A DNA stretch of 64,000 nucleotides from a virus. The stretch is from IMG/VR virus record IMGVR_UViG_3300043778_000098, positions 1 through 64,000 of that record; one strand, written 5' to 3'. The notes below the pieces were generated by a model. That model was not told the DNA's origin. It made no database searches and saw nothing but the letters and a program-made list of their open reading frames with translations. Positions 1-64,000 of this stretch are shown here, one piece after another. How positions within the stretch are numbered: position 1 is the first letter of the stretch; every line of letters begins with the position of its first letter. The position numbers and the translations under genes are program-made.

Positions 1-1
1 C

Positions 2-664
2 GCCCCGCCCCCGGCGGGCGACGGGGGGGGGGGCCCCCCCGCCGCCCCCGACGACGACGGCTCGCCAGGCGGGGACGATGGCAAGGAAGACGATAGCGGC
101 TCCGGGCCGCCGCCGAAGGGCAAAGGCGGCAAGTCCAAGAAGGAGTCCCTGCGCAATATCTCCGTCCGCCGGTACCGGGGCGTCCGGGGGCAGCCCCTCA
201 CCGAGGAGCAGCTGGTCCGGCACATCGCCGTCGTCGCCTCCGGCGGCGACCCGGCCGTCATGGCCCGGCTGAGGGCGACGGCGGGGCGCCCCGCCCCGGC
301 CAGCCGCAAGGTCGCGGGCTTCTCGCCCGAGGAGCTGACCCCGCACTGCACCCTGAGCAGCGGCCACCAGGTGTCGATCGGCAGGCACGGCGAGGACTGG
401 TACGGGGTGATCAGCGCGCCGCACCCGTTCGCGCGGCACACGCACATGATGTACCTCGGCCGGGAGGACGACCCCCGCGCCGCCGCCGACCGGGAGCTGT
501 CGCGGGGGCCGGCCCGGAACTTCGTGCACTCCACCACCGACTACTCGGGCGCCGTCCCGGGCAACCCGGTGGAGGCCCCGGGCGCCGCGCCGGGCGCCTG
601 GTGGCGGAAGCCGAGCCAGGTCCGCGCCCCCGACCCCATCTTCCACAGCGCGTCGGCCGGGTGA
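2..664 (+). CDS. 5'-truncated hypothetical protein, probably virion-associated
   Basis: The frame of ORF 260..664 stays open back to the window start (acidic, Gly/Pro-rich stretch); the C-terminal part resembles the next genes (SGH..W..H). Confidence 0.6.
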   Translation, partial: APPPAGDGGGGPPAAPDDDGSPGGDDGKEDDSGSGPPPKGKGGKSKKESLRNISVRRYRGVRGQPLTEEQLVRHIAVVASGGDPAVMARLRATAGRPAPASRKVAGFSPEELTPHCTLSSGHQVSIGRHGEDWYGVISAPHPFARHTHMMYLGREDDPRAAADRELSRGPARNFVHSTTDYSGAVPGNPVEAPGAAPGAWWRKPSQVRAPDPIFHSASAG

Positions 665-667
665 GCG

Positions 668-1135
668 GTGGGCGCATGGGACCTGATCCGGACGGCCGCC
701 AGGGGGGACCGGCCGAGTTACGTCTACCACGGGTTCAGCGTCCGGCTGCCCCCGGAGGTGCACGCCCTCGTGCACGACGAGTCGCTGCCGGAGCACGTGC
801 GCGGCTTCCACCTCGCCCGCCACCTGCTCACACACAACCCCGTGGACTTCGGGTACCCGCACATGGGGGAGCTGCTCGGGCAGGACTGGCACCGCGACGG
901 CTGGCAGGCGGCCGAGGACGCCCGGAACGCGGACGGCCCGGGCCGCACCTCCTACGTCCTGAAGGCGCTGCACCCGGAGCCGGAGCACATCCTGTCCGAC
1001 CAGAACCGGAAGGGCCACCCGTTGCTCCTGCGCGCGGGGGCCCCGGTGCGCTTCGTCGGCCTGAACTGGGAAGACCACGCTAGCGGGGGCGACGGGGAGC
1101 TGGAGTTCCCCGAGCCGGTCACCGGGAGGGCCTGA
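668..1135 (+). CDS. hypothetical protein, N-terminus MGAWDLIRTAA
   Basis: ORF track, high GC3, tight packing with neighbours. Confidence 0.75.
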   Translation: MGAWDLIRTAARGDRPSYVYHGFSVRLPPEVHALVHDESLPEHVRGFHLARHLLTHNPVDFGYPHMGELLGQDWHRDGWQAAEDARNADGPGRTSYVLKALHPEPEHILSDQNRKGHPLLLRAGAPVRFVGLNWEDHASGGDGELEFPEPVTGRA

Positions 1136-1137
1136 CC

Positions 1138-1545
1138 GTGGGCGCCTGGGACAGGATCCGGAGGGCCGCCTCGGGCCGGATGCTGAGCGAGGAGGAGCAC
1201 CTCAGCGGGATCAGGGACGGAGTGGAGTCGCTCAAGCGCGCCGGGATGCTGCCGCCCGACGCGGACTGGCGCGGGCAGCCCGGCGCCAGGTTCGACACCG
1301 GCCACTACGTCGGCAGCGTGCTCAGCGGCGGGGACGGCCGCTGGACGACTTACATCCACCACGACTCCGACCCGTCCTTGAACCGGATCGTCCAGATCGA
1401 GCACGGAGACCTCGGCGGCGAGCACTCGCGCCTCGCGGAATCGGTGTCCCGCACTCTGCGCCGGCCCGAGGTCATGCAGTCGATGCGCGAGCAGATGCAG
1501 CACGGCGCCGCCGAGGAGCCGTCCTGGATCCGGAGGTTCGGCTGA
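1138..1545 (+). CDS. hypothetical protein, N-terminus MGAWDRIRRAA, paralog family
   Basis: ORF track; shares its N-terminus with 668 and EVMxxMREQM with 1545. Confidence 0.75.
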   Translation: MGAWDRIRRAASGRMLSEEEHLSGIRDGVESLKRAGMLPPDADWRGQPGARFDTGHYVGSVLSGGDGRWTTYIHHDSDPSLNRIVQIEHGDLGGEHSRLAESVSRTLRRPEVMQSMREQMQHGAAEEPSWIRRFG

Positions 1546-1913
1546 TGGGGTACAACGACCGGCACTTCACCAGCCCGGACAGGATGCCGGGGCAGAGCCT
1601 GGAGCACTACCGGGACGACGTCGCCTTCCGGCAGCAGCTCGCCTCGGTATTCCAGCCCTTCGGGCCGCACAACGTCCGGATGGAGACCGGGCACACCCTC
1701 CTCCCCGTCACTCACGATGAGGCCGAGTCGTTCAGGGACGTGAGGGGGCCGCAGGTTATCGTCCAGCATCGCAACGACCCCGACTCGCCTATCGCCCTGC
1801 CACTCGGCCATGACCCCAGCCAGTGGATGGGCAACCTGATGAGGCACCTGAACGACCGCGAGGTCATGGAGCGGATGCGCGAGCAGATGAACGGCCGGTA
1901 CGGCGATGAGTGA
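1545..1913 (+). CDS. hypothetical protein, paralog family
   Basis: TGATG coupling to the previous gene; TGH...HxxDP...EVMERMREQM. Confidence 0.75.
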   Translation: MGYNDRHFTSPDRMPGQSLEHYRDDVAFRQQLASVFQPFGPHNVRMETGHTLLPVTHDEAESFRDVRGPQVIVQHRNDPDSPIALPLGHDPSQWMGNLMRHLNDREVMERMREQMNGRYGDE

Positions 1914-2340
1914 GTACATTGACCAGGGGGAGATCGCACGGCGCAACGACCTGGCCAGGCACCACCTGCTGCGGTCCGGGATCCGCCTCAGGGACCTGCC
2001 GGCCGGGAGATCACCGGAGTGGGAGACCGAGTCGGGCCATACCATGGACGTCGCGCTGCACCCGCAGACCGGCGAGTGGACGATGGGCGCCACCCACTAC
2101 GGCGACCCGACCGGGAACGCGCTGCGGTCGATGCTCGGGACGCACGACGAGTCCGAGATACCGGGCAGGCTGTCGGCGGAGCTGCGGCACCGGGAGACCA
2201 CGGGCCACCTGCGCGACATGTGGCTGCGGGCGTCGGGCAACAACGACCCGACGGGGAGGGACGAAGAGGCGCAACGCGTCCCCAGGTACATGGCGGCGAA
2301 CCCGCAGACGATCTTCCTGGACCATTACCAGGGTCGCTAG
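1906..2340 (+). CDS. hypothetical protein, paralog family
   Basis: SGH...W...HYGDP motif shared with the upstream genes. Confidence 0.7.
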   Translation: MSEYIDQGEIARRNDLARHHLLRSGIRLRDLPAGRSPEWETESGHTMDVALHPQTGEWTMGATHYGDPTGNALRSMLGTHDESEIPGRLSAELRHRETTGHLRDMWLRASGNNDPTGRDEEAQRVPRYMAANPQTIFLDHYQGR

Positions 2341-2349
2341 CGATCCGGG

Positions 2350-2432
2350 TAAGCTGGCACGGCCAGAGACCGCAGGCGCCTAAGACCTGCGCAGGTGACG
2401 CTAGCCCGCGCCATGGCGCGGGCTTTCGCTTT
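2350..2432 (+). promoter_or_regulatory. -10 box plus L10-leader autoregulatory RNA and terminator-like hairpin
   Basis: TAAGCT at 2350; AGACCGCAGG..TAA..CCTGCGCAGGTG matches the L10-leader pattern as recalled; hairpin AGCCCGCG/CGCGGGCT plus T-rich tail directly before rplJ. Confidence 0.75.
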
Positions 2433-2444
2433 GAGGGGGCAGCG

Positions 2445-2909
2445 GTGACGCCCGAGCAGAAGGACGGCTGGGTCGGCTGGCTGAAGGGGAAGCTCTCCGA
2501 TCGGCGGTTCATCGTCGTGGGGCACCATCCGGTGGACGTCGGCACGATGGCGGCGCTGCGCGCGTCGCTGCCGACGGGGACGGAGCTGCGGGTCGTCAAG
2601 GGGACCCTCGTCCGGCTGGCGGCCGGGCGGGCCGGGATGCCCGAGGTCCTCCCGCTGATCGCCGGGCCGACGGCCGTGGTCTTCACGGACGCCGACCTCG
2701 CCGTCGCCGCCGCCGCGATCGCCCGGAGTCCCGCCGTCACCGTGCGCGGCGCCGTCGAGGGGAAGCGGCTGCTCTCGCCGTCGCAGGTGAGCGCGATCGC
2801 GGCGATCGGCTCGCGGGAGCGGGCCCTGGCCATGGTGTCGGCGGCGCTGAGGTCGCCGGCGGCGAGGACCGCGACGGCCCTGCGGGCCAGGGGGAGGGAG
2901 ACCCGATGA
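2445..2909 (+). CDS. rplJ: 50S ribosomal protein uL10, divergent
   Basis: GTG start after GAGGGGG; LRASL, VVKGTL (cf. VVKNTL), GPTAVVF and SRE motifs; lies upstream of rplL. Confidence 0.85.
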   Translation: MTPEQKDGWVGWLKGKLSDRRFIVVGHHPVDVGTMAALRASLPTGTELRVVKGTLVRLAAGRAGMPEVLPLIAGPTAVVFTDADLAVAAAAIARSPAVTVRGAVEGKRLLSPSQVSAIAAIGSRERALAMVSAALRSPAARTATALRARGRETR

Positions 2910-3283
2910 TGAAGCTGACCACGGCCGAGCTGATCGACGCGTTCAGGGAGATGACCATCCTGGAGCTGGGCGAGTTCACCGCCGCGTTCGAGGAGCAGTT
3001 CGGGGTGCAGGTCCAGGCATTCCCCGCGAACCAGGACGCGGCTCCTGCTGCGGACGTCCCCGAGGACGAGCAGACGGAGTTCGACGTCGTCCTCCGGGAA
3101 GTCGGCGCCCAGAAGATCCAGGTGATCAAGATAGCCCGCTCGCTGACCGGCCTCGGCCTGAAGGAGGCCAAGGACCTGGTGGAGTCGGCCCCCGTGACGC
3201 TCCTCAAGGGCGCCAGCGCAGGCGCGGCTGCCACGGCCAGGGCGGAGCTGGAGCTGGCCGGGGCGCTCGTCACCGTCAGCTAG
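2906..3283 (+). CDS. rplL: 50S ribosomal protein bL12 (L7/L12)
   Basis: MTILEL..F...FEEQFGV, EQTEFDVVL, KIQVIK, GLGLKEAKDLVESAP. Confidence 0.97.
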   Translation: MMKLTTAELIDAFREMTILELGEFTAAFEEQFGVQVQAFPANQDAAPAADVPEDEQTEFDVVLREVGAQKIQVIKIARSLTGLGLKEAKDLVESAPVTLLKGASAGAAATARAELELAGALVTVS

Positions 3284-3334
3284 CGCCACCGTCGCGTCCT
3301 CCCTCCCCCGGAAGGGTTAGGGAGGCCGTGACAC

Positions 3335-5617
3335 ATGAGGGTTGCGTACAAGCCGGGCTCGGGGGCCGCTCGCCAGGCGTCGCTCGGCCGCCAGCTGGGG
3401 CGGACGATGGGGGTGGGCGCCGCCGCGTCGGAGCAGATGTCCGCCGACGTGCTGGAGGCGCGCAAGAACCGCCGCGTCAACGCCCGGGCCGCGTCGCTGG
3501 GGCGCCGGACGGCCGGGTACTCCACGGGCGGGGCGGGCGGGTCCGGCTTCTCCGACATCCAGTTCGCGACCGGGCGGCCACGCGACCCGCTGTTCTACTG
3601 GAGGCAGAACAACCTTCCGTATGACTTCTCGCAGAACGAGGAGCTTGCGAAAGTACGCGCGTTTTGCCGCCTGCTGTACCAGACCGACCCGATCGTCGGG
3701 TCGTGCGTCGACATCTTCAGCAAGTTCCCCGTGGTCGGCGCGCACCTGGAGTGCAAGGACAAGCGCCTGGAGGAGTTCTACGAGGACCACTTCTTCGGCG
3801 ACGAGGGCCTCAACTACGGCGAGTTCCTCGTGGACATCGGCCGCGAGTACTACACCACCGGCGAGTCGTGGCCGTTCGCCACCTTCAACGAGGACCTCGG
3901 CGTCTGGGACGACGAGGAGCTGCTCAACCCCGACGACATCAAGGTCGAGCGGTCCCCGTTCCTGAAGGAGCCCCGCTACTTCACCCGGCTGCCGTGGACG
4001 ATCCGGCAGATCCTCACCACCCGCCAGCCCGCCTGGGAATACGCCAAGCTCGTCCAGGAGTACCCCGAGCTGGCCGCCTACACCGCCGAGAACGCGTTCA
4101 TGCCGGTGTCCGGCGTGCTGCTGCGGCAGTTGCGGTTCAAGGGCGACACCTTCAACCTGCGGGGCCTTCCCCTTCTCACCAGGGCGATGCGGAGCATGCT
4201 CCAGCAGGAGATGCTCAACACCGCCCTTGACGCCATCGCCGACCGCCTCTACACCCCGCTCATCCTCTGCAAGCTGGGCGCTTCCGCCACCGACCTGGGA
4301 ACGAGCGTTCCCTGGATTCCGACGGATGATGACCTGGAGAACTTCGAGCTGGCTCTCGACGCGGCCCTGGCGGGAGATTTCCGCGCCCTGATCCACAACT
4401 TCGCGGTCGAGATGGAGCCGGTCTTCGGCCGCGAGAACATGCCGGACCTCACCCCCGACTTCGAGCGCATCGAGGACCGCATCCTCCAGGTGTTCGGCCT
4501 GTCCCGGACGTTCCTGACCGGCGCCGGGGAGGGCCAGACCTACGCCGCCGACGCCCTCAACAAGCAGCTGGTCGAGCAGCTGATGACGACCTACCAGCGG
4601 ATGCTCATGCGGCACGTCCGGCAGCGGGCCCTCATCGTCGCCGAGGCCCAGGAGCATTACGACTACGAGGAGCGGAACGGCCGCCGCTTCGTCATCATGG
4701 AGGAGGTCCTGGAGACCGACGAGGAGAGCGGCGAGAAGCGGATCACCGAGCAGCCCAAGCTCCTGGTGCCTGACCTGAAGTGCGCCGTCCTCAACTTCCG
4801 CGACGAGGACGTCACCCGCCAGTTCGTCGAGGCGCTGCGGGCGTCGGGGATGCCGATCTCCCAGCGGACCCGCAGCCGGGGCCTCGGGCTCGACCTCGAC
4901 GACGAGCGCGAGCGCAGCCAGGACGAGGCGGTCGCCGACATCGTCGCCCAGGCCAAGACCAGGCGGCAGGCGTTCGTCGAGCTGCGCAACGCCGGGCTGC
5001 CCGTCCCGGCCGACCTCATGCAGGACTTCGCGCCGCTCGCCCAGCAGGAGGGCGTGCCCCCGGCGGTCGCCGGCCAGCAGATGATGATCGACCGGATGGG
5101 GGCCTCCCCGGTCCCGCTGCCCGACCTGGCGCCGGTGCCCGCCGACCAGGAGCTGGCCGAGGAGGCCGAGGAGATGGCCGGGGGCCCGGTCAACGCCCCG
5201 CCCGAGGGCGAGGGGGACGAGATGCCGCCGCCGGGAGGGGGCATGGATCAGGTGCCGCCGGAATCCGGCGAGCAGCGCGGGGCCATGCCGAAGGCCGCCC
5301 GCCGGGGGATGCCGAAGCAGGGCGCGCTGTTCCGCCGGGCCGACCGGGTGCGCAGGACGGCGAGGCTCGCCCGGGCGGTCGACGAGGCCCGCGCCGAGGG
5401 CGAGGCCGCCGCGTCCGGCGAGGAGGGCTTCGCGGTGCAGGCCCACTTCTCCGAGTCCCAGGCGGAGGCGCTGGCCGGGCGCGGCGGGTGGGTGTCCGGC
5501 CCGGCGCTGCGCGCCTACCAGGACCCGGCGCACGTCGGCATCCGCGCCCGCCTCGGCGTCACCGAGGAGGACTCGCGCCTGGCCGACTACGAGGCGGTCT
5601 ACAGGCCGTCCAGGTAG
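3335..5617 (+). CDS. portal protein
   Basis: 760 aa, first large gene of the head module; sequence style of Bxz1-type portals as recalled (IADRLYTPLILCKLG, ILQVFGL); acidic C-terminal tail. Confidence 0.8.
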   Translation: MRVAYKPGSGAARQASLGRQLGRTMGVGAAASEQMSADVLEARKNRRVNARAASLGRRTAGYSTGGAGGSGFSDIQFATGRPRDPLFYWRQNNLPYDFSQNEELAKVRAFCRLLYQTDPIVGSCVDIFSKFPVVGAHLECKDKRLEEFYEDHFFGDEGLNYGEFLVDIGREYYTTGESWPFATFNEDLGVWDDEELLNPDDIKVERSPFLKEPRYFTRLPWTIRQILTTRQPAWEYAKLVQEYPELAAYTAENAFMPVSGVLLRQLRFKGDTFNLRGLPLLTRAMRSMLQQEMLNTALDAIADRLYTPLILCKLGASATDLGTSVPWIPTDDDLENFELALDAALAGDFRALIHNFAVEMEPVFGRENMPDLTPDFERIEDRILQVFGLSRTFLTGAGEGQTYAADALNKQLVEQLMTTYQRMLMRHVRQRALIVAEAQEHYDYEERNGRRFVIMEEVLETDEESGEKRITEQPKLLVPDLKCAVLNFRDEDVTRQFVEALRASGMPISQRTRSRGLGLDLDDERERSQDEAVADIVAQAKTRRQAFVELRNAGLPVPADLMQDFAPLAQQEGVPPAVAGQQMMIDRMGASPVPLPDLAPVPADQELAEEAEEMAGGPVNAPPEGEGDEMPPPGGGMDQVPPESGEQRGAMPKAARRGMPKQGALFRRADRVRRTARLARAVDEARAEGEAAASGEEGFAVQAHFSESQAEALAGRGGWVSGPALRAYQDPAHVGIRARLGVTEEDSRLADYEAVYRPSR

Positions 5618-5665
5618 CGCCCACGGAAGGGCTGGGCGGACCAGCCCGGAAGGGAGCCCAGCCCC

Positions 5666-6844
5666 GTGAGCAGCCCCCTGGTCTCAGCCGGGACGCCGCA
5701 GATCGAGACCTCCAACTTCACCGGCCTCATCACCCCGTCCTACGGCCAGGCGACGACGGCCGGTAACGTCGCGGTCGCCTGGCTCCAGTGCAACTCCGGC
5801 AGCGCGACCGACCCGTTCAGCCTCGACTCCGGGACCGGCTGGGAGCAGGCCGCAGTCGGCGGCGCGGCGTTCGGCTGGTCGGGCATCTGGTGCAAGCGCG
5901 GCCTGGGCGCCGGGGAGGCCCCGCCGCAATTCGCGATAGCCTCCGGCGACGCCACCGGCGGGATGCTGGCCGAGTTCGACGGCAGCATGATCTCCGGCAT
6001 ACTCGACCAGCCCGGCGACGGCGGCTCGGCGGGGGCCACCGAGACGGCGGCCTGCGCGGCCCCCGACGCCGGGCCCGGCGAGCTGATCGTCTTCGCGGCC
6101 AACTACAACGGCGGCGGCAGCGCCACCACCATCGACGTCACGATGAGCGACTCGTCAGGCGCCCCGGTGACGCCCGTCGTCTACGACAACCCCGGTGACA
6201 CGACCGGCTGGAAGTACGTCTTCGCGTGGGGGCAGGCTGGCGAGGCCGGGGCGGTCGCCGACACGGCGACGTCCGTCCTCGGCGTGTTCAGCGAGGGCGG
6301 CTGCTGCATCGCCTCGATCAGGGCGACCGACCAGGGGGCAGGGGCCTTCTCGGCCGCCGGGGCCCTGTCGGCCGCCGCGAGGGCCACCGCGAACGCCGCC
6401 GCCGCGCTGGCGGCCACGGGCTCGCTGGCAGGGCAGGCCGTCGTCGCCAGGCGGGCCCAGGGGGGCCTCGCTGCCGCGCCGGGGCTGTCGGTCTCCGCCC
6501 GCGTCGTCAAGGCGGCCCAGGCGACCCTGTCCGCCGCGCCATCGCTGGGCGTCCACGGGAGCGTCCTCGCGGCCGGACTCGCCTCCCTGGCGGCCACGGG
6601 GGCGCTCGCGGTGCGGGCCACGGCGGGGCCTGACCTGGAGGCGCTGTGGGAGGCGTACCAGGTCGCGGCGGCCGTCGCAGCCGCCAAGCGGCAGCAGTGG
6701 CGCATGATGCGCCAGGCAGGCGGCACCGACGGGACGGCCGGCTTCCTGTACGGGCAGGCGTACGAGGCCGAGCACCAGGAGGAGACGGCCTACCAGGCTT
6801 TCCTGGCCGCCCAGCGGGAGGTGCACCCCGGCGTCACGGGCTAG
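5666..6844 (+). CDS. putative virion protein (beta-rich domain plus Ala-rich repeats)
   Basis: N-terminal domain clearly paralogous to 19790..20500. Confidence 0.65.
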   Translation: MSSPLVSAGTPQIETSNFTGLITPSYGQATTAGNVAVAWLQCNSGSATDPFSLDSGTGWEQAAVGGAAFGWSGIWCKRGLGAGEAPPQFAIASGDATGGMLAEFDGSMISGILDQPGDGGSAGATETAACAAPDAGPGELIVFAANYNGGGSATTIDVTMSDSSGAPVTPVVYDNPGDTTGWKYVFAWGQAGEAGAVADTATSVLGVFSEGGCCIASIRATDQGAGAFSAAGALSAAARATANAAAALAATGSLAGQAVVARRAQGGLAAAPGLSVSARVVKAAQATLSAAPSLGVHGSVLAAGLASLAATGALAVRATAGPDLEALWEAYQVAAAVAAAKRQQWRMMRQAGGTDGTAGFLYGQAYEAEHQEETAYQAFLAAQREVHPGVTG

Positions 6845-7277
6845 GGCGCCCCGAGTGCCGCTCTGTCATCAGGCGCTGCCATGCCTCCATGCACCCCTTC
6901 GAGTGGAACCTCCCGCTGACCGTGTGGGTGTCCGGGAAGGTCCCCTCGCACGCCCACGGGTCGTCGTCGAGTTCCTCCCCGCACTGCGGCCCGTCGCACT
7001 TGCCCCCCGCCGCCGCCACGGGAGCCGGCGGGGCGGGCATGATCGCCGGGCGCGCCGGGGCGGCCTCCAGGACGGTGCCCCGGACCGGGCGGCCCAGCTG
7101 GACCGGCCTGTGGTCGGCCCGGAACCTGGCGATGACCGCTGCGGAGGCGATGACGGCCACGGCGCTGACCGCGAAGATGGACTCGGCCGGGTACGCGGTC
7201 ACCAGGTGGTCGACCTCCACCCCCGCCCAGGCCAGCAGCAGGAGGGCGGCGATGATCGCGGCGGCGGTCAGCGGCAC
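6834..7277 (-). CDS. membrane protein with C-terminal Cys/His motif
   Basis: Two hydrophobic segments, CDGPQC...HSKGC. Confidence 0.6.
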   Translation of the reverse strand: MPLTAAAIIAALLLLAWAGVEVDHLVTAYPAESIFAVSAVAVIASAAVIARFRADHRPVQLGRPVRGTVLEAAPARPAIMPAPPAPVAAAGGKCDGPQCGEELDDDPWACEGTFPDTHTVSGRFHSKGCMEAWQRLMTERHSGRPSP

Positions 7278-7279
7278 CG

Positions 7280-7540
7280 TCAGCCCGGCGGGAAGAGGCC
7301 GAGGACCAGGGCCGCCTCCTCGGGGGGGACGATCGCGGCGCAGACCTTCCCGTCGAGGCCGATCAGCCAGGTGACCTGGCCGGTCCTCGACGCCAGGTCG
7401 GCGGCCAGGCGCAGGTCGTAGTGCTCGCCGGGATCCAGGTGCCCCTCGTCCACTACCAGCCTCACGAACTTGTCCACGGCCAGCCTCACCGCCTCGGCCT
7501 CGCCGGCCTGCTCAGCCGGGTCGTTCCGCTCTGTCGCCAT
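7280..7540 (-). CDS. hypothetical protein
   Basis: GGAGG RBS; promoter motif at 7571-7592. Confidence 0.65.
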   Translation of the reverse strand: MATERNDPAEQAGEAEAVRLAVDKFVRLVVDEGHLDPGEHYDLRLAADLASRTGQVTWLIGLDGKVCAAIVPPEEAALVLGLFPPG

Positions 7541-7642
7541 CGCCCGCCTCCCTCTCTGCGTTCTCTCTCGACGTTAGCAATAAATCTTGTATCAAAGCAA
7601 GGCGAACCGGCCGCCCGGGAAGAAACGAGGGAGGCGGCACAC

Positions 7643-10600
7643 ATGCGAAGGCACTCGACCAGGCTGTCCCAGGCGCACGAAGAGGAGCCCGAGGACGACG
7701 GTCTTTCGCGCACCGCCGACCGGGACTACCCCGAGCTGGGCACCATCCTCGACGACCGGCCCGACCCCGGCGGCGTCATCACCGTCATCGGCGCCAGGCG
7801 GCTCGCGAACCTCTACGGCACCGACCAGGACGACCGCAACGGGCAGTTCAACGGCGAGCCCGGCGACGCCGGCATGTACTGGTCCGAGCCAGGCCAGCAG
7901 CAGTGGACGCAGGAGAACGAGCCGCAGGAGCCCGCTCCGCCGCCGCCGTGGGCCATGTCGCCGGTGATGGCCCGGCTGGCGGAGCTGGAGGAGGCCGCCG
8001 GGCTCATCGGCATGAGCCACCACGCCACCTCCATCAACGGCCAGCAGGTCGACGACCACGGCGACGCCCCGCAGCACGGCACCGTCCCCCGCGCGCAGGA
8101 CCCCGACTCCTACGACGACCGCTCCACCGAGGGCGACGGCGACCCCAAGTGGGACGACCCGCTCGACCCCGCCCACAAGGAGGAGTACAACGGGGCGACC
8201 GTCGGCATGTACCCCGAGGGCATCTCGGCGGGCGGCGGCCCCGGCATCTCCGTCGGCCCCGTCACGGCGGAGCTGAACCAGAAGGGGCAGAACGAGCTGC
8301 GCCGCCACATGGCCGAGGACCACCTGGCCGACCCGTCCTTGTGCGCCTCCTCCGAGATCCGCGAGCTGGCCGACGACCACGCCGCCGACCACGACTACGG
8401 CAACGCGGACCACGCGCACGGCCCCGACTACGACCACCGGCCCTTCTGGGACGAGGGCGCCGACGCCGGGCGATACCACGAGTTCACCGGCTCCAGGAGG
8501 ACCGCACGCGTGCCCTGGACCCCGGCCGAGCGCGGCACCCTGCACACCTGGCAGCAGGTGCCGACCGGCACGTGGGGCGACTTCGTGCCGTCGTCGGAGT
8601 TCCCGTTCCTGCGGCCGGGCGAGAGCCAGCACGGACCCGAAGAGGAGGACCTGCGTGCGGAGGGGAGCTGGGAGCCCTATGAGGCCGACGAATACGACTT
8701 CGCCGATAAGCCCAGCTACCAAGGCTGGCCGCAGTCCATGCCCGAGGAGTACGAGCCTCGCGACTGGACCGACATCGCCGACCGGGCCGACCACAGGAAC
8801 GACGCCGGCGGCTGGGTACACCACACGCTCAGCTCCCTGCGGGAGGGCGCCTCCGACGCCGAGGACCGCTACTGGCGGGCGCACCTGCGCGATCAGCACG
8901 GCTGGAGCGCGGGCCAGTTCGAGCGGGCCCGCCAGCGGGGCGACAGCCTCCCCGACATGCACGCGGCCGGGCACGAGGCGGGACTCGCCGGCCACCCGCC
9001 GCACGCCATCTCCGCCGAGCAGCGGCTCCGTGCGCAGCGCGACCTGGAGCGGGAGGACTCCCTCCGCAACATGTTCGGCCCGGACATCACCGAGGACAGG
9101 GCCAAGCTGAGGCCCGAGGGGTACGGGCTCGCCCATCCCGCACGGGGCGGCTATTCCGGCGGCGACCCGATGACGGCGATCATGACGTCCGGGGACCCGC
9201 GCCCGGTCGCCGACCCGTCGCACTGGGAGCAGGCCGACCCGGCCCGGTTCCGCCGCATGATGAGCGCCCTTACGGCGCACGCGCACGACGACGAGGGGGA
9301 CTCGCTCGATGACGGGCCGGCCTCCGGGGACTTCGGGGTCGGCGACGAGGAGGACGAGGACGGCCCGGAGGGATGGCCCGCCGCCGGGGCGGACGTCAGC
9401 GAGACCGGCCGGGCCATGACCCAGGGCCGCTACGACGGGAAGACCAGGCGGAGCGGGGACCAGGGGCACCTGGCCGCGTTCGTCGCCGCCTCGGGCAGCC
9501 CGTCGTTCCGCTTCCACTTCACAGCCTCCTGGCAGGACGTCATCGCCAAGGCGAGGCGGATCCGCGCCGACGGCCACGTCCGCATCACCCACGCCTCGGC
9601 GGGCCTGGTGATCGGCGAGGTGCGGGGCGATCACGACACCTATGAGACGGGCATCCAGCGCCCGGTTGGCAAGCGGCAGTCCATCCAGCACTGGGCCTGC
9701 GGCTGCCCGTGGGCGTCGTTCCACCAGAGCAGGACCGCCGCCAGGAGGCCCGGGGGCTACGCGGGCAGGCCGTGCTCCCACGTGATGGCCCTCCAGTTCG
9801 AGGCGCAGTCGCGGGGGATGTTCGGCCGGCAGTTCGGCGCGGACGAGAACCTCCCGTCGTGGTCGCCCCCGACCGTCGTCGTCAAGTCGATGCCGCCGTG
9901 GGAGGGCGAGCCGCACGCGGGACGGTGGCGCGAGGAGTGGCGCGCCCCGGTCGCCTCGATCCGGCGCGCCGCCACGCCCGACGAGGCGCGCGACGCCGAC
10001 TGGACGCCGGAGGACCGGGACGAGTGGGAGCGTTCCGGCGCGGTCGTCGGCTGGCCGTGCCAGCGCGCCACCGCCGCCCTCCTGCGATCCGGCGCGGACC
10101 CGGAGGAGGTCGACGCGCTCCGGGCGATCGCCGGGCTGGGGCCGGTCAGCGCCGACGCGGCGCGCTCCGGCGCGCTCCTGGCGCGCCACCTGACGGTGGC
10201 GCACGGCCTGCCGGAGGAGAAGGCGGCGGAACTGTGCCGGGACGTCCCCGGCGCTCTCGGGTGGCACGGGGCGCTCCACGAGGCGCGCGCCGCCGTGGCG
10301 ATCCCGCACCGGCACGAACCGCCCGGCGCGCCCGGCGCGGGGCTGCTTCCGGTGGAGGGTCTCCGTGTCACCGCCGACGGCGCGAACGGGCCGTGGGGGA
10401 GCGACAACACCGTCTCGCACCCGCCGCAGAAGCCCTACGGCGCGACGTCGCCGCCGGATAAGGACATGGACCCGGGCAGCTACGGGCCGCTCGCCGCGCC
10501 CGACCCGGAGAACTGGGGCCGCATCGACGCGGGCGACGTCTTCCAGATGCCGATCGGCAACACCGCCGCCGTCCGCCCCGTGCCCGGCGACCTGCACTGG

Positions 10601-11683
10601 CCGGACCAGTCCCAGGACGAGCAGGGCACCTTCAGCTACCAGGACCGGGCCGCCGCCGCCGGGCCGTCAACCGCGATGACCCCGCGCGACCCCAACGGCA
10701 TCCGGATGGAGGAGACGCGAAGAGACTGCCCCTGCTGCGGCGGAACAGGCGAGCACAACACCGGCCGGGAATGCTACGGGTGCGACGCGAGCGGAAGCGC
10801 CGACGGGTATTCCGGGCAGGTCCCGTGCGACGGGACTAAGCCCTACGGCGTTGACAGCGAAGGCCACCAGGTCGAGCTGGACCCGCTCGACGGATGGCAG
10901 CATCTGGACGGGTCCGTCTCCCATGACGACGGGAGCACAGTCAGCGATCATCCCGTCCGCGCAGAGCTGCGCGACGAGCCCGAGGCCGCCCTCCCCTCGA
11001 CCACCGGCGACGACCTGGAGGCGACGGCCGCCGCCGACGGCACCATGGGCGGAGGCGACGCCGGGGACGGGGCAGCCCAGGAGGCCCCGCTGGACGTCGC
11101 GTCCCTCGGCGAGTTCGGGGCGTCGGCGCGGGAAGAGTTCCGCCGCAAGTTCGGCGGCCCGACGGCGATGGGCGACCGGTCGGTGGCCGAGGGACTGTCT
11201 GGCGGGGCGCAGGAGCCCCCGGTGACCGGCCAGCAGCCGGGCATGGGCTCGATGGACGAGCCGCTGACGCCGGACGACCAGTCGATCCAGACGATCGGCG
11301 GCCAGCAGTGGTCGGGCGGCGGCGCAGACTCCGACGAGGTCGAGGTCGAGCCCGGCCAGCCGCAGGGCGGCATCGACGACATCGTGGCGTCGTTCCAGCG
11401 CTCGGCGGCGGCCAGGGCCTACGCCGGCGGGGGCGCGGCGGGAGGGGGCGCTGCGGCCGGGCCCGGGGACATCGCCGGGGCCGCCCGCGCCTACCTGGCG
11501 AAGACGGCCGAGGTCCTCCCCCAAGCCGAGGCCGACGAGCTGATCCGGGAGGGGCGCGGCCAGCGGGCGCGCAACCTCGACCTGCTCGACCTGGAGGGCA
11601 CCCACTACGCGGACGCCGACGAGGAACTCGGCAAGAAGGGGCTGAGCATGGACGACCACGACGATGACGTGATCTTCGCGTGA
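7643..11683 (+). CDS. large acidic head-associated protein with SWIM zinc finger
   Basis: GGGAGG RBS before ATG 7643; WACGCPW...PCSH motif; CPCCGG..CYGCD finger; repeated [RK]xA motifs. Confidence 0.75.
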   Translation: MRRHSTRLSQAHEEEPEDDGLSRTADRDYPELGTILDDRPDPGGVITVIGARRLANLYGTDQDDRNGQFNGEPGDAGMYWSEPGQQQWTQENEPQEPAPPPPWAMSPVMARLAELEEAAGLIGMSHHATSINGQQVDDHGDAPQHGTVPRAQDPDSYDDRSTEGDGDPKWDDPLDPAHKEEYNGATVGMYPEGISAGGGPGISVGPVTAELNQKGQNELRRHMAEDHLADPSLCASSEIRELADDHAADHDYGNADHAHGPDYDHRPFWDEGADAGRYHEFTGSRRTARVPWTPAERGTLHTWQQVPTGTWGDFVPSSEFPFLRPGESQHGPEEEDLRAEGSWEPYEADEYDFADKPSYQGWPQSMPEEYEPRDWTDIADRADHRNDAGGWVHHTLSSLREGASDAEDRYWRAHLRDQHGWSAGQFERARQRGDSLPDMHAAGHEAGLAGHPPHAISAEQRLRAQRDLEREDSLRNMFGPDITEDRAKLRPEGYGLAHPARGGYSGGDPMTAIMTSGDPRPVADPSHWEQADPARFRRMMSALTAHAHDDEGDSLDDGPASGDFGVGDEEDEDGPEGWPAAGADVSETGRAMTQGRYDGKTRRSGDQGHLAAFVAASGSPSFRFHFTASWQDVIAKARRIRADGHVRITHASAGLVIGEVRGDHDTYETGIQRPVGKRQSIQHWACGCPWASFHQSRTAARRPGGYAGRPCSHVMALQFEAQSRGMFGRQFGADENLPSWSPPTVVVKSMPPWEGEPHAGRWREEWRAPVASIRRAATPDEARDADWTPEDRDEWERSGAVVGWPCQRATAALLRSGADPEEVDALRAIAGLGPVSADAARSGALLARHLTVAHGLPEEKAAELCRDVPGALGWHGALHEARAAVAIPHRHEPPGAPGAGLLPVEGLRVTADGANGPWGSDNTVSHPPQKPYGATSPPDKDMDPGSYGPLAAPDPENWGRIDAGDVFQMPIGNTAAVRPVPGDLHWPDQSQDEQGTFSYQDRAAAAGPSTAMTPRDPNGIRMEETRRDCPCCGGTGEHNTGRECYGCDASGSADGYSGQVPCDGTKPYGVDSEGHQVELDPLDGWQHLDGSVSHDDGSTVSDHPVRAELRDEPEAALPSTTGDDLEATAAADGTMGGGDAGDGAAQEAPLDVASLGEFGASAREEFRRKFGGPTAMGDRSVAEGLSGGAQEPPVTGQQPGMGSMDEPLTPDDQSIQTIGGQQWSGGGADSDEVEVEPGQPQGGIDDIVASFQRSAAARAYAGGGAAGGGAAAGPGDIAGAARAYLAKTAEVLPQAEADELIREGRGQRARNLDLLDLEGTHYADADEELGKKGLSMDDHDDDVIFA

Positions 11684-11886
11684 GCCACCGAATGGAGATG
11701 GCCCCGCGCGAGCAGACGGCGGCCGACGACCCGTTCGGCGGGCGCGGGACGTTCCTGCCGTTCCCGGGGCTGAGCGCCACGGAGATCTCCGACGCCCTGA
11801 CGGAGAGGGGGCTGGGCTCCGTCCCGTCCTTCGCCTGGGGCGGCATCGGGGCCTGGGTCGAGGTGGGCCGTGCGGGAAGCTCCTGA
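11680..11886 (+). CDS. hypothetical protein
   Basis: GTGA overlap with the upstream stop. Confidence 0.5.
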   Translation: MSHRMEMAPREQTAADDPFGGRGTFLPFPGLSATEISDALTERGLGSVPSFAWGGIGAWVEVGRAGSS

Positions 11887-12220
11887 GGCCGCCGACCCGT
11901 TCAGGGTCATCATGCCCCCGGGCCAGGACCTCCTGTCTCGCGTCGGCGTGCTCATCGGCCTGATCTTCTACGCCGCCGGGACGCTGTCCTTCGCCGGGAT
12001 CGTCGTGGCCTATTTCTCGCTGAGAATGTACGACTTCTCCGACGACACGAGAATCGCCTTCATCGTCCTGTTCTCCAGCCTCTTCTCCATGATCCAGGGG
12101 CTCATATTCATCCTGATCACGAGGGGAGGAGAGCTGAGGCGGAGCCAGATGGAGTTCATGCTCAGCCAGATAGGCGTTCTCAAGTCCCAGGGGACTTCCC
12201 CGAGGCCGACCGACGGTTAG
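11870..12220 (+). CDS. two-TM membrane protein
   Basis: Two long hydrophobic helices. Confidence 0.65.
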   Translation: MREAPEAADPFRVIMPPGQDLLSRVGVLIGLIFYAAGTLSFAGIVVAYFSLRMYDFSDDTRIAFIVLFSSLFSMIQGLIFILITRGGELRRSQMEFMLSQIGVLKSQGTSPRPTDG

Positions 12221-12231
12221 GGGAAGGACCC

Positions 12232-12684
12232 ATGCTCGCCCTTCCGCCGGCCGTCCAGGCGGTTCTCGCGTCCTCGCCAGTCACAACGGTTCTCTCCATC
12301 GCCGGGGGCCTCATCGCCGTCCTCATCATGGCGGCCGGGATCATCGGCACCTGGGCCGCCCTCCGGGTCGGCAGGAACACGCAGATCACAGCCAACTACA
12401 GAGCCACCGCCGAGTCCTGGGAGAGCCTCGCGACCAGCCTGACGGCCGAGAAGACGGAGCTGGAGCACAGGCTGGAAGAGGCGATGGTCACGATCACGTC
12501 GCTGACCACCAAGGTCTCCACATTGCAGGAACTCGCCACCGGCCACCCGGCGGTGGAGAGGCTCTCCGAGGCCATGCACCAGTCATTCCAGACGCTGACC
12601 ATCCAGATGAACCGCATCGAGGACTCCTTGAAGGGAGCCGGAAATGGCGGAACTGCCAGACCCACCGCCCCCCACGCCGACTAG
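12232..12684 (+). CDS. membrane protein with coiled coil, possibly holin or lysis accessory
   Basis: N-terminal TM followed by a heptad-like helix. Confidence 0.6.
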   Translation: MLALPPAVQAVLASSPVTTVLSIAGGLIAVLIMAAGIIGTWAALRVGRNTQITANYRATAESWESLATSLTAEKTELEHRLEEAMVTITSLTTKVSTLQELATGHPAVERLSEAMHQSFQTLTIQMNRIEDSLKGAGNGGTARPTAPHAD

Positions 12685-13036
12685 CGATCTTGACGACGAC
12701 CTCAAAGAGGTGCTGGACCGCAGCCTCAAGTTCCTGAGGAGGATCACCACGGGAATGGGGGTGATCGTCCTCGTGGTCGTCGTCGTGGCCGGCGTCCTCG
12801 TCCGCTGGGCGCTGACCGAGCACTCCCGTGTGGACCAGTACCTCGCCGGGCAGTGCCCGTTCTATTACACGGTGGCCGCTCTCCCTGTTCCGGCCAACAC
12901 CGGGAAGGTCGGGGTGAACCTGGTCGAGGGCGCCAGGAGCGCCCTGGTGAGGCAGGCCTGCCCGGAGAGGCTGCCTCCGCCGTCAGCGGAGCTGGTGCTC
13001 CTCGGCCGCAGGTACGGCATACCGATCACCTACTGA
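12644..13036 (+). CDS. single-TM membrane protein
   Basis: Val-rich TM and two Cys. Confidence 0.6.
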   Translation: MAELPDPPPPTPTSDLDDDLKEVLDRSLKFLRRITTGMGVIVLVVVVVAGVLVRWALTEHSRVDQYLAGQCPFYYTVAALPVPANTGKVGVNLVEGARSALVRQACPERLPPPSAELVLLGRRYGIPITY

Positions 13037-13566
13037 CCGGGCCCGTCCTCGTCCTCGTAGCGCGGCAGCGCCCTCAGGTACGGATCCAGCTGGCGCTCCA
13101 CCTCCGGCGTTATCCTCTCCATCACGCCGGTGGGGGTCTTCCCGGGATCATCCGGGGACCAGGCCCTGAGTTCCGGCAGCGGCGGCTCCTCCTGCGGCAC
13201 GGGCTCCTCCTCCCCTTCCTCGTCGGCCGCCTCCTCCTCGGGGTCCGGCGCGTACGGGGCGCTCTGCCACGGGGGGCTCTCGCCCTCGGCGAGCTGCGCG
13301 CGGGGGACGATCTTGGTCATGCTCGGCAGGTCCTGCCGGCGGACCTGGTAGGCGGGCGGATCCGCCTCCCTCATCCTCGCCAGGAAGTCAGCGGCGTCGC
13401 GCTCCTCGCGGGCGTCCCTGGCGGGGCGCGCCAGCCAACGGCGCAGCGATTCCAGGATGGTCCGCCTGCGCTCCGGGATGAACGGCTCGTCTTCCTGGGG
13501 CCCGCCAGGCCGAAGGGCCAGGGCCGCCAGCACGGCGGCGGCCCTGGCCCTCAGGTCGATCCTCAT
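13030..13566 (-). CDS. hypothetical protein
   Basis: 3' part of the long ORF; ATGA coupling with the next gene. Confidence 0.6.
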   Translation of the reverse strand: MRIDLRARAAAVLAALALRPGGPQEDEPFIPERRRTILESLRRWLARPARDAREERDAADFLARMREADPPAYQVRRQDLPSMTKIVPRAQLAEGESPPWQSAPYAPDPEEEAADEEGEEEPVPQEEPPLPELRAWSPDDPGKTPTGVMERITPEVERQLDPYLRALPRYEDEDGPGQ

Positions 13567-14132
13567 AAGACTCCCTGGTTCTTGTTCCAGCAGGTGTTTC
13601 CCTTGCCGCGCGAACGCGACAGGTCGTCGGTCAGGTCCCGGTTGCAGTCGGTGCAGCGCTGCATCTTGACGGCGTACATCATCCTGGACTCCTCGGTCCC
13701 GTGCCGGGCGATCGCCGCGATGGCGGCGCGCTGCTCGATCATGTGGATCCTGGTGACGCGAGTCTGGCCGCTGCTGCCGCCGCCCAGCACGCGCTTGACG
13801 AAGGTCCAGCCGGCGTACTTCCCGTCCTCGGGGCGCTCCACCTTCCAGAAGTCGACGTCGTTGCTGCCGGTGCGGGAGGGGGTGGCGTAATAGCCGGCCG
13901 GGATGTCGTGGGCCGGGGCGGTCTCCCCCGTTGCGGCCACCGGCGGCGGAAGGTCCGGGCAGCGCCGCAGGTGCTTCAGCACCATCTCGGCTGCCTGGCG
14001 GGCCAGCGGCCTGCTGCCGTTCACCATGTCCCTGGCGAGGTGGTGCTCCTTGCGCGGGGCGAGGGCGGCGATCTCCCTCATGATTTCCATCATGTCCATG
14101 CCGGACAGTTCCGCGATCACGGTCTGCTGCAT
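13563..14132 (-). CDS. hypothetical protein with C-terminal CxxC...C zinc motif
   Basis: IPAGYYA...FWKV...RCTDCNRDLTDDLSRSRGKGNTC; promoter motif at 14182-14203. Confidence 0.7.
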   Translation of the reverse strand: MQQTVIAELSGMDMMEIMREIAALAPRKEHHLARDMVNGSRPLARQAAEMVLKHLRRCPDLPPPVAATGETAPAHDIPAGYYATPSRTGSNDVDFWKVERPEDGKYAGWTFVKRVLGGGSSGQTRVTRIHMIEQRAAIAAIARHGTEESRMMYAVKMQRCTDCNRDLTDDLSRSRGKGNTCWNKNQGVL

Positions 14133-14256
14133 CTTCTTCTCCCGGGGACTCTGCTGATTCGACTGCTCTTCGCTTGAGACGACAATAACAAGAAACCTTG
14201 TATTGCGCAACGCGAACCCCGGCTCCCCCGGAAGAGTGGAGAGACCGGAGGGGATC

Positions 14257-17200
14257 GTGCTCAAGTACGCGGCGCTGGAGATGCTCGACGCGTGGCGCCA
14301 GCCGACGGCGGGCGGGATCTCCCGCCTCGCCCACCGGGTCGCGTTCCACTACGACCCGCGCCCCGGCTACCTGTACGTCCGCTCCCGGATGATCTCCAGC
14401 CGGACCAACGACAACCACGACACGTTCCCCGCCGGGGAGATCGAGAAGGGCTACACGACCTTCCTCGGCAAGCCCGTCTTCGTCAACCACAACAACGCCA
14501 ACCACCGCAGGGCCCGTGGCGTCATCGTCGCCGTCGCCCTGCACCGCGACCGCACCCGCGACGGCAGCCCCGACACCTGGGTCGAGGGCCTCATGGAGGT
14601 CGACGCGGTCAGGTTCCCCAAGCTGGCGAAGGCGATCCTGGAGGGCAGGGTCAACCGCACCAGCATGGGCGTGGACGTCGACTGGTCCACCTGCTCGGCC
14701 TGCGGCAACAAGGCCACCTCCCCGGCCGAGTACTGCAAGCACCTGCCCGCGATGAAGGGCCGGAAGATCCGGCAGCGGAACGCCAAGACCGGCAAGGTGG
14801 AGGAGCGCCTGATCCACGAGATCTGCGCCGGGCTCAGCTTCTTCGAGAACTCCCTGCTGGTCGAGGACCCCGCCGATCCCTCGGCCTTTTTGCTCGGGGA
14901 GCCTGACACGCGAGGGCTACACATGTCTCCACGTTCGGCCAGCTCGAATCCTGGAGATCGCCGCGCTCGAAACGCCGTAACGCCCGGCGATGTCCAAGAG
15001 GCTGAGCTGGCCTCGCTTCGCACATCCGTTGCCGGTCGCTACCAGGGGCAGAAGTTCGTATTTGATGACCCGGACGTCGGCGTCGGTGAGTTTGACAGCC
15101 GGGTTGCGTACGCCCGGCAGGCTGCGCCCCTTGGCCACCATGTCGGCCGAGTTGACCGCGTTGGTGCCCAGGAACCAGTGCATGGAGTTCATGCAGATCT
15201 TGAAGTCGCACGAGTGGCAGACGACAAAGCGCGGCGGAATAGGCCCTCGCAGCAGCTTCCAGCCATAGCGATGCGCGCGGACGCTCGTCCGTCTCGCGTC
15301 CGCCAGAGAGAAGCGCGGGTACCCGCTGTCGAAGGTTCCGCCCGTCCACGGGTTGCAGAAGCCAGGCCCTGCGCTGAAATCGATCAGCGCGAAGTACCGG
15401 TCAACCTCCGACACCGTTCTTACGAATCGTCCGTCCAGTTCACACCTGCCGACCATGGTGTTAATCATAGCCGAGAACCGGACGCACGGGGCATGGAGAA
15501 GGCCGCCGGGCTCCGCCCGGCCCAGGCCCGCCCGGCCCAGGCCCGCAGGCCGTTCGGCGAGCTGGCGCCCCACGAGCAGCAGGCGGTGGCCCTCTACCAC
15601 CGGCAGATGCTCGAAGAGGGGAACGCCCCCCAGGGCAGCACCACCGGCGACTACCTGTACGAGCCCCGCCAGGAGCCCAGGGGCGACTTCATCAACCGCT
15701 ACATGGACGCCGACGACGAGTTCAAGCGGGAGTACGGGCGCGGGGCGGCCGACTGGGAGGCCCACCACCAGGACACAGTGGCCCGCCACCCGATCCCCGC
15801 CTACCCGCCCGAGGGCCGGTGGCCGCTGATCGTCAGCGACGCCAACCCGAACTACATCGACGACGGCTACCACCGGATGCACTCCTACATGCGGGACGGC
15901 GCCACCGAGATCCCCACGATCAGGATGCACCCCAAGAGGGCCTCGAAGACGGCCGCCGCCGGGGACCCCGACTTTAGGGACCTCATCCCCAATTCCTGCA
16001 CCCAGTGCGGGAAGCCGGTGCACTACCGCCCCGGCGCCGGCAGGAACGGCACCTACCCGTGGCGGCACCGGCACCAGGCCATCGAAGACCACGCCGCCGT
16101 CCCGTCCAACCCCGACGACAGGCGGCCGTCGCAGAACGCCACCTTCGGCGGCACCACCTGCCTGATGTGCCACGAGCCGGTGAAGATCAACCTGAACGCG
16201 CTGGACACCGACACCGGCGGCTGGCACCACCACGACGGCATGAAGCGCGACCACCCCGCCATCCCGAAGGACGCCCGCGCCGTCTACGACGCCATCCCGG
16301 GCATCAGGGCGCAGCATGACCAGGCCCGCCAGCAGATCCGCGAGCACCTGCACCGGCAGTTCGAGCAGATGGAAGGCAGGCCGCTGCCCCGGCGCCCGAG
16401 AGGCGACGAGGACCGGATGCCGCCCGACCCGTTCACGGCCAGACGCAAGAGGGCCAGGCGCCAGGCCGCCGGCCGCTTCCGCGAAGAGTTCACGCACTGC
16501 TCCAATTGCGGGGTCCCGCTGCTGGACGCCGACGACATCAGCGCCGCCGACTCGCCCGGCGACTGGTCGCACCACGGCTACCCGCACCTGTGCATGAACT
16601 GCGCCATCGGGCCGATCTCCGACGAGGGGACCATCCCCGGGACTCCCGGCAAGCCGCACCCGATCTTTCCGGGCAACAAGGGCGGCTATCACCTTCGCCC
16701 GGGGCTGGCAGGCGACCCCATGCCCACCGACCGCCTTCCCGAGAGCTACCGGAACTGGGAGCCGGGCGACGCGGTCCGGCAGTCCACGTCGAGCCGGAAG
16801 ACGGCCTACGGGGAGACCCGCGTGCCGCCCCAGGTGGACACGCTGCGGATGGACGAGTGCCCCGTCTGCGGCGAGCACAACGTGTGGTCGGGCAGCCGGT
16901 GCCCGGTTTGCGGCTTCGTGGTGCCGCCCAGTGTCTTCCGCGATCCCGACACCGACAAGGCGCGGCAGGTGCGCGACCAGCTCGACGCCGACGGCGAGGT
17001 CACCGAGGACCCGCAGGACCCCCAGGGCCAGGAAATGGGCGAGGAGGAGCAGATCGGCAGCGGCGATGACGCCGACGACCAGCTCACCCACCCGGACCAG
17101 ATCGCCCCGGACGGGGTGCCGGTCGTGCAGGGCGAGGGCGGCCCGGTGCCCGGCGAGGAAGAGGGCGCGCAGGCGGGGCCGCCCCCCGAGGAAGAGGGCG

Positions 17201-18453
17201 AAGAGCAGGGCGAGCCCGGCGGGATCCCCGGCGACGCCGGCGAGGAGGGCGGCCCTCCCGTGGACCAGGAAGAGGAGCCAGGCGACGAGCTGGAGTGCCC
17301 CGCGTGCGGCACCACGTTCGAGACCGACGCCTACGCCCAGCCGGGCATGCCGTGCCCCGCCTGCGGCATGGCCAACCTCCACCCGATCGACGAGAGCGGC
17401 GAAGACGGGGAGTTCCCGCCCGATGACGGCGACCCTGACGGCGAGGAGGAGGAGGGCGACGGCCCCCAGAAGGATCAGGAAGACGATCCGTCCGCTCCGG
17501 GAGACGAGAAGGAAGAGGACGAGGACATGCCAGCAAAGACAGGCGCCGCGCTCATGCAGGCCCAGGCGCGGAGGATCGCCGAGCAGTCGGCGATGATCGA
17601 GGCGCTGTCGGCCCAGCTGCGCTACCTCGCCTCGGCCGCCGGGGTCGGGCGGGAACTCGACGAGGTCGGCCGCAGGGTGATGCGGCGCCACGCCGACATC
17701 ATGAACCCGGCCAGCCCGGTGCCCGACCCGCCCGAGGGGCCGCCGTCGGAGACCACCGAGCAGGCGCTGATGCCGGAGGCGATGGACGACCCGTCGCGCC
17801 CCGGCGCCACCCCGGGCGCCAACTCCCGGGTGCCGGCCGCGCAGACCACCACGGCGATCACCCCCGGCGTGGAGATGCAGACGCCCCCGGCGACCAACCT
17901 GGTCGACGTCACCGCGCCGGTCCAGGGCACCAACCCGTCGCAGGACGGCGGCGTGCCGATCGAGCAGCGCAGGATCGAGACCGATGTGCGCATTGACCCC
18001 GACCCGCTGAAGGCGCACGGCCCCGGCATCGGCGGCCAGGGCGACAACGGCGCCGCGTTCCCGTGGATGCTGGACGCGCGGATGCCAGACCAGGGCGGCC
18101 AGCCCGGCCAGGGCCAGCGCGCGGCGTCGCTGCACTCGCAGCCGGGCGAGGCGGAATCCTCGCGGCGCACCTTCGGGGCGATCCGCCTGGCGAGGCTCCG
18201 GGTCCAGGCGGGCCTCGCCCAGGGCGACGAGCTGGCCGTAGCCGAGCGCATCGAGAGGGACGCCTCCCTGTCCACCGCGATGATCGAGCACGACATCTCC
18301 ACTCTGGAGCAGGTCGGGGCTGTGGCCCGCCCCCAGGCCCCTCTCCAGCGGCAGGCGGCCCGCTCCGCCCCGTCGCTGGCGTCGGTGGGCGCGGCCAGCC
18401 AGTACGCCCCGGCCGCCGCCGACGACCTCGACGGCTCGGACCTGTTCCTGTAG
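14257..18453 (+). CDS. prohead (capsid maturation) protease / scaffold polyprotein
   Basis: GGAGGGG RBS; NDNHDTF, FLGKPVFVNH, TSMG...CSACG, FFENSLLVEDPAD protease region; also a ParB-like DDGYHR segment, zinc fingers and a scaffold-like C-terminus. Confidence 0.8.
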   Translation: MLKYAALEMLDAWRQPTAGGISRLAHRVAFHYDPRPGYLYVRSRMISSRTNDNHDTFPAGEIEKGYTTFLGKPVFVNHNNANHRRARGVIVAVALHRDRTRDGSPDTWVEGLMEVDAVRFPKLAKAILEGRVNRTSMGVDVDWSTCSACGNKATSPAEYCKHLPAMKGRKIRQRNAKTGKVEERLIHEICAGLSFFENSLLVEDPADPSAFLLGEPDTRGLHMSPRSASSNPGDRRARNAVTPGDVQEAELASLRTSVAGRYQGQKFVFDDPDVGVGEFDSRVAYARQAAPLGHHVGRVDRVGAQEPVHGVHADLEVARVADDKARRNRPSQQLPAIAMRADARPSRVRQREARVPAVEGSARPRVAEARPCAEIDQREVPVNLRHRSYESSVQFTPADHGVNHSREPDARGMEKAAGLRPAQARPAQARRPFGELAPHEQQAVALYHRQMLEEGNAPQGSTTGDYLYEPRQEPRGDFINRYMDADDEFKREYGRGAADWEAHHQDTVARHPIPAYPPEGRWPLIVSDANPNYIDDGYHRMHSYMRDGATEIPTIRMHPKRASKTAAAGDPDFRDLIPNSCTQCGKPVHYRPGAGRNGTYPWRHRHQAIEDHAAVPSNPDDRRPSQNATFGGTTCLMCHEPVKINLNALDTDTGGWHHHDGMKRDHPAIPKDARAVYDAIPGIRAQHDQARQQIREHLHRQFEQMEGRPLPRRPRGDEDRMPPDPFTARRKRARRQAAGRFREEFTHCSNCGVPLLDADDISAADSPGDWSHHGYPHLCMNCAIGPISDEGTIPGTPGKPHPIFPGNKGGYHLRPGLAGDPMPTDRLPESYRNWEPGDAVRQSTSSRKTAYGETRVPPQVDTLRMDECPVCGEHNVWSGSRCPVCGFVVPPSVFRDPDTDKARQVRDQLDADGEVTEDPQDPQGQEMGEEEQIGSGDDADDQLTHPDQIAPDGVPVVQGEGGPVPGEEEGAQAGPPPEEEGEEQGEPGGIPGDAGEEGGPPVDQEEEPGDELECPACGTTFETDAYAQPGMPCPACGMANLHPIDESGEDGEFPPDDGDPDGEEEEGDGPQKDQEDDPSAPGDEKEEDEDMPAKTGAALMQAQARRIAEQSAMIEALSAQLRYLASAAGVGRELDEVGRRVMRRHADIMNPASPVPDPPEGPPSETTEQALMPEAMDDPSRPGATPGANSRVPAAQTTTAITPGVEMQTPPATNLVDVTAPVQGTNPSQDGGVPIEQRRIETDVRIDPDPLKAHGPGIGGQGDNGAAFPWMLDARMPDQGGQPGQGQRAASLHSQPGEAESSRRTFGAIRLARLRVQAGLAQGDELAVAERIERDASLSTAMIEHDISTLEQVGAVARPQAPLQRQAARSAPSLASVGAASQYAPAAADDLDGSDLFL
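14917..15456 (-). CDS. HNH homing endonuclease nested antisense in the protease gene
   Basis: RAHRYGW...VVCHSCD...C.N..H..LGTNAVNSADM plus C-terminal HTH; TATGAT -10 box 7 nt before ATG (alternative start 15468). Confidence 0.85.
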   Translation of the reverse strand: MVGRCELDGRFVRTVSEVDRYFALIDFSAGPGFCNPWTGGTFDSGYPRFSLADARRTSVRAHRYGWKLLRGPIPPRFVVCHSCDFKICMNSMHWFLGTNAVNSADMVAKGRSLPGVRNPAVKLTDADVRVIKYELLPLVATGNGCAKRGQLSLLDIAGRYGVSSAAISRIRAGRTWRHV

Positions 18454-18786
18454 ATGACCTGGACGGTGACCCTCGACGGCGGGGACCGGGAGGTGGTCCT
18501 CCCCAACGGTCTCCGCTATCAGGGCGCCGCCGAGGCGGTCCTGTCCGACCGCTGGTACGCGCAGCTGTCGGCGGCTGCCCTGGAGAGCCTGATGAGCGCC
18601 TCCTACCTCGGGGGGATCGCCTCCTACGCGGTGACGATGGCGGAGGGGGCCTCCATGGTCGTGCTCCCCGACGGGCTCCCCCACAAGGCGGGCGACCAGG
18701 TGCTGCTGTCCGACGAGCAGTACTCGCTGGTAACCCCGGCGGCGGCGGAGGCGTTCTTCAGTTCCGTAGTGACGACGGTGGCCTGA
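18454..18786 (+). CDS. putative virion protein with two internal repeats
   Basis: VVLP(N/D)GL repeat, also found at the N-terminus of the next gene. Confidence 0.7.
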   Translation: MTWTVTLDGGDREVVLPNGLRYQGAAEAVLSDRWYAQLSAAALESLMSASYLGGIASYAVTMAEGASMVVLPDGLPHKAGDQVLLSDEQYSLVTPAAAEAFFSSVVTTVA

Positions 18787-19790
18787 TGGCGTGGCAGGTG
18801 ACGGTCGAGTCCGGGCTGAAGGAGGTGGTTCTCCCCGACGGGCTCCGCTACCAGGGCGGCGATGTCGCCGTGCTGGACGACGCCCAGTACGGGTCGATGT
18901 CGGCCAACGCGGTCGCCACCCTGTTCAGCGCGGTCGAGCAGATCGGCGGGGGCGGCGGCGGCGGAGGGTCCGTCAGCAGCGTCAACGACGTCGACCCGGT
19001 AGACGGCAACGTGACGCTAACGCCCGCCAGCATCGGGGCGGTGTCCGGCACCGGCGGCGGCAAGGAGACGATCGGCGCCCTCGGCGACGTCACCGGGACC
19101 GCGACCGTCAGCCTGGCCGACGGCAACGTCTTCACGGCCACGATGACGGGCGGCACGACCTGGACGTTCTCGGGCGCGACCAGCGGGAAGTCGTGCTCGT
19201 TCGACCTGCGCCTGAGCCAGGACGGCACCGGCGGCCGGGTGGCCACCTGGCCGGGCAGCGTGACCTGGGTCGGCGGGACGGCGCCGTCGCCGGACACGTC
19301 GGCGGGCGCCCTGAGCGTCTACTCCTTCGAGAGCCTGGACGGCGGGACGACATGGCTCGGCTCCCTGGTGCAGGAGCTGCCGTCGTGGGCCCTCGCGTCG
19401 GCCGCCGCCGCGATCCTCGCGCTCCTGGCGGGCGGCGTCACCCTGCCCGCCTACCTGGCCCCGGCGGTCGTCACGCTCGCACAGTCCGGCGGGTCCGTCG
19501 CGCTGGACGGGACGCTGGGCAACATCTTCCGCCTCACCCTCACGGCGTCAGGCTGGACGCTGGCCAACCCGACGGGCCTCGCCGACGGCCAGCCGGTGGA
19601 GGTCGACCTGATCCAGGGCACCGGAGGCGGCTTCACGATCAGCTACGGGTCCGCGTGGGACTTCGGGGCGGCCGGCGAGCCGACCCTGAGCGTCACGGCG
19701 GGGAAGGTCGACTACCTGATCGGCCGCTACTCCGCCGTCGCCAACGGCGGGGCGGGCGCCGTCGTCGTCTCCCCCGCGCTGGGGTACTGA
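18786..19790 (+). CDS. putative fibre or appendage protein
   Basis: VSSVN...GNVTLTPASIGA fibre motif followed by two beta-rich repeats. Confidence 0.65.
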   Translation: MAWQVTVESGLKEVVLPDGLRYQGGDVAVLDDAQYGSMSANAVATLFSAVEQIGGGGGGGGSVSSVNDVDPVDGNVTLTPASIGAVSGTGGGKETIGALGDVTGTATVSLADGNVFTATMTGGTTWTFSGATSGKSCSFDLRLSQDGTGGRVATWPGSVTWVGGTAPSPDTSAGALSVYSFESLDGGTTWLGSLVQELPSWALASAAAAILALLAGGVTLPAYLAPAVVTLAQSGGSVALDGTLGNIFRLTLTASGWTLANPTGLADGQPVEVDLIQGTGGGFTISYGSAWDFGAAGEPTLSVTAGKVDYLIGRYSAVANGGAGAVVVSPALGY

Positions 19791-20500
19791 TGGGATTCGC
19801 CCTCGTCAGCGCCGGGGAGGTCGCCTACGGCAACCCGAACTACACGGGGGAGATCGCCCCGTCGTTCGGGGCGTCCACCGGCGCAGGCCACCTGCTGGTC
19901 GCGTGCCTCTACAGCGGGTCCAGCGACGCGACCAACCCGTACACCTGCGAAGACGACACGTGGGCTCAGGTCGAGCCGAGCGACGAGTCCTACAACTGGT
20001 CTGACATCTGGTACAAGGAGGACTGCGGGGCCGGGGAGGCGCCTCCCGTGTTCGGGCTGTCCGACTCGACCACCTCGGCCGGGATGCTCCTGGAGTTCAG
20101 CGGCGGGGCGACGGCGGGGGCGCTCGACCAGGACGGCGGCCCGGCCTCTTCCGGCGAGACGCTCTCCGCCTCGGCGGGCGGCCCTGACGGCGGCGGGGGC
20201 CGCCTGCTCGTGTTCGCCGGGGGGTGGAACGGCGGCAGCGGGGCGACGACGATCGTCAACTCCGCGACGGACTCCTCCGGGGCCAGCGTCTCCCTGACCT
20301 CGTACAACGACCCGGACGACACCACGGGCTTCAAGTACAGCTTCTTCTGGGGCGTGTGCGGGGAGGCGGGCGGCGAGGCCGACTCCTGCTCCTCCGTCCT
20401 GGGCGTCTACTCCGGCGGCGGCTGCTCGATGGCGACGTTCAAGCCGGGCGGCGCCGGCCCGGCGGCGGTTCCCGCCCTCGCCTGGGCGGCGGTCGTATGA
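19790..20500 (+). CDS. putative virion protein
   Basis: Paralog of the 5666 N-terminal domain. Confidence 0.65.
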   Translation: MGFALVSAGEVAYGNPNYTGEIAPSFGASTGAGHLLVACLYSGSSDATNPYTCEDDTWAQVEPSDESYNWSDIWYKEDCGAGEAPPVFGLSDSTTSAGMLLEFSGGATAGALDQDGGPASSGETLSASAGGPDGGGGRLLVFAGGWNGGSGATTIVNSATDSSGASVSLTSYNDPDDTTGFKYSFFWGVCGEAGGEADSCSSVLGVYSGGGCSMATFKPGGAGPAAVPALAWAAVV

Positions 20501-22302
20501 CCCGCCAGTGGCGAACCCGCGAGGACGAGGAGACCGGGCTCGGGTGGGCGCGGCCGCTCGGCGGCGGCCTGGAGGCGCGGAGGCGCTCCGCCCGCGCCCG
20601 CGCGCTCCGGCCGCTGCCCGCGATCCGCTCGGCGGTCGCCGTCCACCTGGCGCTCGCACTGGCGCTGGCGCTGCTCGCCGCCCACGTCACGTCCGCCGCC
20701 CTGATGACCGCGCCGGCCTCGCCGTCGGCGGTCTGCGGCTCGCCGTCGCTCGACGGCCCGTCCTCGGCGCCGGAGGGCGCGATCACCGTGGCCGCCGGGG
20801 ACAACTCGGCCCAGAGCTGGAGCGCCGAGGGGGCGACGTACTGGCTCGCGCCCGGCGTCCACACGATCGGGACCGGCCAGTACGACCAGATCCAGGCCGC
20901 CGACGGGGTGACCATCGAGGGGGCGCCGGGCGCCGTCCTGTCCGGGCAGGGCGACAACGAGTACGCGATCGTCAGCCTAGACACCAGCGGCGCCGACACC
21001 GGCATCACTGTCGAGTACCTGACCGTCGAGAACTTCATTCCCGGCGGCTCGGCCGGGGCGCTCAACGAGACCGGCACCCCGGGCTGGACGATCAAGTACG
21101 ACACCGTCGAGTACAACGCCCCGGGCAGCGGGATGATGCTCGGCAGCGACAACGTCATCGAGGACGACTGCCTCGTACAGAACGGCCAGTACGCGTTCAA
21201 CGGGTACTCGGCCATAGACCTCTCCAGCGTCACGGGCGGGCCGAGCGATATCACGGTCAGCGATAACGAGATCGCCTATAACGACACCTGCAACTGGGAG
21301 GACGTGCCCTCCGGGAATTTCCCGGTGACGCCGCCCTCCGCGTGCGCCGGGATTCCCCGTTACGATGGCTGCGGATGCAGCGGGGGCGGGAAATTCTGGC
21401 ATGTCCTCAATTCCACGTACACCGGTAATTACGTTCTCGATAACTACAACGTCGGCGTGTGGTGGGACACCGACAACGCAGGCGAGACGGTCACCGGCGA
21501 CTATTTCCAGGGTAATTTCGCCGAGGCGGTCATCGTCGAGGTCTCCTATAACGCCTATATCAACGGCAACGACTTCGTCGACAACTCGATCGGCGCCGGC
21601 CAGGCCGACCTGACGCCCGGCTTCCCCTCGGCCACGGTCTACATCAGCGAGTCCGGGTCCGATGACCGGGGGCAGCTGGCCACAGTGGAGTACGGCACCC
21701 AGTTCGCGGTCACCGGAAATTACTTCTGGGATAACTTCGGCGGGGTCGATCTCTGGGAGAACTCCAACCGGTTCTGCGGGACCCTCTCCACCGGGGCGGA
21801 CGCCGCCTGCACCCTTGACAATGACGGCTGGACGTACGCGGACTACGGGTCGGGGGCGCCGTGCAGCCAGTCCGGGAACATCTCCGGCGCGCCCTACCTG
21901 GAGGACTGCCGCTGGAAAACCCAGAATGTCGCCGTCTCCGGCAACACGTTCTACAACAATCCCTCGGACCCGGTTTACGCCGGGAGCTGCACGACCGAGA
22001 ACCTGTGCGGCTATAACGGGATCTTCAGCGAGGTCGCCACCTACGCCCCGTATTCCGAGCTGCCGGATGACGATCCCGGCTATCTCGTGGCCGACAGCAT
22101 CACCTACGACCAGGACAACGAGTTCGCCGGCAACACCTACTGCGGCTCATGGGGGTTCGAGTCCCTCTTGCAGGGCAACGCGATCGCCTGGTCGGCGTGG
22201 CAGGCCTCGCCGTCGGGCCAGGACGCCGGGAGCACCATGAACGGCCCGGGCTGCGCGGCCGCCGCCCCTGCGGGCCACGTCGGCGGGCGGCGGCGCCGGT
22301 GA
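20497..22302 (+). CDS. right-handed parallel beta-helix protein (pectin-lyase-like)
   Basis: YWLAPGVH, Asn-ladder repeats, GGGKFW, hydrophobic N-terminal segment. Confidence 0.7.
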   Translation: MTRQWRTREDEETGLGWARPLGGGLEARRRSARARALRPLPAIRSAVAVHLALALALALLAAHVTSAALMTAPASPSAVCGSPSLDGPSSAPEGAITVAAGDNSAQSWSAEGATYWLAPGVHTIGTGQYDQIQAADGVTIEGAPGAVLSGQGDNEYAIVSLDTSGADTGITVEYLTVENFIPGGSAGALNETGTPGWTIKYDTVEYNAPGSGMMLGSDNVIEDDCLVQNGQYAFNGYSAIDLSSVTGGPSDITVSDNEIAYNDTCNWEDVPSGNFPVTPPSACAGIPRYDGCGCSGGGKFWHVLNSTYTGNYVLDNYNVGVWWDTDNAGETVTGDYFQGNFAEAVIVEVSYNAYINGNDFVDNSIGAGQADLTPGFPSATVYISESGSDDRGQLATVEYGTQFAVTGNYFWDNFGGVDLWENSNRFCGTLSTGADAACTLDNDGWTYADYGSGAPCSQSGNISGAPYLEDCRWKTQNVAVSGNTFYNNPSDPVYAGSCTTENLCGYNGIFSEVATYAPYSELPDDDPGYLVADSITYDQDNEFAGNTYCGSWGFESLLQGNAIAWSAWQASPSGQDAGSTMNGPGCAAAAPAGHVGGRRRR

Positions 22303-22384
22303 TGACGCCTTTTCCCCTCTGCGCCCCAGAAGGAATAGCAGGAGGGCCTTCAGCCCAGGCTCATGAGAAAACGGAGATCTCGGA

Positions 22385-23005
22385 ATGATCCGGACTTACC
22401 TGTCTAACGACTACGTTAAGCGGACAATTCGCCCGTTGTACTCGTGGACCCAGGCGACCCCCAAGTCGTGCTTCCTCGACCCCGCGTGGACCCGCGCCGT
22501 CCCCATCTGGCCGGGCATGGGCTTCGTCCGCACCGGCGGCGACCTGGTGGCCCTCGCGGGCGCCAACAGCACCCAGATGGGCGGCAAGTCCATGACGGGC
22601 ACCGCCTACTCCGGGAACGCGGGCACCACCCTGTCGGCGGCGGGCAACCTGCCGATCTACGGGCTGGGCGCCCTGTACGTCGGCGGCGACGGCATCGACG
22701 AGCTTCTCTACGCCGGCATCAACGCCTTCGCCGTGTGGGTGCTCGGCCCGGACTCGGAGTTCGAGATCCTCGCCCCCGCCTTCGACGCCACCCAGTCCTG
22801 GACCGACCCGGCCGACGGGTCCGGCGCCGCGTTCGTCGGCGTCAGCACGGCGACCTCCAACCAGGGGATGCTCGTCCCCTGGTCGTCGAGCACGACCATC
22901 TCCGCGCCGGTCGCCCGGCTGCTGAAGGTCAACTCGGCCACCAAGCTCACCATCGGCGGCCTCAACGCCTACGACGCGGCCGAGCTGACCGCCGCCAGGG
23001 CCTGA
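22385..23005 (+). CDS. head decoration / minor capsid protein
   Basis: Directly upstream of the capsid gene; KRTIRPLY..TQATPK..FLDP style of Bxz1-type proteins as recalled. Confidence 0.7.
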   Translation: MIRTYLSNDYVKRTIRPLYSWTQATPKSCFLDPAWTRAVPIWPGMGFVRTGGDLVALAGANSTQMGGKSMTGTAYSGNAGTTLSAAGNLPIYGLGALYVGGDGIDELLYAGINAFAVWVLGPDSEFEILAPAFDATQSWTDPADGSGAAFVGVSTATSNQGMLVPWSSSTTISAPVARLLKVNSATKLTIGGLNAYDAAELTAARA

Positions 23006-23039
23006 CCGGAACACGCGGGAACACAGGAAAGGGAACCAC

Positions 23040-24065
23040 ATGAACGAGCTGGCTACCGTTTCGGCCGGCGGGCAGCTGGCGCTGGCCCCCGGCGGCGGCC
23101 TGCGGCCCCGCGTGGCGTCGCGCAAGTCCGACGACTACGTCGCCCAGATCGAGGCCCGGCGGGCGCGGACCGGCGGGGTCTCGCTGACCCGCGAGGCCAA
23201 GGTCCGCAAGATGGCCCTCATCCTCTCCGACGAGATGCACGGCTTCCGCAGGCTCGGCGTCGGCATGGTCGGCCCGATCCAGCTGAAGCTGAGGTACCAG
23301 GGCATCGTCCGCAACGTCCTGATCGAGGACCCGGTCACCCCCGGCACCCCCGTCGAGTACGACGTGTGGGACGACCTGGGCCAGGCCTACATCCTGTCCG
23401 GCACCGAGGGCGAGGTCCGCGTCACCCCGTTCGAGGGCAAGCGGATCCCGGTGCGGTTCTTCCGCATCGCCTCCCGCCCGGCGCTGCGCAAGGAGGACCT
23501 GTTCTACCTGCGCATCAACGCGGTCGAGCAGGCCCAGGACGAGACCAAGCAGGCGATCCTCAAGCAGGAGGACGCCCGGCTGCTGGTCCTCCTCCAGGCC
23601 GCCATCACCGACTACGCGACGCGCCCCGACCACGTGGTCACCCCCAACCACAACATCACCGAGGCGTCGGGCTACCTGACCCCGGGCTCGCTCTACAGCG
23701 CGGTCGCCATGACCGACCTGCACGAGCTGCCCAGCGCGCGGATCCTGATCAACCCGTTCGACTACCGGGACATGTTCCGCTGGGACATCAACCAGACCGG
23801 CTGGGCGTTCAAGGACCGGGTCGTCGCCGGCGAGACCATCACCAGCTTCGGCGAGTTCCAGATCCAGCGGTCGATCATCGTCCCGCAGGCCAAGATCTTC
23901 CTCGCGCCCGAGCCGAATTTCCTCGGCGTTTTCCCGATCCTATATTCGCTCGACGTAGAAGAGAACCATAATGTTGAAGCCTTCTGGAAAGGATGGGTCT
24001 TCGATGAAATGATTGCGATGTCCATTCTAAATCCGAGGGGCCTCGCCAGCATTACGAAGAGCTGA
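23040..24065 (+). CDS. major capsid protein
   Basis: 341 aa; GMVGPIQLKLRYQGIVRNVLIED, KGWVFDE..AMSILNPRG; strong RBS and downstream terminator. Confidence 0.9.
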   Translation: MNELATVSAGGQLALAPGGGLRPRVASRKSDDYVAQIEARRARTGGVSLTREAKVRKMALILSDEMHGFRRLGVGMVGPIQLKLRYQGIVRNVLIEDPVTPGTPVEYDVWDDLGQAYILSGTEGEVRVTPFEGKRIPVRFFRIASRPALRKEDLFYLRINAVEQAQDETKQAILKQEDARLLVLLQAAITDYATRPDHVVTPNHNITEASGYLTPGSLYSAVAMTDLHELPSARILINPFDYRDMFRWDINQTGWAFKDRVVAGETITSFGEFQIQRSIIVPQAKIFLAPEPNFLGVFPILYSLDVEENHNVEAFWKGWVFDEMIAMSILNPRGLASITKS

Positions 24066-24084
24066 CCTGTTCAGAGCATTAAAT

Positions 24085-24121
24085 CGAACACCTCGTCTAA
24101 TCGACGGGGTGTTCGCATTTT
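24085..24121 (+). terminator. intrinsic terminator after the capsid gene
   Basis: CGAACACCTCGTC-TAATC-GACGGGGTGTTCG plus T run. Confidence 0.75.
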
Positions 24122-24132
24122 ATTAGTGATAT

Positions 24133-24705
24133 TTACTTAATATTCGCCTGATGAGGACAGATCCCTCGGTTCCACTGCTTCCCGCAATTACAGTTGGCGC
24201 ACAGCACCTGAAATCCGTCCGGGTAATTGTTATTCCGCAGCCATCGATAAGTTCGAGCCCCGGCCTGGCTATATTCAAGGCCGGTTTCTCCTGCCATCTT
24301 CCTCCGGTGCTCAGCACCGTTGTCGTCGATGTGGTCGATCGTCAGGAAGACCAGCTCCGTCTCTCCGCAGCAAGCGCAGACGCCCCCGTAGGCGTCCATG
24401 ACCTGACGCTTTAGCTTCAGGAGAGACTTCCGGTTGTACTCGCTGTACTTCCCCGGGTTGGCCTGCCGCCAAGCGTCTCCGTACTGCTTCCTGACTCCAG
24501 GGTTGCGAGCGTAGTAGTTGTCGAGGTTGGCGCGGACGCTCCTGCGCCGGGTCTCCAGGTGCGCCTCGGGGTCGGTCTCGTCGGCCACCTGGTGGACGCG
24601 GGGCCGTCCTGCCCTCTTCTTCGGCCGCAGGTCACCGGTGACCTTGTCGATCGTCCAGCCGTATGGGGCCTCCGGATCGATAGGATTATCCTCAGTAGCT
24701 ATCAT
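24133..24705 (-). CDS. free-standing HNH endonuclease
   Basis: CACCG...LTIDHI...FQVLCANCN; leaderless, TAAGAT 7 nt upstream. Confidence 0.85.
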   Translation of the reverse strand: MIATEDNPIDPEAPYGWTIDKVTGDLRPKKRAGRPRVHQVADETDPEAHLETRRRSVRANLDNYYARNPGVRKQYGDAWRQANPGKYSEYNRKSLLKLKRQVMDAYGGVCACCGETELVFLTIDHIDDNGAEHRRKMAGETGLEYSQAGARTYRWLRNNNYPDGFQVLCANCNCGKQWNRGICPHQANIK

Positions 24706-24743
24706 GTAGAGAATCTTACAACTTTCCTTGGTAGGCTATCTGC

Positions 24744-24908
24744 ATGACCGAGAGCGAGAAGAAGCGCAAAGCCCGGTGCCTGTACTGCGGCACGCTCAAG
24801 CCGGTGACCAAGTCAGGCAAGATCCGCAGGCACTGGGTCATCGGCGGCCCCACCACCACGACGGCCGGCCAGCGCGTCGTATGCGGCGGGTCAGGGAGGG
24901 CGGCGTGA
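24744..24908 (+). CDS. small Cys/His zinc-binding protein (not in ORF track)
   Basis: MTESEKKRKARCLYCG...RRH...CGGSG; TAGGCT -10 box 6 nt upstream. Confidence 0.6.
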   Translation: MTESEKKRKARCLYCGTLKPVTKSGKIRRHWVIGGPTTTTAGQRVVCGGSGRAA

Positions 24909-25258
24909 AGATCACCGTGGACGGCATCGAGCTGAACTCGCCCGAGGAGGCCCTGTTCTACGGCCTGATGCGGCTGTGGAAGGTCCCCTGCGAGCGCGCC
25001 GATCGCAGCCGGGCCATCTCCGTCAACGGCAGCGGCTGGTACTGCCCGGACTTCTACCTGCCGGAGCAGGACCTCTGGGCGGAGACCAAGGGCTTCGAAG
25101 AGGAGGACCACCGGCTGCGGTACGCCTGCTGGCGCATGCCCGGGAAGAAGCTGGCGGTGCTGAGGCGCGAGCAGCTCGACGTGCTCCGGGCGATCGCCCA
25201 AGGCACCCAGGCCATCGCCTATCTCGAAGACCTGGCGTGCAAGGCGGTCAGGCTATGA
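24905..25258 (+). CDS. PD-(D/E)XK nuclease-like protein
   Basis: S.EE...WYCPDFYLP...WAETKG. Confidence 0.7.
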   Translation: MKITVDGIELNSPEEALFYGLMRLWKVPCERADRSRAISVNGSGWYCPDFYLPEQDLWAETKGFEEEDHRLRYACWRMPGKKLAVLRREQLDVLRAIAQGTQAIAYLEDLACKAVRL

Positions 25259-25887
25259 GCGGAGAGAACTTCCCGGTTGAGTGCGCTCACGGGAACACCG
25301 GGATATGCCGGGATTGCGGGGGCACCACCATTCCTGTCCCCTCCCTCCCCAACGGCTGGGCCGCCGACGGGCCGCGCTTCAAGGACGCCGGCAGCTACCT
25401 GTCGGCTGACGGCGAGAATCCGGAGGCCCCGTGGCCCGGGTACGGCTGGCCGCTGGGCAGCGAGTGCTGGTACTACGTGCTGCGCAGGCGGGGCCGCCGG
25501 CTGCACGCGACCGGGCTGACCGTGGAGAGCGCCGCCCGGCGGGCAGAGCAGCTGGCCCGCGAAGAAGAGGGATTACGCGCTCACGACGGCTTGGGCCTCA
25601 CCAGCTCGACGACGTCCCCGCAGATCCCGCAGTCGCACGGCACCAGCGTGGCGTCCATCCACCCCGGGTTGGCCGCCAGCCATTCGGCCAGCTGCCGCCC
25701 GCTCCAGCCGGACACGTCCTGCGTCTCGTGCATCGGCCCGTGGTGGCTCACCGGGTGCGGTTCCTCTCCGCCTCATCCAGGCAGCACTCCAGGCCGATCA
25801 GGACCTGCCGGCGCCGCAGCAGGTACAGCGGGGTGTCCGTCGGGTCCTCCCCGTCGGCCAGCATCTCCTGCGTCGTCCACTCGCTGA
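25255..25887 (+). CDS. hypothetical protein, 3' end uncertain
   Basis: ATGA coupling; 3' half overlaps minus-strand genes. Confidence 0.35.
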   Translation: MSGENFPVECAHGNTGICRDCGGTTIPVPSLPNGWAADGPRFKDAGSYLSADGENPEAPWPGYGWPLGSECWYYVLRRRGRRLHATGLTVESAARRAEQLAREEEGLRAHDGLGLTSSTTSPQIPQSHGTSVASIHPGLAASHSASCRPLQPDTSCVSCIGPWWLTGCGSSPPHPGSTPGRSGPAGAAAGTAGCPSGPPRRPASPASSTR

Positions 25888-25990
25888 TCCTGCGGCAGAC
25901 CTCTTCTGCGAGCCTGCCCGTCCACGCCCGGGAGAGATGCTGCTCGGGGGTCAGGTCGTCGTGGCCTCGTTCCGAGCTCTCTCTGCTCAT
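25748..25990 (-). CDS. hypothetical protein
   Basis: Leaderless start, TAAGAT 7 nt upstream. Confidence 0.55.
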   Translation of the reverse strand: MSRESSERGHDDLTPEQHLSRAWTGRLAEEVCRRISEWTTQEMLADGEDPTDTPLYLLRRRQVLIGLECCLDEAERNRTR

Positions 25991-25995
25991 GGGCT

Positions 25996-26382
25996 TTATC
26001 TTACGGCTTTTCTTGATACCACGATCCCCGCCGCTATCAGCCCGTCCTCCATCCGCCCCACCTGAGACCGCAGGATCGCCGTCTCGTTCGCCGCCCTCTC
26101 CCACCGCTCCAGCAGGACCTGGGGCTTGACCCGGTTCCTCAGCCCCGGCCTGGCCAGCCACGGCAGGCCGCCCAGCTCCCGGAGGGCGTTCACGGCATTG
26201 GCCGGGTTCGTGTAGAGGGGGACGCGCCCCCCGCCGAACCGGCCCGCGCGGTTGGGCAGGTGCCTGACCACCTCGCGGATGCGCCGCTCCGCCTTGACCT
26301 GCTCGGCCTCGGCCAGGATCAGCCGCTCGCGGAGGTCCTGGAGCTGCCACAGGGCCTCGGCTGTTCCGGATGGTCGTCTCAT
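25996..26382 (-). CDS. hypothetical coiled-coil protein
   Basis: Leaderless start after TATCAT. Confidence 0.6.
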   Translation of the reverse strand: MRRPSGTAEALWQLQDLRERLILAEAEQVKAERRIREVVRHLPNRAGRFGGGRVPLYTNPANAVNALRELGGLPWLARPGLRNRVKPQVLLERWERAANETAILRSQVGRMEDGLIAAGIVVSRKAVR

Positions 26383-26595
26383 GCGGACATGATAACAGCT
26401 TTCCTTGCTAGGCTAGGCGGTCGTCGTATAGAGATTACTTACCTCCCGGCGCAAGCGCAGGGGCCGCCCCGCCGGATCGGTCGCATAGGGGCTCCGAGGG
26501 CCGCCGCGAACGGAGGACCGGCACCGCGAGCGCGGGAGTGCCACCGGCGCGAGCGAGGGGGTTCTCTATACAACGTTTCTTGATATGCTGTCTCC

Positions 26596-26928
26596 GTGAA
26601 CCTCCCGGCAGGCGCGGTACTCGCCTATTCCTTCGAGCCAGAGGCCCGGTACTGGCCGGCGATCACCGCCAGGAACCCGGGGATGGTCCCCGACATATGC
26701 GTCCAGGCGGCCTACTCCGGGGACGGCTGCGAGTGGGAGTTCGTCATCGAGGACCACGGCGCCGGCGAGGTCTGCGTCTCCCGCAGCTCGGGCCGCCGGG
26801 ACCTGGACCAGGCGCGCGCCCAGGCGCCCGAGCTTTTCGCGGCCCTGGCCGAAATGCGCCCCCGCACCCTCGAAGAGGTCCGGGCCGTCCTGGTCCTCGT
26901 CGGGGCCGAGGACATCACGATAAGGTAG
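26596..26928 (+). CDS. hypothetical protein
   Basis: Leaderless GTG after TATGCT. Confidence 0.65.
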   Translation: MNLPAGAVLAYSFEPEARYWPAITARNPGMVPDICVQAAYSGDGCEWEFVIEDHGAGEVCVSRSSGRRDLDQARAQAPELFAALAEMRPRTLEEVRAVLVLVGAEDITIR

Positions 26929-26959
26929 ACAATACAGCCTTTCTTGATATGCTGTTGTC

Positions 26960-27112
26960 ATGAGCCAAGCAGACGCCATGAGCGCGGCAGAATGCCTGTG
27001 CATCCTCAACTGCCGGGACGACCCGGCCACCAGATGCTCGCTGTCCGGCGAGTGGCACGTCCACCCCGGCGAGCCGTGCCGGGTCCACCCGGCCGCCCCC
27101 GGCGACCGCTGA
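26960..27112 (+). CDS. small Cys/His-rich protein (not in ORF track)
   Basis: Leaderless ATG after TATGCT; TGATG coupling to the next gene. Confidence 0.55.
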   Translation: MSQADAMSAAECLCILNCRDDPATRCSLSGEWHVHPGEPCRVHPAAPGDR

Positions 27113-27318
27113 TGGACGCCCTGATCGAGGCGCTGACCATCCTGCGCAAGTACGCCAACCCCCAGTTCCCGCTTCACTGCGAGCACGACATGCTCTACGT
27201 TGACGTGGACCCCGCCCTCGTCTCGCCCGAGGACCTCGCCCGGCTGAGGGAGCTGTGGTTCGCCCCGGATCGCGACGACGGCAGCCTGTTCGCCTCCTCC
27301 TACTTCGGGAGCTGCTGA
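27112..27318 (+). CDS. phage hypothetical protein
   Basis: MDALIEALTILRKY..P.HCEHD.LYV. Confidence 0.65.
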   Translation: MDALIEALTILRKYANPQFPLHCEHDMLYVDVDPALVSPEDLARLRELWFAPDRDDGSLFASSYFGSC

Positions 27319-27319
27319 C

Positions 27320-27700
27320 ATGGCGCGCGTCCCCCTCCAGGCGTCCGACGTCCGGTCCTCCGAGGAGGGCTACTGGACGCTCGCCTCGTGCGAGCCCTAC
27401 TGGGTCGTCCTGGCGGTCTTCGCCGAGGCTCCCGGGTTCCTCTTCGAGTGGACCGGGGACGGCTGGTCCGACCTCCTGTCCGACGTGATGCTGTTCGACC
27501 GCGCCGAGGCGGAGGCAGAGGTCTCGCGCCTGGGCGACCTCCCCGGCCGGACCGTCCGCAGCGCCAACTTCGCCGATTGCCTCCGGTACGACCGCCGGAG
27601 GGCCGGCTACCCCCGCCACCGCGCCGGGAGCCCGCGCCACAGCGGATCCTCCGAGGCGCTCAGGGACGTCTACCAGGCTATGGCGGACGGGGAGGCGTGA
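27320..27700 (+). CDS. hypothetical protein
   Basis: ORF track, operon packing. Confidence 0.6.
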   Translation: MARVPLQASDVRSSEEGYWTLASCEPYWVVLAVFAEAPGFLFEWTGDGWSDLLSDVMLFDRAEAEAEVSRLGDLPGRTVRSANFADCLRYDRRRAGYPRHRAGSPRHSGSSEALRDVYQAMADGEA

Positions 27701-28080
27701 TGGGGATCGTCATCGACAGAGACGACGAGCCGGACATCACCCTCCAGTCGCCGGGCGAGGCCCTGTTCTGGGGGCTGTGCTGGCTCCACGAGATCCCGGT
27801 GGAGCGCGCCCGGCTCGACCGGGACTCCGTGCAGTCCGGTGACGTCTGGTACTGCCCCGGCTTCCACGTCGTCGTCCCGAAGTTCCTGAACCTGTGGGTC
27901 GAGATCGCCGACGGCGACGGGGAGGGCGTGCTGCGCCCCGCACGGGAGGCGTACCGGAAGGTCGTCGGACGGCGCCTGGTCGTGCTCTACCGCGAGGACC
28001 TGGATAACCTGAGGGACGCAAGCCGGCAGTCCCAGTTCATCGCCAGGCTGAGGCTCCTCGACCAGCGGCGCCGGCCATGA
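27700..28080 (+). CDS. degenerate paralog of the PD-(D/E)XK protein at 24905
   Basis: SPGEALFWGL..WYCPGF..LWVEI. Confidence 0.65.
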   Translation: MGIVIDRDDEPDITLQSPGEALFWGLCWLHEIPVERARLDRDSVQSGDVWYCPGFHVVVPKFLNLWVEIADGDGEGVLRPAREAYRKVVGRRLVVLYREDLDNLRDASRQSQFIARLRLLDQRRRP

Positions 28081-28307
28081 GAATCCCGGGCGACTGGCCG
28101 AAGGCCGGGGACCTGAAGCCCTTCGAGGGCAGCTGGGTCCGCATCGAGATCGAACACCCGGTCCTGAGAGAATGGGCCGACAACGGCATCTGGGAGGGCG
28201 TCCTCGTCAATGCGAACGCCGACTGGTGGACCTGCCTGCTGCGGCTCGACGACGGCGCGCTCAAGTTCCTGGACGTCCGCAAGACCGCAAGCTGGGAGGC
28301 CGTGTGA
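28077..28307 (+). CDS. hypothetical protein
   Basis: ATGA coupling. Confidence 0.6.
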   Translation: MRIPGDWPKAGDLKPFEGSWVRIEIEHPVLREWADNGIWEGVLVNANADWWTCLLRLDDGALKFLDVRKTASWEAV

Positions 28308-28795
28308 TGGGGAAGGCGGCGCGGGCGAGGCGCGACCGGCGCGAGGCGGGGTCCCTCCCCGCCAGGTTCGACTTCGGCCCGCATCACCTCGTCCGCTCGA
28401 CGGCCCGGTGGATCAAGGCCGAGCCGGGCACATCGGGCATCTTCGAGATCCACGAGTTCGGCGAGACCCGCGAGCGCCCGTGCCCGGAGTGCGGCGGCGA
28501 GGTGATCTACCGGTACGGGAACTGGATCTGCCCGCCGGCCGGCCCCGGCGGGGAAGAGATCAGCGGATGCGGCTGGACCACCGCCAAGGAGACGACCGGC
28601 GGCCGGGGCGCCCGGGGCATGAACAACGGGACGACCACCCTGGAAAGATGCCCGGACTGCGGCGGGAGGGTCATCTACAACGGGAACTACTTCTGCGAGA
28701 GCTGGGGCGGGCCGTGCTGGTGGGCGCTGCCGCACCCGGCCAGGAGGAGGGCCGACCGGGACCTGGCGCTGCGGCTGACCGGGAGGACCTCGTGA
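28307..28795 (+). CDS. protein with two zinc-ribbon repeats
   Basis: CPECGGEVIYRYGNWIC and CPDCGGRVIYNGNYFC. Confidence 0.6.
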   Translation: MGKAARARRDRREAGSLPARFDFGPHHLVRSTARWIKAEPGTSGIFEIHEFGETRERPCPECGGEVIYRYGNWICPPAGPGGEEISGCGWTTAKETTGGRGARGMNNGTTTLERCPDCGGRVIYNGNYFCESWGGPCWWALPHPARRRADRDLALRLTGRTS

Positions 28796-29328
28796 GATTC
28801 GCCTACGCCGACCCGCCGTACATCGGGAAGTGCGGCAAGTTCTACGGCCATCACCACCCGGACGGCCGGTGCTGGGATGACATCCTGACGCACAAGACGC
28901 TCATCGACCGGCTGGCAGACGATTACCCGGATGGCTGGGCCCTTTCGTGCGCCTCCCCTAATCTCAGGGAGATTCTCCCGCTCTGCCCGCCGGACGCCAG
29001 GATCGCCGCGTGGGTGAAGCCCTTCTGCATTTTCAAGAAAGGCGTCCGGCCCGCTTACGCATGGGAGCCGGTCATCTTCTGCGGCGGCAGGAACAAGAAC
29101 CACCCGCCCCCCCTCAAAGGCGGCAAGCAGACGACCCCGAAAGACTTCATCGCCGAGCCCATCACGCTGCGGAAGGGGCTGACCGGCGCTAAGCCCCAGA
29201 AATTCTGCGACTGGGTGCTGGACCTGCTCAACTTCCGGCAGGGCGACTCGGTCGACGACTTGTTCCCCGGCACCGGGGCGATGGGCGCAGCGGTGCTGAG
29301 AAGAGAGGCAACTATCATCACCTCGTGA
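28792..29328 (+). CDS. DNA amino-methyltransferase (N6-A/N4-C)
   Basis: N-terminal DPPY and C-terminal DLFPGTG SAM-binding motif. Confidence 0.75.
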   Translation: MRFAYADPPYIGKCGKFYGHHHPDGRCWDDILTHKTLIDRLADDYPDGWALSCASPNLREILPLCPPDARIAAWVKPFCIFKKGVRPAYAWEPVIFCGGRNKNHPPPLKGGKQTTPKDFIAEPITLRKGLTGAKPQKFCDWVLDLLNFRQGDSVDDLFPGTGAMGAAVLRREATIITS

Positions 29329-29696
29329 GCCTCCCCTATCCCCGCTGCCACGACGACACGCCCCACGGCCCGCACCCGGAGATCAGCGGCCTCCCAGGTC
29401 AGGACTGCCCCGGCTGGACGGCCGAGCAGAAGACGGTCCACGACCTGATCGCCGGCGTGCAGGCGTACGTGCGCGAGCACTGGAATCCGCGCGAGCCCCG
29501 TCCGGAGGGGCTGCGGGTGGAGATGCACCCGGACGTCCACCGCCTGCTGATGAGGGACCCGGACCTGTGGAACCGGCCCGAACGGGAGTCGGCCCTGGAA
29601 GACTGGTTCCCCGTCCCGGCGAAGGTGACCACGGACGTGGCCCCGGGCAAGTGGCGGCTGGTGATCATCACCGAGGAAGTGCTGCTGGAGGGCTAG
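29325..29696 (+). CDS. hypothetical protein
   Basis: GTGA coupling. Confidence 0.6.
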   Translation: MSLPYPRCHDDTPHGPHPEISGLPGQDCPGWTAEQKTVHDLIAGVQAYVREHWNPREPRPEGLRVEMHPDVHRLLMRDPDLWNRPERESALEDWFPVPAKVTTDVAPGKWRLVIITEEVLLEG

Positions 29697-30154
29697 CCCG
29701 CCTCGGCCGCCTTCCCCAGCTTGACGACCAGGGCCCTCAGCTCGTCGAACTCGGCGTGCTCCCGTGTGTGCTCGGCGTGGCCGCCGGGGAAGACGACGGC
29801 CGCGCACCGCTCGCAACTCAGTAGGTCGCCGCGCAGCTCGTGGCTCCCGCCGTCGAACCCGATCGTCACGCGGGCCGCGAACCGGTACCCCTCGGGAATG
29901 CCCGGCTGCTCCCGTGTCACGTAGAGGAAGAGGCTGTCCCCCTCCTGCCTGTCGACCTCCCAGCGGTACCCGTCGGGCGGCGGCATGGCAGTCGAGGCGT
30001 AGGCGATAACATCGCCCCGCAGCTGCCAGGTGAGGGGTCGGCCGCCGAACAGGCTGCCGGCCCTCCGCTCCAGTTCCTTCAGCGCGTTCGCCGTCACCCC
30101 GCCGTGGACCGGGGCGAACGCCTGCCGGGTGGCCTCGGCGCGCAGATCGTCCAT
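29693..30154 (-). CDS. hypothetical protein, start uncertain
   Basis: ORF track; CxxC..H...H near the C-terminus. Confidence 0.5.
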   Translation of the reverse strand: MDDLRAEATRQAFAPVHGGVTANALKELERRAGSLFGGRPLTWQLRGDVIAYASTAMPPPDGYRWEVDRQEGDSLFLYVTREQPGIPEGYRFAARVTIGFDGGSHELRGDLLSCERCAAVVFPGGHAEHTREHAEFDELRALVVKLGKAAEAG

Positions 30155-30249
30155 GACCGGAGCATAGGGCACAGCAGCGGCTATCGTCTGGCGCCGCGAA
30201 ACTGGACATGCGTGTAGCGTGTTACGGCTTTCCTTGCTAGGCTGCTGGC

Positions 30250-30720
30250 ATGACATCAGAAGCGAAGTTCCCCGACGTGGTGGCCGCCGTGCTCGGCGCC
30301 GCCCTGAATGAAGACGGGCCGGTCCACGCCGACTACAAGCTCATCAGCAGAGCGCAAGAGGCCCTGGGCCTGGAGTTCCCGCCGACGGGCGTTTTCGCCC
30401 GCCAGGACCGGGACAAGTTCGCCGGCCAGGTCGGGCGGGCCCTCGGCAAGCTCGCCGCCGAGGGACTCCTGGTCAAGATCGGCAAGGGACACGGCAACGT
30501 CCGCTACTGGGCCCCGGCCGCCTGGGAGTCCCACCAGGAGCGGGAAGCGGAACGGGAGTCCGTCAGGGCCGCCCTCGAAGCGCGCAAGGCGGACATCACG
30601 CAGCGGATCCGCCGCCTGGACGGCAAGGCGGTTTTCTACGTCACGACGCCCAGCACGATCACGATGACCCTGGACACCGCCTCCGCCCTGCTGGACCTGG
30701 CCGAGAGGACCGGGTCATGA
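30250..30720 (+). CDS. hypothetical protein, possibly winged helix
   Basis: Leaderless after TAGGCT; RALGKLAAEGLLVK. Confidence 0.6.
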   Translation: MTSEAKFPDVVAAVLGAALNEDGPVHADYKLISRAQEALGLEFPPTGVFARQDRDKFAGQVGRALGKLAAEGLLVKIGKGHGNVRYWAPAAWESHQEREAERESVRAALEARKADITQRIRRLDGKAVFYVTTPSTITMTLDTASALLDLAERTGS

Positions 30721-31238
30721 CGCCGGAGCAGACCGAGACGCCGCCCTTCCGGCTGACGGCCCGCCTGTTCACCCCCGACCGCGTCACCGTCGAGGTGGCC
30801 GACGTCCCTCTTCCCCCTCCTGCCACCGCAGGGAAGATCAGGGTCGCCATCCCCTACCCGGCGTCCGAGCCCGCCAGGATCGTGAGCCGGGTCGTCGTGA
30901 TCAACGAGAGCACCGGGGGAGTGGCGCGCGCGTCCGTCTGGCCGAGGGTCGTGGAACCCGGCGACATGCTGACCGTCGAGTTCGGGGCGGACAACGTCTT
31001 CGGCTTCCCCGGGTTCTCGCCGGACCGCCCGGACCAAGTCCTGGCCCCGGAGCGAACCTTCACCGGGCTGGAGGACGAACGGCTCGTCAGCGCGATCACC
31101 GCCAACCTCGCCAGCCTCAACGAGATCATCGCTGAGATGACCGCCAAGGTGTCCGGCGACCCCGAGTTCATCGCCATGGTCCGCCGGACGCTGCGCGATC
31201 ACTCGCACGCGCTCGGCTTCAAGTTCGAGGGAGACTGA
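30717..31238 (+). CDS. hypothetical protein
   Basis: ATGA coupling. Confidence 0.6.
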   Translation: MTPEQTETPPFRLTARLFTPDRVTVEVADVPLPPPATAGKIRVAIPYPASEPARIVSRVVVINESTGGVARASVWPRVVEPGDMLTVEFGADNVFGFPGFSPDRPDQVLAPERTFTGLEDERLVSAITANLASLNEIIAEMTAKVSGDPEFIAMVRRTLRDHSHALGFKFEGD

Positions 31239-31240
31239 CC

Positions 31241-31681
31241 ATGACAGACTACAGGCACAAGGCGACCAAGGATCGCCAGAAGGACGTCGCCGGCCGCCTG
31301 TCTGCCGCCGCTACCATGCTGGGCGAGGCAATCTCTCTTGTGCGATCCCGGACGGCGATCCTGGAGGAGCACCTGCGAGCCGCAGGAGCAGCCGGGGTGC
31401 CCTATGACGAGGCCGAGGCGATGGTGAAGGACCTGGGCTGGGAGGCACAGGCCATGCTGAGGAGCGCCTACCTGGACGGGTACGAGGTCACCGGCGCCGA
31501 CACCAGGATGCACTGCCTGGCGCACCGGCGCCTTGTCGAGTGGATCCCCGCCCCGGGGTGGTGGATCCACGTCAAGGAAGGCTTGCCGCTCGACGGGCTC
31601 GACGGCAGCCCGACGGACCCCAGAGGCTGCCGGTCCATGTGGAACGCGGACGCCCCGATCACCATCACCAGGAAGGGCTAG
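31241..31681 (+). CDS. hypothetical protein
   Basis: GGGAG RBS. Confidence 0.6.
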   Translation: MTDYRHKATKDRQKDVAGRLSAAATMLGEAISLVRSRTAILEEHLRAAGAAGVPYDEAEAMVKDLGWEAQAMLRSAYLDGYEVTGADTRMHCLAHRRLVEWIPAPGWWIHVKEGLPLDGLDGSPTDPRGCRSMWNADAPITITRKG

Positions 31682-31683
31682 TC

Positions 31684-31920
31684 GTGAACGAGATCGTGCC
31701 GACGGCCGCGTCCGTAGCGAATATCTATGACCTGCGCGCGTTCCTCGACTGGCTCCACGAGGCGTGGCGCCGCGACCCTGAGATGGGGCACGGCATCGAC
31801 GACCAGATCCGCCAGCGGGTCCTGGAGCTGTGCGCCGAGGGGCACCCCGACGCGGCGCTCCTCGCCCGCGAGGTGCTGGTCACCAGCGCCTGGGACGACT
31901 GCGCGGCGTGGTCCGCATGA
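31684..31920 (+). CDS. hypothetical protein
   Basis: DPEMGHGIDD motif, operon packing. Confidence 0.55.
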   Translation: MNEIVPTAASVANIYDLRAFLDWLHEAWRRDPEMGHGIDDQIRQRVLELCAEGHPDAALLAREVLVTSAWDDCAAWSA

Positions 31921-32504
31921 CCTCGCGATCCGAAGCGCTGTGGAATCTCCTGCGGCTGCGGGTGACGCAGGTCCGGCTCATGGAGGTCCTCGTCGCCTCG
32001 CACGGGCCCGTGAGCGGACGGGAGTTCGCCCGGAAGCTCGGCATCTCCCCGACCAGCGCGATCGCCGCGCTGAAGCGGCTGGAGAAGGCGGGGGTCGTCA
32101 CCCGCGAGGCGGTCGGCAAGGCCCACCTGTGGCGGCTCGACGACACCGAGGAGGCCGTCCGCGAGTGGCGGGCCGAGCACGCCGCCGCCCGCCAGGCCAG
32201 GCTGCTGGGGCTCATCAAGGAGCACAGCGGCACCAGGCACCAGAAAGTGCTGCACTGCGCCCAGGACGTGTGGGACGAGGTCAGGGTGGCCAGCGCGCCC
32301 GCCGCGCCCCGGCGGCCCTGGGAGCCGGACCTGCGCTCCCTGACGGCCATCGAGGTCACCGTGGCCGGGCACTACGAGCCCGGGCGGTGGAAGATGATCC
32401 GTCACGACCACTGCCTGGTGACCGGCGGCGACGAGCCGGGCCAGGCCATGCTGGTCACCCACGAGGAGTGCACCGTGCTGGGGACGAGCGAGGACGAGCC
32501 GTGA
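31917..32504 (+). CDS. winged-helix DNA-binding protein
   Basis: SGREFARKLGISPTSAIAALKRLEKAGVV. Confidence 0.75.
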   Translation: MTSRSEALWNLLRLRVTQVRLMEVLVASHGPVSGREFARKLGISPTSAIAALKRLEKAGVVTREAVGKAHLWRLDDTEEAVREWRAEHAAARQARLLGLIKEHSGTRHQKVLHCAQDVWDEVRVASAPAAPRRPWEPDLRSLTAIEVTVAGHYEPGRWKMIRHDHCLVTGGDEPGQAMLVTHEECTVLGTSEDEP

Positions 32505-32746
32505 AGAGCGGCGCGAGACTGCACCGGGACGGATCGGTGAGCATCGACGGCGAGGTCATCGGGCACGTCGCAGGGGAGGCCCGCGACTGGGGGTTCGTGC
32601 TAGCCGACTACCGCGATCCCGGACGGACCCCGGCCAGCGGGTGGTTCAGCAAGGCAGAGGCCGCCGAGATGTGCGCCCGCGCGCACCTGGAGACCCCTTC
32701 CCGCCGGGAACTGCGTCCTGGCGAGGCGGAGAGCGAGGACTCATGA
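32501..32746 (+). CDS. hypothetical protein
   Basis: GTGA coupling. Confidence 0.5.
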   Translation: MKSGARLHRDGSVSIDGEVIGHVAGEARDWGFVLADYRDPGRTPASGWFSKAEAAEMCARAHLETPSRRELRPGEAESEDS

Positions 32747-33249
32747 TCAGCGAAGAGGCAGGGCGGGCGATGTCCGTCATCAACGGCATCGACTTCTGCA
32801 AGCAGGTCGAGCCGGGCTTCTGGATGAGCTGCGTGACCCGGATCGTCCTGGACCTGGACGAGGCCGGGCACCAGGACCGGGTCCGGGAGATCAGGGAGAC
32901 GCTCTACCGGCTCTGGCAGGGCCTGCCCGACAAGGCGGGGATGACCAGGTGCAACCGGTGCGAGGTGCTGCCGGGCACCGTCCCTGTTCGCTCGATCTGC
33001 GGCGAGTGCGACGACGTGATGCTCTGCCAGTCCTGCTACGAGCGGCACGCCCGCGAGGTGTTCGACAAGGGACGGGAGCAGGACGCCGCGCTGGCTGGGG
33101 AGGCGCTGCTGAGGTTCGAGGCCGCCGCCGAGGTCGTGACCGAGGTAGCGGTGCGGAACATGGCCGCCGGGCCGCCGCTGAGCCTGAACGAGTTCCTCGC
33201 GGGCGACCCGCCCGGCCACGGCTACTGGGAGGCGGGGGATGAACCGTGA
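32743..33249 (+). CDS. Cys-rich hypothetical protein
   Basis: CNRC..CGEC..CQSC..H. Confidence 0.55.
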   Translation: MISEEAGRAMSVINGIDFCKQVEPGFWMSCVTRIVLDLDEAGHQDRVREIRETLYRLWQGLPDKAGMTRCNRCEVLPGTVPVRSICGECDDVMLCQSCYERHAREVFDKGREQDAALAGEALLRFEAAAEVVTEVAVRNMAAGPPLSLNEFLAGDPPGHGYWEAGDEP

Positions 33250-33464
33250 CCCTGGCGTACATCTCGGGCGAGGGGGAATCGTACCTGCCGCTGTGGGTCG
33301 TGATCCCGATGATCGCGGTTATCGTGATCATTGTCGGGATCGGGCTCTGGGCGACCATGTGCGAGCTGAACCCCGATCCGGGATGGCGCGCCCGGGCGGC
33401 GGAGATCCGCCGCCTGGAGCAGGAGCGGAGGCTGAGGGAGCTTAGGGATGCCGCCGGCGAGTGA
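33246..33464 (+). CDS. small single-TM protein
   Basis: Hydrophobic helix. Confidence 0.55.
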   Translation: MTLAYISGEGESYLPLWVVIPMIAVIVIIVGIGLWATMCELNPDPGWRARAAEIRRLEQERRLRELRDAAGE

Positions 33465-33690
33465 CTTCGGGTTCGACTCCGTGACGGCCCTGTACGAGCG
33501 GATCTGCGAGCGCCGCCGCCGGGAGAAGTACAGGATCCCCTCGGTCACCTGCCCGGTCTGCGGCCGGACCAGCTGGAACCCGGGCGACGTCCGCGAGGGG
33601 TACTGCGGGAACTGCCATGACTGGACGAGTGCCCGTTCTGGGCCGTCCGGGCCTGATAATGACCGTTTAGGACCAGAATCACTCACATGA
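33448..33690 (+). CDS. small zinc-finger protein
   Basis: TCPVCGRTSWNPGDVREGYCGNCH. Confidence 0.65.
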   Translation: MPPASDFGFDSVTALYERICERRRREKYRIPSVTCPVCGRTSWNPGDVREGYCGNCHDWTSARSGPSGPDNDRLGPESLT

Positions 33691-33728
33691 TGGGTTCTGT
33701 CCCCGTACCGGGAGGCTAGGATGCGGCC

Positions 33729-33920
33729 ATGAGCATCGACAGCGAGAACGGCGCCTGGCGCAAGTCCACCCACAGCGCCGCAGGCAACTGCGTCGAGGCC
33801 GGGAGCCGGCCCGGGACGGTCGGCGTCCGCGACACCAAGGAGGCGGCCCTCGGGGCGGCCCGGACGGTGCTGGAGTTCACCCCCGCCGCCTGGTCCGCCT
33901 TCCTCGGCCGCCTGGCCTGA
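33729..33920 (+). CDS. DUF397 (BldB-like) protein
   Basis: WRKSTHS..GNCVE....VGVRDTK...L.F...AW.AF. Confidence 0.9.
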   Translation: MSIDSENGAWRKSTHSAAGNCVEAGSRPGTVGVRDTKEAALGAARTVLEFTPAAWSAFLGRLA

Positions 33921-33933
33921 CAGATCCGGAATA

Positions 33934-33967
33934 GCGAAGAGCCCCGTCCTGGGACGGGGCTCTTCGC
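33934..33967. terminator. strong hairpin, probably a terminator
   Basis: Inverted repeat GCGAAGAGCCCCGTC / GACGGGGCTCTTCGC. Confidence 0.7.
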
Positions 33968-33988
33968 CGTCACGCTAGGATCGCCGCC

Positions 33989-34240
33989 ATGGACGGTGAA
34001 ACAGTCAGGTCTCCCGGTGAAGTGATCGTCTCGGCCCTGAAGCTGGCACGGGAGCGGGTGACCAGTGACGACCCGGAGGCCAAGGAGCGCAGGCGCGAGG
34101 CGCTGGCCGACATGGTGATCCGCGTGCAGATGCACGGCGCCCTGAACCAGGTGCCCCGGCCCACGGCCGGGGAGCTGAGGGAGATCCTCGGGGACCCTGA
34201 CGACGGGGATTTGCGCAGGGCGCTCGAAGCGTGGGGATGA
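33989..34240 (+). CDS. hypothetical protein
   Basis: Leaderless after TAGGAT. Confidence 0.55.
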   Translation: MDGETVRSPGEVIVSALKLARERVTSDDPEAKERRREALADMVIRVQMHGALNQVPRPTAGELREILGDPDDGDLRRALEAWG

Positions 34241-34299
34241 TCGTGCGCCCCGCCCAGGGCCACTTAGGGCGGGGCGCATTACCGGTATTATTGCCAGTT

Positions 34300-34536
34300 A
34301 TGGACGCAAACGGAAGCCCCGAGTCACATTCAGTGCCCGAATCACCTCGATGGGTGAAGTCATCCCTGTCGTTCGCCAACAACAACTGCGTCGAGGTGGC
34401 CGATTTGAGCGGGGGCGAGATCGGCGTCCGCAACAGCCGCGAGCCCGGCGGCCCGGTCCTCCGCTTCACCCCCGCCGAGTGGGTCGCGTTCGTCGGCGGC
34501 GTCCGCAACGGCGAGTTCGACCGCTTCGGGGCCTAG
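34300..34536 (+). CDS. DUF397 (BldB-like) protein
   Basis: WVKSSLS..NNCVEVA....IGVRNSR.P.GPVLRFTPAEW.AFV.GVRNGEFD. Confidence 0.9.
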   Translation: MDANGSPESHSVPESPRWVKSSLSFANNNCVEVADLSGGEIGVRNSREPGGPVLRFTPAEWVAFVGGVRNGEFDRFGA

Positions 34537-34961
34537 CAGCCCACGGCGTTCTGGTTGGCCATCGCCGTGCCGGCGCCGGACCACTTGAAGTACCAGCCGG
34601 CCGGCAGCCGGAACGAGTAGACCTGGCCCAGGGTCGCGGTCGACGACGCGGCCAGGGTGACCGCGCTGGCGGCGCTGGTGAGTCCCATGGCGAGGCTCGT
34701 CGCGGTGCCCGCCGTGGTGACCTCCAGGTAGACCATGTAGTCCCGTGAGGTGTCCGCTAGCTGAGTGGCGGTGCCGCTGACCGACCCGATCGACTCGATG
34801 ACCGGGGCGTCGGCGCCGGTGTCGGTCGCGGGCCCGGCGCCCTCCAGCGCCTCGACTGCCGACTCCAGGGCGGCCAGCGCGTCCGAGATCGTGTTGTGGT
34901 CCGCGATGTGGCCGGTCTGGCCCGGCGCCCTGGTGTCGGGCGGCGGCGTCGGCATCGTCAT
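34533..34961 (-). CDS. putative virion protein
   Basis: N-terminus PPD..APGQTGH.A.HN.ISD shared with 45651. Confidence 0.65.
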   Translation of the reverse strand: MTMPTPPPDTRAPGQTGHIADHNTISDALAALESAVEALEGAGPATDTGADAPVIESIGSVSGTATQLADTSRDYMVYLEVTTAGTATSLAMGLTSAASAVTLAASSTATLGQVYSFRLPAGWYFKWSGAGTAMANQNAVGC

Positions 34962-34989
34962 AGCGCTCCCTCTCTCCCTGCTTCCGGGC

Positions 34990-37074
34990 TCAGGCGCCGC
35001 CGAGGGAGGCGGACGGCTGGAGGCGCCCCGAGGTCGCCGGGGGCGGCTCCTCGCCGGGGATGAGCGGCCCGTTGGCCTGCTCCAGCCACGCGTAGTCGGC
35101 CGGGATCCTGGTGTAGACGCCCAGAGCGCTCTCCAGCTCGCCGCGCGACGGCGGGATGAGGTAGGCGACCGACGCCCTCGGGTCCTCCAGGGTGGCGTTC
35201 GACAGGTTGTAGCTGATCGCGGCCGACTGCTGCCACGGCGACCCGAACCCGGTGCGCAGCGTCGTCCTGGCCGGGACCGCCAGCTGGTAGCGGCGCCCGT
35301 CGGACCGGAACGCGTAGTCGAGGGTGTTCACCCGGAAGTCCGGGGTCGACTGGATCTGCACCGACCCGGTGCTGACGACGCCCTTGGCGCTGCGCTGCTG
35401 GTTCTGGTCGGTGTCGGTCAGGATGGCCGGGCGCACCAGAATGGCGCGGACGCCGGGCACCTGCGCGGGGGCGGCGGCGATCAGCTGGGTGCCGTAGCAC
35501 AGCGGGCAGCGGTACTGGGCGCCCTGCCCGTAGGCGGCGCTGATCTGGGCCTGGGCGGAGGCCCCGGAGTCCGGCTGGGCGGGGTTCTCGGCGATCACCG
35601 CCTGCGGGTAGTAGCACCGGGTGCACCGCTGCGCCAGCCCGAGGCCGATGTCCTCGGGCCGCCACATGAGGGCGAAGACCGTCAGCTCCCCGTACTGCCA
35701 GAGCGCCTGGGCGTGCCGCTGCCGCTCCTGGCTGATCGCGAACCGCTGCACGTCCCGCTGCCAGGCCGGCTGGGGCCGCCCCGGGCGGAGCGGCAGCGGC
35801 CGGCCTGGGCGCGTCTCCGGCGCGATCGCGATGACGGGCGCCGAGGACAGCGCGGCACGCACCGTGACGACCCCGGTCGGGGCGGCGGACAGGGCGGCGG
35901 CCGAGGCCAAGGCGATCCTCGGCAGCTTCGTGCTCCTGGCGGCGGCCGTGAGCGACGCGGCGGCGGACAGGGCGGCCCTCCCCGCGCGGGAGGCCTTCGC
36001 GGCGGCCGACAGGGAGGCGGCGGCGTGCAGCCGCGCCCCCGGCTCGGCGGCCCCCGCCCCGGTCAGCGCGGCGGCGGCGGCCAGATGCCCCGTTCCGGCC
36101 GCCCAGCGGGTCCCGTGGGCGGCTGCGGCGGCCGAGGCCGACAGGTGAGCCGCGCCCGCCGCCAGGCGGCCTCCTGCGGCCCTCAGGGACGGTTCCGCCG
36201 CCAGGGGGGCGGCGGCCCGCCGCAGGACCACCGCCCCGCCCGTGAGGCGCGGCGCGGCGGCCAGGGAGGAGGCCCCGTGGACCGTCCGCCGGCCGGCCGC
36301 CGCCAGCGAGCCCGGCGCGTGCAGCGACGCCGCAGCCTTCTCGGCGACCGACCCGATCGCCCCGAGGGCCGCCCCGGCGGCCAGGTGCGCGGCCGAGGCG
36401 ACCGGCGACGCGTACAGGACGGCGGGGGCTGACAGCGCGGCTGACGGGCGCTGGGTGACCAGGGGGGCCGGGGTCATGGCGGGCGCCGCCGCGAGCGCGG
36501 CCGACGCCTCGTCGGTGACGCGGGAGATCGCCTGGAGGCTCGCCGGGGCCGACAGGGCGGCAGCGCCGGGGGCGAAGTAGGCGCCCGACGCGGTCAGCCG
36601 GGTGCCCGCCGACAGGGCGGCGGTCCCGGCGCGGCCCGGGGCGATGAGCAGGGCCCCCGCCGACAGGTGGGCGGACGACGCCGAGGTGCTCACTGTCAGG
36701 GACGTCCCGGCCGAGAGGACGGCGACCGCGTGCTCCGTGCTCTTCGCGCCCGCCGTCAGGGTCGCGGCGGCGGACATCGTGGGGACGGCCACCGAGGTCG
36801 ACAGGACCGGGTCGGCGCTCAGCGCCGCCTGGGCGTTCTTGATGACGCGCCCGCCGACGGTCAGCCTGGGCCCGGCCGCCAGGAGGGTGGCGGTCCCCGT
36901 GACGGCCAGGGCGGCCGAGGCGGAGAGCGCGGCAGTCCCCTTCTGCACCTCTGCCGCGCTGGCCCCCAGGCGCCCCGGCGCCGAGAGCGCCGACCCGGCG
37001 GCAGCCGAGCGGACGGCCGCCGCGTGCAGGACCGCCGAGGCGGCGAGGGCGGCGGCGCCGTTCTGGGTCGGCAC
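34990..37074 (-). CDS. head-completion/neck protein with long Ala-rich repeat N-terminus
   Basis: AALSA repeats, then ERQRHAQALWQYGE...RCTRCY...CPLCYGT domain. Confidence 0.6.
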   Translation of the reverse strand: MPTQNGAAALAASAVLHAAAVRSAAAGSALSAPGRLGASAAEVQKGTAALSASAALAVTGTATLLAAGPRLTVGGRVIKNAQAALSADPVLSTSVAVPTMSAAATLTAGAKSTEHAVAVLSAGTSLTVSTSASSAHLSAGALLIAPGRAGTAALSAGTRLTASGAYFAPGAAALSAPASLQAISRVTDEASAALAAAPAMTPAPLVTQRPSAALSAPAVLYASPVASAAHLAAGAALGAIGSVAEKAAASLHAPGSLAAAGRRTVHGASSLAAAPRLTGGAVVLRRAAAPLAAEPSLRAAGGRLAAGAAHLSASAAAAAHGTRWAAGTGHLAAAAALTGAGAAEPGARLHAAASLSAAAKASRAGRAALSAAASLTAAARSTKLPRIALASAAALSAAPTGVVTVRAALSSAPVIAIAPETRPGRPLPLRPGRPQPAWQRDVQRFAISQERQRHAQALWQYGELTVFALMWRPEDIGLGLAQRCTRCYYPQAVIAENPAQPDSGASAQAQISAAYGQGAQYRCPLCYGTQLIAAAPAQVPGVRAILVRPAILTDTDQNQQRSAKGVVSTGSVQIQSTPDFRVNTLDYAFRSDGRRYQLAVPARTTLRTGFGSPWQQSAAISYNLSNATLEDPRASVAYLIPPSRGELESALGVYTRIPADYAWLEQANGPLIPGEEPPPATSGRLQPSASLGGA

Positions 37075-37077
37075 AGG

Positions 37078-37476
37078 CTACTCCGGGTCGGCGGGGTCCC
37101 GCGCGGGGGCCAGCGGGTGGTCCTCCCCCGTGTGGTGGCGGTACAGGTCAGCGACTATCGCGTTGGTCTTCTCGGCCATGACGGCCCGCAGCTCGGCGGC
37201 CCTCGTCTGCTTCCGCTGGTGCTTGACCAGGGTGAGCGTCCCGCCGGCGGCGATGCACGCGCCGATGTCGGAGGTGACGTTGGTGTAGTTCCCGCCGATC
37301 AGCTCCGACTTGGCGGAGACGTCCACCCCGAGCAGCGGCAGGACGATCAGGTAGAACCCGAGGGCCATCAGCCAGATGACGTGCGCGTGGCTGGCCAGGA
37401 CCCGTGGGACGTACCCGAGGGCGCTCTCCAGGCGGTTCGGGCTCTCGGCCGCGCCCGGCACGCTGATGTCCGTCAT
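37078..37476 (-). CDS. membrane protein
   Basis: GGAGG RBS; hydrophobic helices. Confidence 0.65.
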   Translation of the reverse strand: MTDISVPGAAESPNRLESALGYVPRVLASHAHVIWLMALGFYLIVLPLLGVDVSAKSELIGGNYTNVTSDIGACIAAGGTLTLVKHQRKQTRAAELRAVMAEKTNAIVADLYRHHTGEDHPLAPARDPADPE

Positions 37477-37646
37477 GCTCTTCCCTCCGCAGGCGTCACG
37501 CCTTCCGGGGGCAAAGCGAGACCCCGCCGACGGGGGCGCGGCGGGGTCCGGGTCGGCTCCTGCGGCCACGGGGGCAGGCCGCTGATCTAAAGAACAGGGA
37601 GCCGCTGATAACAATACAGCAGGGAGCGCCGGAAACCGGGAAAATT

Positions 37647-38039
37647 TTACTGCCGGGCCGGCCGTGTTCTCGTCGCCAGGGGATAGGAGGCCGATTTTTC
37701 CGTCCGGGAGGGCAGGGCCCCGAAGTCGAGATTCCCGTCCTCGCCGAAGGTCACGCGGTACCGGCCGGGCAGCACGGGGGGCTCGCTCATGGCGAGCAGC
37801 GCCCTGTTCACCGGGCAGTCGAACAGACCGCCCTGGAGGCGCTCTCGCAGCGGGTGGAGGATCGAGAACCCGTCCCCGTCGATCTGCACGATGTCCGCGC
37901 CGACGTCCCCGTCGAGGATCTCCTGCGCCGCCGTCGGCCTCGGGCAGGCCTGGCCGAGGCAGCGGACAAGCCCCGACGGCATGAGGTGCAGCTTCCGCTC
38001 CCGGCACATCGGGCACGGGGCCTGCATGTCCGCGATCAT
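37647..38039 (-). CDS. hypothetical protein with N-terminal zinc ribbon
   Basis: CPMC...C....CPRP..AQEIL, HPLRER...LFDC. Confidence 0.65.
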   Translation of the reverse strand: MIADMQAPCPMCRERKLHLMPSGLVRCLGQACPRPTAAQEILDGDVGADIVQIDGDGFSILHPLRERLQGGLFDCPVNRALLAMSEPPVLPGRYRVTFGEDGNLDFGALPSRTEKSASYPLATRTRPARQ

Positions 38040-38185
38040 CGCTTAGTGAACCTTCCTTTCCCGGAGATGAAGACACCCGAGGCAGCTGCACGTGCAGGGC
38101 TTGGGGTAGCAGGCTTCCCAGTCGTGGCCGCCCCATCGCTCCGGGCCGATAACCTGCGCGATTTTTCCAGCGGGGACGGGCGGCG

Positions 38186-38482
38186 TCACTTGATCATCCC
38201 CGTCATCCTCCAGATGGCCCAGGCGGCCCGATCGCAGCGGACCCCGCACAGCCACGTGCAGAGGCGGTCGACCCGGCGCCGGGCGCGCAGCCTGATCCTG
38301 GTCCCCAGCGGGAGCGGGAGGCGCCGCCGGGCCTTGCCGTCGGGGTGCACCCACAGGACCGGCCGGTCAAGAGCCCTCTCAAGACGCCGCCGGAAATCTT
38401 CGGCCTGCTCCGAGGTCAGGCCTTTTTCCGGCGGGAGGATCTCGGTCACACATCCCCTGTCGTACTTGCCGTCGGTTCCCAT
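38186..38482 (-). CDS. hypothetical protein
   Basis: Leaderless after TAGAAT. Confidence 0.55.
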   Translation of the reverse strand: MGTDGKYDRGCVTEILPPEKGLTSEQAEDFRRRLERALDRPVLWVHPDGKARRRLPLPLGTRIRLRARRRVDRLCTWLCGVRCDRAAWAIWRMTGMIK

Positions 38483-38495
38483 ACCGGGATTCTAG

Positions 38496-38753
38496 CTAAC
38501 GTCGGCCGTCTTTGGTCATCTTGCCGGTGAGGATCCACCGCTGCGCGGGCGGGAGCATGAGGACGGCCCCCATGATCACAAGGGTCACGGTCGCGCCCGC
38601 GACTGCGATCAGAGCGCTGACGAGCTGCTCCGCGTGAAGTCCGGCCGCCGCCAGATGACCGATCAACAAAGCGCTCAGCACCACGAAGAGGAACGCGACG
38701 AGGCGCTGCACCCTGCCGGGCGCGGCCTCCTTGACCAGATCCGTCAGCTTCAT
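38496..38753 (-). CDS. two-TM membrane protein
   Basis: Leaderless after TAGGAT. Confidence 0.6.
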   Translation of the reverse strand: MKLTDLVKEAAPGRVQRLVAFLFVVLSALLIGHLAAAGLHAEQLVSALIAVAGATVTLVIMGAVLMLPPAQRWILTGKMTKDGRR

Positions 38754-38762
38754 ACCGGGATC

Positions 38763-39167
38763 CTAGCTAAACTCGCCGAGCAGCACCCGCATGATCGTCT
38801 CGCGGGTCAGCCACCCGCTCTCCTTGCCCGAGTAGAGCCGACTTCGGCGCTCGGCCTCCTCGGGCGGCAGCGGCCGGATGAACGAGCCGAGGTACCCGAG
38901 CAGTTCGAGGTCGGCCATGCCGTGGGCGTAGGCGCACCCGCCGTCCTGGCAGGCGTGATCGTCGCCAGTGGGCCAGTAGATCAGCGGGGTGCCATGGACG
39001 GGGCAGGTGCACCTCTCGTCACACCGATGCGGTTTGCCTGGCAGCGCCCTCCTCTTGCGCTCCGACGGCAGCATCGTCGGCAGCGGTGGAGGCGGGGATT
39101 CCTCCATGAGGTAGAGGCCGGCTATATCGTCCATGTCGGACCACTTAGGCTCGTCCGGAGTGCTCAT
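38763..39167 (-). CDS. Cys/His-rich hypothetical protein
   Basis: CDERCTCPVH...HACQD..C...HG. Confidence 0.6.
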   Translation of the reverse strand: MSTPDEPKWSDMDDIAGLYLMEESPPPPLPTMLPSERKRRALPGKPHRCDERCTCPVHGTPLIYWPTGDDHACQDGGCAYAHGMADLELLGYLGSFIRPLPPEEAERRSRLYSGKESGWLTRETIMRVLLGEFS

Positions 39168-40207
39168 GTCTTCCTTCTGACGTTAACGTTCTTCGACTGG
39201 TTGCACCCGAAGTGCGCTAGCTGGGCGTTCTCCAGGGAATGAGCGCCTCCACGGGCGACCGGGATGATGTGGTCGATGCTTTTGGACATGAGGTTGATCT
39301 TTCCAGTACCACGATCGCGATAGGGAAGGTCAGGATCGATCGGCACGAGGCAGAGCTGGCAGATACCGCTGTCGCGCCCCCAGATGAATTTCCTGTCCCT
39401 CTTGGAACTAAAAGTCCGAGGAGCGCGAACCCTGGCCTCAGGTCCGTCGGCCCACCGCTTTCCCGAGAGAACATCAGCCAGCCACCGCCGGTTGACATTG
39501 TATTTCTTCGCTAGCGCAGTCTGCATTCCGTAGCGTCGCCCGGCTTCCTCGTATTCGGCGCGCACCATGTCGACGAACTGCCGGGTGGCCGTTGAAGCGT
39601 GATGGCGCTCGCCGCGCCCCGGGCCGGTAGCCCTGCCTTTGGCCCTCATGTCGGCCGTGTTGCCTGCGGGGGTGTCCTTGAACCAGTGGCTCTCGTTGCA
39701 GCACGGCGGGTTGTCGCAGCGATGGCAGACCATCGTCTCCTGCGTCATCTTGTCGTCCGGGTGGATCTGGTCCCAGGCCCATCGCTGCGCCCGGACCGTG
39801 ACGTACTTCCCGTCCTGCGAGAAGGTGAGGATCGGGTAGCCGTCAGCGTCCCTGCCCTCTGTCCACGGGTGGCAGGCGTCTGCCCCGCTGCTGCGGTCGA
39901 CTCGCGCTTCGTATTTCTCCCACGGGGAGTTTGAGCCGTCGCGGGGCTTGACGCGCCAGTGGGCCAGATTCTGGCACGACCTCAGGCCGCAGGTGTTGCG
40001 CAGCCCGTACCCGGCGGGGACGGGGCCGCGCGAGTTCCGCCACGCCCAGGCGTGCGCTCCGCCCTCTCGATGTCTGCCGTCGTCGTCAGTCCAGGAGAAC
40101 TGGGCGTTGCCGTACTTGTCGATTTTCCCGCTCCAGCCGGTGCAGCCGTCGTCCTGGGGGACCAGCTTCTCCTCGTACCTTTGCCAAGGTTTCTTGCTAG
40201 TGCTCAT
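39164..40207 (-). CDS. multi-domain HNH endonuclease
   Basis: C..W...AH..AW..C....C.N..H; VCHRCDNPPCCN..H; CQLC...SIDHIIP...N.Q.AH..CN. Confidence 0.85.
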   Translation of the reverse strand: MSTSKKPWQRYEEKLVPQDDGCTGWSGKIDKYGNAQFSWTDDDGRHREGGAHAWAWRNSRGPVPAGYGLRNTCGLRSCQNLAHWRVKPRDGSNSPWEKYEARVDRSSGADACHPWTEGRDADGYPILTFSQDGKYVTVRAQRWAWDQIHPDDKMTQETMVCHRCDNPPCCNESHWFKDTPAGNTADMRAKGRATGPGRGERHHASTATRQFVDMVRAEYEEAGRRYGMQTALAKKYNVNRRWLADVLSGKRWADGPEARVRAPRTFSSKRDRKFIWGRDSGICQLCLVPIDPDLPYRDRGTGKINLMSKSIDHIIPVARGGAHSLENAQLAHFGCNQSKNVNVRRKT

Positions 40208-40325
40208 GGCTCGAACTGTAGCAGAAGTTGGAGCATGAATCGAAGCGTAAAATCCAAATGCCCCACCAGATACAACTGGTGAGGCATCGGATGATGGTAC
40301 TAGATATATGCTCTGACCTGGGGTT

Positions 40326-41225
40326 TTAGTACCAGCGAGCCCACATGCGGGGCCGTGCGGCCACAGATCCGGCGATACGCGTCGGAGCGTAGTTTCCGTA
40401 GGTTCCGCCGCTGACCAGAACTCTCGGGCTGCCGTTCATGATGTGGCGGATCTTGAAGACGTCCAGCAGGCCCTTCAGCTCGGCCGTCTCGTCCTTCACC
40501 ACCTCGCGCCACCGGTCGGCGTAGTCGCGGCGGTCCATCCTGGCCACCGGCGGCCCCGCGAACTGCGGCTGCTCGGTGTAGGAGCGGATCAGCTGCTTGA
40601 CGCACTCGACGTAGGCGTAGCTGGCCAGCAGGCCGCCCCAGAACTGGATCGGGTACTGCGGGCCGCCGTTGCCGTCGAGGGTGTAGGAGGACCACGGCTG
40701 GGCGGCGGCGTTGATCTTCTGGAGGGCGATCCCCATCATCTGGGCGGCCCGGCCCCGGCTCCAGTGCGACTGGAAGTAGGCCTGGAGGTTGGGCCCTCCC
40801 CCGGCCGAGTCGAACAGGTCGGCGAACCGCACCCACACCTGGGAGTTGAGGAAGTCCTGCATCTCCGGCGGCAGCGCGTCGTAGTGCGGGTTGGCCGGGC
40901 CGATCTCCAGGTAGGAGGCGTACTGCTGCGGCTGGCCGCCGACCGCGTACGACCAATCGAGCTGCGCGTAGCCGGGGGTCTGCGTGTCGGCGCTGGTCGG
41001 GGTGATGACGTAGACGCCCGCCTGCTGCCGCGCGGCCGTCAGCTCGTCCACGAGGGCGACGGTGCCGTCCGGGTTGTCCATGAAGAGGCGCCCGGTGACC
41101 GACTGGCCGTCCGGGTCGCCCGGCTGGCCGCCGATGTAGACCGCCAGCGTCAGCGGCGGCGCGGAGAACTGGGACACGTAGGCGCGCTCGGTCCAGTCGA
41201 CCAGGCCCGGGTCGGGGATCGTCAT
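40326..41225 (-). CDS. head-to-tail adaptor-like protein
   Basis: WVRFADLFDS..GGP, LIRSYTEQP, DRRDY..RW; resembles Bxz1-type neck proteins as recalled. Confidence 0.65.
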   Translation of the reverse strand: MTIPDPGLVDWTERAYVSQFSAPPLTLAVYIGGQPGDPDGQSVTGRLFMDNPDGTVALVDELTAARQQAGVYVITPTSADTQTPGYAQLDWSYAVGGQPQQYASYLEIGPANPHYDALPPEMQDFLNSQVWVRFADLFDSAGGGPNLQAYFQSHWSRGRAAQMMGIALQKINAAAQPWSSYTLDGNGGPQYPIQFWGGLLASYAYVECVKQLIRSYTEQPQFAGPPVARMDRRDYADRWREVVKDETAELKGLLDVFKIRHIMNGSPRVLVSGGTYGNYAPTRIAGSVAARPRMWARWY

Positions 41226-41226
41226 G

Positions 41227-41883
41227 TCAGAGGCTGTTCCCGCTGGCGTACAGGGAGACCATCGCGATGACCTTCACCCCGATCAGCGTGAGCGGCGTGT
41301 TGTAGACGGAGCCCACCTGCACCTTCACGCCGACCTTGTGCTGCCCGGCGGAGACGCTGGGGATCACCGTCATCGAGTAGGCGTTCGCTCCGGTGCTGGC
41401 CCCGGTGTCGCCGAGGTTGCCGGTGAAGCGGATCTGCTCGCGGTACCCCATGTACTGCTCCACGCCGTCGAACGCGATCGACTGGTAGGCGTCCTGCGTC
41501 TTGGTGTTGGACCAGTTGTAGGTCGCCGTCAGGAAGATCGACAGCGCTGACGGGCGCGGGGTGGTGAACGTCAGGATGTTGAAGACGCCCGACGAGCCGG
41601 GGTTGCACGCCACGTCCAGGTAGGTGCCGCCCGCGAAGACGGGCGCGGAGTCCCGCAGGTCCGCCCAGGCGGTGCCGGTCCAGTACGAGAGCTGCTTGAG
41701 GTCGGTCATGAAGATCAGCCGCCCCGCCTGGGCGGTCCCCCAGGACGGGCGGCTGACCGACGTGCAGATGAACGCCCCGGGGCTGGCGTCCAGGATCCCC
41801 CAGTTCGCCACGAAGTCGCTCAGCTCGAACGGGTCGCTCAGCTGGTTGAGCTTCAGCCCCAGGACGGTCGAGTAGGTGGCCAC
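41227..41883 (-). CDS. putative virion appendage protein
   Basis: T..LGLKL...D.F...D...NW..LD fibre-type N-terminus. Confidence 0.6.
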   Translation of the reverse strand: MATYSTVLGLKLNQLSDPFELSDFVANWGILDASPGAFICTSVSRPSWGTAQAGRLIFMTDLKQLSYWTGTAWADLRDSAPVFAGGTYLDVACNPGSSGVFNILTFTTPRPSALSIFLTATYNWSNTKTQDAYQSIAFDGVEQYMGYREQIRFTGNLGDTGASTGANAYSMTVIPSVSAGQHKVGVKVQVGSVYNTPLTLIGVKVIAMVSLYASGNSL

Positions 41884-41886
41884 CGG

Positions 41887-44223
41887 CTAGCCGCCCAGCC
41901 CGGTGCCGCTTTTAATTGTGCCGTCGGGCTTGTAGATCGGGTTGATCGTGTTGGCCGGGTCGAGGGAGCCGGTCCCGACGTTGATCGACCCCTCGCTGCC
42001 CGGCTGCGCCTCGTTGTAGTTCAGCGGCACCACGTAGGCCGAGTAGGCGCTGAACGGGCCGAGGCCGAGCTGGTTGCCCGCCGCGACCTTGAACCGGTAC
42101 CCCTGGGTGTAGGGGGTGCTCCCCGACGGCGTGTAGATGACCGGGTCGTTCGGCAGGATCCCCTGGGTGAAGACCGCCGACACCGACGACGGGTCGGCCC
42201 CGTACCAGTACTCGGCGATGATCGTGTCGCCGGACTCGGCGTTGACCGACCCCTCGGCGAGCAGGATCTCGTAGGTCACCCACGGGCCGATGCCGGTCGC
42301 GGTGATCGTGTAGTCGTACCCGTACTCCAGGACCAGCCCGTCGGCCTGGAGGGGGTCCGCCTCGCCGCCGGCGATCTCGCCGCTTGTCAGGATCGACTGC
42401 TGCGAGGAGGTGACGTCCTTGACGACGACCTGGTGCTTCGGGGTGAGGATCCCGGACTGGGACAGGACCGGCGCCGTGGTGTCAGCCGTCGGGGCGTGCG
42501 CGCCCGAGGAGGTGGGCGGCGCCGTCAGGGTCAGCCCGGTGCCGATCGCCGTCGGCGAGCCCAGGGCCTGCTGCCGGGTGAAGGTGCTGCCCCCGGCCTG
42601 GGTCACGTAGGCGTACCAGTGGGTGGCCCCCGCCTCGGCGGCGGGCGACGGGATGGTGATCGTCGAGGTCGACCCCGTGGTGGTGACGGGCCCATTGGCC
42701 GAGGCGACAGTCTCGCCGTTGCCGCCGACGTAGGTCACCTTGACGCCGTAGGTGCCGGCCAGGACGGTGCCGCCGGTGGTGGCGGTGGTCGGGGACGGGG
42801 CCCCGGGCGCGGCCAGGGCCGCCGCCAGCAGGACGAGGGTGTCGGCCTGGTAGGTCGGCTGGCCGACGCTCGCCCCGCCCGAGGGGGACGGCTGCCCGTA
42901 GTCGACCGGCTGGCCGGTGGCGGGCACGTACATCGTCCCCAGGTCCTGGCACTGGAGCAGGTAGTACTGGACCGGGACGAGGCCCGACGGGGGCGTCCAG
43001 GTGATCTTCGCGCCCCGGTTGACGGCCGTCGCGGAGGTGATCGACGGGGCGCCGGGCACCGAGGCGGGCGGGTTGGAGTCCCAGTAGGTGGCGTCGCCGT
43101 AGCTGTAGGCGGCGCTGACGTTGTTCCCGGCGGTGAAGTTGGTGCCGGTCTCCAGCTCGACGTAGGCGACGGTGGTGGGGCCGTTCCCGGCCGTCGTCAC
43201 CGTGTAGTCGGTGCCGAGCACCAGGGTCCCGCTGGTGGTGGTGTCGGTCAGCACCAGGGTGGAGGGGACCACGCCCTGCTGGCTGAGGTAGTACGGCGTC
43301 GATGCCTGCGCGGCGGCGAACGCGTCGGTCTGCGAGGCCAGGGAGGTGGGCTCGGCGGGCGCCCCGATGTAGCTGGTGTCCACCGTCTGCGCCGCGTACG
43401 AGGCGTCGGTCTGGAGCGGGTTCGCGTTGACGGCGTTGCCGAGGATGTCGGTGAGCGTCGTGTCCTTGACGCCCGCCGCCACCCCGGCCGACGGGGCCCG
43501 GTAGCCGGGCGGCGAGGAGTACATGGACGGCACCAGGTCGGAGCCGCCGGCGATGGTGGTGTCGAGGGTGCCGGAGTAGTCGTTGGCCGACGGGGCGAAG
43601 TCCTCCGGCAGCCCCCCGCCGTACACCGGGTTGGTGTCGGGGGCGCCCGACGGCCACCCGAACGCGCCGGGCTCGACCTCCGTGACCGCGTACTCCGAGC
43701 CGGGGGCGCCGGTCTCCGAGCTGGACTGGGCGCCCATCGCCGGGTCGGTGAGGGACCCGCCCGCCGCCTGCTCGCCGAGCCCGGCGACAGTGGACCCGGT
43801 GGTCGCCTGGTCGGACGCCTCGAAGGCGGTGCCCGCCGGGGCGGCGCCGCCCTCGCCCTGGAACTCGCCGAAGTTGTAGCTGGTGTCGGGGACGGTGCCG
43901 TACCGGTAGGTGACCTTGCAGGTGTCCCCGTTGGAGGAGACCGAGCTGCCCGAGACGCGGGTGACCGAGTACGTCCACGTCTCCGGCTTGCTCCCCGAGG
44001 AGGTCAGCGTGTAGTCGGTGCCCAGGACCAGCGCGTGGCCGCTGGTGGAGTCGTAGACCGTGATGACGTCCGCCGTCGGGGACGCCCCTGCGGTCTCCGC
44101 CGACGGGTAGGAGACGATCCCGGTCCTGCTGAGCGCGGCCGGGGCGGCCGAGATCGTGATGGTGTCGGTCTGCTCGACGACGCTTTCGAGCGGGACTCCG
44201 TAGAAGTCGGGGGGTGTGGTCAT
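41887..44223 (-). CDS. virion protein with Ig/FN3-like repeats
   Basis: LVLGTDYT repeats, VPGAP...ITWTPP, YRFKVAAGN..G.GPFS. Confidence 0.7.
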   Translation of the reverse strand: MTTPPDFYGVPLESVVEQTDTITISAAPAALSRTGIVSYPSAETAGASPTADVITVYDSTSGHALVLGTDYTLTSSGSKPETWTYSVTRVSGSSVSSNGDTCKVTYRYGTVPDTSYNFGEFQGEGGAAPAGTAFEASDQATTGSTVAGLGEQAAGGSLTDPAMGAQSSSETGAPGSEYAVTEVEPGAFGWPSGAPDTNPVYGGGLPEDFAPSANDYSGTLDTTIAGGSDLVPSMYSSPPGYRAPSAGVAAGVKDTTLTDILGNAVNANPLQTDASYAAQTVDTSYIGAPAEPTSLASQTDAFAAAQASTPYYLSQQGVVPSTLVLTDTTTSGTLVLGTDYTVTTAGNGPTTVAYVELETGTNFTAGNNVSAAYSYGDATYWDSNPPASVPGAPSITSATAVNRGAKITWTPPSGLVPVQYYLLQCQDLGTMYVPATGQPVDYGQPSPSGGASVGQPTYQADTLVLLAAALAAPGAPSPTTATTGGTVLAGTYGVKVTYVGGNGETVASANGPVTTTGSTSTITIPSPAAEAGATHWYAYVTQAGGSTFTRQQALGSPTAIGTGLTLTAPPTSSGAHAPTADTTAPVLSQSGILTPKHQVVVKDVTSSQQSILTSGEIAGGEADPLQADGLVLEYGYDYTITATGIGPWVTYEILLAEGSVNAESGDTIIAEYWYGADPSSVSAVFTQGILPNDPVIYTPSGSTPYTQGYRFKVAAGNQLGLGPFSAYSAYVVPLNYNEAQPGSEGSINVGTGSLDPANTINPIYKPDGTIKSGTGLGG

Positions 44224-44645
44224 CCTGCGCTCCGGTCAGTGCTGTCTTCGACCGTCGTCATCGGGCCGATGCTGGACGCGTGGTTCTGCCAGGAGGCGGT
44301 GTGGTCGCGCGTGCGGATCTCGCCGCTGGCGGCGTCCAGCTCCATCCCCGCCTCTTCCAGGGCGCGCCTGGCCCGGCCGGCGGCCTCCGTCACCCGGCGC
44401 TTGTCGTCGTCCGGGTCGCCCCGGTTGACGGTGAGCCCGGGGCTGGTCTGCACGACGTTCGGGCTCACTTCCTCGTCCTGCGGGTCCATCGCCCGCAGCG
44501 CCCAGGCCAGGTCGGTGGCCCGTGCGAACGAGAACGCGTTGGTGACCCCGGTCAGGGCGGTGTGCGGGGCCCCGGGCCCGGCGGTGTCGGTGGTGTCGTA
44601 CGTGCCGGTCATCAGGGCCGGGTCGGGGACTCGCCGCAGGCTCAC
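44220..44645 (-). CDS. hypothetical virion protein
   Basis: Coupled to the next gene. Confidence 0.6.
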   Translation of the reverse strand: MSLRRVPDPALMTGTYDTTDTAGPGAPHTALTGVTNAFSFARATDLAWALRAMDPQDEEVSPNVVQTSPGLTVNRGDPDDDKRRVTEAAGRARRALEEAGMELDAASGEIRTRDHTASWQNHASSIGPMTTVEDSTDRSAG

Positions 44646-44857
44646 TCGTCTCTCCCGATCTTATTCTCGATCGCCATGACGGCCGCGCGGGCGTACCGGA
44701 TGACGCCGAGGCGGCGCTCCTCCGGGAAATCCGGGGGGAGGTTGATCCCCAGGTAGACGTCGACCCGCGAGCCCGAGGTGACGACCCGGCAGCCAGTGTG
44801 GTCGCTCGTCACCGTCTGCTCGACCATCCCCTCTCGCTCGACCGTCACGGTGTTCAC
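44642..44857 (-). CDS. hypothetical protein
   Basis: ORF track, operon packing. Confidence 0.55.
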   Translation of the reverse strand: MNTVTVEREGMVEQTVTSDHTGCRVVTSGSRVDVYLGINLPPDFPEERRLGVIRYARAAVMAIENKIGRDE

Positions 44858-44858
44858 G

Positions 44859-45080
44859 TCAGCCTGCGCCCAGTTCTTCCGCGATCTCCCGCGCCGCTTT
44901 CGCGGCTGCCGCCCTGAGGCTCTCGACGACCTCTGGTTCGACGCCCGGCGGCAGCTGCACCGATACGGTGATGCACGCGTCGGCCTTCGCCTCCGTCACC
45001 ACGACGCTGCACGTCACCAGGTCACCGGTGAGACGGCTCTTCACTTCCCCGATTTCCTCGGGGGCCATCGTCCCTGCCAT
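44859..45080 (-). CDS. hypothetical protein
   Basis: TGATG coupling; 3' part of the ORF-track entry. Confidence 0.55.
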   Translation of the reverse strand: MAGTMAPEEIGEVKSRLTGDLVTCSVVVTEAKADACITVSVQLPPGVEPEVVESLRAAAAKAAREIAEELGAG

Positions 45081-45616
45081 CAGAACCCGCTCTCCTCGAA
45101 GACCCAGGGGCCGTCGCCGCGCTTGACGCACCGGTCCGACATCTGCCGGTGCCGGTCGCACAGCGGCGGCCGGGCGGCGGCGTCCTTCGCCTTCAGCGGC
45201 ACCTGCTCGCCGCAGGGCGAGTCCTCGCGGGAGCCCGGCCCGATGCAGACGACGACCAGGATGTCGTCCTCGCTGGGGGAGTCGATCACCTCGCGGGCGG
45301 CGGTCTCCTGCGCCCTCATCCGGTCCCGGAAGGCGCTGGTCTGGCGGCTCATCGCCTGGACGACGACCGGGTGGTCCTCGCCCTCGATGACCTTCAGGAC
45401 CCCCTTGCGGAGCGCCTGCTGGAACGAGATGGTGCGCAGCAGGGCGTCCGGGATGGGCTGGACGTCGTTCCCGTCGGGGTCGTCCTTCCCGGCGAAGATA
45501 GTCTCGTAGTTGCGCTTGGCGTCGGCGGCGATGACGGTCGGCCCGGCCATCTGGTTCTGGCACATGACGGCCAGGGCGTCGCCGGGTGTGGGTGATGCGG
45601 CATCCATGATGGTCAC
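45080..45616 (-). CDS. phage hypothetical protein with C-terminal Cys/His motif
   Basis: AGGAGG RBS; CIGPG...C...PPLCDRH. Confidence 0.7.
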   Translation of the reverse strand: MTIMDAASPTPGDALAVMCQNQMAGPTVIAADAKRNYETIFAGKDDPDGNDVQPIPDALLRTISFQQALRKGVLKVIEGEDHPVVVQAMSRQTSAFRDRMRAQETAAREVIDSPSEDDILVVVCIGPGSREDSPCGEQVPLKAKDAAARPPLCDRHRQMSDRCVKRGDGPWVFEESGF

Positions 45617-45650
45617 GTTTGATCCTCCTAAGCCTTCCGTGGCGCGGCGG

Positions 45651-45977
45651 TCAGCCCAGCACGAGCCACGCCACCGTGGAGGCGTCGGTGGCCGAGGAGG
45701 AGGCGATGGTGAAGCCGCCGCCGGGGCTGACGGACGGCACCGACAGGTGGCCGAGGGTCCCCGACGGGGTCATGCGGGACACCAGGACGGGCGACCCCGA
45801 GGTCACCGACGCGGCGCTCACGCTGACGCTGCCGCCGGACAGGGTCGCCTTCCCCCACTGCACGGAGGGCAGGGCGTCCAGCTGGGCGGCCATCGCGGTC
45901 AGGACGTCGGAGATGGCGTTGTGCGCGGCCACGTGGCCGGTCTGGCCGGGGGCGGCGTTGTCAGGCGGGATGGTCAC
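45651..45977 (-). CDS. putative virion protein
   Basis: GAGGAGG RBS; G.ATL.GG.V.V..., F.I.SSSATD.STVAW. Confidence 0.65.
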   Translation of the reverse strand: MTIPPDNAAPGQTGHVAAHNAISDVLTAMAAQLDALPSVQWGKATLSGGSVSVSAASVTSGSPVLVSRMTPSGTLGHLSVPSVSPGGGFTIASSSATDASTVAWLVLG

Positions 45978-46031
45978 GGGTCGCCTCCTCACCGCTTCCG
46001 GGGGGAGGCCTCAACGGCGGGAACATCAGGG

Positions 46032-46105
46032 CGGGGCTGGCCAGATTCGAACTGGCGACAACCCGCTTAGGAGGCGGGTGCTCTATCCGGCTGAGCTACA
46101 GCTCC
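46032..46105 (-). tRNA. trnR: tRNA-Arg(CCT)
   Basis: Cloverleaf; CCCGC-CT CCT AA-GCGGG. Confidence 0.9.
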
Positions 46106-46106
46106 A

Positions 46107-46181
46107 TGGAGGCGGTAACCAGAGTCGAACTGGTGTGACGCGCTTTGCAGGCGCGGGCCTGGGCCGCTCGGCCATACCGCC
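46107..46181 (-). tRNA. trnC: tRNA-Cys(GCA)
   Basis: Cloverleaf with encoded CCA. Confidence 0.9.
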
Positions 46182-46393
46182 GGGTAACTGGGCGCCTCCC
46201 CGTCCTATCCGCCGGGCGGTGCCCGGTTCTCCCTTCGTCCGGCCGTTCATGGTTCGGGGACTGGTCAGGGGGCTGTTGTAACCGGGTTTGGATCCCCGGC
46301 GACCTGGGAGGCGCAACCGCCCAGGCTACTCTCGGCAGGAGGCCGGCAGGGGGCTTAGCCCGAAGGCGGTGTAAGCCTGCTCGCCTGCCGGCC

Positions 46394-46468
46394 TGGCGTC
46401 CCCAACAGGACTCGAACCTGTGCGCGCGGCTCCGGAGGCCGCAGCTCTATCCGCTGAGCTATGAGGAC
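46394..46468 (-). tRNA. trnR: tRNA-Arg(CCG)
   Basis: Cloverleaf with CCA. Confidence 0.9.
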
Positions 46469-46548
46469 CCGGCATAGCCAGGCAGGGACCGCGCAGACTC
46501 CAGGAGACCCTGCGGGCGGCGGGCGCCATTTAGTTCCCTGCCCGGCCG

Positions 46549-46629
46549 AGGCGGCACCAGGTGTCGAGCCTGGTCTGTCGGAGACAACGGTTTTACGGAC
46601 CGCCGGGCGTGCCGCCGCCCACTACCGCC
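46549..46629 (-). tRNA. trnY: tRNA-Tyr(GTA), atypical
   Basis: Loop CC GTA AA, long variable arm, T-loop CTCGACA. Confidence 0.6.
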
Positions 46630-46736
46630 ATGTAGACGATGAGCACACCGGGCGCGAGGCCGGCGATCTCCAGCTCCGCGAGAGCGTTAAATCCGGCTGC
46701 GCTGGCGTGCTGCGTATTGCACTATGCTCACCGCCG

Positions 46737-46809
46737 AGGGTCGCACGGGATTCGAACCCGTCAATAACGGCCTCACAAACCGCTGCCTCAGCCACTTGGC
46801 TCGCGACCC
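46737..46809 (-). tRNA. trnH: tRNA-His(GTG), no encoded G-1/C73
   Basis: Cloverleaf; loop TT GTG AG. Confidence 0.75.
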
Positions 46810-46883
46810 GGTGCCCGATGGGGGACTCGAACCCCCGGCATCCTCGGTGTGGGCGAGGCGCTCTCCCGCTGAGCTAACCGGAC
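46810..46883 (-). tRNA. trnV: tRNA-Val(CAC)
   Basis: Loop CC CAC AC. Confidence 0.85.
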
Positions 46884-46993
46884 ATGGGGCAGGGAAAGGG
46901 ACTACTCGGCCGGCCTCGCCTTTCGTCCCCGGGCGTTCCTTCCCGACGGCTGACCACGTGTTTCGGCACGCTCCGGCCTTACTCCCTGCCTTG

Positions 46994-47065
46994 TGCGCCC
47001 GGAGGGAATCGAACCCCCACACACGGTTCCGTAGACCGCAGCTCTATCCGTTGAGCTACGGGCGC
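46994..47065 (-). tRNA. trnR: tRNA-Arg(ACG)
   Basis: Loop CT ACG GA. Confidence 0.9.
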
Positions 47066-47100
47066 GTACTGGGGCGGCCCGGCTGCGCAGCCGGGCCGCT

Positions 47101-47178
47101 AAGGGCAGGCGGGACTCGAACCCGCATGCGTGGTCTGACATACCGCGCGTCAACGTCTGCCGATTTCGCCACTACCCT
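47101..47178 (-). tRNA. tRNA-like RNA with extended anticodon arm (GTC in loop)
   Basis: Leu-like D arm and canonical T arm, irregular anticodon stem. Confidence 0.45.
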
Positions 47179-47182
47179 CCCG

Positions 47183-47254
47183 TGGGCGTACCTGGATTTG
47201 AACCAGGGACCTCTTCCGTGTCGGGGAAACGCGCTTCCGCTGCGCCACACGCCC
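47183..47254 (-). tRNA. trnV: tRNA-Val(GAC)
   Basis: Loop CC GAC AC. Confidence 0.85.
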
Positions 47255-47433
47255 ATCGATCGCCGCCTGTTCAGTCTCAGGTCCGTCCCGTGGGATGCGA
47301 GCCCCGGTTGCGCCGGGGAGTCGCGGCGATCATGCCCGGGGATTCGGAGAACCTTGTCCCGGATCGATCCAGGAACGCGCCGCCCGGTCGGCGCATATGC
47401 AGGACTCTAGCAACAAAAGCTGTCTTCGTCCAG

Positions 47434-47509
47434 CGGTCGAGACGGGATTCGAACCCGCGATGCCCTCCTTGACGGGGAGGTGGGGACGGCCAGGCTCCCC
47501 TACACGACC
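47434..47509 (-). tRNA. trnD: tRNA-Asp(GTC)
   Basis: Loop CC GTC AA. Confidence 0.85.
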
Positions 47510-47597
47510 ATTGACGCCGATATTTCGGGTCCCCGGTTTCCCGTGCTATCGGAGCACGGGACCTGAGGCCGCGTTCTTCGCCTCGGCGCGGGCGAAG

Positions 47598-47669
47598 CTC
47601 CGGAGTTCAGACTCGAACTGAAAACCCTCCGCTTAACGGGCGGACGCTCTGCCATTGAGCTACACCGGA
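47598..47669 (-). tRNA. trnN: tRNA-Asn(GTT)
   Basis: Loop CC GTT AA. Confidence 0.85.
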
Positions 47670-47843
47670 TCGCCCCCTCTCGCGGCCCCGCAGCGAGGGG
47701 GAGGCTGCGCTCAGGCGCCGGAGTGACGGCTCCGGCCGGGCCTTCCCTTTCGAGGCGTCGGCAGGGTGGGCCGACTGGAACCTCCCGCTGGCGAACAAGA
47801 CCCAATACGACCCGGGCGTAAAGGAGCCAGCCGGGAATGCCTC

Positions 47844-47912
47844 GCGGACGAGGCGGGACTCGAACCCGCCGGCTCCCCGAGGGGTCTCGGTTGCGCCCGT
47901 GCCTACTCGCCT
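47844..47912 (-). ncRNA. anticodon-less tRNA-like element
   Basis: Intact T arm GCGGG-TTCGAGT-CCCGC; CCGAG-ACCC-CTCGG in place of the anticodon arm. Confidence 0.45.
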
Positions 47913-47913
47913 T

Positions 47914-47990
47914 TGGTGGCGGGGGCAGGATTCGAACCTGCGTTCTTCGGATTATGAGTCCGACGAGCTACCGAACTGCTCCACCCCGCG
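47914..47990 (-). tRNA. trnM: initiator-type tRNA-fMet(CAT)
   Basis: CGCGGGGTGGAGCAG start, unpaired C1, CCA end. Confidence 0.85.
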
Positions 47991-48022
47991 CCGCCAGCCC
48001 AGCCTAGCATCGTCTGGCTCTG

Positions 48023-48095
48023 CTCCCCCAGCGAGATTCGAACTCGCGCCCTCGCCTTGAAGGGGCGGTGACCTGGGCCGCTAGTCAATGGGGGC
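48023..48095 (-). tRNA. trnE: tRNA-Glu(TTC)
   Basis: Loop CC TTC AA. Confidence 0.75.
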
Positions 48096-48174
48096 GGGCT
48101 GCTCACCGGGAGGGCGGATGCCACAGACTGTGCTCGCACCCCCTGGCCAGGGAGCCCCTCCCGGTGAGCAGACG

Positions 48175-48249
48175 TAGCCCCGACCGGCTTCGAACCGGCG
48201 TCGCCGCCTTGAGAGGGCGGTGTCCTGAGCCTGACTAGACGACAGGGCC
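48175..48249 (-). tRNA. trnE: tRNA-Glu(CTC)
   Basis: Loop CT CTC AA. Confidence 0.9.
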
Positions 48250-48336
48250 GTGGTCCGGCGGCTTGACCGACCGCACGGGGAGGGCCCGGGGCTAGCACCC
48301 GGGTCCACGGAGCCCGTCTTAAGTGGGCCAGTCTCG

Positions 48337-48411
48337 CGCGCCGAGAGGGATTCGAACCCCCAGCACAGGGCTTAGAAGACCCTGGGTCTGTCCGATTGAC
48401 TGTACCGGCGC
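48337..48411 (-). tRNA. trnR: tRNA-Arg(TCT)
   Basis: Loop CT TCT AA. Confidence 0.8.
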
Positions 48412-48417
48412 TCAGTT

Positions 48418-48535
48418 CGGTGCTGGTGTGCTGCTACGCCGAAGGCCTCAGGTCTTTCACCCGGCGTCGGATTCGGCCGGCCCCTATCGCCACTCCTTAG
48501 AGGATGGCTGCCTTTAAGCCAACCTTCCAGCACCG
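48418..48535 (-). ncRNA. 23S rRNA GTPase-associated-centre (H43-H44) mimic RNA
   Basis: GCTGGAAGGTTGGCTTAAAGGCAGCCATCCTCTAAGGAGT..insert..GCGTAGCAGCACACCAGC aligns to 23S nt 1051-1108 with covariation; closed by CGGTGCTGG/CCAGCACCG. Confidence 0.75.
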
Positions 48536-48744
48536 GACGGGCCGCCCGGATCCCCGGCCGTCCGCTCACAGGTTAGCAGCGCTGCCCTCTGGGCTACCGG
48601 CGCCTGTCATCCCACCACCGGAGGGCGGGGAACCTGAACGCCAGTCTGCACCCCCACTCGCCGCGAGCGTGCCATTCGCCGCCCTCCCGGAGGGGGATCT
48701 GGTCCAGGGCCTCGTCCAGCAGCCAGAGCGCGATGCGCATGCTG

Positions 48745-48816
48745 TGCCTCCCCTGGGACTCGAACCCAGAATCCACGGATTAAAGGTCCGCTGCATTGTC
48801 ATTGTGCTAGAGAGGC
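48745..48816 (-). tRNA. trnK: tRNA-Lys(TTT)
   Basis: Loop CC TTT AA. Confidence 0.85.
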
Positions 48817-48819
48817 AGG

Positions 48820-48893
48820 TAGCGGTAAAGGGAATCGAACCCCTGGCCTCTCGAATTATGAGTTCGGCGCTCTGCCATCTGAGCTATACCGCC
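48820..48893 (-). tRNA. trnM: tRNA-Met(CAT), elongator type
   Basis: Loop CT CAT AA, GGCGG acceptor. Confidence 0.85.
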
Positions 48894-48986
48894 GCGAATG
48901 GCCCTCGGACGTCCCTCGCAGCACCCCGGGCCGGGGCCCGGACCGCCGACCTGCCCGTCCGGTCGTACCCTCGCCCGACGGCCAAG

Positions 48987-49060
48987 TGGGCAACCATGGA
49001 GTTGAACCATGCGGCTAACCGCTTATCAGACGGTCCCCTTCACCGGTTGGGTAGCTGCCC
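48987..49060 (-). tRNA. trnI: tRNA-Ile(GAT)
   Basis: Loop CT GAT AA. Confidence 0.8.
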
Positions 49061-49092
49061 TTATCGTTTCGCCCGGTACGCCGGGCGGTGAG

Positions 49093-49182
49093 CAGAGGGA
49101 GTGGGTCTCGAACCCACACGGGAGTTACCCCTGACCGCTTTCGAGGCGGCTGCCGGTAGGCCGAAGCTCGGCTTATCCCTCC
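49093..49182 (-). tRNA. trnS: tRNA-Ser(CGA)
   Basis: Long variable arm; loop CT CGA AA. Confidence 0.85.
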
Positions 49183-49249
49183 AGGGTGGAACGTACGGGA
49201 GTCGGACCCGCCTTGCGCGCGCTGCACTGAGTCCGGTGCAATACGGCCC

Positions 49250-49519
49250 ATGAGTGAAAACGACGAGATCAGGATGACCCTCACCGTCCGGGGGACCCGC
49301 GCGCCGCGCCTGGCCGCGCAGGCGGTCGTCAACCACGCGAAGCGCTCGCTGTTCCTGGTCGACGCGAAGCCCGGGGAGTTCGCCGCCGAGATCGAGATCT
49401 CCGTGGCGGGCGCCCCGTCGGAGCGCTCCCGGATCGACGAGCACGGGACCTGGCAGAGGGAGCGGGATTCGAACCCGCGAGGACCGGAGCCCCACGTCAT
49501 TAGCGGTGACGCGCCATAG
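49250..49519 (+). CDS. small ORF opposite to the tRNA array
   Basis: Coding-like GC3 over the first ~65 codons; 3' end overlaps tRNA-Ser antisense. Confidence 0.45.
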   Translation: MSENDEIRMTLTVRGTRAPRLAAQAVVNHAKRSLFLVDAKPGEFAAEIEISVAGAPSERSRIDEHGTWQRERDSNPRGPEPHVISGDAP

Positions 49520-49539
49520 GCCAGCTAGGCGACCCCTCC
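49451..49539 (-). tRNA. trnS: tRNA-Ser(GCT)
   Basis: Loop CC GCT AA, long variable arm, CCA. Confidence 0.88.
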
Positions 49540-49644
49540 ATGACGCTGCTCCCCCGAGACGCCATTCACGGGGTGCGAGATGACCGGAAGCATCCTGGCG
49601 TCGGAGCCCGTTCACTCGGGGCCGTCGCAGCGCTGGCGGCCTTG

Positions 49645-49727
49645 TGGGCGAGGAGGGACTCGAACCCTCACGTCCTCGCGGACACCGGCACCTGAGGCCG
49701 GCGCGTATGCCGTTTCGCCACACGCCC
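49645..49727 (-). tRNA. trnL: tRNA-Leu(CAG)
   Basis: Loop CT CAG GT, long variable arm. Confidence 0.9.
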
Positions 49728-49789
49728 ATCGCCCCGGCCGAGGCCGGGGATGCCGCACGGCGGCGCCTCCCGTGGGCGCTGCGGCAGGG

Positions 49790-49861
49790 AGCGGACAACG
49801 GGACTCGAACCCGCGACGTCGTGCCTGGGAAGCACGTGCTCTGCCACTGAGCTACGTCCGC
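49790..49861 (-). tRNA. trnG: tRNA-Gly(CCC)
   Basis: Loop TT CCC AG. Confidence 0.9.
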
Positions 49862-49921
49862 ATGCTCGGGCGCCCCTAGGAACGCTTACCCCGCGAGGGG
49901 GTGGCCGCCGAGCCGGCGCGG

Positions 49922-49995
49922 AGCGGCTGAGGGGACTCGAACCCCCGACCTAGACGTTGGCAACGTCTCGCGCTAGCCAGCTGCGCCACAACCGC
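49922..49995 (-). tRNA. trnG: tRNA-Gly(GCC)
   Basis: Loop TT GCC AA. Confidence 0.9.
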
Positions 49996-49996
49996 G

Positions 49997-50069
49997 AGCC
50001 CCATTACGGAATCGAACCGTAGACCTCGGCCCTACCATGGCCGCGCTCTGCCGACTGAGCTAAAAGGGC
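49997..50069 (-). tRNA. trnT: tRNA-Thr(GGT)
   Basis: Loop AT GGT AG. Confidence 0.85.
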
Positions 50070-50079
50070 GTGGATCCCG

Positions 50080-50150
50080 CTCCGGGAGCAGGGGTCGAAC
50101 CTACGTGACAGCCACCAAAGGGCTGCGTCCTGCCATTAGACGATCCCGGA
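50080..50150 (-). tRNA. trnQ: tRNA-Gln(TTG)
   Basis: Loop CT TTG GT. Confidence 0.88.
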
Positions 50151-50154
50151 CCGG

Positions 50155-50228
50155 AGCCGCCTGCCGGTTTCGAACCGGCGGCCTTCCGCTTACAAGGCGG
50201 TCGCTACTGCCATCTGAGCTAAGGCGGC
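50155..50228 (-). tRNA. trnT: tRNA-Thr(TGT)
   Basis: Loop CT TGT AA. Confidence 0.85.
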
Positions 50229-50232
50229 GAAA

Positions 50233-50397
50233 TGGAGCCGGGCCGGGGGCCTTGGCCGTACGCACCACGCGAAAGGTGCCCCCAACCGGATCGGACGGGC
50301 GTCCCCGCTACCCGCTTCCGGCGTCGCGCTCGCCCAACATCACGGGAGGCGCTCTATGCCAGGAGAATTCAGGCACCTTGAGCTACGGGAGGCTCCT
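50233..50397 (-). ncRNA. large tRNA-derived structured RNA
   Basis: GGAGCC/GGCTCC terminal stem ending in CCA; GTAGCTCAA...TAGAGC D-arm halves with an inserted hairpin. Confidence 0.4.
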
Positions 50398-50436
50398 GAT
50401 CCCCCCGGCGGGCAGCCCAGGCCCGCATCTCCTCCC

Positions 50437-50524
50437 TGGTGTCCGAGACGGGACTTGAACCCGCACGCCCCTCGCGGGGCACCAGCACCTCAAGCTGGGG
50501 CGTCTGCCATTCCGCCACTCAGAC
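50437..50524 (-). tRNA. trnL: tRNA-Leu(GAG)
   Basis: Loop TT GAG GT, long variable arm, CCA. Confidence 0.92.
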
Positions 50525-50612
50525 GTAACCCGGCGCACCACCTCGCGACCAAGGCCCGCGACATGCATGCGCCGGAAGGGAACCCAGACGAAGCCGGCCT
50601 CTGGTTCCCGTG

Positions 50613-50685
50613 AGCCCCGAAACGGATTCGAACCGGTGACCTGCGCATTACGGGTGCGCCGCTCTTCCGACTGAGCTACCGGGGC
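50613..50685 (-). tRNA. trnT: tRNA-Thr(CGT)
   Basis: Loop CC CGT AA. Confidence 0.85.
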
Positions 50686-50734
50686 GGGAGGCTAACGTGG
50701 CGCTGGACTGCGCCTGAAGTCGCGTTAGCCGAAG

Positions 50735-50809
50735 CTGGGGTACCTGGGATCGAACCAGGGAACTCCGGGGCCAGAACCCGGCGACTTTGCCAACGTCATC
50801 CATACCCCA
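50735..50809 (-). tRNA. trnQ: tRNA-Gln(CTG)
   Basis: Loop TT CTG GC. Confidence 0.85.
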
Positions 50810-50814
50810 TTGAG

Positions 50815-50892
50815 TGGGCGAGGCAGGATTTGAACCCGCAACCCAACCCGTTTTGAGCGGGCCAGCTCTGCCGATATTGGACTCACTCGCCC
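50815..50892 (-). tRNA. trnL: tRNA-Leu(CAA) with short variable arm
   Basis: Loop CT CAA AA; no long variable arm. Confidence 0.7.
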
Positions 50893-50926
50893 GTGCTCTA
50901 CCTGACTCTGCCGAACTTTACTGGCG

Positions 50927-50999
50927 TGCGCCGCGAGGGACTTGAACCCCCAACTCCCGACTTAAGAGGACGGTACTCTGCCAATTGAGTTACCGGCGC
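50927..50999 (-). tRNA. trnK: tRNA-Lys(CTT)
   Basis: Loop CT CTT AA. Confidence 0.85.
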
Positions 51000-51000
51000 G

Positions 51001-51074
51001 TGGAGCGGATGACCGGAATCGGACCGGCGTGGCCAGCTTGGAAGGCTGGTGCTCTGCCACTGAGCCACATCCGC
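51001..51074 (-). tRNA. trnG: tRNA-Gly(TCC)
   Basis: Loop CT TCC AA, CCA end. Confidence 0.88.
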
Positions 51075-51358
51075 ATTAGCCTCCGGGGTCCTCGTCAGAG
51101 GCTCCTGGGCCGTCTTTGCGTGACGGCAGGTGGCGTGGCCGAGGCCGCCCGGAGGCGCCTTCCCGCCAGGCCCTTTACCACCAGGGGGAATCGAACCCAT
51201 GGGGCCTGACTTGCGGGGTAGCGCTACCCCGCCGCGCGGCCCCGGGGACCGAACCCGGCCTTTCCCTCAGCGAGGAGGTAATCGGGCCCACCAGGGCGGC
51301 CGATCGCCCCCGGGCCGCGTACCACGGGGGCGCCAGGCGGCGCCGTACGCCGCCGCCG

Positions 51359-51432
51359 TGGTCATGCCCTGGATCGAACAGGAGACCTGCCGCTTTTCAG
51401 GCGACCGCTCGTTCCGACTGAGCTACATGACC
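51359..51432 (-). tRNA. trnF: tRNA-Phe(GAA)
   Basis: Loop CT GAA AA. Confidence 0.88.
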
Positions 51433-51496
51433 ATGACGAGGACCCCCGGCAGGGCGTGGCTCTTTCTGCCGCCGCACTTAGGCCATTGAGGTCCAG

Positions 51497-51611
51497 TGGC
51501 AAGGAGGGGGTCGAACCCTCGCTCGGATCAATTCGCCCGGTTCCGTGCCGCCCTCAACGGGCGGTGGTGCCGGGCAGCTTATCACCAGTGCACGCCGCAC
51601 ACCGCTTGCCG
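51497..51611 (-). ncRNA. enlarged tRNA-like RNA
   Basis: GGCAAG/CTTGCC acceptor, GAGGG-TTCGACC-CCCTC T arm, extended central arm. Confidence 0.4.
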
Positions 51612-51662
51612 CACACAGATAGCTGGCCTGTGCTCCAGCAGACCGCCGGCCGGACGGTCTCG

Positions 51663-51736
51663 TCGGGAAGGCCGGATTCGAACCGACGGCCTCTCGCACC
51701 CGAAGCGAGCGCGCTACCAAGCTGCGCCACTCCCCG
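51663..51736 (-). tRNA. trnP: tRNA-Pro(CGG)
   Basis: Loop TT CGG GT. Confidence 0.9.
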
Positions 51737-51739
51737 ATC

Positions 51740-51877
51740 GGGGTGCTCTTCCGCTGAGCTACCGTTGGCTTCCGCCGCCGGGCAGGATTCGAACCTGCGA
51801 CCTCCCCTTGGCCAAGCTCTGTCCGCTGAGTTACCGGGCATAACCCCGGGCAGGATTCGAACCTGCGACCTCTGGCC
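51740..51877 (-). ncRNA. two tandem circularly permuted tRNA-like modules (YrlA-like topology)
   Basis: Each reads T arm, loop-closed acceptor stem, D arm, with the ends pairing as the anticodon stem. Confidence 0.65.
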
Positions 51878-51879
51878 GG

Positions 51880-51953
51880 TCGGAGTACCTGGACTTGAAC
51901 CAGGGACCTCACGCTCCCCGAGCGTGCGCGCTGCCAACCTGCGCCATACTCCG
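51880..51953 (-). tRNA. trnP: tRNA-Pro(GGG)
   Basis: Loop TC GGG GA. Confidence 0.88.
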
Positions 51954-52059
51954 GTGCGGCGCCGGGGTCGTGTCGCGATCACGCCCCGGGCACCTGCGCG
52001 ATTCCGCCGGTCCAGCCGGTTTTCGCCTCGTCGCGCTATCGATACGCGGCCACTGCGTC

Positions 52060-52125
52060 TCCGGTTACCCCGAATCGAACGGGGGGCACCCCTTTCGAGG
52101 GCGCTGGTGGCCAGCCCTACCCGGA
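52060..52125 (-). ncRNA. tRNA-like RNA with a GAAA tetraloop in place of the anticodon loop
   Basis: TCCGG/CCGGA acceptor, CCCCG-TTCGATT-CGGGG T arm. Confidence 0.45.
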
Positions 52126-52140
52126 GCCGTGCGCCGAACG

Positions 52141-52213
52141 TCGGGGTGGCCGGTCTCGAACCGGCGACCTCCAGGTCCCAAACCTGGCGCGCTGCCAACT
52201 GCGCTACGCCCCG
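52141..52213 (-). tRNA. trnP: tRNA-Pro(TGG)
   Basis: Loop TT TGG GA. Confidence 0.9.
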
Positions 52214-52306
52214 TGGAGTGGTGAGTTGCTCCGGCCCGGGCGCTCGGATTCGCGCCGGGTGATGCCGGTTGCCTTGCGCCAGGCTGCCGTGCCTCGGCTC
52301 ACCACG

Positions 52307-52380
52307 TGGAGAAGATCGGATTCGAACCGACGACGCCCCGGTTGCGGGCCGGGTGCTCTACCAGACTGAGCTACATCCCC
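52307..52380 (-). tRNA. trnA: tRNA-Ala(CGC)
   Basis: G3-U70 pair; loop CC CGC AA. Confidence 0.88.
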
Positions 52381-52632
52381 ATGACGCCAATGTGCCTGCG
52401 GTGCCCGCCGCTATCGGGACGGGCCGCGCTCCCCTACGGTTTACGAAAGCCTCCCGGCCACCGCAGGCACGGCGCTTGCCACTCGGACGCGGCCGATCCC
52501 GCGTCGCCGGGCGCTTATGTCCGGGGTACCCTCCCGGTCCGGGACAACCAGAAGCCGCAGGCACGATGTTCCACTAGCCTGCCGTCCCCGCTCCGCCGGG
52601 ATCATCTACGTTTCGCCCGGCTTATCCCAAAG

Positions 52633-52705
52633 TGGAGCCTAGGAGATTTGAACTCCTGACCTTCTGCATGCCATGCAGACGCGCTACCAGCTGCGCCAAG
52701 ACCCC
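52633..52705 (-). tRNA. trnA: tRNA-Ala(GGC)
   Basis: G3-U70 pair; loop AT GGC AT. Confidence 0.9.
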
Positions 52706-53101
52706 ATTGGCGGGCCCGCCCCTCCCGCGTACCGGGTAGGACGGGCCCGGCCTCCCGTCCCCCTCCGGCCGGCTGGCCCCCGATGCGAACAGGGGCGCGG
52801 CGACACGATGGAGGAAGACGGAAGACTGTCTCCGTCGGCTCTGCGGCGTGGACCGGTTCATCCCACGGCGAGCCGGGGAAGTTCGTGCCGCACGAGCATG
52901 CAGAGCCGACGGAAGATCAAGCTGGCACGGTGCCCGGTACAGGAACGCCTTGCGGTGTCCCCAGCCTTTAGCGGCTGCTGCTCCCCGGGAGTAGCTGCAT
53001 TGTCTTTCACCGTGCCTGCGGCGGGTTGGCTTCCCGCCGCGATGTTCCCGCTATTGAGGTTTCACGTAGCAGGCGCCGAGGCGCCGGGCCCGTAGGGCTT
53101 G

Positions 53102-53174
53102 CAGGGACGGAGGGACTCGAACCCCCGGCACGCAGGTTTGGAATCTGCTGTTCTGGCCTCTGAACTACGCCCCT
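53102..53174 (-). tRNA. trnW: tRNA-Trp(CCA)
   Basis: Loop TT CCA AA. Confidence 0.85.
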
Positions 53175-53420
53175 ATGTGAAGTTGTCGGGTAAACGAAGG
53201 GAGCCGCCTGCGGTTTCCCGCCTGCGGCTCCCGGAGTGAGTCTGTCGTCTCTTACTCCCGGAACCGCCTGCGGCACGGCTGGCGCTTCCCGGCGCCCAGG
53301 ATCGCGAAGGAGGGTATGCCTGAGGCGCTGGCCTCATGCCGTCCATCGGTCCTGCGCGCGTACCTGGTCACGGTTCCTGCTTCAACGATGTCCGCCTGCC
53401 GGGGATCCGGCTGGCATGGG

Positions 53421-53696
53421 TCAAACATAGCATCCGGGCGTGCGGGGTCGCAACGGATTTACAGGTTTTCTTGCTAACATCTGCGGGCCGTCCCTCTCGC
53501 CTAGCAGCCTGTCCACCTCCGACTTGCGGAAACGCCGGTGCCCTCCGGGGGTCCGGGTGGAGCCGATCCGCCCGGCCGCCGCCCATCGGGTCACGGTCTT
53601 GGGGTCCACCCTGAAGATCGCCGCCACCTCGGCGGAAGTGTAGAGAAGGTCGCCCTCGTCTCCCCGGACCGGGAGGGAAGGCGGGTTATAGGCCAT
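53421..53696 (-). CDS. bldC: BldC-family (MerR-like) transcription regulator
   Basis: T.AEVA..FRVDPKTVTRWA.AG.I.S.RT.GGHRR.R..EV..LL; AAGGAG RBS. Confidence 0.9.
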   Translation of the reverse strand: MAYNPPSLPVRGDEGDLLYTSAEVAAIFRVDPKTVTRWAAAGRIGSTRTPGGHRRFRKSEVDRLLGERDGPQMLARKPVNPLRPRTPGCYV

Positions 53697-53786
53697 GAGC
53701 GCTCCTTACAGTGACATGCGGGAATCCCCTGGTCACGAGGGCTCAAAGTTGCTGACCAGGGTGAATGTCACCTTAACGGATCGCTG

Positions 53787-54262
53787 GCCAGTGCGAATCG
53801 AGGCCGCGCCAGTGCGGTCGAAGTGCGCTTCAAAGTGCGGAACACATGATCGATAAACCTCGATTGCCAGGGACAGTGCGGAAGTGCGCATGAAAACGCC
53901 CGATTTCCCGAAAAGGATCAGGCGAAGGACGAGCGGTCATATACCGGGCAAACTACGCGAATCGGTCATCGCGAGGGAACCGGCCGCGTAGTGACTGATA
54001 GTAATCTCATACTCACAAGTAACCGGCGGGGTCACCCGCGTAGCGATTTCGGCCAGTTTTAAGTGCACTTGCGCACTGTCCCTGCGTATAGGGCTTTTTC
54101 GAGTGGCAGTTCCGCACTTTGATCCGCACTGGGATGCGCACTCCGTCAGTGCGATCCGCACTGGGCCCGCGTATAGAGCTACCCCCTCCACTACATAAGT
54201 ACTTATTAATTATTATTTTTAGAAAAATTAAGTTAGATAGTTAGGTTTTAAGGTTTATAAGT
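53787..54262. repeat. AGTGCG repeats in a long imperfect inverted repeat plus AT-rich tract; candidate replication origin
   Basis: Arms ~53787-53908 and ~54044-54166 share CAAAGTGCGGAAC and CAGGGACAGTGCG; strongly A/T-rich tract at 54190-54262. Confidence 0.55.
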
Positions 54263-54355
54263 GCACTGCCTCGAAACCTATTTCCATCAATGTTACTGGT
54301 TGGTAGTCTACTGCCGAGTAACCTAGCGCGCGCAGAGGCACGCCCGGGAAGGGTC

Positions 54356-54982
54356 ATGGCGGCCCTCACCGAGACGCAGGAGATGACGATCTCCGCCCAC
54401 CCCGACCGCCTCGTCATGCTGGTGGACGGCCTTCGCGGCCCCCGTGCCCGGCTGCTGGCCAACTACGCGGTCCGGGAGGCCAGGCGGGTGATGCCTAAGC
54501 TGAGCGGCGCCTCGGCCAGCCGCCTGTTTCCCCTCTACGGCAGCGGCTACTTCGGGATCGGCTGGCAGGACAGCTACGTCTGGTTCCAGGAGCAGGGCAT
54601 CCGGGCGTTCACCATGTGGAGCCTGAAGGGCAAGACGATCCCGATGTGGGTCGACGACCCGACCGGCACCGAGCGGGAGAGGAACCCGAGGGCGCAGACC
54701 AGGGTCACCCTGTCGGGCAAGGTCCAGGTGCTGATCTTCCGCAAGGCGACCGCCCCGGGGGCGCCTGGCCGGATCGGGAAGCGGGAGACCGGGCGGCCCT
54801 GGACCACCCCCGGGCGGCGGCCGGGGGCGATCGCCCGTGGCAACGTCGGGGTGAAGTGGCGCCATCCCGGCCTGGCCCCCCGCAGGTTCCTCAATCACGC
54901 CATGGGGGCGGCGGCCCGCTGGGGCGGGATCGAGCCGGAGCGCATCTACGCGGCCGACCGCACGTGGAGGGCCAGGTTTTGA
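54356..54982 (+). CDS. putative neck/tail completion protein
   Basis: YVWFQEQGI..FTM..L.GKTIPM, WRHPGL.PR.FL; precedes the tail genes. Confidence 0.65.
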   Translation: MAALTETQEMTISAHPDRLVMLVDGLRGPRARLLANYAVREARRVMPKLSGASASRLFPLYGSGYFGIGWQDSYVWFQEQGIRAFTMWSLKGKTIPMWVDDPTGTERERNPRAQTRVTLSGKVQVLIFRKATAPGAPGRIGKRETGRPWTTPGRRPGAIARGNVGVKWRHPGLAPRRFLNHAMGAAARWGGIEPERIYAADRTWRARF

Positions 54983-55088
54983 CGGTACTCCAGCGGGGCG
55001 ACCCCGCCGCTTGAGACTAGCGCCCGAAGGCGCCCGGCGGGGGCGCCCGGCACCGGCCTGCTGCCCCTGATCGTACCCCGGAAGGGTC

Positions 55089-55718
55089 GTGACCGGGTTC
55101 CTCCGCACGATCAAGACGACTGCCGTGCAGGCGGTCCAGCAGTCGTTCGAGATCAGCTACCCGGCTCCCGACCCCGAGGGCGGCGCCAAGGCCCCGTTCG
55201 TGTCGGTCGAGTACCCGGTGGAGGAGGCGCAGTACCCGGCGATCTGGGTGGACTACGAGGGCGCCGAGCTGCGGACGGTGGGGATCGCCTACACCGAGAC
55301 GGACGCCAGCGGGGCCGCCTACGCCCGGTGGCGGTTCGCCGGGCACGTCGCGTTCACGATCGTCGCCTTGTCCTCCAACGAGCGGGACCTGGTGTACGAC
55401 CAGCTGCTGGGCCTGACCGCGTTCGCCGCCCAGTCGGAGTTCCCGTCGCGGTTCCGCCAGGTGGTGGAGGCCGCCCCGCTGGTCGCCTCGGTGTGGTCGT
55501 TCGACGCGGTGGAGGACCGCCCGTCCTCGGCCGCGATGGGCACGCCGTGGGGCACCCTGGACGTCGTCTACGAGAGCGGGTTCGCCGTCCAGGTGATCGG
55601 CGAGTTCGTCAGCGACCCGTACAGCCAGGCCCTGGTGAGCCTCGCCGAGATCCAGGTGGTTGCCACGGCGGAGGGCTTCCCGGACGACACCTCGGTCATC
55701 GACGTCACCGGCGGCTAG
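55089..55718 (+). CDS. putative tail terminator protein
   Basis: VSVEYP....YPAIWV...ALSSNERD; upstream of the sheath gene. Confidence 0.65.
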   Translation: MTGFLRTIKTTAVQAVQQSFEISYPAPDPEGGAKAPFVSVEYPVEEAQYPAIWVDYEGAELRTVGIAYTETDASGAAYARWRFAGHVAFTIVALSSNERDLVYDQLLGLTAFAAQSEFPSRFRQVVEAAPLVASVWSFDAVEDRPSSAAMGTPWGTLDVVYESGFAVQVIGEFVSDPYSQALVSLAEIQVVATAEGFPDDTSVIDVTGG

Positions 55719-55758
55719 CAGCGTTGTCGGATACAGCTTTCCTTGGTATTGTTCGTTC

Positions 55759-55962
55759 ATGCCATACACGACCGTGAACGAGCAGTACGTGGACCTCGGC
55801 ACCGACGGCGACCCGGAGTGCGGCGAGTCCGTCCTGGCCGATGCCGTGGACCTGGCCTCCGACCAGGGCCAGGTCACCTTCCTGCTCGACGAGCGCGGCA
55901 GGCGGATCGCCGCCGTCGTCCCTGTCGAGTTCGCCGAGCGGGCCCTGGCGCTGGAGGGCTAG
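55759..55962 (+). CDS. Phd/YefM antitoxin-like small protein
   Basis: LADAVDLA...G.VTFL...GRRIAAVVPVE; own leaderless promoter. Confidence 0.55.
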   Translation: MPYTTVNEQYVDLGTDGDPECGESVLADAVDLASDQGQVTFLLDERGRRIAAVVPVEFAERALALEG

Positions 55963-56026
55963 CCAGAGTCTTACCCCCGCCTGCTGGCGGCGCCCCCGGA
56001 AGGATTGACCGGAGGGATGCCAGCGC

Positions 56027-57565
56027 ATGACGATTCCGTCTTTCACGTCCTACCAGCAGCCGGGCGTCTACGTTCAGGACGTCTCGACGCCGATCGTCAC
56101 GACGCCGCTGGTGCCGTCGCAGACCCTGACGCTGGTCGGCCTGGCGCAGGGGTACCGCACGGCCGTCCAGTCGCTGCTGCTGTACTACGCCACCGCGACC
56201 CCGCTGACCTACATGGGCGTCTTCACCACCGAGCAGAGCGGGCCGCCCGTCATCGCCGCCCCGGTGGTCACCACCCTGGCCGGCACCGTCCTGACGGCGG
56301 GCATCGACTACACGCTCTCCACCGTGGCGGACCCCTCGGGCAACCCCGGCCTGGCGGTGACGAGCATCAGCCGGGTGAGCACCAGCTCCAACGTCTCCGA
56401 CGGCCAGCAGGTGCAGGTCGTCTACAACTACGCCGACGCGGGGTACTTCCTGCCGCAGGTATTCACCGACTCCCAGTCGGTGATCAACGCCTACGGGCAG
56501 CCGTTCCTCTCGACGGCGCCCGCCTCCCCGACGGCCTCCCAGGTCGCCAACCCGCTGTCGGCGGCGGCCCAGGTGGCGTTCACCAACGGGGCGACCACGC
56601 TGGTCTGCGTGGCGCTCAACCCGGCCGACGGGACGCTCACCGAGCAGCTCAACTCGGCCTACGCCAAGATCGCCACCAACCCGGCCTGCACGATCGTCGT
56701 CCCGGCGCTCACCGACTCGCTGACCCCGGAGTCGGGCACGGCGGCGGCCTACGCCCAGGAGCTGGCGCAGGCGCTGAGCGCCGCCATGTGGGCGGCCTAC
56801 AACGACGGCTTCCCCCGCGTCGGGTTCTTCGGCCTGCCCGTCAACTACAGCGAGTCGAGCCTGCCGGTGCCGTCGCTGGCCAGCAGCATCGCGAGCCGCA
56901 GGCTGGTGCTCGCCTACCCCGAGATCGCCCTGCTCTACAACAGCGCCGCCAACCAGACCTTCCAGGCGTCGGGCCAGTACCTGGCGGCGGCGCTCGGCGC
57001 CCGCCTGTCGTCGCTGCCGGTCGACACCGGCCTGACGAGCCAGGTGCTGAGCGGGTTCGCCGGGCTCCCGGCGGCCGAGACGGCGGCGATGACCAACGCG
57101 TTCATGAACTCCCTGGCCAGCGCCGGGGTGGCGGTCTGCTACGTCAACTACCAGGGGGCGCTGGTCTGCCGCCAGGGCCTCACCACCGACATGAGCGCCC
57201 TGAACTACCAGGAGGTCTCGATCGTCCGGCAGTCGGACGCGCTGCTGACGGCGGTGAGCCAGGGCCTCCAGGCCAGCGGCCTGATCGGCTCGCCGATCAC
57301 CGGCAGCACGGTCAGCGCGGTGCAGGAGGCCGTCCTCGGGATCCTGGAGGCGGCGGTCTCCAACGGGGTCATCGTCAGCTACACGAACCTGACGGTGACG
57401 CAGCAGAGCTACCCGGGCGGTTCGCCCACGGTCATCTCGGTCACGTACTCGTACCTGCCCGCGCTGCCGCTGAACTTCATCACGGTGCAGCAGAGCGTCG
57501 ACCTGTCGACCGGCCTGGTCGCCTCCACGACGTCCACCCAGAACGCGAGCGGCACGGGGACCTAG
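56027..57565 (+). CDS. contractile tail sheath protein
   Basis: Y.QPGVYVQ N-terminus, RQGLTTD...EVSIVRQ.D, Y.PALPLNFI.V. Confidence 0.88.
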   Translation: MTIPSFTSYQQPGVYVQDVSTPIVTTPLVPSQTLTLVGLAQGYRTAVQSLLLYYATATPLTYMGVFTTEQSGPPVIAAPVVTTLAGTVLTAGIDYTLSTVADPSGNPGLAVTSISRVSTSSNVSDGQQVQVVYNYADAGYFLPQVFTDSQSVINAYGQPFLSTAPASPTASQVANPLSAAAQVAFTNGATTLVCVALNPADGTLTEQLNSAYAKIATNPACTIVVPALTDSLTPESGTAAAYAQELAQALSAAMWAAYNDGFPRVGFFGLPVNYSESSLPVPSLASSIASRRLVLAYPEIALLYNSAANQTFQASGQYLAAALGARLSSLPVDTGLTSQVLSGFAGLPAAETAAMTNAFMNSLASAGVAVCYVNYQGALVCRQGLTTDMSALNYQEVSIVRQSDALLTAVSQGLQASGLIGSPITGSTVSAVQEAVLGILEAAVSNGVIVSYTNLTVTQQSYPGGSPTVISVTYSYLPALPLNFITVQQSVDLSTGLVASTTSTQNASGTGT

Positions 57566-58314
57566 CTAGGCGACCTGGAGGCTCGGCGCGGAATTGTCTT
57601 CCCCTTGATGGCGCTTCCGTTCCGGGCCTTCACGACGGGAGGGGCGATCTGGTTGAGGTGCTTCCAGGTCCGCCCCGTGATTGCCCACCGGAGGACGGTC
57701 TCGCTGACCACGCCGCCGAGAGTTTGGTGCACCTCCCATGTCATTTTGCCGTCGCGGGCCAGCCTGCGCGCCTCGATGACGAGTTCATCCGTCAGCTTGG
57801 CCTGGGCGTTCTTCGCGCCGTTCTGCTGACGCGTCCGGCTTCTGCCTCTCAGCGACTTGTCCCTCATGTTCTCGGCGTGAGTTCCGTCGTACAGGTGCTT
57901 TGGTCTTGAGCAGGGAGGATTATCGCAGTGGTGGTTCCCCTGGTTCGCGGGGAGACAGCCGTCTGTGAGGAACATCGCCACGACGCTGGATGCGGATACC
58001 GTGCTCTGCTCCGTCCTCGGGTGGTTCCAACGGAACGATCCGTAGTTGTCCGGCTCCGGGCTTCTTGCTCCCCGCCATTCCCAGCATGAGTCTTCGTCGT
58101 CGGTGATCCCCACTTTGGCCCAGAAGCGGAACTCCAGGTCGTCCAGGTCCAGAGGGCACTCTGACCGAAGTCTGTCCCTAGTCTCCTTGGCCCTTACTCG
58201 AAGCTCTCTGAGCTGTTTCCACAGATCGGTGATCTGGTCTTCGATTTCTTCTAGCTCTCCGAGCCCCGGAAGCCATGAGGCAAGCATTCGCAGCTGTTCA
58301 TCGGTGTACGCCAT
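57562..58314 (-). CDS. free-standing HNH endonuclease
   Basis: RFWAKV...CWEWRG...YG.F...HHCDNPPCSRPKHLYDGTHAENM.D; leaderless after TATACT. Confidence 0.9.
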   Translation of the reverse strand: MAYTDEQLRMLASWLPGLGELEEIEDQITDLWKQLRELRVRAKETRDRLRSECPLDLDDLEFRFWAKVGITDDEDSCWEWRGARSPEPDNYGSFRWNHPRTEQSTVSASSVVAMFLTDGCLPANQGNHHCDNPPCSRPKHLYDGTHAENMRDKSLRGRSRTRQQNGAKNAQAKLTDELVIEARRLARDGKMTWEVHQTLGGVVSETVLRWAITGRTWKHLNQIAPPVVKARNGSAIKGKTIPRRASRSPS

Positions 58315-58376
58315 GAGAACAGTATAGCCGTCATAACACTGGCTCGTGTTATGACATCAGGAGGTGAGATTTCTAA

Positions 58377-58922
58377 ATGGCCACGACAAAAGCACGCGTC
58401 GTGGGCTCTTTAGGAGCCTAGTCTGGTTATACAGTTCTATCGTACAACGCATCTCCCATTGCCTACTGCGAGGGGTGGGAAGATAGTGGTCAGAGAGCTT
58501 TTTCGGACGTAGGACAGCCCTACCAGTTCATCCAGCCCATTGGTGCCGAACACCCGGTCGAGATCGCGACCTCCCGCGTGATCTCGGGCGGCACCATCAT
58601 GATCACCATCCGGGAGCTGTGGTCGCAGCCGGTGTGGTGGCAGATGGCGGGCCTGGCCGGGACGTGGAACATGGTGGACATCTTCAACGCCCTGGCCGCC
58701 AACCCGAACTACGTCACGGCGAGCATGATCATCAAGCCGCCCGGGACGGAGAGCAAGCCGTCGATGTGGCGCGGCAAGGTCTACCAGAACGTCACCGTGG
58801 TCGACATCAACGACGGCGAGACAGTGACGGTGGGCGCGCTCGCCGTCACCAAGGGCATCACCGTCGCGTACACGCATTACCTGCCGCTTAATTCAAATCA
58901 GTACGCGACGGCATCAGGATGA
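58377..58922 (+). CDS. tail tube protein, interrupted by an in-frame TAG (candidate translational bypass)
   Basis: AGGAGGTGA RBS; MATTKARVVGS-LGA*-SGYTVLSYNASPIAY.. in frame with ORF 58578..58922; position after the sheath gene. Confidence 0.8.
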
Positions 58923-59005
58923 CCTTTATTAGCTAGGAACCTTGCATTCGTTTATCACAATGACATATATTCCCCTCTGTCGGGAAAAGCCCGCAGAGGA
59001 GGATC

Positions 59006-59365
59006 ATGGCCCAGAAAGTGCAGTTTGAGTTGATCAGCGACCTGGCGCTGGCCCAGGACCCGGAGAGCAGGGCCCCAGCCGCCCGCACCGTCAGCTTCTC
59101 CATCGACGGGGAGTCCTACGAAATCGACCTCAGCGAGGGGGAGGCCCAGGAGCTGGAGGAGAAGCTCGCCCCCTACATGATCGCCGGGCGCAGGAGGGGG
59201 CGGGCCGGGGGCACGCGGGCCAGGACCGCGCTGAAGGCCGCGAGGAAGTCCGTGGACACCGTGGCGGTGCGCGACTGGGCGCGCGAGAACGGCATCGAGG
59301 TCAAGGACCGGGGCCGGGTGCCCGCCGACGTGGTGGCCAGGTACGAGGCCGCGCAGCGCGCCTAG
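59006..59365 (+). CDS. lsr2: Lsr2 nucleoid-associated protein
   Basis: MAQKV...TVSFSIDG..YEIDLS...VRDWARENG..V.DRGRVPADVV..Y. Confidence 0.93.
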   Translation: MAQKVQFELISDLALAQDPESRAPAARTVSFSIDGESYEIDLSEGEAQELEEKLAPYMIAGRRRGRAGGTRARTALKAARKSVDTVAVRDWARENGIEVKDRGRVPADVVARYEAAQRA

Positions 59366-59418
59366 CCCTGCCGCTCCCCCGGGAAGGTAAGGACACCAAG
59401 CCTTCCCGAGGAGCAGCC

Positions 59419-59736
59419 TTGACCACTCCGCCCGCCCCCACCGTTACCGTCAGCGCCGACCAGGCCAGCTACGCGGTCGGCGACGCCATCACCGTGACCG
59501 TGGACTACACGGACCCGGGCAACCCGGGCACCACCCTGACCGTTACCGCGACGGTCACCAACTCGGACGGCACTACCTCGTCCGGCACCGCCGAGGTCCA
59601 GGTGGGCGCCACCCCCGCCGTCGCCCTCCCCGTCGCCGTCACCGACTCCTTCGGCGACGTCTACACGCAGTCCTCGAACACCCCGGGCACCGCCGTCTTC
59701 ACCTCCACGGTCGGCCCGATCCCCGCCGGGGCGTGA
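59419..59736 (+). CDS. Ig-like virion protein
   Basis: Thr/Val-rich, DQASYAVGD.ITVTV. Confidence 0.6.
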   Translation: MTTPPAPTVTVSADQASYAVGDAITVTVDYTDPGNPGTTLTVTATVTNSDGTTSSGTAEVQVGATPAVALPVAVTDSFGDVYTQSSNTPGTAVFTSTVGPIPAGA

Positions 59737-60033
59737 TCCTCCAGATCGACGTCACCGTCACCGGGCCCGGCTGGGTCGCCGCCGGGTCCGTGGCGGTCGA
59801 CGTCACCGACCCGGCGGCCCAGGCGGAGAGGCCCCTGGACGAGAACGCCCGGATGAGGGACCGCTCGCGCCAGCAGCGGTGGGGGGTGAACAGGGCGTGA
59901 ACGTAGTGGTCAAGGCCAAGGTCGAGGCGGACGGCTCCGTCGTCTGCGATATCGACTGCGACGGCCAGAAGGCCGTCGTCGCCTTCGCGGGCGGCGACGT
60001 CACCCTGACCGTTCCCGAATCGGGCGGCGGCCG

Positions 60034-60573
60034 GTGACGATTCCCTCAGACGAGGGCCTTCCCGACGAGGCTTCCCCTGCGGGGACGAGCGGCACCGGCG
60101 ACAACCCGTGGGTGCTGCACGTTGACGACTTCGACGACGCGAACTGGCGCGTCGACCTCACCGGGCTGCTCGCCCTCGGCTGCCTGTCCGGCTGGTTCGA
60201 CTGGTGCGGCCACCGCATCGCGATCAGGACACTCACCACGGACGAGGAGCTGATCGTCGCCCAGCTCATCCGCGAGTACGAGGGCGGCCTCGGCTCGGCC
60301 AAGGCGTACGCCACGGCCGTGGCCGGCATCTGCGTCGAGTCGATCGACCACCAGCCGATGCCCGTGCCCCTCGGCGAGCACCCGAACAAGCCCTACCAGT
60401 GGGCCCTTCAGCGCTTCAACTACGCCCGGCGCTGGTACCCGCCGACGATCGACGCCATCTTCGACGCCTACCTCCAGATGGAGATCAGGCAGAAGGCGGT
60501 GATCACTGGACTGGGAAAAGCGTCCTCCCAGGGGGAGAGTGCGACCCCTGGGTTGAGCGCCAGCTCCGGGTAG
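60034..60573 (+). CDS. tail assembly chaperone (short form)
   Basis: Between tube and tape measure; GGGAAAA slippery site near the 3' end. Confidence 0.75.
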   Translation: MTIPSDEGLPDEASPAGTSGTGDNPWVLHVDDFDDANWRVDLTGLLALGCLSGWFDWCGHRIAIRTLTTDEELIVAQLIREYEGGLGSAKAYATAVAGICVESIDHQPMPVPLGEHPNKPYQWALQRFNYARRWYPPTIDAIFDAYLQMEIRQKAVITGLGKASSQGESATPGLSASSG

Positions 60574-60950
60574 CCGAGCGCGGCGGCCTCTTGGCCGGCT
60601 CGTTCCGGTCGCCGGTCGCGGTCCTCGCGCTGGAGATCCTGCACTTCCTCGACGGCGTGGCCGAGAGCCGGCGGCGCCGCGACATGGCGCTGTCGGCGGC
60701 CGTCTTCTCCGGCGCGATCACGGCGGCGGCCGCGTGGCCGGACTTCTTCGCCGGGGACGGCGGGGACTCGGGCGCCTTCCCGTCCAGGGACGCCGACATG
60801 ACGGAGTTCGAGCTGGAGGAGGCCACGCCGGAGTCCTTCGCGGCCGACCTGGACGCGATCCTGGCCGCGAACAGGCGGGTCACGGTGCGAGAGGCGGAGG
60901 CTCCCGTCTTCCGGCCGCCGGGATATATCCCGCATCCCGAGTGGACCTGA
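60513..60950 (+). CDS. tail assembly chaperone -1 frameshift extension
   Basis: G GGA AAA at 60513-60519; the -1 frame is open to 60950. Confidence 0.7.
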   Translation, partial: GKSVLPGGECDPWVERQLRVAERGGLLAGSFRSPVAVLALEILHFLDGVAESRRRRDMALSAAVFSGAITAAAAWPDFFAGDGGDSGAFPSRDADMTEFELEEATPESFAADLDAILAANRRVTVREAEAPVFRPPGYIPHPEWT

Positions 60951-61053
60951 GGGAAATCTCCCGATCGCCGTGGGGCCGGCGCCCTCCCGGCACCTATAAG
61001 CCGTTCGGCGGCGCATCTAAAATTCCCGCCACGGAAGCCGTGGGAGGAAGCTC

Positions 61054-63165
61054 ATGACGATTCCGTGGCCCGGCGGCCCCGACAGCTCGGTCAACGGGCC
61101 GGACTCCAGCGCGCAGATCGCCCAGGGCCTCCAGGTGGTGGTCCGCCAGCTCTCGACTCTCAACCAGTCGATCGCGGCCCAGACCGCGCAGATCACCCGG
61201 ACGATGAACGCCCAGTCCCGCTACCAGGTGGGCAGCCATGGCAGCGGGGTGAGCAACACCCCGCAGATGAACCCGCAGATCGTCGCCAATGTGCAGGCGG
61301 CAGGCGGCCAGCTGGGGCCCGGCGGGACGGGGCAGACGACCCCGATGGGGGCGCTGTCGTCCCTCCAGGGCATGCAGTCCTACCTGCTCCAGCAGCTCGG
61401 CCAGTGGATCGCCGGGGTCCCCCTCTACCAGCCGACGGTCCCCGGCGGCGCCCCCGGAGGCCCCGTCGCCGGCGGCGGCCCGGGAGGCGGTCCCGCCGGG
61501 GGAGGAGGCGGAGGTGGCGGCGGCGGCGCGGGGGGAGGAGCAGGGGGCGGTGGCGGCGCGGGGGGAGGAGCAGGGGGCGGTGGCGGCGGCGGCGGAGGAG
61601 GCGGCGGGGGTCCTCTCCTGCCCACAGGAGGGCTCGGCGGCGCGGTGCTCGGGGGCGCCATGGGCGGCAGGATCCCCACGGGCGCGGCGGCCCGCAGCAT
61701 CCAGGTCCTCCAGAACGTCGGCGCCCAGGTCGCCTCGGGCGGCGGCGGCAGCCTGACCGGGATAGTCGGCAGCGCGCTGCGCGCCATCCCCGGCGTCGGG
61801 CTCCTCATGGACGCGGCCAACGCCGGGACGAACTTCTACCTGGGCCAGCGGGAGGCCGGGCGCGTCTACCAGAGCGTCGAGGGCGGCAGCAACCTCGACG
61901 CCCAGACCGAGCGGCTGCACGAGGCCGCCTACCAGGCCAGCATGTACGGCCTGATGCCGCAGGGGGCCGCCGCCCAGGCGTTCGGGGCCGTCACCGCCCT
62001 CGGCTACAACCAGGCCGCCGCCGGAGAGGGCCAGCAGCCGCAGAACCGGCAGAGCGCCCTCAACTTCATCTACGGCAACTACACCAAGACGGGGATGGAC
62101 ACCTCGCAGAGCGAGCAGATCCTCCAGACCGCCTCGGGCAACGCCCAGGTCAACCTCACCCAGCTCTCGCAGGCGCTGAACGCCTTGTCGGCGGCGGCCG
62201 GGGAGGCGGGCGCCAACGCCGACGTCGCCCGGCAGCAGTTCAACTCCTACTTCGCCTCGGCCCTCGGCCAGGGCGCCGGGAACGGGTCGACGACCCTGGC
62301 GGCGGGGATCTCCAGCATGCAGGCCAGCATGGGCAAGGAGTTCTCGGGGGTGAACTTCTCCGGCGAGCTGTCCCAGCAGCGCCAGTACCTGCTGAGCGGG
62401 ATGTCCGGCCAGACTCCGGCCCAGCTCCAGTACATGCAGCGGAACGACCCGCAGCAGTACCTGAGGATGCTGTCGGGCCAGAACATGCAGTTCCTCACCT
62501 CCGGGGGGCTGATGACGCCGCAGATGACGGCGTCCCTCAACAGCCTCATCGCGAAGGCCGGGGGCGCCAAGGCCGTCGCCGGCAACCCCGGGGTGCGCGA
62601 CCAGATCGCCACCCAGTTCCTGAACGCCAATCAGGTCAGCGGGAACATCAACGAGAACCTGTGGGCCCAGGAGATCTCCGCCCTCACCGGCGTCAGCATG
62701 AGCCCCAGCCAGGCGTTCCAGTGGATCGTCAGCCAGAGCGCGGGGGACAACGAGGCGTCCCACAACGCGGCGCTGCCCAACACGGGCACGGTCGCGGCCC
62801 CGGCGGCGAAGAAGAAGACCGCCTCTGCGGTCGTTTCGGCCGCAGTCAAGGCGTCGGCGGCGAAGAAGGCCGCCTCCGCGACGGGAAGCGGCCTGACCGG
62901 CGAGCTGGACTCGATTTTCGGCTGGACGCCGCCGCAGCCCGTCAACGCCGGGTCGACTGCGGCGGGGGAGGCGGCTGCCAAGGCCAAGGCCGCCGTGAAG
63001 TCCGCCCCGGCCGCAGCCCAGGCCGCCGTCTCGGCGGCGAAGGTGACCGTCGACCTGACCCCGCAGGCCGCCCAGCTGCTGAAGATGCTGCCGTCGAACA
63101 GCGACGAGGCCGCCGCCACGTCCTCGGTGCCCGCCAACCCGTACGTGAACCAGGCGAGCCGCTAG
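61054..63165 (+). CDS. tape measure protein
   Basis: Ala/Gly/Gln-rich helical protein after the chaperones; GGGAGG RBS. Confidence 0.75.
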   Translation: MTIPWPGGPDSSVNGPDSSAQIAQGLQVVVRQLSTLNQSIAAQTAQITRTMNAQSRYQVGSHGSGVSNTPQMNPQIVANVQAAGGQLGPGGTGQTTPMGALSSLQGMQSYLLQQLGQWIAGVPLYQPTVPGGAPGGPVAGGGPGGGPAGGGGGGGGGGAGGGAGGGGGAGGGAGGGGGGGGGGGGGPLLPTGGLGGAVLGGAMGGRIPTGAAARSIQVLQNVGAQVASGGGGSLTGIVGSALRAIPGVGLLMDAANAGTNFYLGQREAGRVYQSVEGGSNLDAQTERLHEAAYQASMYGLMPQGAAAQAFGAVTALGYNQAAAGEGQQPQNRQSALNFIYGNYTKTGMDTSQSEQILQTASGNAQVNLTQLSQALNALSAAAGEAGANADVARQQFNSYFASALGQGAGNGSTTLAAGISSMQASMGKEFSGVNFSGELSQQRQYLLSGMSGQTPAQLQYMQRNDPQQYLRMLSGQNMQFLTSGGLMTPQMTASLNSLIAKAGGAKAVAGNPGVRDQIATQFLNANQVSGNINENLWAQEISALTGVSMSPSQAFQWIVSQSAGDNEASHNAALPNTGTVAAPAAKKKTASAVVSAAVKASAAKKAASATGSGLTGELDSIFGWTPPQPVNAGSTAAGEAAAKAKAAVKSAPAAAQAAVSAAKVTVDLTPQAAQLLKMLPSNSDEAAATSSVPANPYVNQASR

Positions 63166-63377
63166 CTCGCGCGCCTGAGGAAGTACCGGGAGCCGCTGCG
63201 CCCGCCTGGGAGGCTGAACGTCTCTGTGTAGCCGGCGTACTCGATCTCCACTGCATCTCGGCCGAGAATCCTCGCCACGCGTCCGGGCCACTCGGGACCG
63301 GGCATTCCGGGAGCCCCGTTCTCGTCCATGACCCTCACTTCGGCGCCGATGCTCGAAGGCTCGTCAGGGCTGCTCAT
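63162..63377 (-). CDS. hypothetical protein
   Basis: Overlaps the upstream minus-strand gene end. Confidence 0.45.
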   Translation of the reverse strand: MSSPDEPSSIGAEVRVMDENGAPGMPGPEWPGRVARILGRDAVEIEYAGYTETFSLPGGRSGSRYFLRRAS

Positions 63378-63786
63378 CGGCGCCCCTCTCGGCGCCGATC
63401 ACGCTTTCGCTCAGCCGGGCGTCCTCGCGCCGGTTATGGTCGCGCAGGGCGACGTGGCCCGCCTCCATGGCGGCGCCCTCGGCGAAATGGACGAGGAGCC
63501 GCTCCTGCGGGGTCAGCGTGCTCATCCACGCCCGGTACTCCCGGATCCGGCGGGCGAGGAACACCCCGAGGGCCGTGCCCGCCGGGATGATCATGAGGGC
63601 GAGCGAGGCCCAGAGCAGGTTGAACCCCACGGCTCCCGCCGACGGGTCGCCGTAGGGGGAGTAGCGGAGCAGCTTGTCGATCGCGCTGGGGAGGATGCAC
63701 GCCCCGGCCATCGCCGAAACGGACCCGGCGATGACGCCCCAGCTGAACGACTCCCTGGGCCCGGATGCGCGGCGTCTTGTCATCAT
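63364..63786 (-). CDS. two-TM membrane protein
   Basis: Leaderless after TATTAT; two hydrophobic helices. Confidence 0.65.
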   Translation of the reverse strand: MMTRRRASGPRESFSWGVIAGSVSAMAGACILPSAIDKLLRYSPYGDPSAGAVGFNLLWASLALMIIPAGTALGVFLARRIREYRAWMSTLTPQERLLVHFAEGAAMEAGHVALRDHNRREDARLSESVIGAERGADEQP

Positions 63787-63866
63787 GATCCGATAATACA
63801 GCTTTTCTTGTTAAAATCTACGCCGACCCGCCCCGGGAAGAAAAGAGAGCCGATCAGGGAGGGTCA

Positions 63867-64000
63867 TTGGGAACCGCCACCCTCGGGTACCCGGGAGGGC
63901 CCTCGATCGCCTTCCGGATCGATCCCGACAGCATCGACTGGCAGTGGGACGTCCTGACCAACGTGGTGGAGACGATCGGCGGCCGGGTCATCCAGGTCAT
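63867..64000 (+). CDS. 3'-truncated baseplate/tail protein
   Basis: GGGAGGG RBS, TTG start; FRIDPDSIDW......ETIGGRVIQV. Confidence 0.6.
   Translation, partial: MGTATLGYPGGPSIAFRIDPDSIDWQWDVLTNVVETIGGRVIQV

Follow-up and report, generated by a model that had tools for sequence, protein, structure and literature searches.

Homing endonuclease genes are thought to persist in essential genes by means of introns, inteins, or gene splitting. The locus described here raises the question of whether such a gene can sit in an essential phage gene by another route. It is found in a high-G+C virus contig of 79.5 kb from IMG/VR (IMGVR_UViG_3300043778_000098), of which positions 1 to 64,000 were analysed; this whole 64,000-nt stretch is called the window. 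The relatives of the window phage are uncultured phages of ~150-166 kb, and the Mycobacterium cluster C phages are more distant. An earlier reading of this DNA (the original prediction) had claimed that a complete HNH gene lies on the minus strand within an open plus-strand protease frame, and this is what we find. With a probability of about 0.8, comparison with related phages points to a mobile HNH cassette in the head protease gene, the host frame being translated through it without an intron or an intein.

The host gene

The plus-strand frame contains no stop from 14203 to 18453. Its first possible start is TTG 14203, and the likely start is GTG 14257, which is preceded by GGAGGGG. Based on this ORF and on PHROGs matches, the host gene (14257-18453, plus strand) encodes a protein of 1398 aa in which a head maturation protease is joined to a long modular extension. 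The N-terminal ~230 residues of the protein are matched by phrog_2774 (E = 3e-58) and by phrog_18299, which is annotated as "head maturation protease" (E = 1.4e-23). The N-terminal domain is also 45% identical to gp97 of Mycobacterium phage LinStu, a protein of 1286 aa encoded by a single ORF two genes upstream of the major head protein. Since LinStu gp97 has the protease and a long additional part in one ORF, proteins of this family consist of a protease with a long extension attached. In a fold search with the protease model, the VZV and T4 gp21 proteases are matched weakly and are tied (Z 4.5-5.2) among unrelated folds. Therefore, the identification as a protease rests on PHROGs and gene order.

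The protease domain occupies 14257-14898 on the plus strand (GC3 0.97). Its last predicted strand in the AlphaFold2 model ends ~8 codons before the insert. The extension (15496-18453, plus strand; GC3 0.94-0.97) is made up of zinc ribbons, an acidic tract, and a C-terminal part. Sequence on the downstream side of the junction is hypervariable among phages. The host gene also throws a shadow ORF of 1255 aa onto the minus strand. A second full protease gene is not found in any of the four CheckV-complete genomes that bear the cassette, which indicates that the interrupted protease gene must work.

The insert and its flanks

The protease domain is followed by the peptide EPDTRGL (copy 1; 14899-14919, plus strand), and a similar peptide, EPDARGM (copy 2; 15475-15495, plus strand), is found 576 nt (192 codons) further on in the same frame. 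Copy 1 is the end of a recoded flank (14875-14919, plus strand), recognised by its codon composition, in which many codons end in A or T. Copy 2 is native-like and runs on into the extension, and its DNA is close to that of the insert-free alleles L006 and L011. In insert-free alleles LLGEPDARGMAKAA occurs only once; both the duplication of the peptide and the insert of 192 codons are therefore real, as alignment with insert-free homologues confirms. All coordinates originally given for the peptides, the insert, and the HNH gene are correct. As for the duplication as a flank of the insert, the claim holds against insert-free alleles but not as a constant feature. Among the copies of the cassette described below, it is limited to the window (7 codons), L014 (10 codons), and L015 (~12 codons) and is absent from the other eight. 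We infer that the duplication arose by one-sided repair. Homology was perhaps available on the upstream side only, because of the hypervariable sequence downstream of the junction.

Between the two peptides lies what we call the filler (14920-15474, plus strand; 185 codons, 555 nt), i.e., the host-frame reading of the antisense HNH gene and its promoter. It contains no stop, and the extension is in phase with it. The GC3 of the filler is 0.57 in the plus frame, compared with 0.97 for the host gene, and G+C at its codon position 1, which is the third position of the HNH codons, is 0.79. The composition of the insert thus carries a coding signature of the minus strand only. Residues 238-451 of the host protein have pLDDT values of 31-40 and no secondary structure in the AlphaFold2 model, and the filler is predicted to be disordered.

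The antisense HNH gene

The HNH gene occupies 14917-15456 on the minus strand and encodes 179 aa, and its TAG stop lies at 14917-14919. The gene runs antisense to the host frame and is codon-aligned with it, so that every HNH triplet is the exact reverse complement of a host triplet. As the original prediction had it, the TAG stop is the reverse complement of the host CTA codon (14917-14919) in the first copy of the peptide. PHROGs HNH families match the ORF with E = 7e-18 to 1e-15. The Pfam HNH_3 match on the window copy is below threshold (17.9 bits versus a cut-off of 24.8); HNH_3 matches nine of the 15 members of the HNH clade (best E = 5e-9), and the His, Asn, and Cys columns of the catalytic motif are invariant across 15 homologues. 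With both the catalytic motif and the family similarity present, its sequence identifies the ORF as a putative phage homing endonuclease gene. In the AlphaFold2 model of the HNH protein the catalytic core has pLDDT below 50, and no PDB sequence was matched by the HNH profile at E <= 1. The closest relatives in cultured phages are free-standing HNH genes of other phages with at most 42% identity, and the cassette is not found in the collection of cultured phages searched (best HNH identity 42%).

The HNH start is probably ATG 15456, which is conserved in the form MV[SG]R. The alternative start ATG 15468, upstream of it, is less likely, since it sits within the putative -10 box. This box, TATGAT (15469-15464, minus strand), lies exactly 7 nt upstream of the conserved ATG, and TANNNT occurs at the identical distance in all 11 copies of the cassette, in agreement with the claim that the HNH gene has a -10 box of its own. 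A scan for two-hexamer promoters reported none on the minus strand; the reading as a -10-only promoter is based on the conservation of TANNNT in 11 of 11 copies. In actinobacterial promoters, a -10 box at such spacing fits a leaderless transcript. The layout is consistent with a leaderless or near-leaderless HNH transcript.

Copies in related phages

Further copies were sought by homology with the protease domain and with the HNH protein. Since the loci were picked in this way, the openness of the host frame did not bias the sampling. Ten further copies of the cassette are found at the same junction (L014, L015, L021, L022, L036, L037, L039, L040, L119, and L121), and their HNH proteins are 54-80% identical to that of the window. 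Seven more homologues of the HNH clade (among P0003-P0010) stand outside this 11-copy set. Pairwise dS is 0.34-1.8 among the nine copies tested. Over nine copies the HNH gene has dN/dS of 0.2-0.45, which shows purifying selection at the sequence level.

All 11 copies have a host frame that stays open and in phase across the HNH gene, including two in which HNH GC3 is just 0.65-0.70. In nine copies, the only stop-free frames are the HNH frame and the codon-aligned host frame, and the other four frames have 2-12 stops each. The GC3 of the downstream frame is 0.85-0.97 in the nine copies checked, which indicates a true coding frame in those nine. The spacer from the RG[LMV] codon to the HNH stop measures -3, 0, 9, 12, 15, or 27 nt among the copies. 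Spacers outside the HNH ORF thus differ by multiples of three, and the phase is kept in all of them.

The two overlapping frames are not conserved to the same degree. Over shared codon columns, the 11 copies are 63% identical in the HNH frame versus 42% in the host frame. Changes that are silent for HNH only number 2442, versus 408 that are silent for the filler only. By these measures the HNH product is the constrained protein, and the filler is constrained mainly against stops.

Avoidance of stop-making codons

Because of the codon-aligned antisense layout, stops in the host frame can come only from the HNH codons TTA, CTA, and TCA, all of which have synonymous alternatives. The original prediction had raised the avoidance of stop-making codons, and codon statistics bear it out. 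In the 11 HNH copies CTA is used in 0 of 146 cases, TCA in 0 of 92, and TTA never (TTG nine times). Other A-ending codons are found in the same genes: GTA makes up 17/147, GGA 51/197, and CGA 29/176. When each column-state is counted once, which serves to discount shared ancestry, the stop-making codons amount to 0/105 versus 56/393 for A-ending codons in the other four-fold families (Fisher p = 7e-7), and CTA versus GTA alone gives p = 0.003; these p-values overstate independence since the copies share ancestry, an effect that the column-state count and dS >= 0.34 lessen and do not remove.

Comparable genes use both codons (CTA 6-10%, TCA 16-30%). The genes of the window with GC3 0.74-0.85 have 6.3% CTA and 17.5% TCA, and the 14 distant HNH genes with GC3 >= 0.75 have 7.3% CTA and 15.8% TCA. 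The two HNH paralogues in the window have eight and five antisense stops. GCA, CCA, and ACA are depleted as well in the HNH genes of the cassette. A bias in sequence context that disfavours C-A at codon positions 2-3 could explain why TCA is missing, but it would not explain the lack of CTA.

Alternative explanations

The explanation that survives best after the preferred one is that the open frame is a by-product of high-GC codons. The gene would then be split; the extension would start internally (e.g., at ATG 15493), and the protease domain would carry a junk tail. Gene-splitting endonuclease genes are known (mobE in nrdA of Aeh1 and mobA of T4; PMC2988022), and an in-frame ATG does follow the insert directly in the window and in L014. 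With the codon usage of comparable genes, 2-3 host-frame stops are expected per copy, and the probability of none is 0.05-0.13 for each. For the window copy it is ~0.08, to be multiplied by 1/3 for keeping the frame. Taken by itself, the open frame of the window copy is only mildly unusual and is within chance. In high-GC genes, open codon-aligned antisense frames are often found, and six of the 14 distant high-GC HNH genes used as controls also lack antisense stops; these are shorter, with fewer Leu and Ser codons. The open frame therefore owes its significance to the comparison of 11 copies only. Here the split-gene explanation has to face 11 open copies out of 11, two of them at low HNH GC3, and the specific absence of CTA, TCA, and TTA, with the other A-ending codons used normally apart from the depletion of GCA, CCA, and ACA given above. 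It also has to face spacer variants that all keep the phase.

The restart codons argue in the same direction. The original prediction had named separate translation from ATG 15493 as an outcome that would overturn it. This Met is rejected as a conserved internal start: relatives have Leu at the position, and the motif is missing from several alleles that bear the cassette. In L015 and L022 the first 50 codons past the cassette contain no in-frame ATG, GTG, or TTG, and in L036 the first in-frame start falls inside the conserved zinc-ribbon module. In all, a usable start after the insert is missing from L015, L022, L036, L037, and L039, and so separate initiation of the extension is not generally possible. 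Nor does the protease part end in a stop in any copy. A split gene with a fortuitously open frame is thus improbable.

A second explanation is that TTA, CTA, and TCA are avoided for the sake of HNH translation itself, being rare codons without a phage tRNA, while the host frame is unselected and the extension is dispensable. The three codons are rare in high-GC hosts, and the tRNA array of the phage lacks Leu-TAA, Leu-TAG, and Ser-TGA. However, the other low-GC3 genes of the phage, including the two HNH paralogues, use CTA and TCA freely. The phage has no tRNA-Val(TAC), yet GTA is used at 12% in the cassette, and ACA and CCA are avoided there despite cognate tRNAs encoded by the phage. The tRNAs of the phage fail to account for the codon pattern, and the maintenance of spacer phase is left unexplained as well. 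Contradicted by the codon use of low-GC3 genes and by the tRNA set, this explanation is very unlikely.

The weakest alternative is that the insert is removed, being either a self-splicing intron that has escaped recognition or an element like an intein that carries its endonuclease gene antisense. It would explain why an insert is tolerated in an essential gene, and antisense endonuclease ORFs do occur in inteins of actinobacteriophages, minor capsid proteins included (bioRxiv 10.1101/2025.01.02.630785), but the 555-nt insert is taken up by the HNH ORF and its promoter, with no space left for a ribozyme core or for a Hint domain, which takes ~135 aa; at its ends the insert reads HMSP...VNH-S, NVPP...RVHSS, or similar rather than Cys/Ser...His-Asn-Cys/Ser/Thr; the filler is predicted to be disordered and has no Pfam match, Hint and intein families included, at E <= 10 in five copies; Rfam intron families, including group I and II, give no match at E <= 10, and the RNA fold z-score is -0.85; and an intron would need neither a stop-free nor an in-phase insert. 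These searches agree with the original reading that no intein or intron is visible, and removal of the insert is highly improbable, though a ribozyme of a class yet to be described is conceivable.

Mobility of the cassette

The cassette occurs at the same insertion site and sporadically among close relatives, as expected of an element that is mobile. On the tree of the protease domain, the distribution of the insert requires seven gains or losses, at least four of which are forced by strongly supported branches. For example, L036 and L011, and likewise L014 and L019, are sister pairs with and without the insert. An in-frame scar of the cassette was suspected in L018 and L019 and is not supported.

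The flank provides further evidence. In the 14 codons before the cassette, GC3 is 0.53 (59/111) in insert-bearing alleles versus 0.88 (213/241) in insert-free ones, and farther upstream it is ~0.9 in both. The insert-free allele L010 is itself recoded at this junction. The recoded flank was probably carried along with the cassette (co-conversion) or else gives immunity of the target site. Together, the scattered distribution and the recoded flank point to homing. These two observations and the comparison of the 11 copies support the original proposal of a homing gene that leaves its host gene unharmed because it is read through as filler peptide.

Proposed explanation

We propose that the cassette combines the recoded flank of its target with an oppositely oriented HNH gene and a -10 promoter for a leaderless or near-leaderless mRNA. 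It occupies a flexible junction just past the protease domain of the sole head maturation protease gene. Selection at the level of the phage would purge TTA, CTA, and TCA from the HNH gene. Host ribosomes would then translate the protease domain, ~185 codons of meaningless disordered filler, and the extension as one continuous protein, for which neither RNA nor protein splicing would be necessary. It is the selection on the host frame that suggests translation of the filler. The HNH protein would be made from its own minus-strand transcript, and it presumably cuts insert-free alleles at the junction during co-infection, with repair copying the cassette in. We infer the endonuclease activity, its target, and the timing of expression from sequence.

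The original prediction had also suggested that the filler is trimmed at the EKAA site that follows it. Since xKAA is deleted or replaced in L036, L037, and L039, it is rejected as a required trimming site. More tentatively, codon-aligned antisense homing endonuclease genes could be a distinct and recurrent lifestyle, in which the host frame shapes both the codons of the endonuclease and the filler and in which the protease may cut the filler. Such a lifestyle may stand alongside introns, inteins, and free-standing genes. The shaping by the host frame may cover the make-up of the filler besides stops: Cys and Trp are nearly absent from it, a consequence of the avoidance of GCA, CCA, and ACA. 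Cutting of the filler by the protease at a natural domain junction may give an intein-like result without protein splicing.

The cassette provides statistical evidence for a route other than introns, inteins, or gene splitting, i.e., a gene that runs backwards and in phase, leaves the reverse strand stop-free, and lets the host translate through it. It illustrates how coding constraints on two strands can mould a selfish element. Endonuclease genes of this type will go unnoticed by standard gene callers, or the host protein will be annotated ~190 residues too long. The site also marks a junction of the head-protease polyprotein that tolerates a large disordered insertion, and this will be useful for dissecting an unstudied protease family that Mycobacterium cluster C phages also have.

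Comparison with known systems

The closest parallel is the ShiLan domain, a "hidden HNH" insertion in DNA methylase genes of mycobacteriophages (Arsenault, Gosselin and Gogarten 2025, PMC11855218; also PMC9957025). The ShiLan insert is actively homing and is predicted to form an unstructured loop in the host frame (PMC11855218). In both cases the host frame reads through the insert with no stops and no splicing element. While the ShiLan HNH gene is on the same strand as its host and in the third frame, the present one is on the opposite strand, codon-aligned, and equipped with its own conserved -10 box. The host gene is a methylase in ShiLan and a head protease polyprotein here. For the present cassette, unlike for ShiLan, counts over 11 copies give a measure of how strictly stop-making codons are avoided.

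Another related form is the non-canonical intein whose endonuclease ORF is antisense (Gorbalenya 1998 and Gogarten 2002, as cited in bioRxiv 10.1101/2025.01.02.630785). Such inteins occur in actinobacteriophages, some of them in capsid-associated genes (bioRxiv 10.1101/2025.01.02.630785). As in the present cassette, the endonuclease gene is antisense within an open host frame and both strands are open. In those inteins, however, the filler is inside a Hint domain and is spliced out, whereas the present cassette has no splicing domain and its filler has to remain in the protein as first translated.

Free-standing endonucleases that split genes, such as mobE in nrdA of Aeh1 and mobA in T4 genes 39/60 (PMC2988022), are also mobile HNH-type genes inside an essential phage gene whose function survives. 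There, two polypeptides are made, each with its own stop and start. The present cassette has neither a stop nor a conserved restart. A literature search found no paper describing an antisense, intein-less form of hidden HNH gene. We rate the hidden in-frame HNH insertion as a known kind of element, and the antisense intein-less layout and the head-protease host as new.

Codon usage of the cassette and composition of the filler

The antisense HNH cassette avoids more than the three codons (TTA, CTA, and TCA) that would make stops in the host frame. In window 14920-15456 and ten homologous cassettes, GCA, CCA, and ACA are also strongly depleted. Together they account for 6 of 380 codons in the raw count and 5 of 173 column-states (each alignment column-state counted once), whereas their share in controls is about 9-10% (binomial p = 7e-4). 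Usage of GGA, CGA, and GTA in the same cassettes is normal. Because GCA, CCA, and ACA are depleted, the filler, the host-frame reading of the HNH gene, is nearly without Cys or Trp (0-2 and 0-1 per copy, respectively, in the nine copies counted). Selection on the make-up of the filler could cause this depletion. The depletion could also guard against TGA codons arising by a single mutational step, or context bias could be responsible.

Two HNH paralogues of the same phage, both on the minus strand, serve as internal controls for the cassette. The paralogue at 39167-40435 is 32% identical to the cassette HNH and has eight codon-aligned antisense stops; the one at 57565-58356 is 26% identical and has five. 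Both have a GC3 of about 0.75.

Modular extension of the host protein

The extension that follows the head maturation protease is modular, and an Ala-rich motif, A[AS][KR]TAA(A)G, is repeated at module boundaries (window 15496-16000 and about 15950, and the related-phage loci L006, L007, L008, and L031). In L006 and L007, a zinc-ribbon module directly follows the protease. Two such motifs enclose a further module in the window, L008, L031, L037, and L039. The cassette site is the first of these Ala-rich-motif junctions. Just downstream of EPDARGM, the duplicate peptide 3' of the cassette, the window has a perfect 15-nt tandem duplication (15514-15543) encoding RPAQA RPAQA, which takes the place of the KTAAG junction motif of relatives.

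The length of the host frame varies among relatives. It is unusually long in L021 (1800 aa), and that genome has a second copy of protease residues 19-59 (41 residues, 61% identity; G003:C1:110828-110959) about 750 nt 5' of the real gene. The frame is much shorter in L008 (549 aa, ending at 7452) and in L025 and L026 (695 aa); these could have other interruptions or truly shorter extensions.

Insert-free alleles with possible traces of the cassette

The 14 codons before the cassette site are recoded to low GC3 in cassette-bearing alleles compared with insert-free ones. This flank is also recoded in one insert-free allele (L010:6001-6840; GC3 8/14), and its peptide, PSAFVLGTPDARG, is the same as that in cassette-bearing L039. 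L010 may have lost the cassette precisely, or it may be an immune allele. In another allele otherwise scored as insert-free, the antisense strand just 3' of the protease domain weakly matches the C-terminal half of the HNH protein (L027:6630-6815; 30% over 60 residues, E = 3.8e-4); this stretch may be a decayed cassette.

Follow-up and report, generated by a model that had tools for sequence, protein, structure and literature searches.

The window, a stretch of viral DNA of 64,000 nt (positions 1 to 64,000 of IMG/VR record IMGVR_UViG_3300043778_000098), belongs to a parent record of 79,503 bases with ~70% G+C and an estimated completeness of 50%. It represents a contractile-tailed phage, with portal and tail sheath genes and one for a protease-like head protein. 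Its portal is nearest to the portals of ~153-156-kb Mycobacterium myophages (39.6% identity), which we take to be the cluster C phages, suggesting that the host is likely an actinobacterium. BLAST of the region described below, and of 20 kb around it, against the INPHARED phages returned zero matches. With ARAGORN and Rfam, 39 tRNA genes were found, every one on the minus strand, and an RNA element resembling the GTPase-associated centre (GAC) of 23S rRNA sits in this array between tRNA-Lys and tRNA-Arg, on the same strand and as a single copy in the whole record (Table 1). Rfam 15 at the gathering threshold detected only tRNAs and no other rRNA in the window, and at E ≤ 10 the interval 48250-48750 gave tRNA and noise only, with no large-subunit rRNA, leader or group I intron match. 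The statement of the original prediction that no rRNA flanks the element therefore holds.

Table 1 Coordinates of the GAC-like element, its parts and the related genes in the window
Feature	Position	Strand	Remarks
uL10 gene	within ORF 2019-2909		Pfam L10 domain
bL12 gene	2906-3283		full length, both Pfam domains; with uL10 directly upstream of the portal gene
tRNA array (39 genes)	46029-53174	-	ARAGORN and Rfam
tRNA-Arg(tct)	48336-48411	-	ARAGORN and Rfam; 6 nt downstream of the element
GAC-like element	48418-48535	-	~120 nt
A1103, then closing helix, 3' strand CCAGCACCG	48418-48427	-	complementary to 48527-48535
GCGUAGCAGCAC, H44 top (1091-1102)	48428-48439	-	G1091:C1100, C1092:G1099, loop GUAGCA
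UUCG linker	48440-48443	-	family consensus UUUG/UUUA
Variable domain, 48 nt	48444-48491	-	closed by GGC/GCC (48489-48491 with 48444-48446)
GAGU (1087-1090), H44 base, 5' strand	48492-48495	-	G1087:C1102, U1090:A1101
C1082-UAA-G1086 (UCUAAG), lone pair and triloop	48496-48500	-	C:G in the window copy
A1056, then H43-like hairpin A1057-U1081	48501-48526	-	exact match to GGTTGGCTTANNNGCAGCCA
Closing helix, 5' strand CGGUGCUGG	48527-48535	-	pairs with 48418-48426; place of the H42 top
tRNA-Lys(ttt)	48744-48816	-	207 nt upstream of the element

The GAC of bacterial 23S rRNA comprises the top of H42, H43 and H44 (E. coli 1051-1108; 58-nt fragment). It is the binding site of uL11 and the docking site of EF-G, EF-Tu, IF2 and RF3, is required for RelA activation and is the target of thiopeptides. 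A free-standing mimic of this domain on the minus strand is what the original prediction, made from the letters alone, had placed at this locus, and this was borne out: the strand from 48536 to 48417 reads as written there. In the window copy, a closing helix of 9 bp (CGGUGCUGG/CCAGCACCG), falling within the arbitrary-sequence helices of 6-12 bp that characterize the family described below, is followed by AA and the H43 hairpin GGUUGGCUUAAAGGCAGCCAUCC, whose loop is UUAAAGGC; after the lone pair and the H44 base come the insert (GGC...GCC), UUCG and GCGUAGCAGCACA. The two loop adenines said to be kept are indeed present, A1067 at 48515 and A1095 at 48435 in the loop GUAGCA, and A1101 and C1102 end GCGUAGCAGCAC. 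With up to 3 mismatches permitted, the H43 pattern of 17 specified bases still has a single match in the window, against an expected 0.07.

The predicted ~50-nt branched insert proved right in size (48 nt plus a 4-nt linker, closed by a stem) and was corrected in its branching, the interior of this copy being predicted to form a single, poorly defined irregular stem-loop with internal loops and bulges. The unconstrained minimum free energy (MFE) structure of the window copy (-53.2 kcal/mol) adopts an alternative pairing in which H43 is destroyed, the family-consistent secondary structure reaches only -34.8 kcal/mol, and the MFE z-score is a modest -2.44. For a copy this rich in G+C, thermodynamic folding alone offers little guidance, as the MFE favours the competing pairing.

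We compared the element with genuine 23S GACs (L204, L192, L200 and L050). Across 1051-1090, the 5' segment, 30-33 of 40 positions agree (32-33 with L204 and L192; 33 for the window copy against L204), as do 10-12 of 18 in the 3' segment, so the 23S consensus given in the original prediction was essentially right. The window copy carries the H43 hairpin, the 1082:1086 pair, U1060, A1088, G1071 and C1072. Shared with the 23S GAC are the sequence of the H43 stem and loop, U1060, A1088, the lone 1082:1086 pair with UAA, A1103, and the 1091:1100 and 1092:1099 pairs with a GUARYA loop. In contrast to the rRNA domain, the phage RNA is free-standing: it is closed by a helix of arbitrary sequence, lacks the L10-binding part of H42, and has tRNAs at its flanks in place of a 23S gene in which H42 continues and domains I-VI surround it. 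Furthermore, real 23S loci read ...GAGUGNGUAAYANCUCAC at H44, whereas H44 of the phage RNA is split at U1090|G1091 by a stem-closed domain and UUUR (48 nt and UUCG in the window copy) and carries A at 1101, where rRNA has U; A1067 and A1095 also vary in the phage RNA family. We know of no rRNA GAC with an interrupted H44. The inserts themselves do not derive from other parts of 23S rRNA as far as blastn-short can tell, which gave only chance 10-16-mers for 38 inserts against three real 23S pieces; a resemblance of insert strings to H45/H46 was not borne out by the same comparison.

The element is one of a large family. An exact H43-core pattern run against 2.9 million viral contigs of IMG/VR (scan 1) returned at least 64 loci, of which just three among the matches listed run on into true 23S (...AAAGAAAGCGUAAUAGCUCAC); a few others fall in coding sequence by chance, and the remaining loci share the architecture of the window element. 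Scan 2 was anchored on UUUGGCGUANNAGCAC and scan 3 on GCAGCCAYCNUNUAANGAGU, so that each part of the RNA could be judged on members selected elsewhere and free of selection on itself; each of these two scans gave at least 120 matches. Together, the three scans yielded at least 137 distinct members of 95-437 nt with a G+C content of 28% to 66%, counts that are lower bounds with a pattern-specific bias. Their common architecture runs, in the 5' half, from the closing helix through RA, H43 with one or two optional hairpins at 1077|1078, and YCNUNUAANGAGU; in the 3' half, it runs from the stem-closed variable domain through UUUR, GCGUANNAGCAC and A back to the closing helix. The window copy is a near-minimal member, its insert being among the smallest of the family.

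A covariance model (R1; 152 positions, 27 pairs) was built from 16 short members, and its E-values are rough owing to a short calibration. The window copy scored 96.8 bits (E 5e-27), partly by construction because it was in the seed. Non-seed members scored 60-113 bits. R1 also detected genuine bacterial and archaeal 23S GACs (40-57 bits, E 1e-10 to 1e-15), so the kinship is statistical and not merely visual. The Rfam check on novelty came out in favour of a new family: no Rfam 15 family matched the window element or the elements of 36 further loci, where Rfam recognized only tRNA, tmRNA, a single RNase P RNA and a single group I intron. When a family-specific pattern was searched in 185,579 species genomes, no more than 30 sites matched; roughly half of them belong to real 23S genes with a variant H44, and the others are family members in isolates or MAGs, presumably in prophages or binned phage contigs.

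The original prediction had read the differences from rRNA as compensatory changes, and covariation across the family agrees. In a structure-blind MAFFT alignment of 18 members (A1), 90.9% of the cells were paired, compared to 72.3% in shuffles, and the covariation score was 0.504, compared to 0.146; none of 500 shuffles reached either value. When the partners were slid by 1-3 columns, pairing dropped to 34-52%. Changes on both sides were seen at all 9 closing-helix pairs, at all 5 insert-stem pairs and at 1082:1086. A model-fitted alignment of 73 matches (A3), which leans to the model by construction, gave 88.7% paired against 68.0%. Among the matches listed, members selected only on 1071-1090 have UA 19, AU 19, GC 10 and CG 1 at 1058:1080; UA 25, CG 13 and AU 12 at 1082:1086; CG 49 and UA 2 at 1092:1099; and GC 50 and UA 1 at 1091:1100. 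Double changes at the last two pairs are rare, and 1092:1099 covaries likewise in real 23S genes. Single variants that keep a pair are A1087:U1102 in L065, A1091:U1100 in L032 and U1090-G1101 in phage pf16, the last being the exception to a U1090:A1101 pair that is fixed elsewhere in the family.

In the set selected elsewhere, A1057, G1059, U1060, G1062-C1064, U1066, A1088, G1093, A1098, A1101 and A1103 are invariant (A1101 and A1103 in 51/51 each), and the H43 stem bases are invariant in the family, save the covarying 1058:1080. The four linker positions (n = 51) are U in 51, U in 50, U in 48, and G in 40 or A in 11. The least conserved loop bases are A1067, which is A in 31 of the 42 members listed (74%; G 7, C 3, U 1), and A1095, which is A in 45 of 51 (88%); both are A in the window copy.

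The derived traits found across members, namely A1101, the UUUR linker and the insert site, together with A1103, set the family apart as a unit. Because A1101, the insert point and UUUR are shared characters absent from rRNA, they argue for a single origin followed by spread among phages over repeated capture from hosts. One could suppose that the element is a functionless host 23S fragment, acquired by illegitimate recombination and now decaying, for its identity to rRNA is high and phage contigs at times carry real rRNA pieces (L017, L050 and L054). Such a fragment is hardly credible here, given that at least 137 members have derived characters in common that rRNA lacks, that double changes maintain the helices, that position and strand in the tRNA arrays are constant, that the record holds a single copy and no further rRNA, and that the inserts are unlike other 23S regions. 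Since at least 137 homologues share one architecture, covary heavily and keep one orientation within tRNA arrays, and since Rfam has no family for them, the element is a member of a selected non-coding RNA gene family with a GAC copy at its core, as had been proposed for the single locus.

In the genomic context, a tRNA or tmRNA gene on the same strand lies within 10 nt in 28 of the 86 members listed, within 500 nt in 48 and within 2 kb in 56, and opposite-strand tRNAs were found at none of these 86 loci. A complete 166-kb phage (L004) has its element in a tRNA order resembling that of the window. Several members (L003, L041, L012 and L013) fill tRNA-tRNA gaps to within 0-4 nt, so RNase P and the 3'-end enzymes would release them. 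By the same logic, the window element would be transcribed together with the tRNA array, and the tRNA-processing enzymes that cut its neighbours would release a stable RNA of ~120 nt, whose 3' end should be set by RNase P cleavage of tRNA-Arg(tct); judged from the gene arrangement, release by tRNA processing is likely.

The variable domain differs greatly among members, the insert ranging from ~23 to ~340 nt. The shortest member (L230:13970-14064, 95 nt) consists of the GAC core and one plain hairpin with no conserved insert sequence, so the conserved function must sit in the core. No universal insert motif was found among the members listed, the commonest (CACCCCG..GGUAAGG) being present in ~25%; the small insert of the window copy has neither this motif nor the sarcin-ricin-like hairpin described below, and its 3' part resembles GUGAAAGACCUGAG, as does that of L212. 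The element of L037, in its entirety, makes up a 192-nt extension of P6 in a group I intron (RF00028, 64.8 bits, E 6e-16) that interrupts a primase-helicase gene, with Toprim upstream and the DnaB C-terminal part downstream. Members do not generally lie within group I introns, L037 being the only such case among those sampled, and no RF00028 match, hence no P3-P9 core around the element, was found in the window.

These data bear on the possibility that the RNA works without any protein, as a compact scaffold, resistant to nucleases, that either stabilizes or presents the insert as the working part or aids folding and processing of the tRNA array. The reuse of the module as a P6 extension and the large, diverse, modular inserts, a quarter of which have a motif in common, would suit such a role, and the GAC is an autonomous folding unit, with its tertiary fold being required for uL11 binding (PMC6239185). 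However, the insert of minimal members is a plain hairpin, no motif is universal, and conservation is as strict at the exposed uL11-contacting bases as at those that form the fold. We therefore consider a protein-independent scaffold quite unlikely.

The contacts of uL11 are informative in this regard. According to X-ray-based data (Jonker et al., PMC1802607), the C-terminal domain of uL11 touches 1058-1060, 1062-1065, 1075-1083 and 1088. This footprint is rRNA-like in the window copy and, family-wide, is invariant or covaries as in rRNA, and the main insertion point at 1090|1091 falls outside it. The second insertion point, 1077|1078, which carries one or two hairpins in 12 of the 86 members listed (~14%), lies inside the footprint, which at the level of sequence is the main point against uL11 binding by every member. 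Since the bases of the footprint and the fold are invariant while A1067 and A1095 vary, uL11 or the fold is favoured family-wide over a sponge for thiopeptides or GTPases. The ligands listed in the original prediction (L11, Rel, an rRNA-targeting toxin or a thiopeptide) are narrowed accordingly: uL11 is favoured, and a thiopeptide or GTPase sponge becomes less likely as the function of the family.

Thiostrepton binds on A1067 and A1095, between both loops and the N-terminal domain of uL11, and the GAC-uL11 complex is thus its site (PMC1802607). An RNA acting as a sponge for thiostrepton-class thiopeptides, and thereby shielding translation in an actinobacterial host, would fit the window phage, which has kept both adenines and whose portal is nearest to those of the cluster C mycobacteriophages. 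It does not fit the family, which occurs in phages of Pseudomonas, Xanthomonas, Aeromonas, Cronobacter, Pectobacterium, Erwinia and Paenibacillus and in which A1067, needed by thiostrepton (PMC1802607), is replaced in about a quarter of the members. As a general explanation, this is very improbable.

The window phage also encodes two proteins of the ribosomal stalk, uL10 and bL12, whose genes (2019-3283) are 45 kb away from the element. Phage-encoded bL12 is already known. In passages of Mizuno et al. 2019 on 14 viral ribosomal proteins, uL10 is mentioned as a component of the stalk and not as a viral protein (PMC6375957). Among 43 other element-bearing records, bL12 gave weak or partial matches in 3 and was absent from 40, and no phage-encoded uL11 was found in 50 element-bearing records, 19 of them at least 90% complete. 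The hint of the original prediction at a phage L10-L12 is real in the window phage, then, and is not a family trait. As the closing helix has no conserved sequence and the L10-binding H42 is missing, we do not treat the stalk genes as part of a mechanism of the family; the co-occurrence of uL10 and bL12 with a GAC-like RNA is suggestive for the window phage.

In the ribosome, A1067 and A1095 are contacted by factors. That both are still mostly A in the family leaves room for some factor-type contact, and the RNA might be a bait, with or without uL11, for a protein that reads the factor site, such as a translational GTPase, a stringent factor of the RelA type or a toxin with which a host defence system attacks the ribosome. 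The captured protein would thereby be kept off ribosomes. Both factor-contacting loops are rRNA-like in most members, the window copy included, and the window phage has stalk genes of its own. The sarcin-ricin loop is the other rRNA element of the factor site, and a hairpin resembling it (CUAGUACGAGAGGGAC or AGUACGGGAGGAA) is present in the long members L055 and L013. However, A1067 and A1095 are A in only 74% and 88%, whereas the fold-forming bases are invariant; the sarcin-ricin-like hairpin is rare, being found in 2 of the 137 members listed and therefore rejected as a general family feature; bL12 is missing in 40 of the 43 other records; and the RNA has no H42 site for L10. Overall, a bait of this kind appears rather unlikely. 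A version in which the RNA and host uL11, here perhaps with the phage's own uL10 and bL12, together mimic the factor-docking site and capture a GTPase, RelA or an anti-phage toxin is also fairly unlikely. If true, it would be the first viral rRNA-domain decoy, present across phages of many bacterial phyla, with rare members adding a copy of the sarcin-ricin loop.

Based on the conservation described above, we propose that the element is a phage RNA with a GAC fold that acts off the ribosome and most likely binds host uL11 through its C-terminal domain, imitating the ribosomal site, a reading to which we assign a probability of roughly 0.55. In this RNA, the H43 and H44 hairpins would pack side by side on the closing helix as in the GAC, with the tertiary contacts of the ribosome: U1060-A1088, the 1082:1086 turn, and docking of G1071 and C1072 on 1091:1100 and 1092:1099. 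Contacts beyond the uL11 interface cited above reportedly come from the L11-RNA crystal structures of 1999. Such a fold is likely, to judge from the bases retained. Against the proposal as a whole speak the interrupted H44, the hairpins at 1077|1078 and the MFE structure of the window copy. The variable domain would leave the backbone at U1090|G1091, a point that lies beyond the uL11 footprint, and host uL11 would be bound through its C-terminal domain, as by the 58-nt rRNA fragment, to give a small RNP. The physiological effect of this RNP can only be guessed. It could be a uL11 sponge that withdraws the protein from ribosomes and blunts uL11-dependent RelA activation, although soaking up free uL11 would bring no evident gain while a brief lytic cycle lasts, save where ribosomes exchange the protein; it could be a bait for some protein recognizing the surface formed by uL11 and the GAC; or uL11 could be a cofactor that helps the RNA to fold, which would account for the intron of L037 as well.

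Several known systems resemble the phage RNA in part. The leaders of ribosomal protein mRNAs (L10_leader RF00557, and the L1 and S8 sites) are likewise copies of the rRNA site of a ribosomal protein off the ribosome. However, they are cellular, act in cis in their own mRNA and resemble rRNA loosely, whereas the phage RNA is a separate gene in tRNA arrays, far from ribosomal protein genes and near-identical to rRNA. No Rfam ribosomal protein leader matched the element at E ≤ 10, and we know of no uL11 leader of this kind. The decoy logic proposed here for the phage RNA is that of 6S RNA, which imitates open promoter DNA and holds RNA polymerase, and of CsrB/RsmZ, which hold CsrA; the protein, fold and origin differ, and none of these RNAs is an rRNA copy or is borne by phages in tRNA arrays. 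In Plasmodium, the mitochondrial rRNA is said to be fragmented, with pieces of the GTPase centre separately encoded, so that the GAC is a small RNA of its own there too; those pieces are parts of a working ribosome, whereas here the 23S rRNA of the host is intact and the phage element closes on itself. GOLLD and ROOL are structured non-coding RNAs of phages and prophages that typically adjoin tRNA genes (PMC12286853), a setting shared with the phage RNA. Unlike this rRNA-domain copy of 95-437 nt, they form RNA-only cages and have no relation to it in sequence or structure, and their Rfam models gave no match at the 36 loci.

Known translation-related cargo of phages comprises tRNAs, tmRNA and a small number of ribosomal proteins, and to our knowledge no phage copy of an rRNA functional centre has been described. 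Full-text literature searches returned no description of a phage GAC-like RNA family. The family is absent from Rfam 15, and published genomes of phages that bear it leave it without annotation. If selected as a stand-alone mimic of the GAC, the RNA would point to a new viral route to disturb or exploit host translation and stress signalling. The GAC fold also proves portable, with two defined sites that accept insertions and one case of transfer to a group I intron, a property of use for RNA structural biology and design.

Complete unannotated copies were found in four cultured phages: Pseudomonas phage pf16, between tRNA-Asn and tRNA-Pro; Xanthomonas phage XacN1, after a 2'-5' RNA ligase gene; Cronobacter phage GAP32, in an intergenic gap between hypothetical genes; and Pectobacterium phage CBB (L105, an IMG/VR record). 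With tractable hosts, such as Pseudomonas putida for pf16, these copies make the proposal readily testable. BLAST matches to the 5' core (~35-44 nt) were also obtained in Astolliot, Milchi, UNO-G1W1, Aeromonas phage 4_4572, Paenibacillus phage Pd_22F, Erwinia phage Kaldavass and Xanthomonas phage XbC2, all but two of them outside annotated features. In XacN1, a promoter-like TTGACT-17-TAATAT ends ~10 nt before the closing helix, and a long G+C hairpin with a U-run, terminator-like by eye, follows the element, suggesting that it may be an independent gene in this phage.

The GAC-like family has one complete member inside a group I intron, which interrupts a phage primase-helicase gene (locus L037); the member forms the P6 extension of this intron (4728-4926). 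In genuine DPANN archaeal and CPR bacterial 23S genes, on genome contigs at loci L184, L187, L190, L194, L195, L203, L207 and L211, the 1092:1099 pair is U:A, A:U or G:C. These variants represent natural covariation at the top of H44, which aided our interpretation of the family.

Coordinates of features in the window and in the loci compared
Feature	Location	Strand	Detail
Group I intron in phage primase-helicase gene	L037:4597-5025	+	
Bacterial RNase P RNA class A match, in phage tRNA array	L062:10015-10286	+	120 bits (gathering score 100); length just 272 nt
GAC-like RNA, Xanthomonas phage XacN1	L179:2457-2780 (AP018399.1, about 150300-150630)		
Long member with SRL-like hairpin in insert	L055, element 6454-6832		
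Long member with SRL-like hairpin in insert	L013, element 3688-4068		
uL10	Window, ORF 2019-2909	+	Pfam Ribosomal_L10, 48 bits
bL12, full-length	Window 2906-3283	+	Dimerisation and C-terminal domains both present
tRNA-Gln(ctg), 101 nt	Window 51233-51333	-	ARAGORN call; not listed by Rfam tRNA model

In the phage tRNA array at L062, a tRNA, then a tmRNA (10752-11098) and then the GAC-like RNA come after the RNase P RNA match, with 5 nt separating the last two. The copy in phage XacN1, which is unannotated in AP018399.1, lies directly after an annotated 2'-5' RNA ligase gene. It is provided with a promoter-like site of its own and with a U-run-bearing hairpin that resembles a terminator. The insert hairpin of two long members, CUAGUACGAGAGGGAC or AGUACGGGAGGAA, resembles the sarcin-ricin loop (SRL) of 23S rRNA, a feature present in only two of the 137 family members listed.

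For the window copy (48417-48536, minus strand), unconstrained folding gave a minimum free energy of -53.2 kcal/mol, versus -34.8 kcal/mol for the family-consistent secondary structure. In the former fold, GGUUGGCUU of H43 is paired with GGGGCCGGCC of the insert and the GAC fold is lost. This predicted competing pairing may either arise artefactually from high G+C content or reflect a genuine alternative conformer.

The phage also encodes two ribosomal stalk proteins, uL10 and bL12, whose ORFs form an rplJ-rplL pair with the portal gene (3335-5617) directly downstream; the true start of uL10 is probably near 2400-2450. Phage-encoded bL12 is already known. No report of a phage-encoded uL10 was found in the literature searched, as far as its text was accessible.

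Between tRNA-Lys and the element is a gap of 207 nt (window 48537-48743, minus strand), containing a G+C-rich hairpin (~48537-48570) immediately before the closing helix and a candidate 48-codon ORF with its ATG at 48740. Elsewhere in the window, the tRNA-Gln(ctg) called by ARAGORN may represent either an insertion-bearing tRNA or an RNA that is only tRNA-like.

Follow-up and report, generated by a model that had tools for sequence, protein, structure and literature searches.

A candidate UUA-led ribosomal bypass in the tail tube gene of an uncultured soil actinophage and its association with HNH nuclease genes

Introduction

Programmed ribosomal bypassing counts among the least common modes of gene reading known. 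To our knowledge, it is limited to gene 60 of phage T4 and its homologues, the byp elements of yeast mitochondria and the partly tested terminase of phage phiHau3. The byp elements, which reside in a yeast organelle, the mitochondrion of Magnusiomyces, are short (27 to 55 nt), mobile and numerous and are not led by a TTA codon. Ribosomes of Escherichia coli are also said to hop at starved, or "hungry," codons, an observation attributed to Gallant and Lindsley in 1998.

In T4, the 50-nt bypass of gene 60 lies within an element of the HNH homing endonuclease MobA, according to the account of Bonocora et al. (2011) given in a preprint (bioRxiv 10.1101/2022.08.31.505936). The same preprint describes a bypass insert that blocks MobA self-cleavage and survives the decay of the nuclease gene, as well as gene 60 homologues in some of which a rare "hungry" sense codon takes the place of the stop codon (bioRxiv 10.1101/2022.08.31.505936).

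UUA-led gaps in the large terminase gene of the Streptomyces phage phiHau3, where there are two of 10 nt, and in that of two prophages were proposed by Smith et al. in 2013, as cited by Antonov et al., who followed this proposal in 2023 and described UUA-led gaps of 7 to 10 nt in three terminase genes (PMC10732093). For the phiHau3 terminase, a junction peptide supporting bypassing was obtained by mass spectrometry from an E. coli construct (PMC10732093). We read the phiHau3 record directly and found the arrangements GGC-TTA...GGT and TCT-TTA...TCC, with seven gap bases in all and a zero-frame stop codon soon after in each. The word "homing" has 0 occurrences in the text of Antonov et al. 2023 (PMC10732093), and in our full-text search of the literature neither TTA gaps in tail genes nor a link between such gaps and nucleases in actinophages turned up.

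Results

The window, by which we mean the whole 64-kb stretch of DNA analysed here, has a GC content of 70% and is the first part of a 79.5-kb IMG/VR virus record with an estimated completeness of ∼50%. The source is an uncultured soil actinophage which, together with its relatives, forms a clade of soil myovirus-like genomes of ∼160 kb, and a DNA search against GenBank phages gave no nucleotide-level match. In addition to the features collected in Table 1, the phage encodes a DUF397 gene, a MerR/HTH_17-type gene and an Lsr2 gene. The nearest bacterial homologues of Lsr2, 40 to 51% identical, are from Streptosporangiaceae, Trebonia and actinomycete MAGs and not from Streptomyces, and bldA-type control can therefore not be assumed.

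Table 1. Features of the tail tube locus and of the tRNA cluster in the window
Feature	Position	Strand	Basis or remark
Cluster of 39 phage tRNA genes	46029..53174	-	Leu CAG, GAG and CAA present
Tail sheath gene, 512 aa, TAG stop	56027..57565	+	PHROG 2839 'tail sheath', E 1e-52, match nearly to profile end
Free-standing HNH endonuclease gene, 250 aa, divergent from tube gene	57562..58314	-	PHROGs 1872/826/59, E 1e-13 to 1e-17
Perfect inverted repeat, 10 bp, 6-nt loop, between HNH start and tube ribosome-binding site	58330..58355	+	Sequence
Shine-Dalgarno sequence of tube gene, AGGAGGTGA, ending 9 nt before ATG	58359..58367	+	Sequence
Tube segment 1, codons 1-11 (M-A-T-T-K-A-R-V-V-G-S), ATG at 58377	58377..58409	+	Ends in putative take-off TCT, 58407-58409
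Predicted take-off hairpin, 8 bp, TCT in 5' arm, UUA as loop	58402..58420	+	-10.8 kcal/mol
12-nt coding gap, presumed untranslated: TTA 58410, GGA 58413, GCC 58416, TAG 58419	58410..58421	+	Gap found in no uninterrupted homologue
SD-like AGGAG within gap, 5 nt ahead of landing codon	58412..58416	+	Sequence
Putative landing codon TCT, first TCN triplet past take-off; decoding would resume at GGT 58425	58422..58424	+	
Tube segment 2, 166 aa and TGA stop (58920-58922)	58422..58922	+	PHROG 2756, E 8.5e-28

An earlier reading of this DNA made from the letters alone (the sequence-only reading) had noted that, after a strong ribosome-binding site, the frame runs GGC TCT TTA GGA GCC TAG TCT GGT. We found precisely this order, with GGC at 58404, TCT at 58407, followed by TTA, GGA, GCC and TAG, and then TCT at 58422 and GGT at 58425. 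The mini-SD motif that it placed shortly before the second TCT is likewise there, with an uncertain role. Past the TAG, the frame stays open without interruption up to the TGA, and skipping 15 nt from one TCT to the other would yield the N terminus M-A-T-T-K-A-R-V-V-G-S-G-Y-T. The hairpin proposed for GGCTCT-TTA-GGAGCC fared less evenly, since the 15-mer (58404-58418) does fold, at -7.4 kcal/mol, a value equalled by only 1 of 200 shuffled sequences, and the longer 8-bp version (58402-58420) has a z score of about -1.9, but within a 131-nt context the structure shows no excess stability (z -0.03).

Judged from its homologues, the interrupted gene is a myovirus tail tube gene, and it is the only tail tube gene seen in the window phage. 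The PHROG 2756 alignment runs from profile position 10, which is matched to the first residue past the TAG, and segment 2 is 31 to 34% identical to E3 gp112, annotated as 'tail tube protein' (34%), and to homologues in Finch and in cluster C mycobacteriophages. The tube genes of E3, Finch and Catera, as annotated, start 9 to 10 codons ahead of the point matching this first residue after the TAG, and the order of a sheath gene followed by a tube gene is common to the window, the Rhodococcus phages E3 and Finch, and Catera. A PDB sequence search with the tube protein returned no match, and the AlphaFold model, built from 10 aligned sequences, reached a mean pLDDT of 38, which is too low for use.

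We compared the tube gene with 61 related loci, 13 from a scan of IMG/VR and 48 from JGI/NCBI metagenomes, at 65 to 98% protein identity (68 to 98% for segment 2); counting the window, these gave 44 distinct tube 5' ends. The motif R-V-V-G-S-G-Y/F-T is unbroken in 31 of the 31 distinct uninterrupted 5' ends, with the consensus M-x-x-T-x-x-R-V-V-G-S-G-Y/F-T. Since all of these read straight through, a 15-nt insert in the window interrupts an otherwise conserved junction, and the N terminus RVVGSGYT, which the sequence-only reading had arrived at by leaving out 15 nt and had likened to the tube N terminus of related phages, is the one that the homologue alignment returned. The closest relative that lacks the nuclease gene, L019, has a protein 97% identical to that of the window and already has TCT at the Ser codon. 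Between L019 and the window tube sequence joined as if by the hop, dN/dS is 0.03 with a dS of 0.72. For codons 2 to 11, dN is 0 and dS is saturated, which indicates that segment 1 has been kept as coding sequence. Three relatives with a CheckV completeness of 100% (G001, G002 and G003, the first and last with direct terminal repeats) each have a single tube homologue, and this is the interrupted gene.

Diverged inserts at the same Ser codon (S11) occur in L024, from an NCBI metagenome, and in L041, from a different JGI sample. In both, the take-off position reads TCT-TTA, and a TCC directly ahead of the Gly codon closes the insert. The gap between take-off and landing codon is 12 nt long in the window, 13 nt in L024 and 11 nt in L041; these lengths span all three frames, and neither read-through nor a single fixed frameshift could therefore rescue all of them. 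The gap sequences themselves have diverged freely; the codons on either side encode conserved residues. Take-off hairpins are also predicted in L024 (-10.8 kcal/mol, z -2.1) and L041 (-19.3 kcal/mol, z -6.5), with different sequences, and the SD-like motif is weaker or missing in the gaps of these two loci.

Altogether, we found 12 distinct gap sequences in the tube gene, located at six codons (S11, Y13, T14, W29, Q45, and F46), and some relatives have two gaps in one tube gene. The gap at Y13 involves a 4-nt shift from TAT to TAC, and that at T14 is again a TTA-led insert after the codon. Four versions exist at W29, where the insert measures 7 or 8 nt and the landing codon is TGG, TGT or TGC, at Q45 there are two, from CAG to CAG or TAG, and the F46 gap consists of a 2-nt shift along a run of T. 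Comparison of five genomes by tblastn revealed gaps in further genes. In G001, a 764-aa gene, which probably encodes a tail or baseplate protein, contains the gap CAA-TTA-G-CAA, and in G002 the gene after the tape measure gene has CTC-TTA with a 2-nt shift. Across all of these, TTA is the zero-frame codon right after the last conserved codon in 14 of 14 distinct gap sequences, and the landing codon can pair with the take-off tRNA in every case (14 of 14; identical in 6, synonymous in 4, and with a wobble or one mismatch in 4). The net displacements are 2, 4, 7, 8, 14, 15, and 16 nt, a spread which fits hopping and not a fixed shift. In L012 and L017, the gap contains a stop codon in the target frame, which excludes a simple frameshift there. 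The strict recurrence of the in-frame TTA and the diverged gaps of 11 and 13 nt in L041 and L024 strongly support the proposal of the sequence-only reading that the hop would be triggered by TTA.

Within the 79.5-kb record, the tblastn comparison among the five genomes gave no second TTA gap. A GC3-based scan of the genome for more TTA-led breaks returned nothing beyond gene junctions and, at 21281, a single antisense false positive, and it is an insensitive test, having missed the tube site itself owing to the low GC3 of the recoded 5' end. An apparent split gene at 41225 was rejected, as it consists of two ordinary adjacent genes.

TTA is as rare as had been supposed, with 12 occurrences among 24,425 codons of the called genes (0.05%), several of them in probable upstream extensions. 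Judged from codon usage, tRNA-Leu(UAA) may be scarce in the host. Among the 39 phage tRNAs we found neither a tRNA-Leu(UAA) nor a suppressor tRNA, and the Leu tRNA set of G001 and G004 is the same as that of the window phage. TCT is itself rare, making up 37 of the 1,534 Ser codons in called genes. It would be read through a G-U wobble, and this wobble reading should make take-off easier. The sheath and Lsr2 genes end in TAG at the ends of their profiles, which means that TAG is a working stop codon in this phage. For the same reason, and given that no tRNA with a CUA anticodon was found, we rejected a genome-wide recoding of TAG.

The divergent HNH gene just upstream of the tube gene (57562-58314) had been overlooked in the sequence-only reading. 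By alignment, its product is 65% identical to the HNH protein of L024 and 58% identical to that of L041, and the motif H-x-C-D-N-P-P-C...H...N is retained. Pfam HNH_3 gave no match to the window protein, and its matches in relatives (E 2e-5 to 8e-3) are all under the Pfam cut-off (for L024, 24.7 against 24.8 bits). The window protein is without the C-terminal HTH module of ∼55 aa that four relatives keep, and the gene may for this reason be inactive, perhaps already decaying.

Presence of an HNH gene at this one intergenic site is sporadic among the relatives and is accompanied by a recoded flanking tube 5' end. In 23 distinct relatives the HNH gene is missing from the sheath-tube junction, with a spacer of 19 to 68 nt. 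Taking the 41 distinct loci with a known sheath-tube spacer and counting spacers of >200 nt as inserts, the tube gene is interrupted in 12 of 18 loci with an insert compared with 0 of 23 without (Fisher p 2.4e-6, which is to be read as an indication and not as a strict probability because the loci are mutually related). In the remaining 6 loci with an insert, the tube gene is gap-free. GC content over the initial 150 nt of the tube gene is 0.56 in loci with an insert against 0.63 in those without (p 4e-6), and the remainder of the gene is alike in both.

The gap sites are also specific to nuclease type. Loci with gaps at S11 and W29 have inserts encoding HNH+HTH nucleases (PHROGs 1872/59/826), and those with gaps at Y13, Q45 and F46 have HNH-AP2 nucleases (PHROG 99) or decayed remnants. 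The 764-aa gene of G001 is itself split by a reverse-strand HNH-AP2 gene, with the TTA gap ∼50 codons into the downstream half. As read from these sequences, the link between gap and nuclease is an association among related sequences.

Discussion

We think it probable that the window tube gene is an instance of bypassing at a hungry UUA codon, of the type proposed for the phiHau3 terminase and linked to a homing endonuclease as in the T4 mobA/gene 60 pair. The comparison with relatives strongly supports the view that the tube protein would require a UUA-triggered hop from TCT 58407 to TCT 58422, and the best explanation for the 12 bases between these codons (58410-58421) would be a real, heritable coding gap that ribosomes skip.

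In such a mechanism, peptidyl-tRNA-Ser would sit on TCT 58407 while the ribosome stalls with UUA, a rare codon for which the phage supplies no tRNA, in the A site. The codon-anticodon pair would then open, possibly aided by the hairpin that holds the take-off codon, the mRNA would slide by 15 nt, and the same tRNA would pair again with TCT 58422 so that decoding resumes at GGT. The product of the hop would be a normal tube protein, and ribosomes that decode UUA would terminate at the TAG after 14 residues. Take-off at codon 11 implies a chain of only 11 residues, short enough for the peptidyl-tRNA to be at risk of dropping off and too short for a nascent-peptide signal of the gene 60 type. Each virion requires hundreds of copies of the tube protein, which would call for an efficient hop. 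As for its origin, the gap may have arrived as part of a cassette with the neighboring HNH homing-endonuclease gene, and its most likely effect would be to disrupt the tube-gene target of this nuclease, just as the target of MobA is disrupted by the 50-nt gap of T4 gene 60.

The likeness to phiHau3 is close. The sequence-only reading had drawn on UUA-linked bypassing proposed for Streptomyces phages, and the layout in the phiHau3 record (PMC10732093) is indeed the same, namely a last conserved codon, an in-frame TTA, a few noncoding bases and a landing codon for the same tRNA. L024 and L041 share with phiHau3 the TCT-to-TCC pair of Ser codons, both systems have a predicted local stem-loop, a zero-frame stop follows shortly after the TTA, and TTA is very rare here, as it is in the high-GC actinomycete host of phiHau3. 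Unlike phiHau3, the gene affected is a tail tube gene and not a terminase gene, in a different phage clade, and the window gap is in frame, ends in a stop and follows take-off at codon 11. The present case also differs in its many sites and versions and in its link to free-standing HNH genes, and it is known from sequence alone.

The resemblance to T4 gene 60, which the sequence-only reading had based on matched take-off and landing codons, a hairpin and a mini-SD, stood in those respects and not in others. Shared with gene 60 are the matched codons, a take-off codon within a predicted stem-loop, a poorly decoded codon in the A site, an SD-like motif a few nucleotides before the landing site, an HNH nuclease gene adjoining the gap and a nuclease that can decay while the gap persists. 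However, the gap is 12 nt long and not 50 and is unrelated in sequence to the gene 60 cassette, the codon after take-off is a sense codon and not a stop, the TAG being the last codon of the window gap, and a nascent-peptide signal is impossible with 11 residues made. The nuclease gene also lies between two genes instead of splitting its target, although a relative of it does split a gene in G001. As in the hops at hungry codons of E. coli, a slow A-site codon would allow the P-site peptidyl-tRNA to detach and pair again a short way downstream, but those hops are low-level events under starvation and are not required for any gene. The gaps resemble byp elements in being short, mobile and numerous and differ from them in length (27 to 55 nt for byp) and in being led by TTA.

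Several other explanations have to be weighed against bypassing at a hungry codon. The gap could be kept as a regulatory sensor, added to the hop and proposed in the sequence-only reading, so that tube synthesis follows the charging of host tRNA-Leu(UAA) and virions are completed in one host growth state only. In Streptomyces, UUA-dependent control through bldA is an established mechanism, and phiHau3 has been proposed to come under it (PMC10732093). The phage has DUF397, MerR/HTH_17-type and Lsr2 genes, and Leu(UAA) is absent from a supplied set of 39 tRNAs. We nevertheless consider this role unlikely, since the gaps follow the nuclease inserts and not the phage lineage (the close relatives L019 and L005 are gap-free), and since six codons and several genes are affected, which looks more like repeated selfish insertion than like one regulatory design. 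Moreover, bldA-type control is undocumented in Streptosporangiaceae and Trebonia, from which the closest Lsr2 homologues come. Protection of the tube gene from this nuclease, as in the T4 mobA/gene 60 pair, would be a simpler reason for the gap than regulation. A broken gene or an assembly artefact, in which case a scar or misassembly would leave this copy without a tube protein, gains some credit from the fact that the exact 15-nt insert is known from one metagenome assembly, the identical 23-mer across it being absent from all other viral contigs searched, and the ∼50% completeness of the record makes a second tube gene possible in this genome. It is very unlikely in view of the gaps of L024 and L041, which come from independent assemblies of other samples and share the TTA start and the Ser landing codon, of the three CheckV-complete relatives that have only an interrupted tube gene, and of the dN/dS of 0.03 across the gap. 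An in-frame TTA start in 14 of 14 gaps would also be unexpected of scars or errors.

Decoding of UUA together with suppression of the TAG would add five residues to the tube protein after S11, and the 12-nt gap of the window, being in frame, would indeed restore the frame. Read-through of this kind strikes us as highly improbable, as a suppressor tRNA is absent from the record and its relatives, the sheath and Lsr2 genes stop at TAG, read-through would fail to rescue the homologous gaps of 11 and 13 nt and an insertion at this junction is tolerated in no homologue. A major virion protein would also need far more than near-cognate read-through normally supplies. Two further options, loss of the gap through splicing or editing of the RNA and initiation of a shorter tube protein 3' of the TAG, would be compatible with the DNA sequence taken by itself, and we give them hardly any credence. 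No Rfam family matched in 57400-59200 (E up to 1), gaps of 2 to 16 nt are far under intron size, and the strict zero-frame placement of TTA indicates a mechanism that depends on the reading frame. With regard to a late start, there is no ATG, GTG or TTG after the TAG before 58578, and a start at that position would delete 52 residues that are largely invariant.

If bypassing at UUA is accepted for the window, a broader scheme can be put forward tentatively, with slightly more doubt than belief on our part. HNH nucleases of soil actinophages may spread together with tiny TTA-led micro-gaps placed in the adjoining essential gene, as a repeatedly evolved cassette. Were this true, the micro-gap would destroy the nuclease's own target and leave the protein unchanged, as scarce host tRNA-Leu(UAA) would let ribosomes hop; selfish nucleases would then mark essential virion genes with no harm to the protein. 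The output of a virion protein would become tied to the UUA-decoding capacity of the host as a side effect, and the relatives would represent a natural series of more than 12 bypass sites, the hops covering 2 to 16 nt.

With the window site and the 13 other gap sequences, the phiHau3 case would become part of a family, which varies in gap length (2 to 16 nt), take-off codon, landing match and hairpin and could serve as a series for working out the rules of short hops. The site would also join two ideas that have been published separately, hungry-codon bypassing at UUA and the cassette made of a homing endonuclease and a bypass. In practical terms, the annotation of phages and metagenomes wrongly lists genes of this kind as broken or truncated.

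The intergenic region between the HNH gene and the tube gene has a further feature, the perfect inverted repeat at 58330-58355, which is kept in L024, where it differs by one double change that is compensatory and by one G-U change.

TTA-led gaps within and beyond the tube gene

Some relatives carry two TTA-led gaps (short inserts, probably untranslated, with an in-frame TTA directly after the last conserved codon) in one tube gene, as observed at the related sheath-tube loci L041, L054, and L058, and in the first of these they lie only three codons apart.

Gaps were also observed outside the tube gene. In G001, the whole genome record of the relative L010, a gene whose product is probably a tail or baseplate protein is interrupted by a reverse-strand HNH-AP2 endonuclease ORF (89042-89446), and ∼50 codons into the downstream half of this split gene lies a gap that reads CAA-TTA-G-CAA and amounts to a shift of 7 nt. 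Its arrangement, split by a nuclease gene and also gapped, resembles that of the topoisomerase gene of T4, which the mobA insertion divides into genes 39 and 60. In G002, the record of the relative L012, a +2 shift (CTC to CTT) lies in the gene that follows the one for the tape measure protein, with no nuclease gene adjoining the gap.

Features of the window and of related sequences
Sequence	Feature	Position	Strand	Details
Window	Ribosomal_L10 domain ORF	2019-2909	+	296 aa; Pfam E 1e-12; one TTA codon
Window	HNH profile match (phrog_59)	∼14917-15330	-	Within long + strand ORF
Window	DUF397 gene	34231-34536	+	Three in-frame TTA codons 5′ of domain
Window	HNH profile match (phrog_59)	39164-40207	-	Clear ORF, 347 aa
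Window	tRNA gene cluster	46029-53174	-	39 genes
Window	HTH_17/MerR-type gene	53421-53696	-	TTA is codon 73
Window	HNH gene, sheath-tube junction	57562-58314	-	Stop overlaps sheath stop
Window	Inverted repeat	58330-58355		Between HNH start codon and tube RBS; perfect 10 bp, loop 6 nt
Window	Lsr2-like nucleoid-associated protein gene	59006-59365	+	Directly 3′ of tube gene
G001	Split gene	88600-91420		∼764 aa; gap near 89745-89760
G002	Gap	near 119124	-	CTC-TTA site, two extra bases
L041	Double gap	1314-1400		After S11 and T14
L054	Double gap	2461-2625		After Y13 and Q45
L058	Double gap	2159-2310		After Y13 and F46

HNH genes and the surroundings of the tube gene

The HNH protein encoded at the sheath-tube junction is without the C-terminal HTH module of ∼55 aa that is kept in the related loci L024, L041, L047, and L026, and the gene may be a decaying homing endonuclease. 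L024 retains the inverted repeat, which differs there by a single compensatory exchange of one pair (T-A to G-C) and by one G-U change. The repeat may serve the proposed cassette of HNH gene and neighboring gap in processing, stability, or regulation. Of the two further HNH matches, the one within the long ORF may not be a real gene; a TTA-led gap was looked for in the genes neighboring both and none was found.

The order of tube gene and Lsr2-like gene is common to most relatives. The closest bacterial homologues of the Lsr2-like protein come from Streptosporangiaceae and Trebonia, which hints weakly at the host. GC content falls to ∼48 to 50% over the last ∼20 tube codons and the spacer before the Lsr2-like gene (58850-59005), and the spacer holds a GC-rich hairpin resembling a terminator.

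tRNA genes and other TTA codons

The tRNA cluster covers most codon families, with Leu(UAA) and Leu(UAG) missing and GCT as the sole Ser tRNA. The DUF397 and HTH_17/MerR-type genes are among the few ORFs in the genome with TTA, and the three TTA codons of the former probably precede the true start. Another ORF with TTA carries a Ribosomal_L10 domain, which is unusual in a phage.
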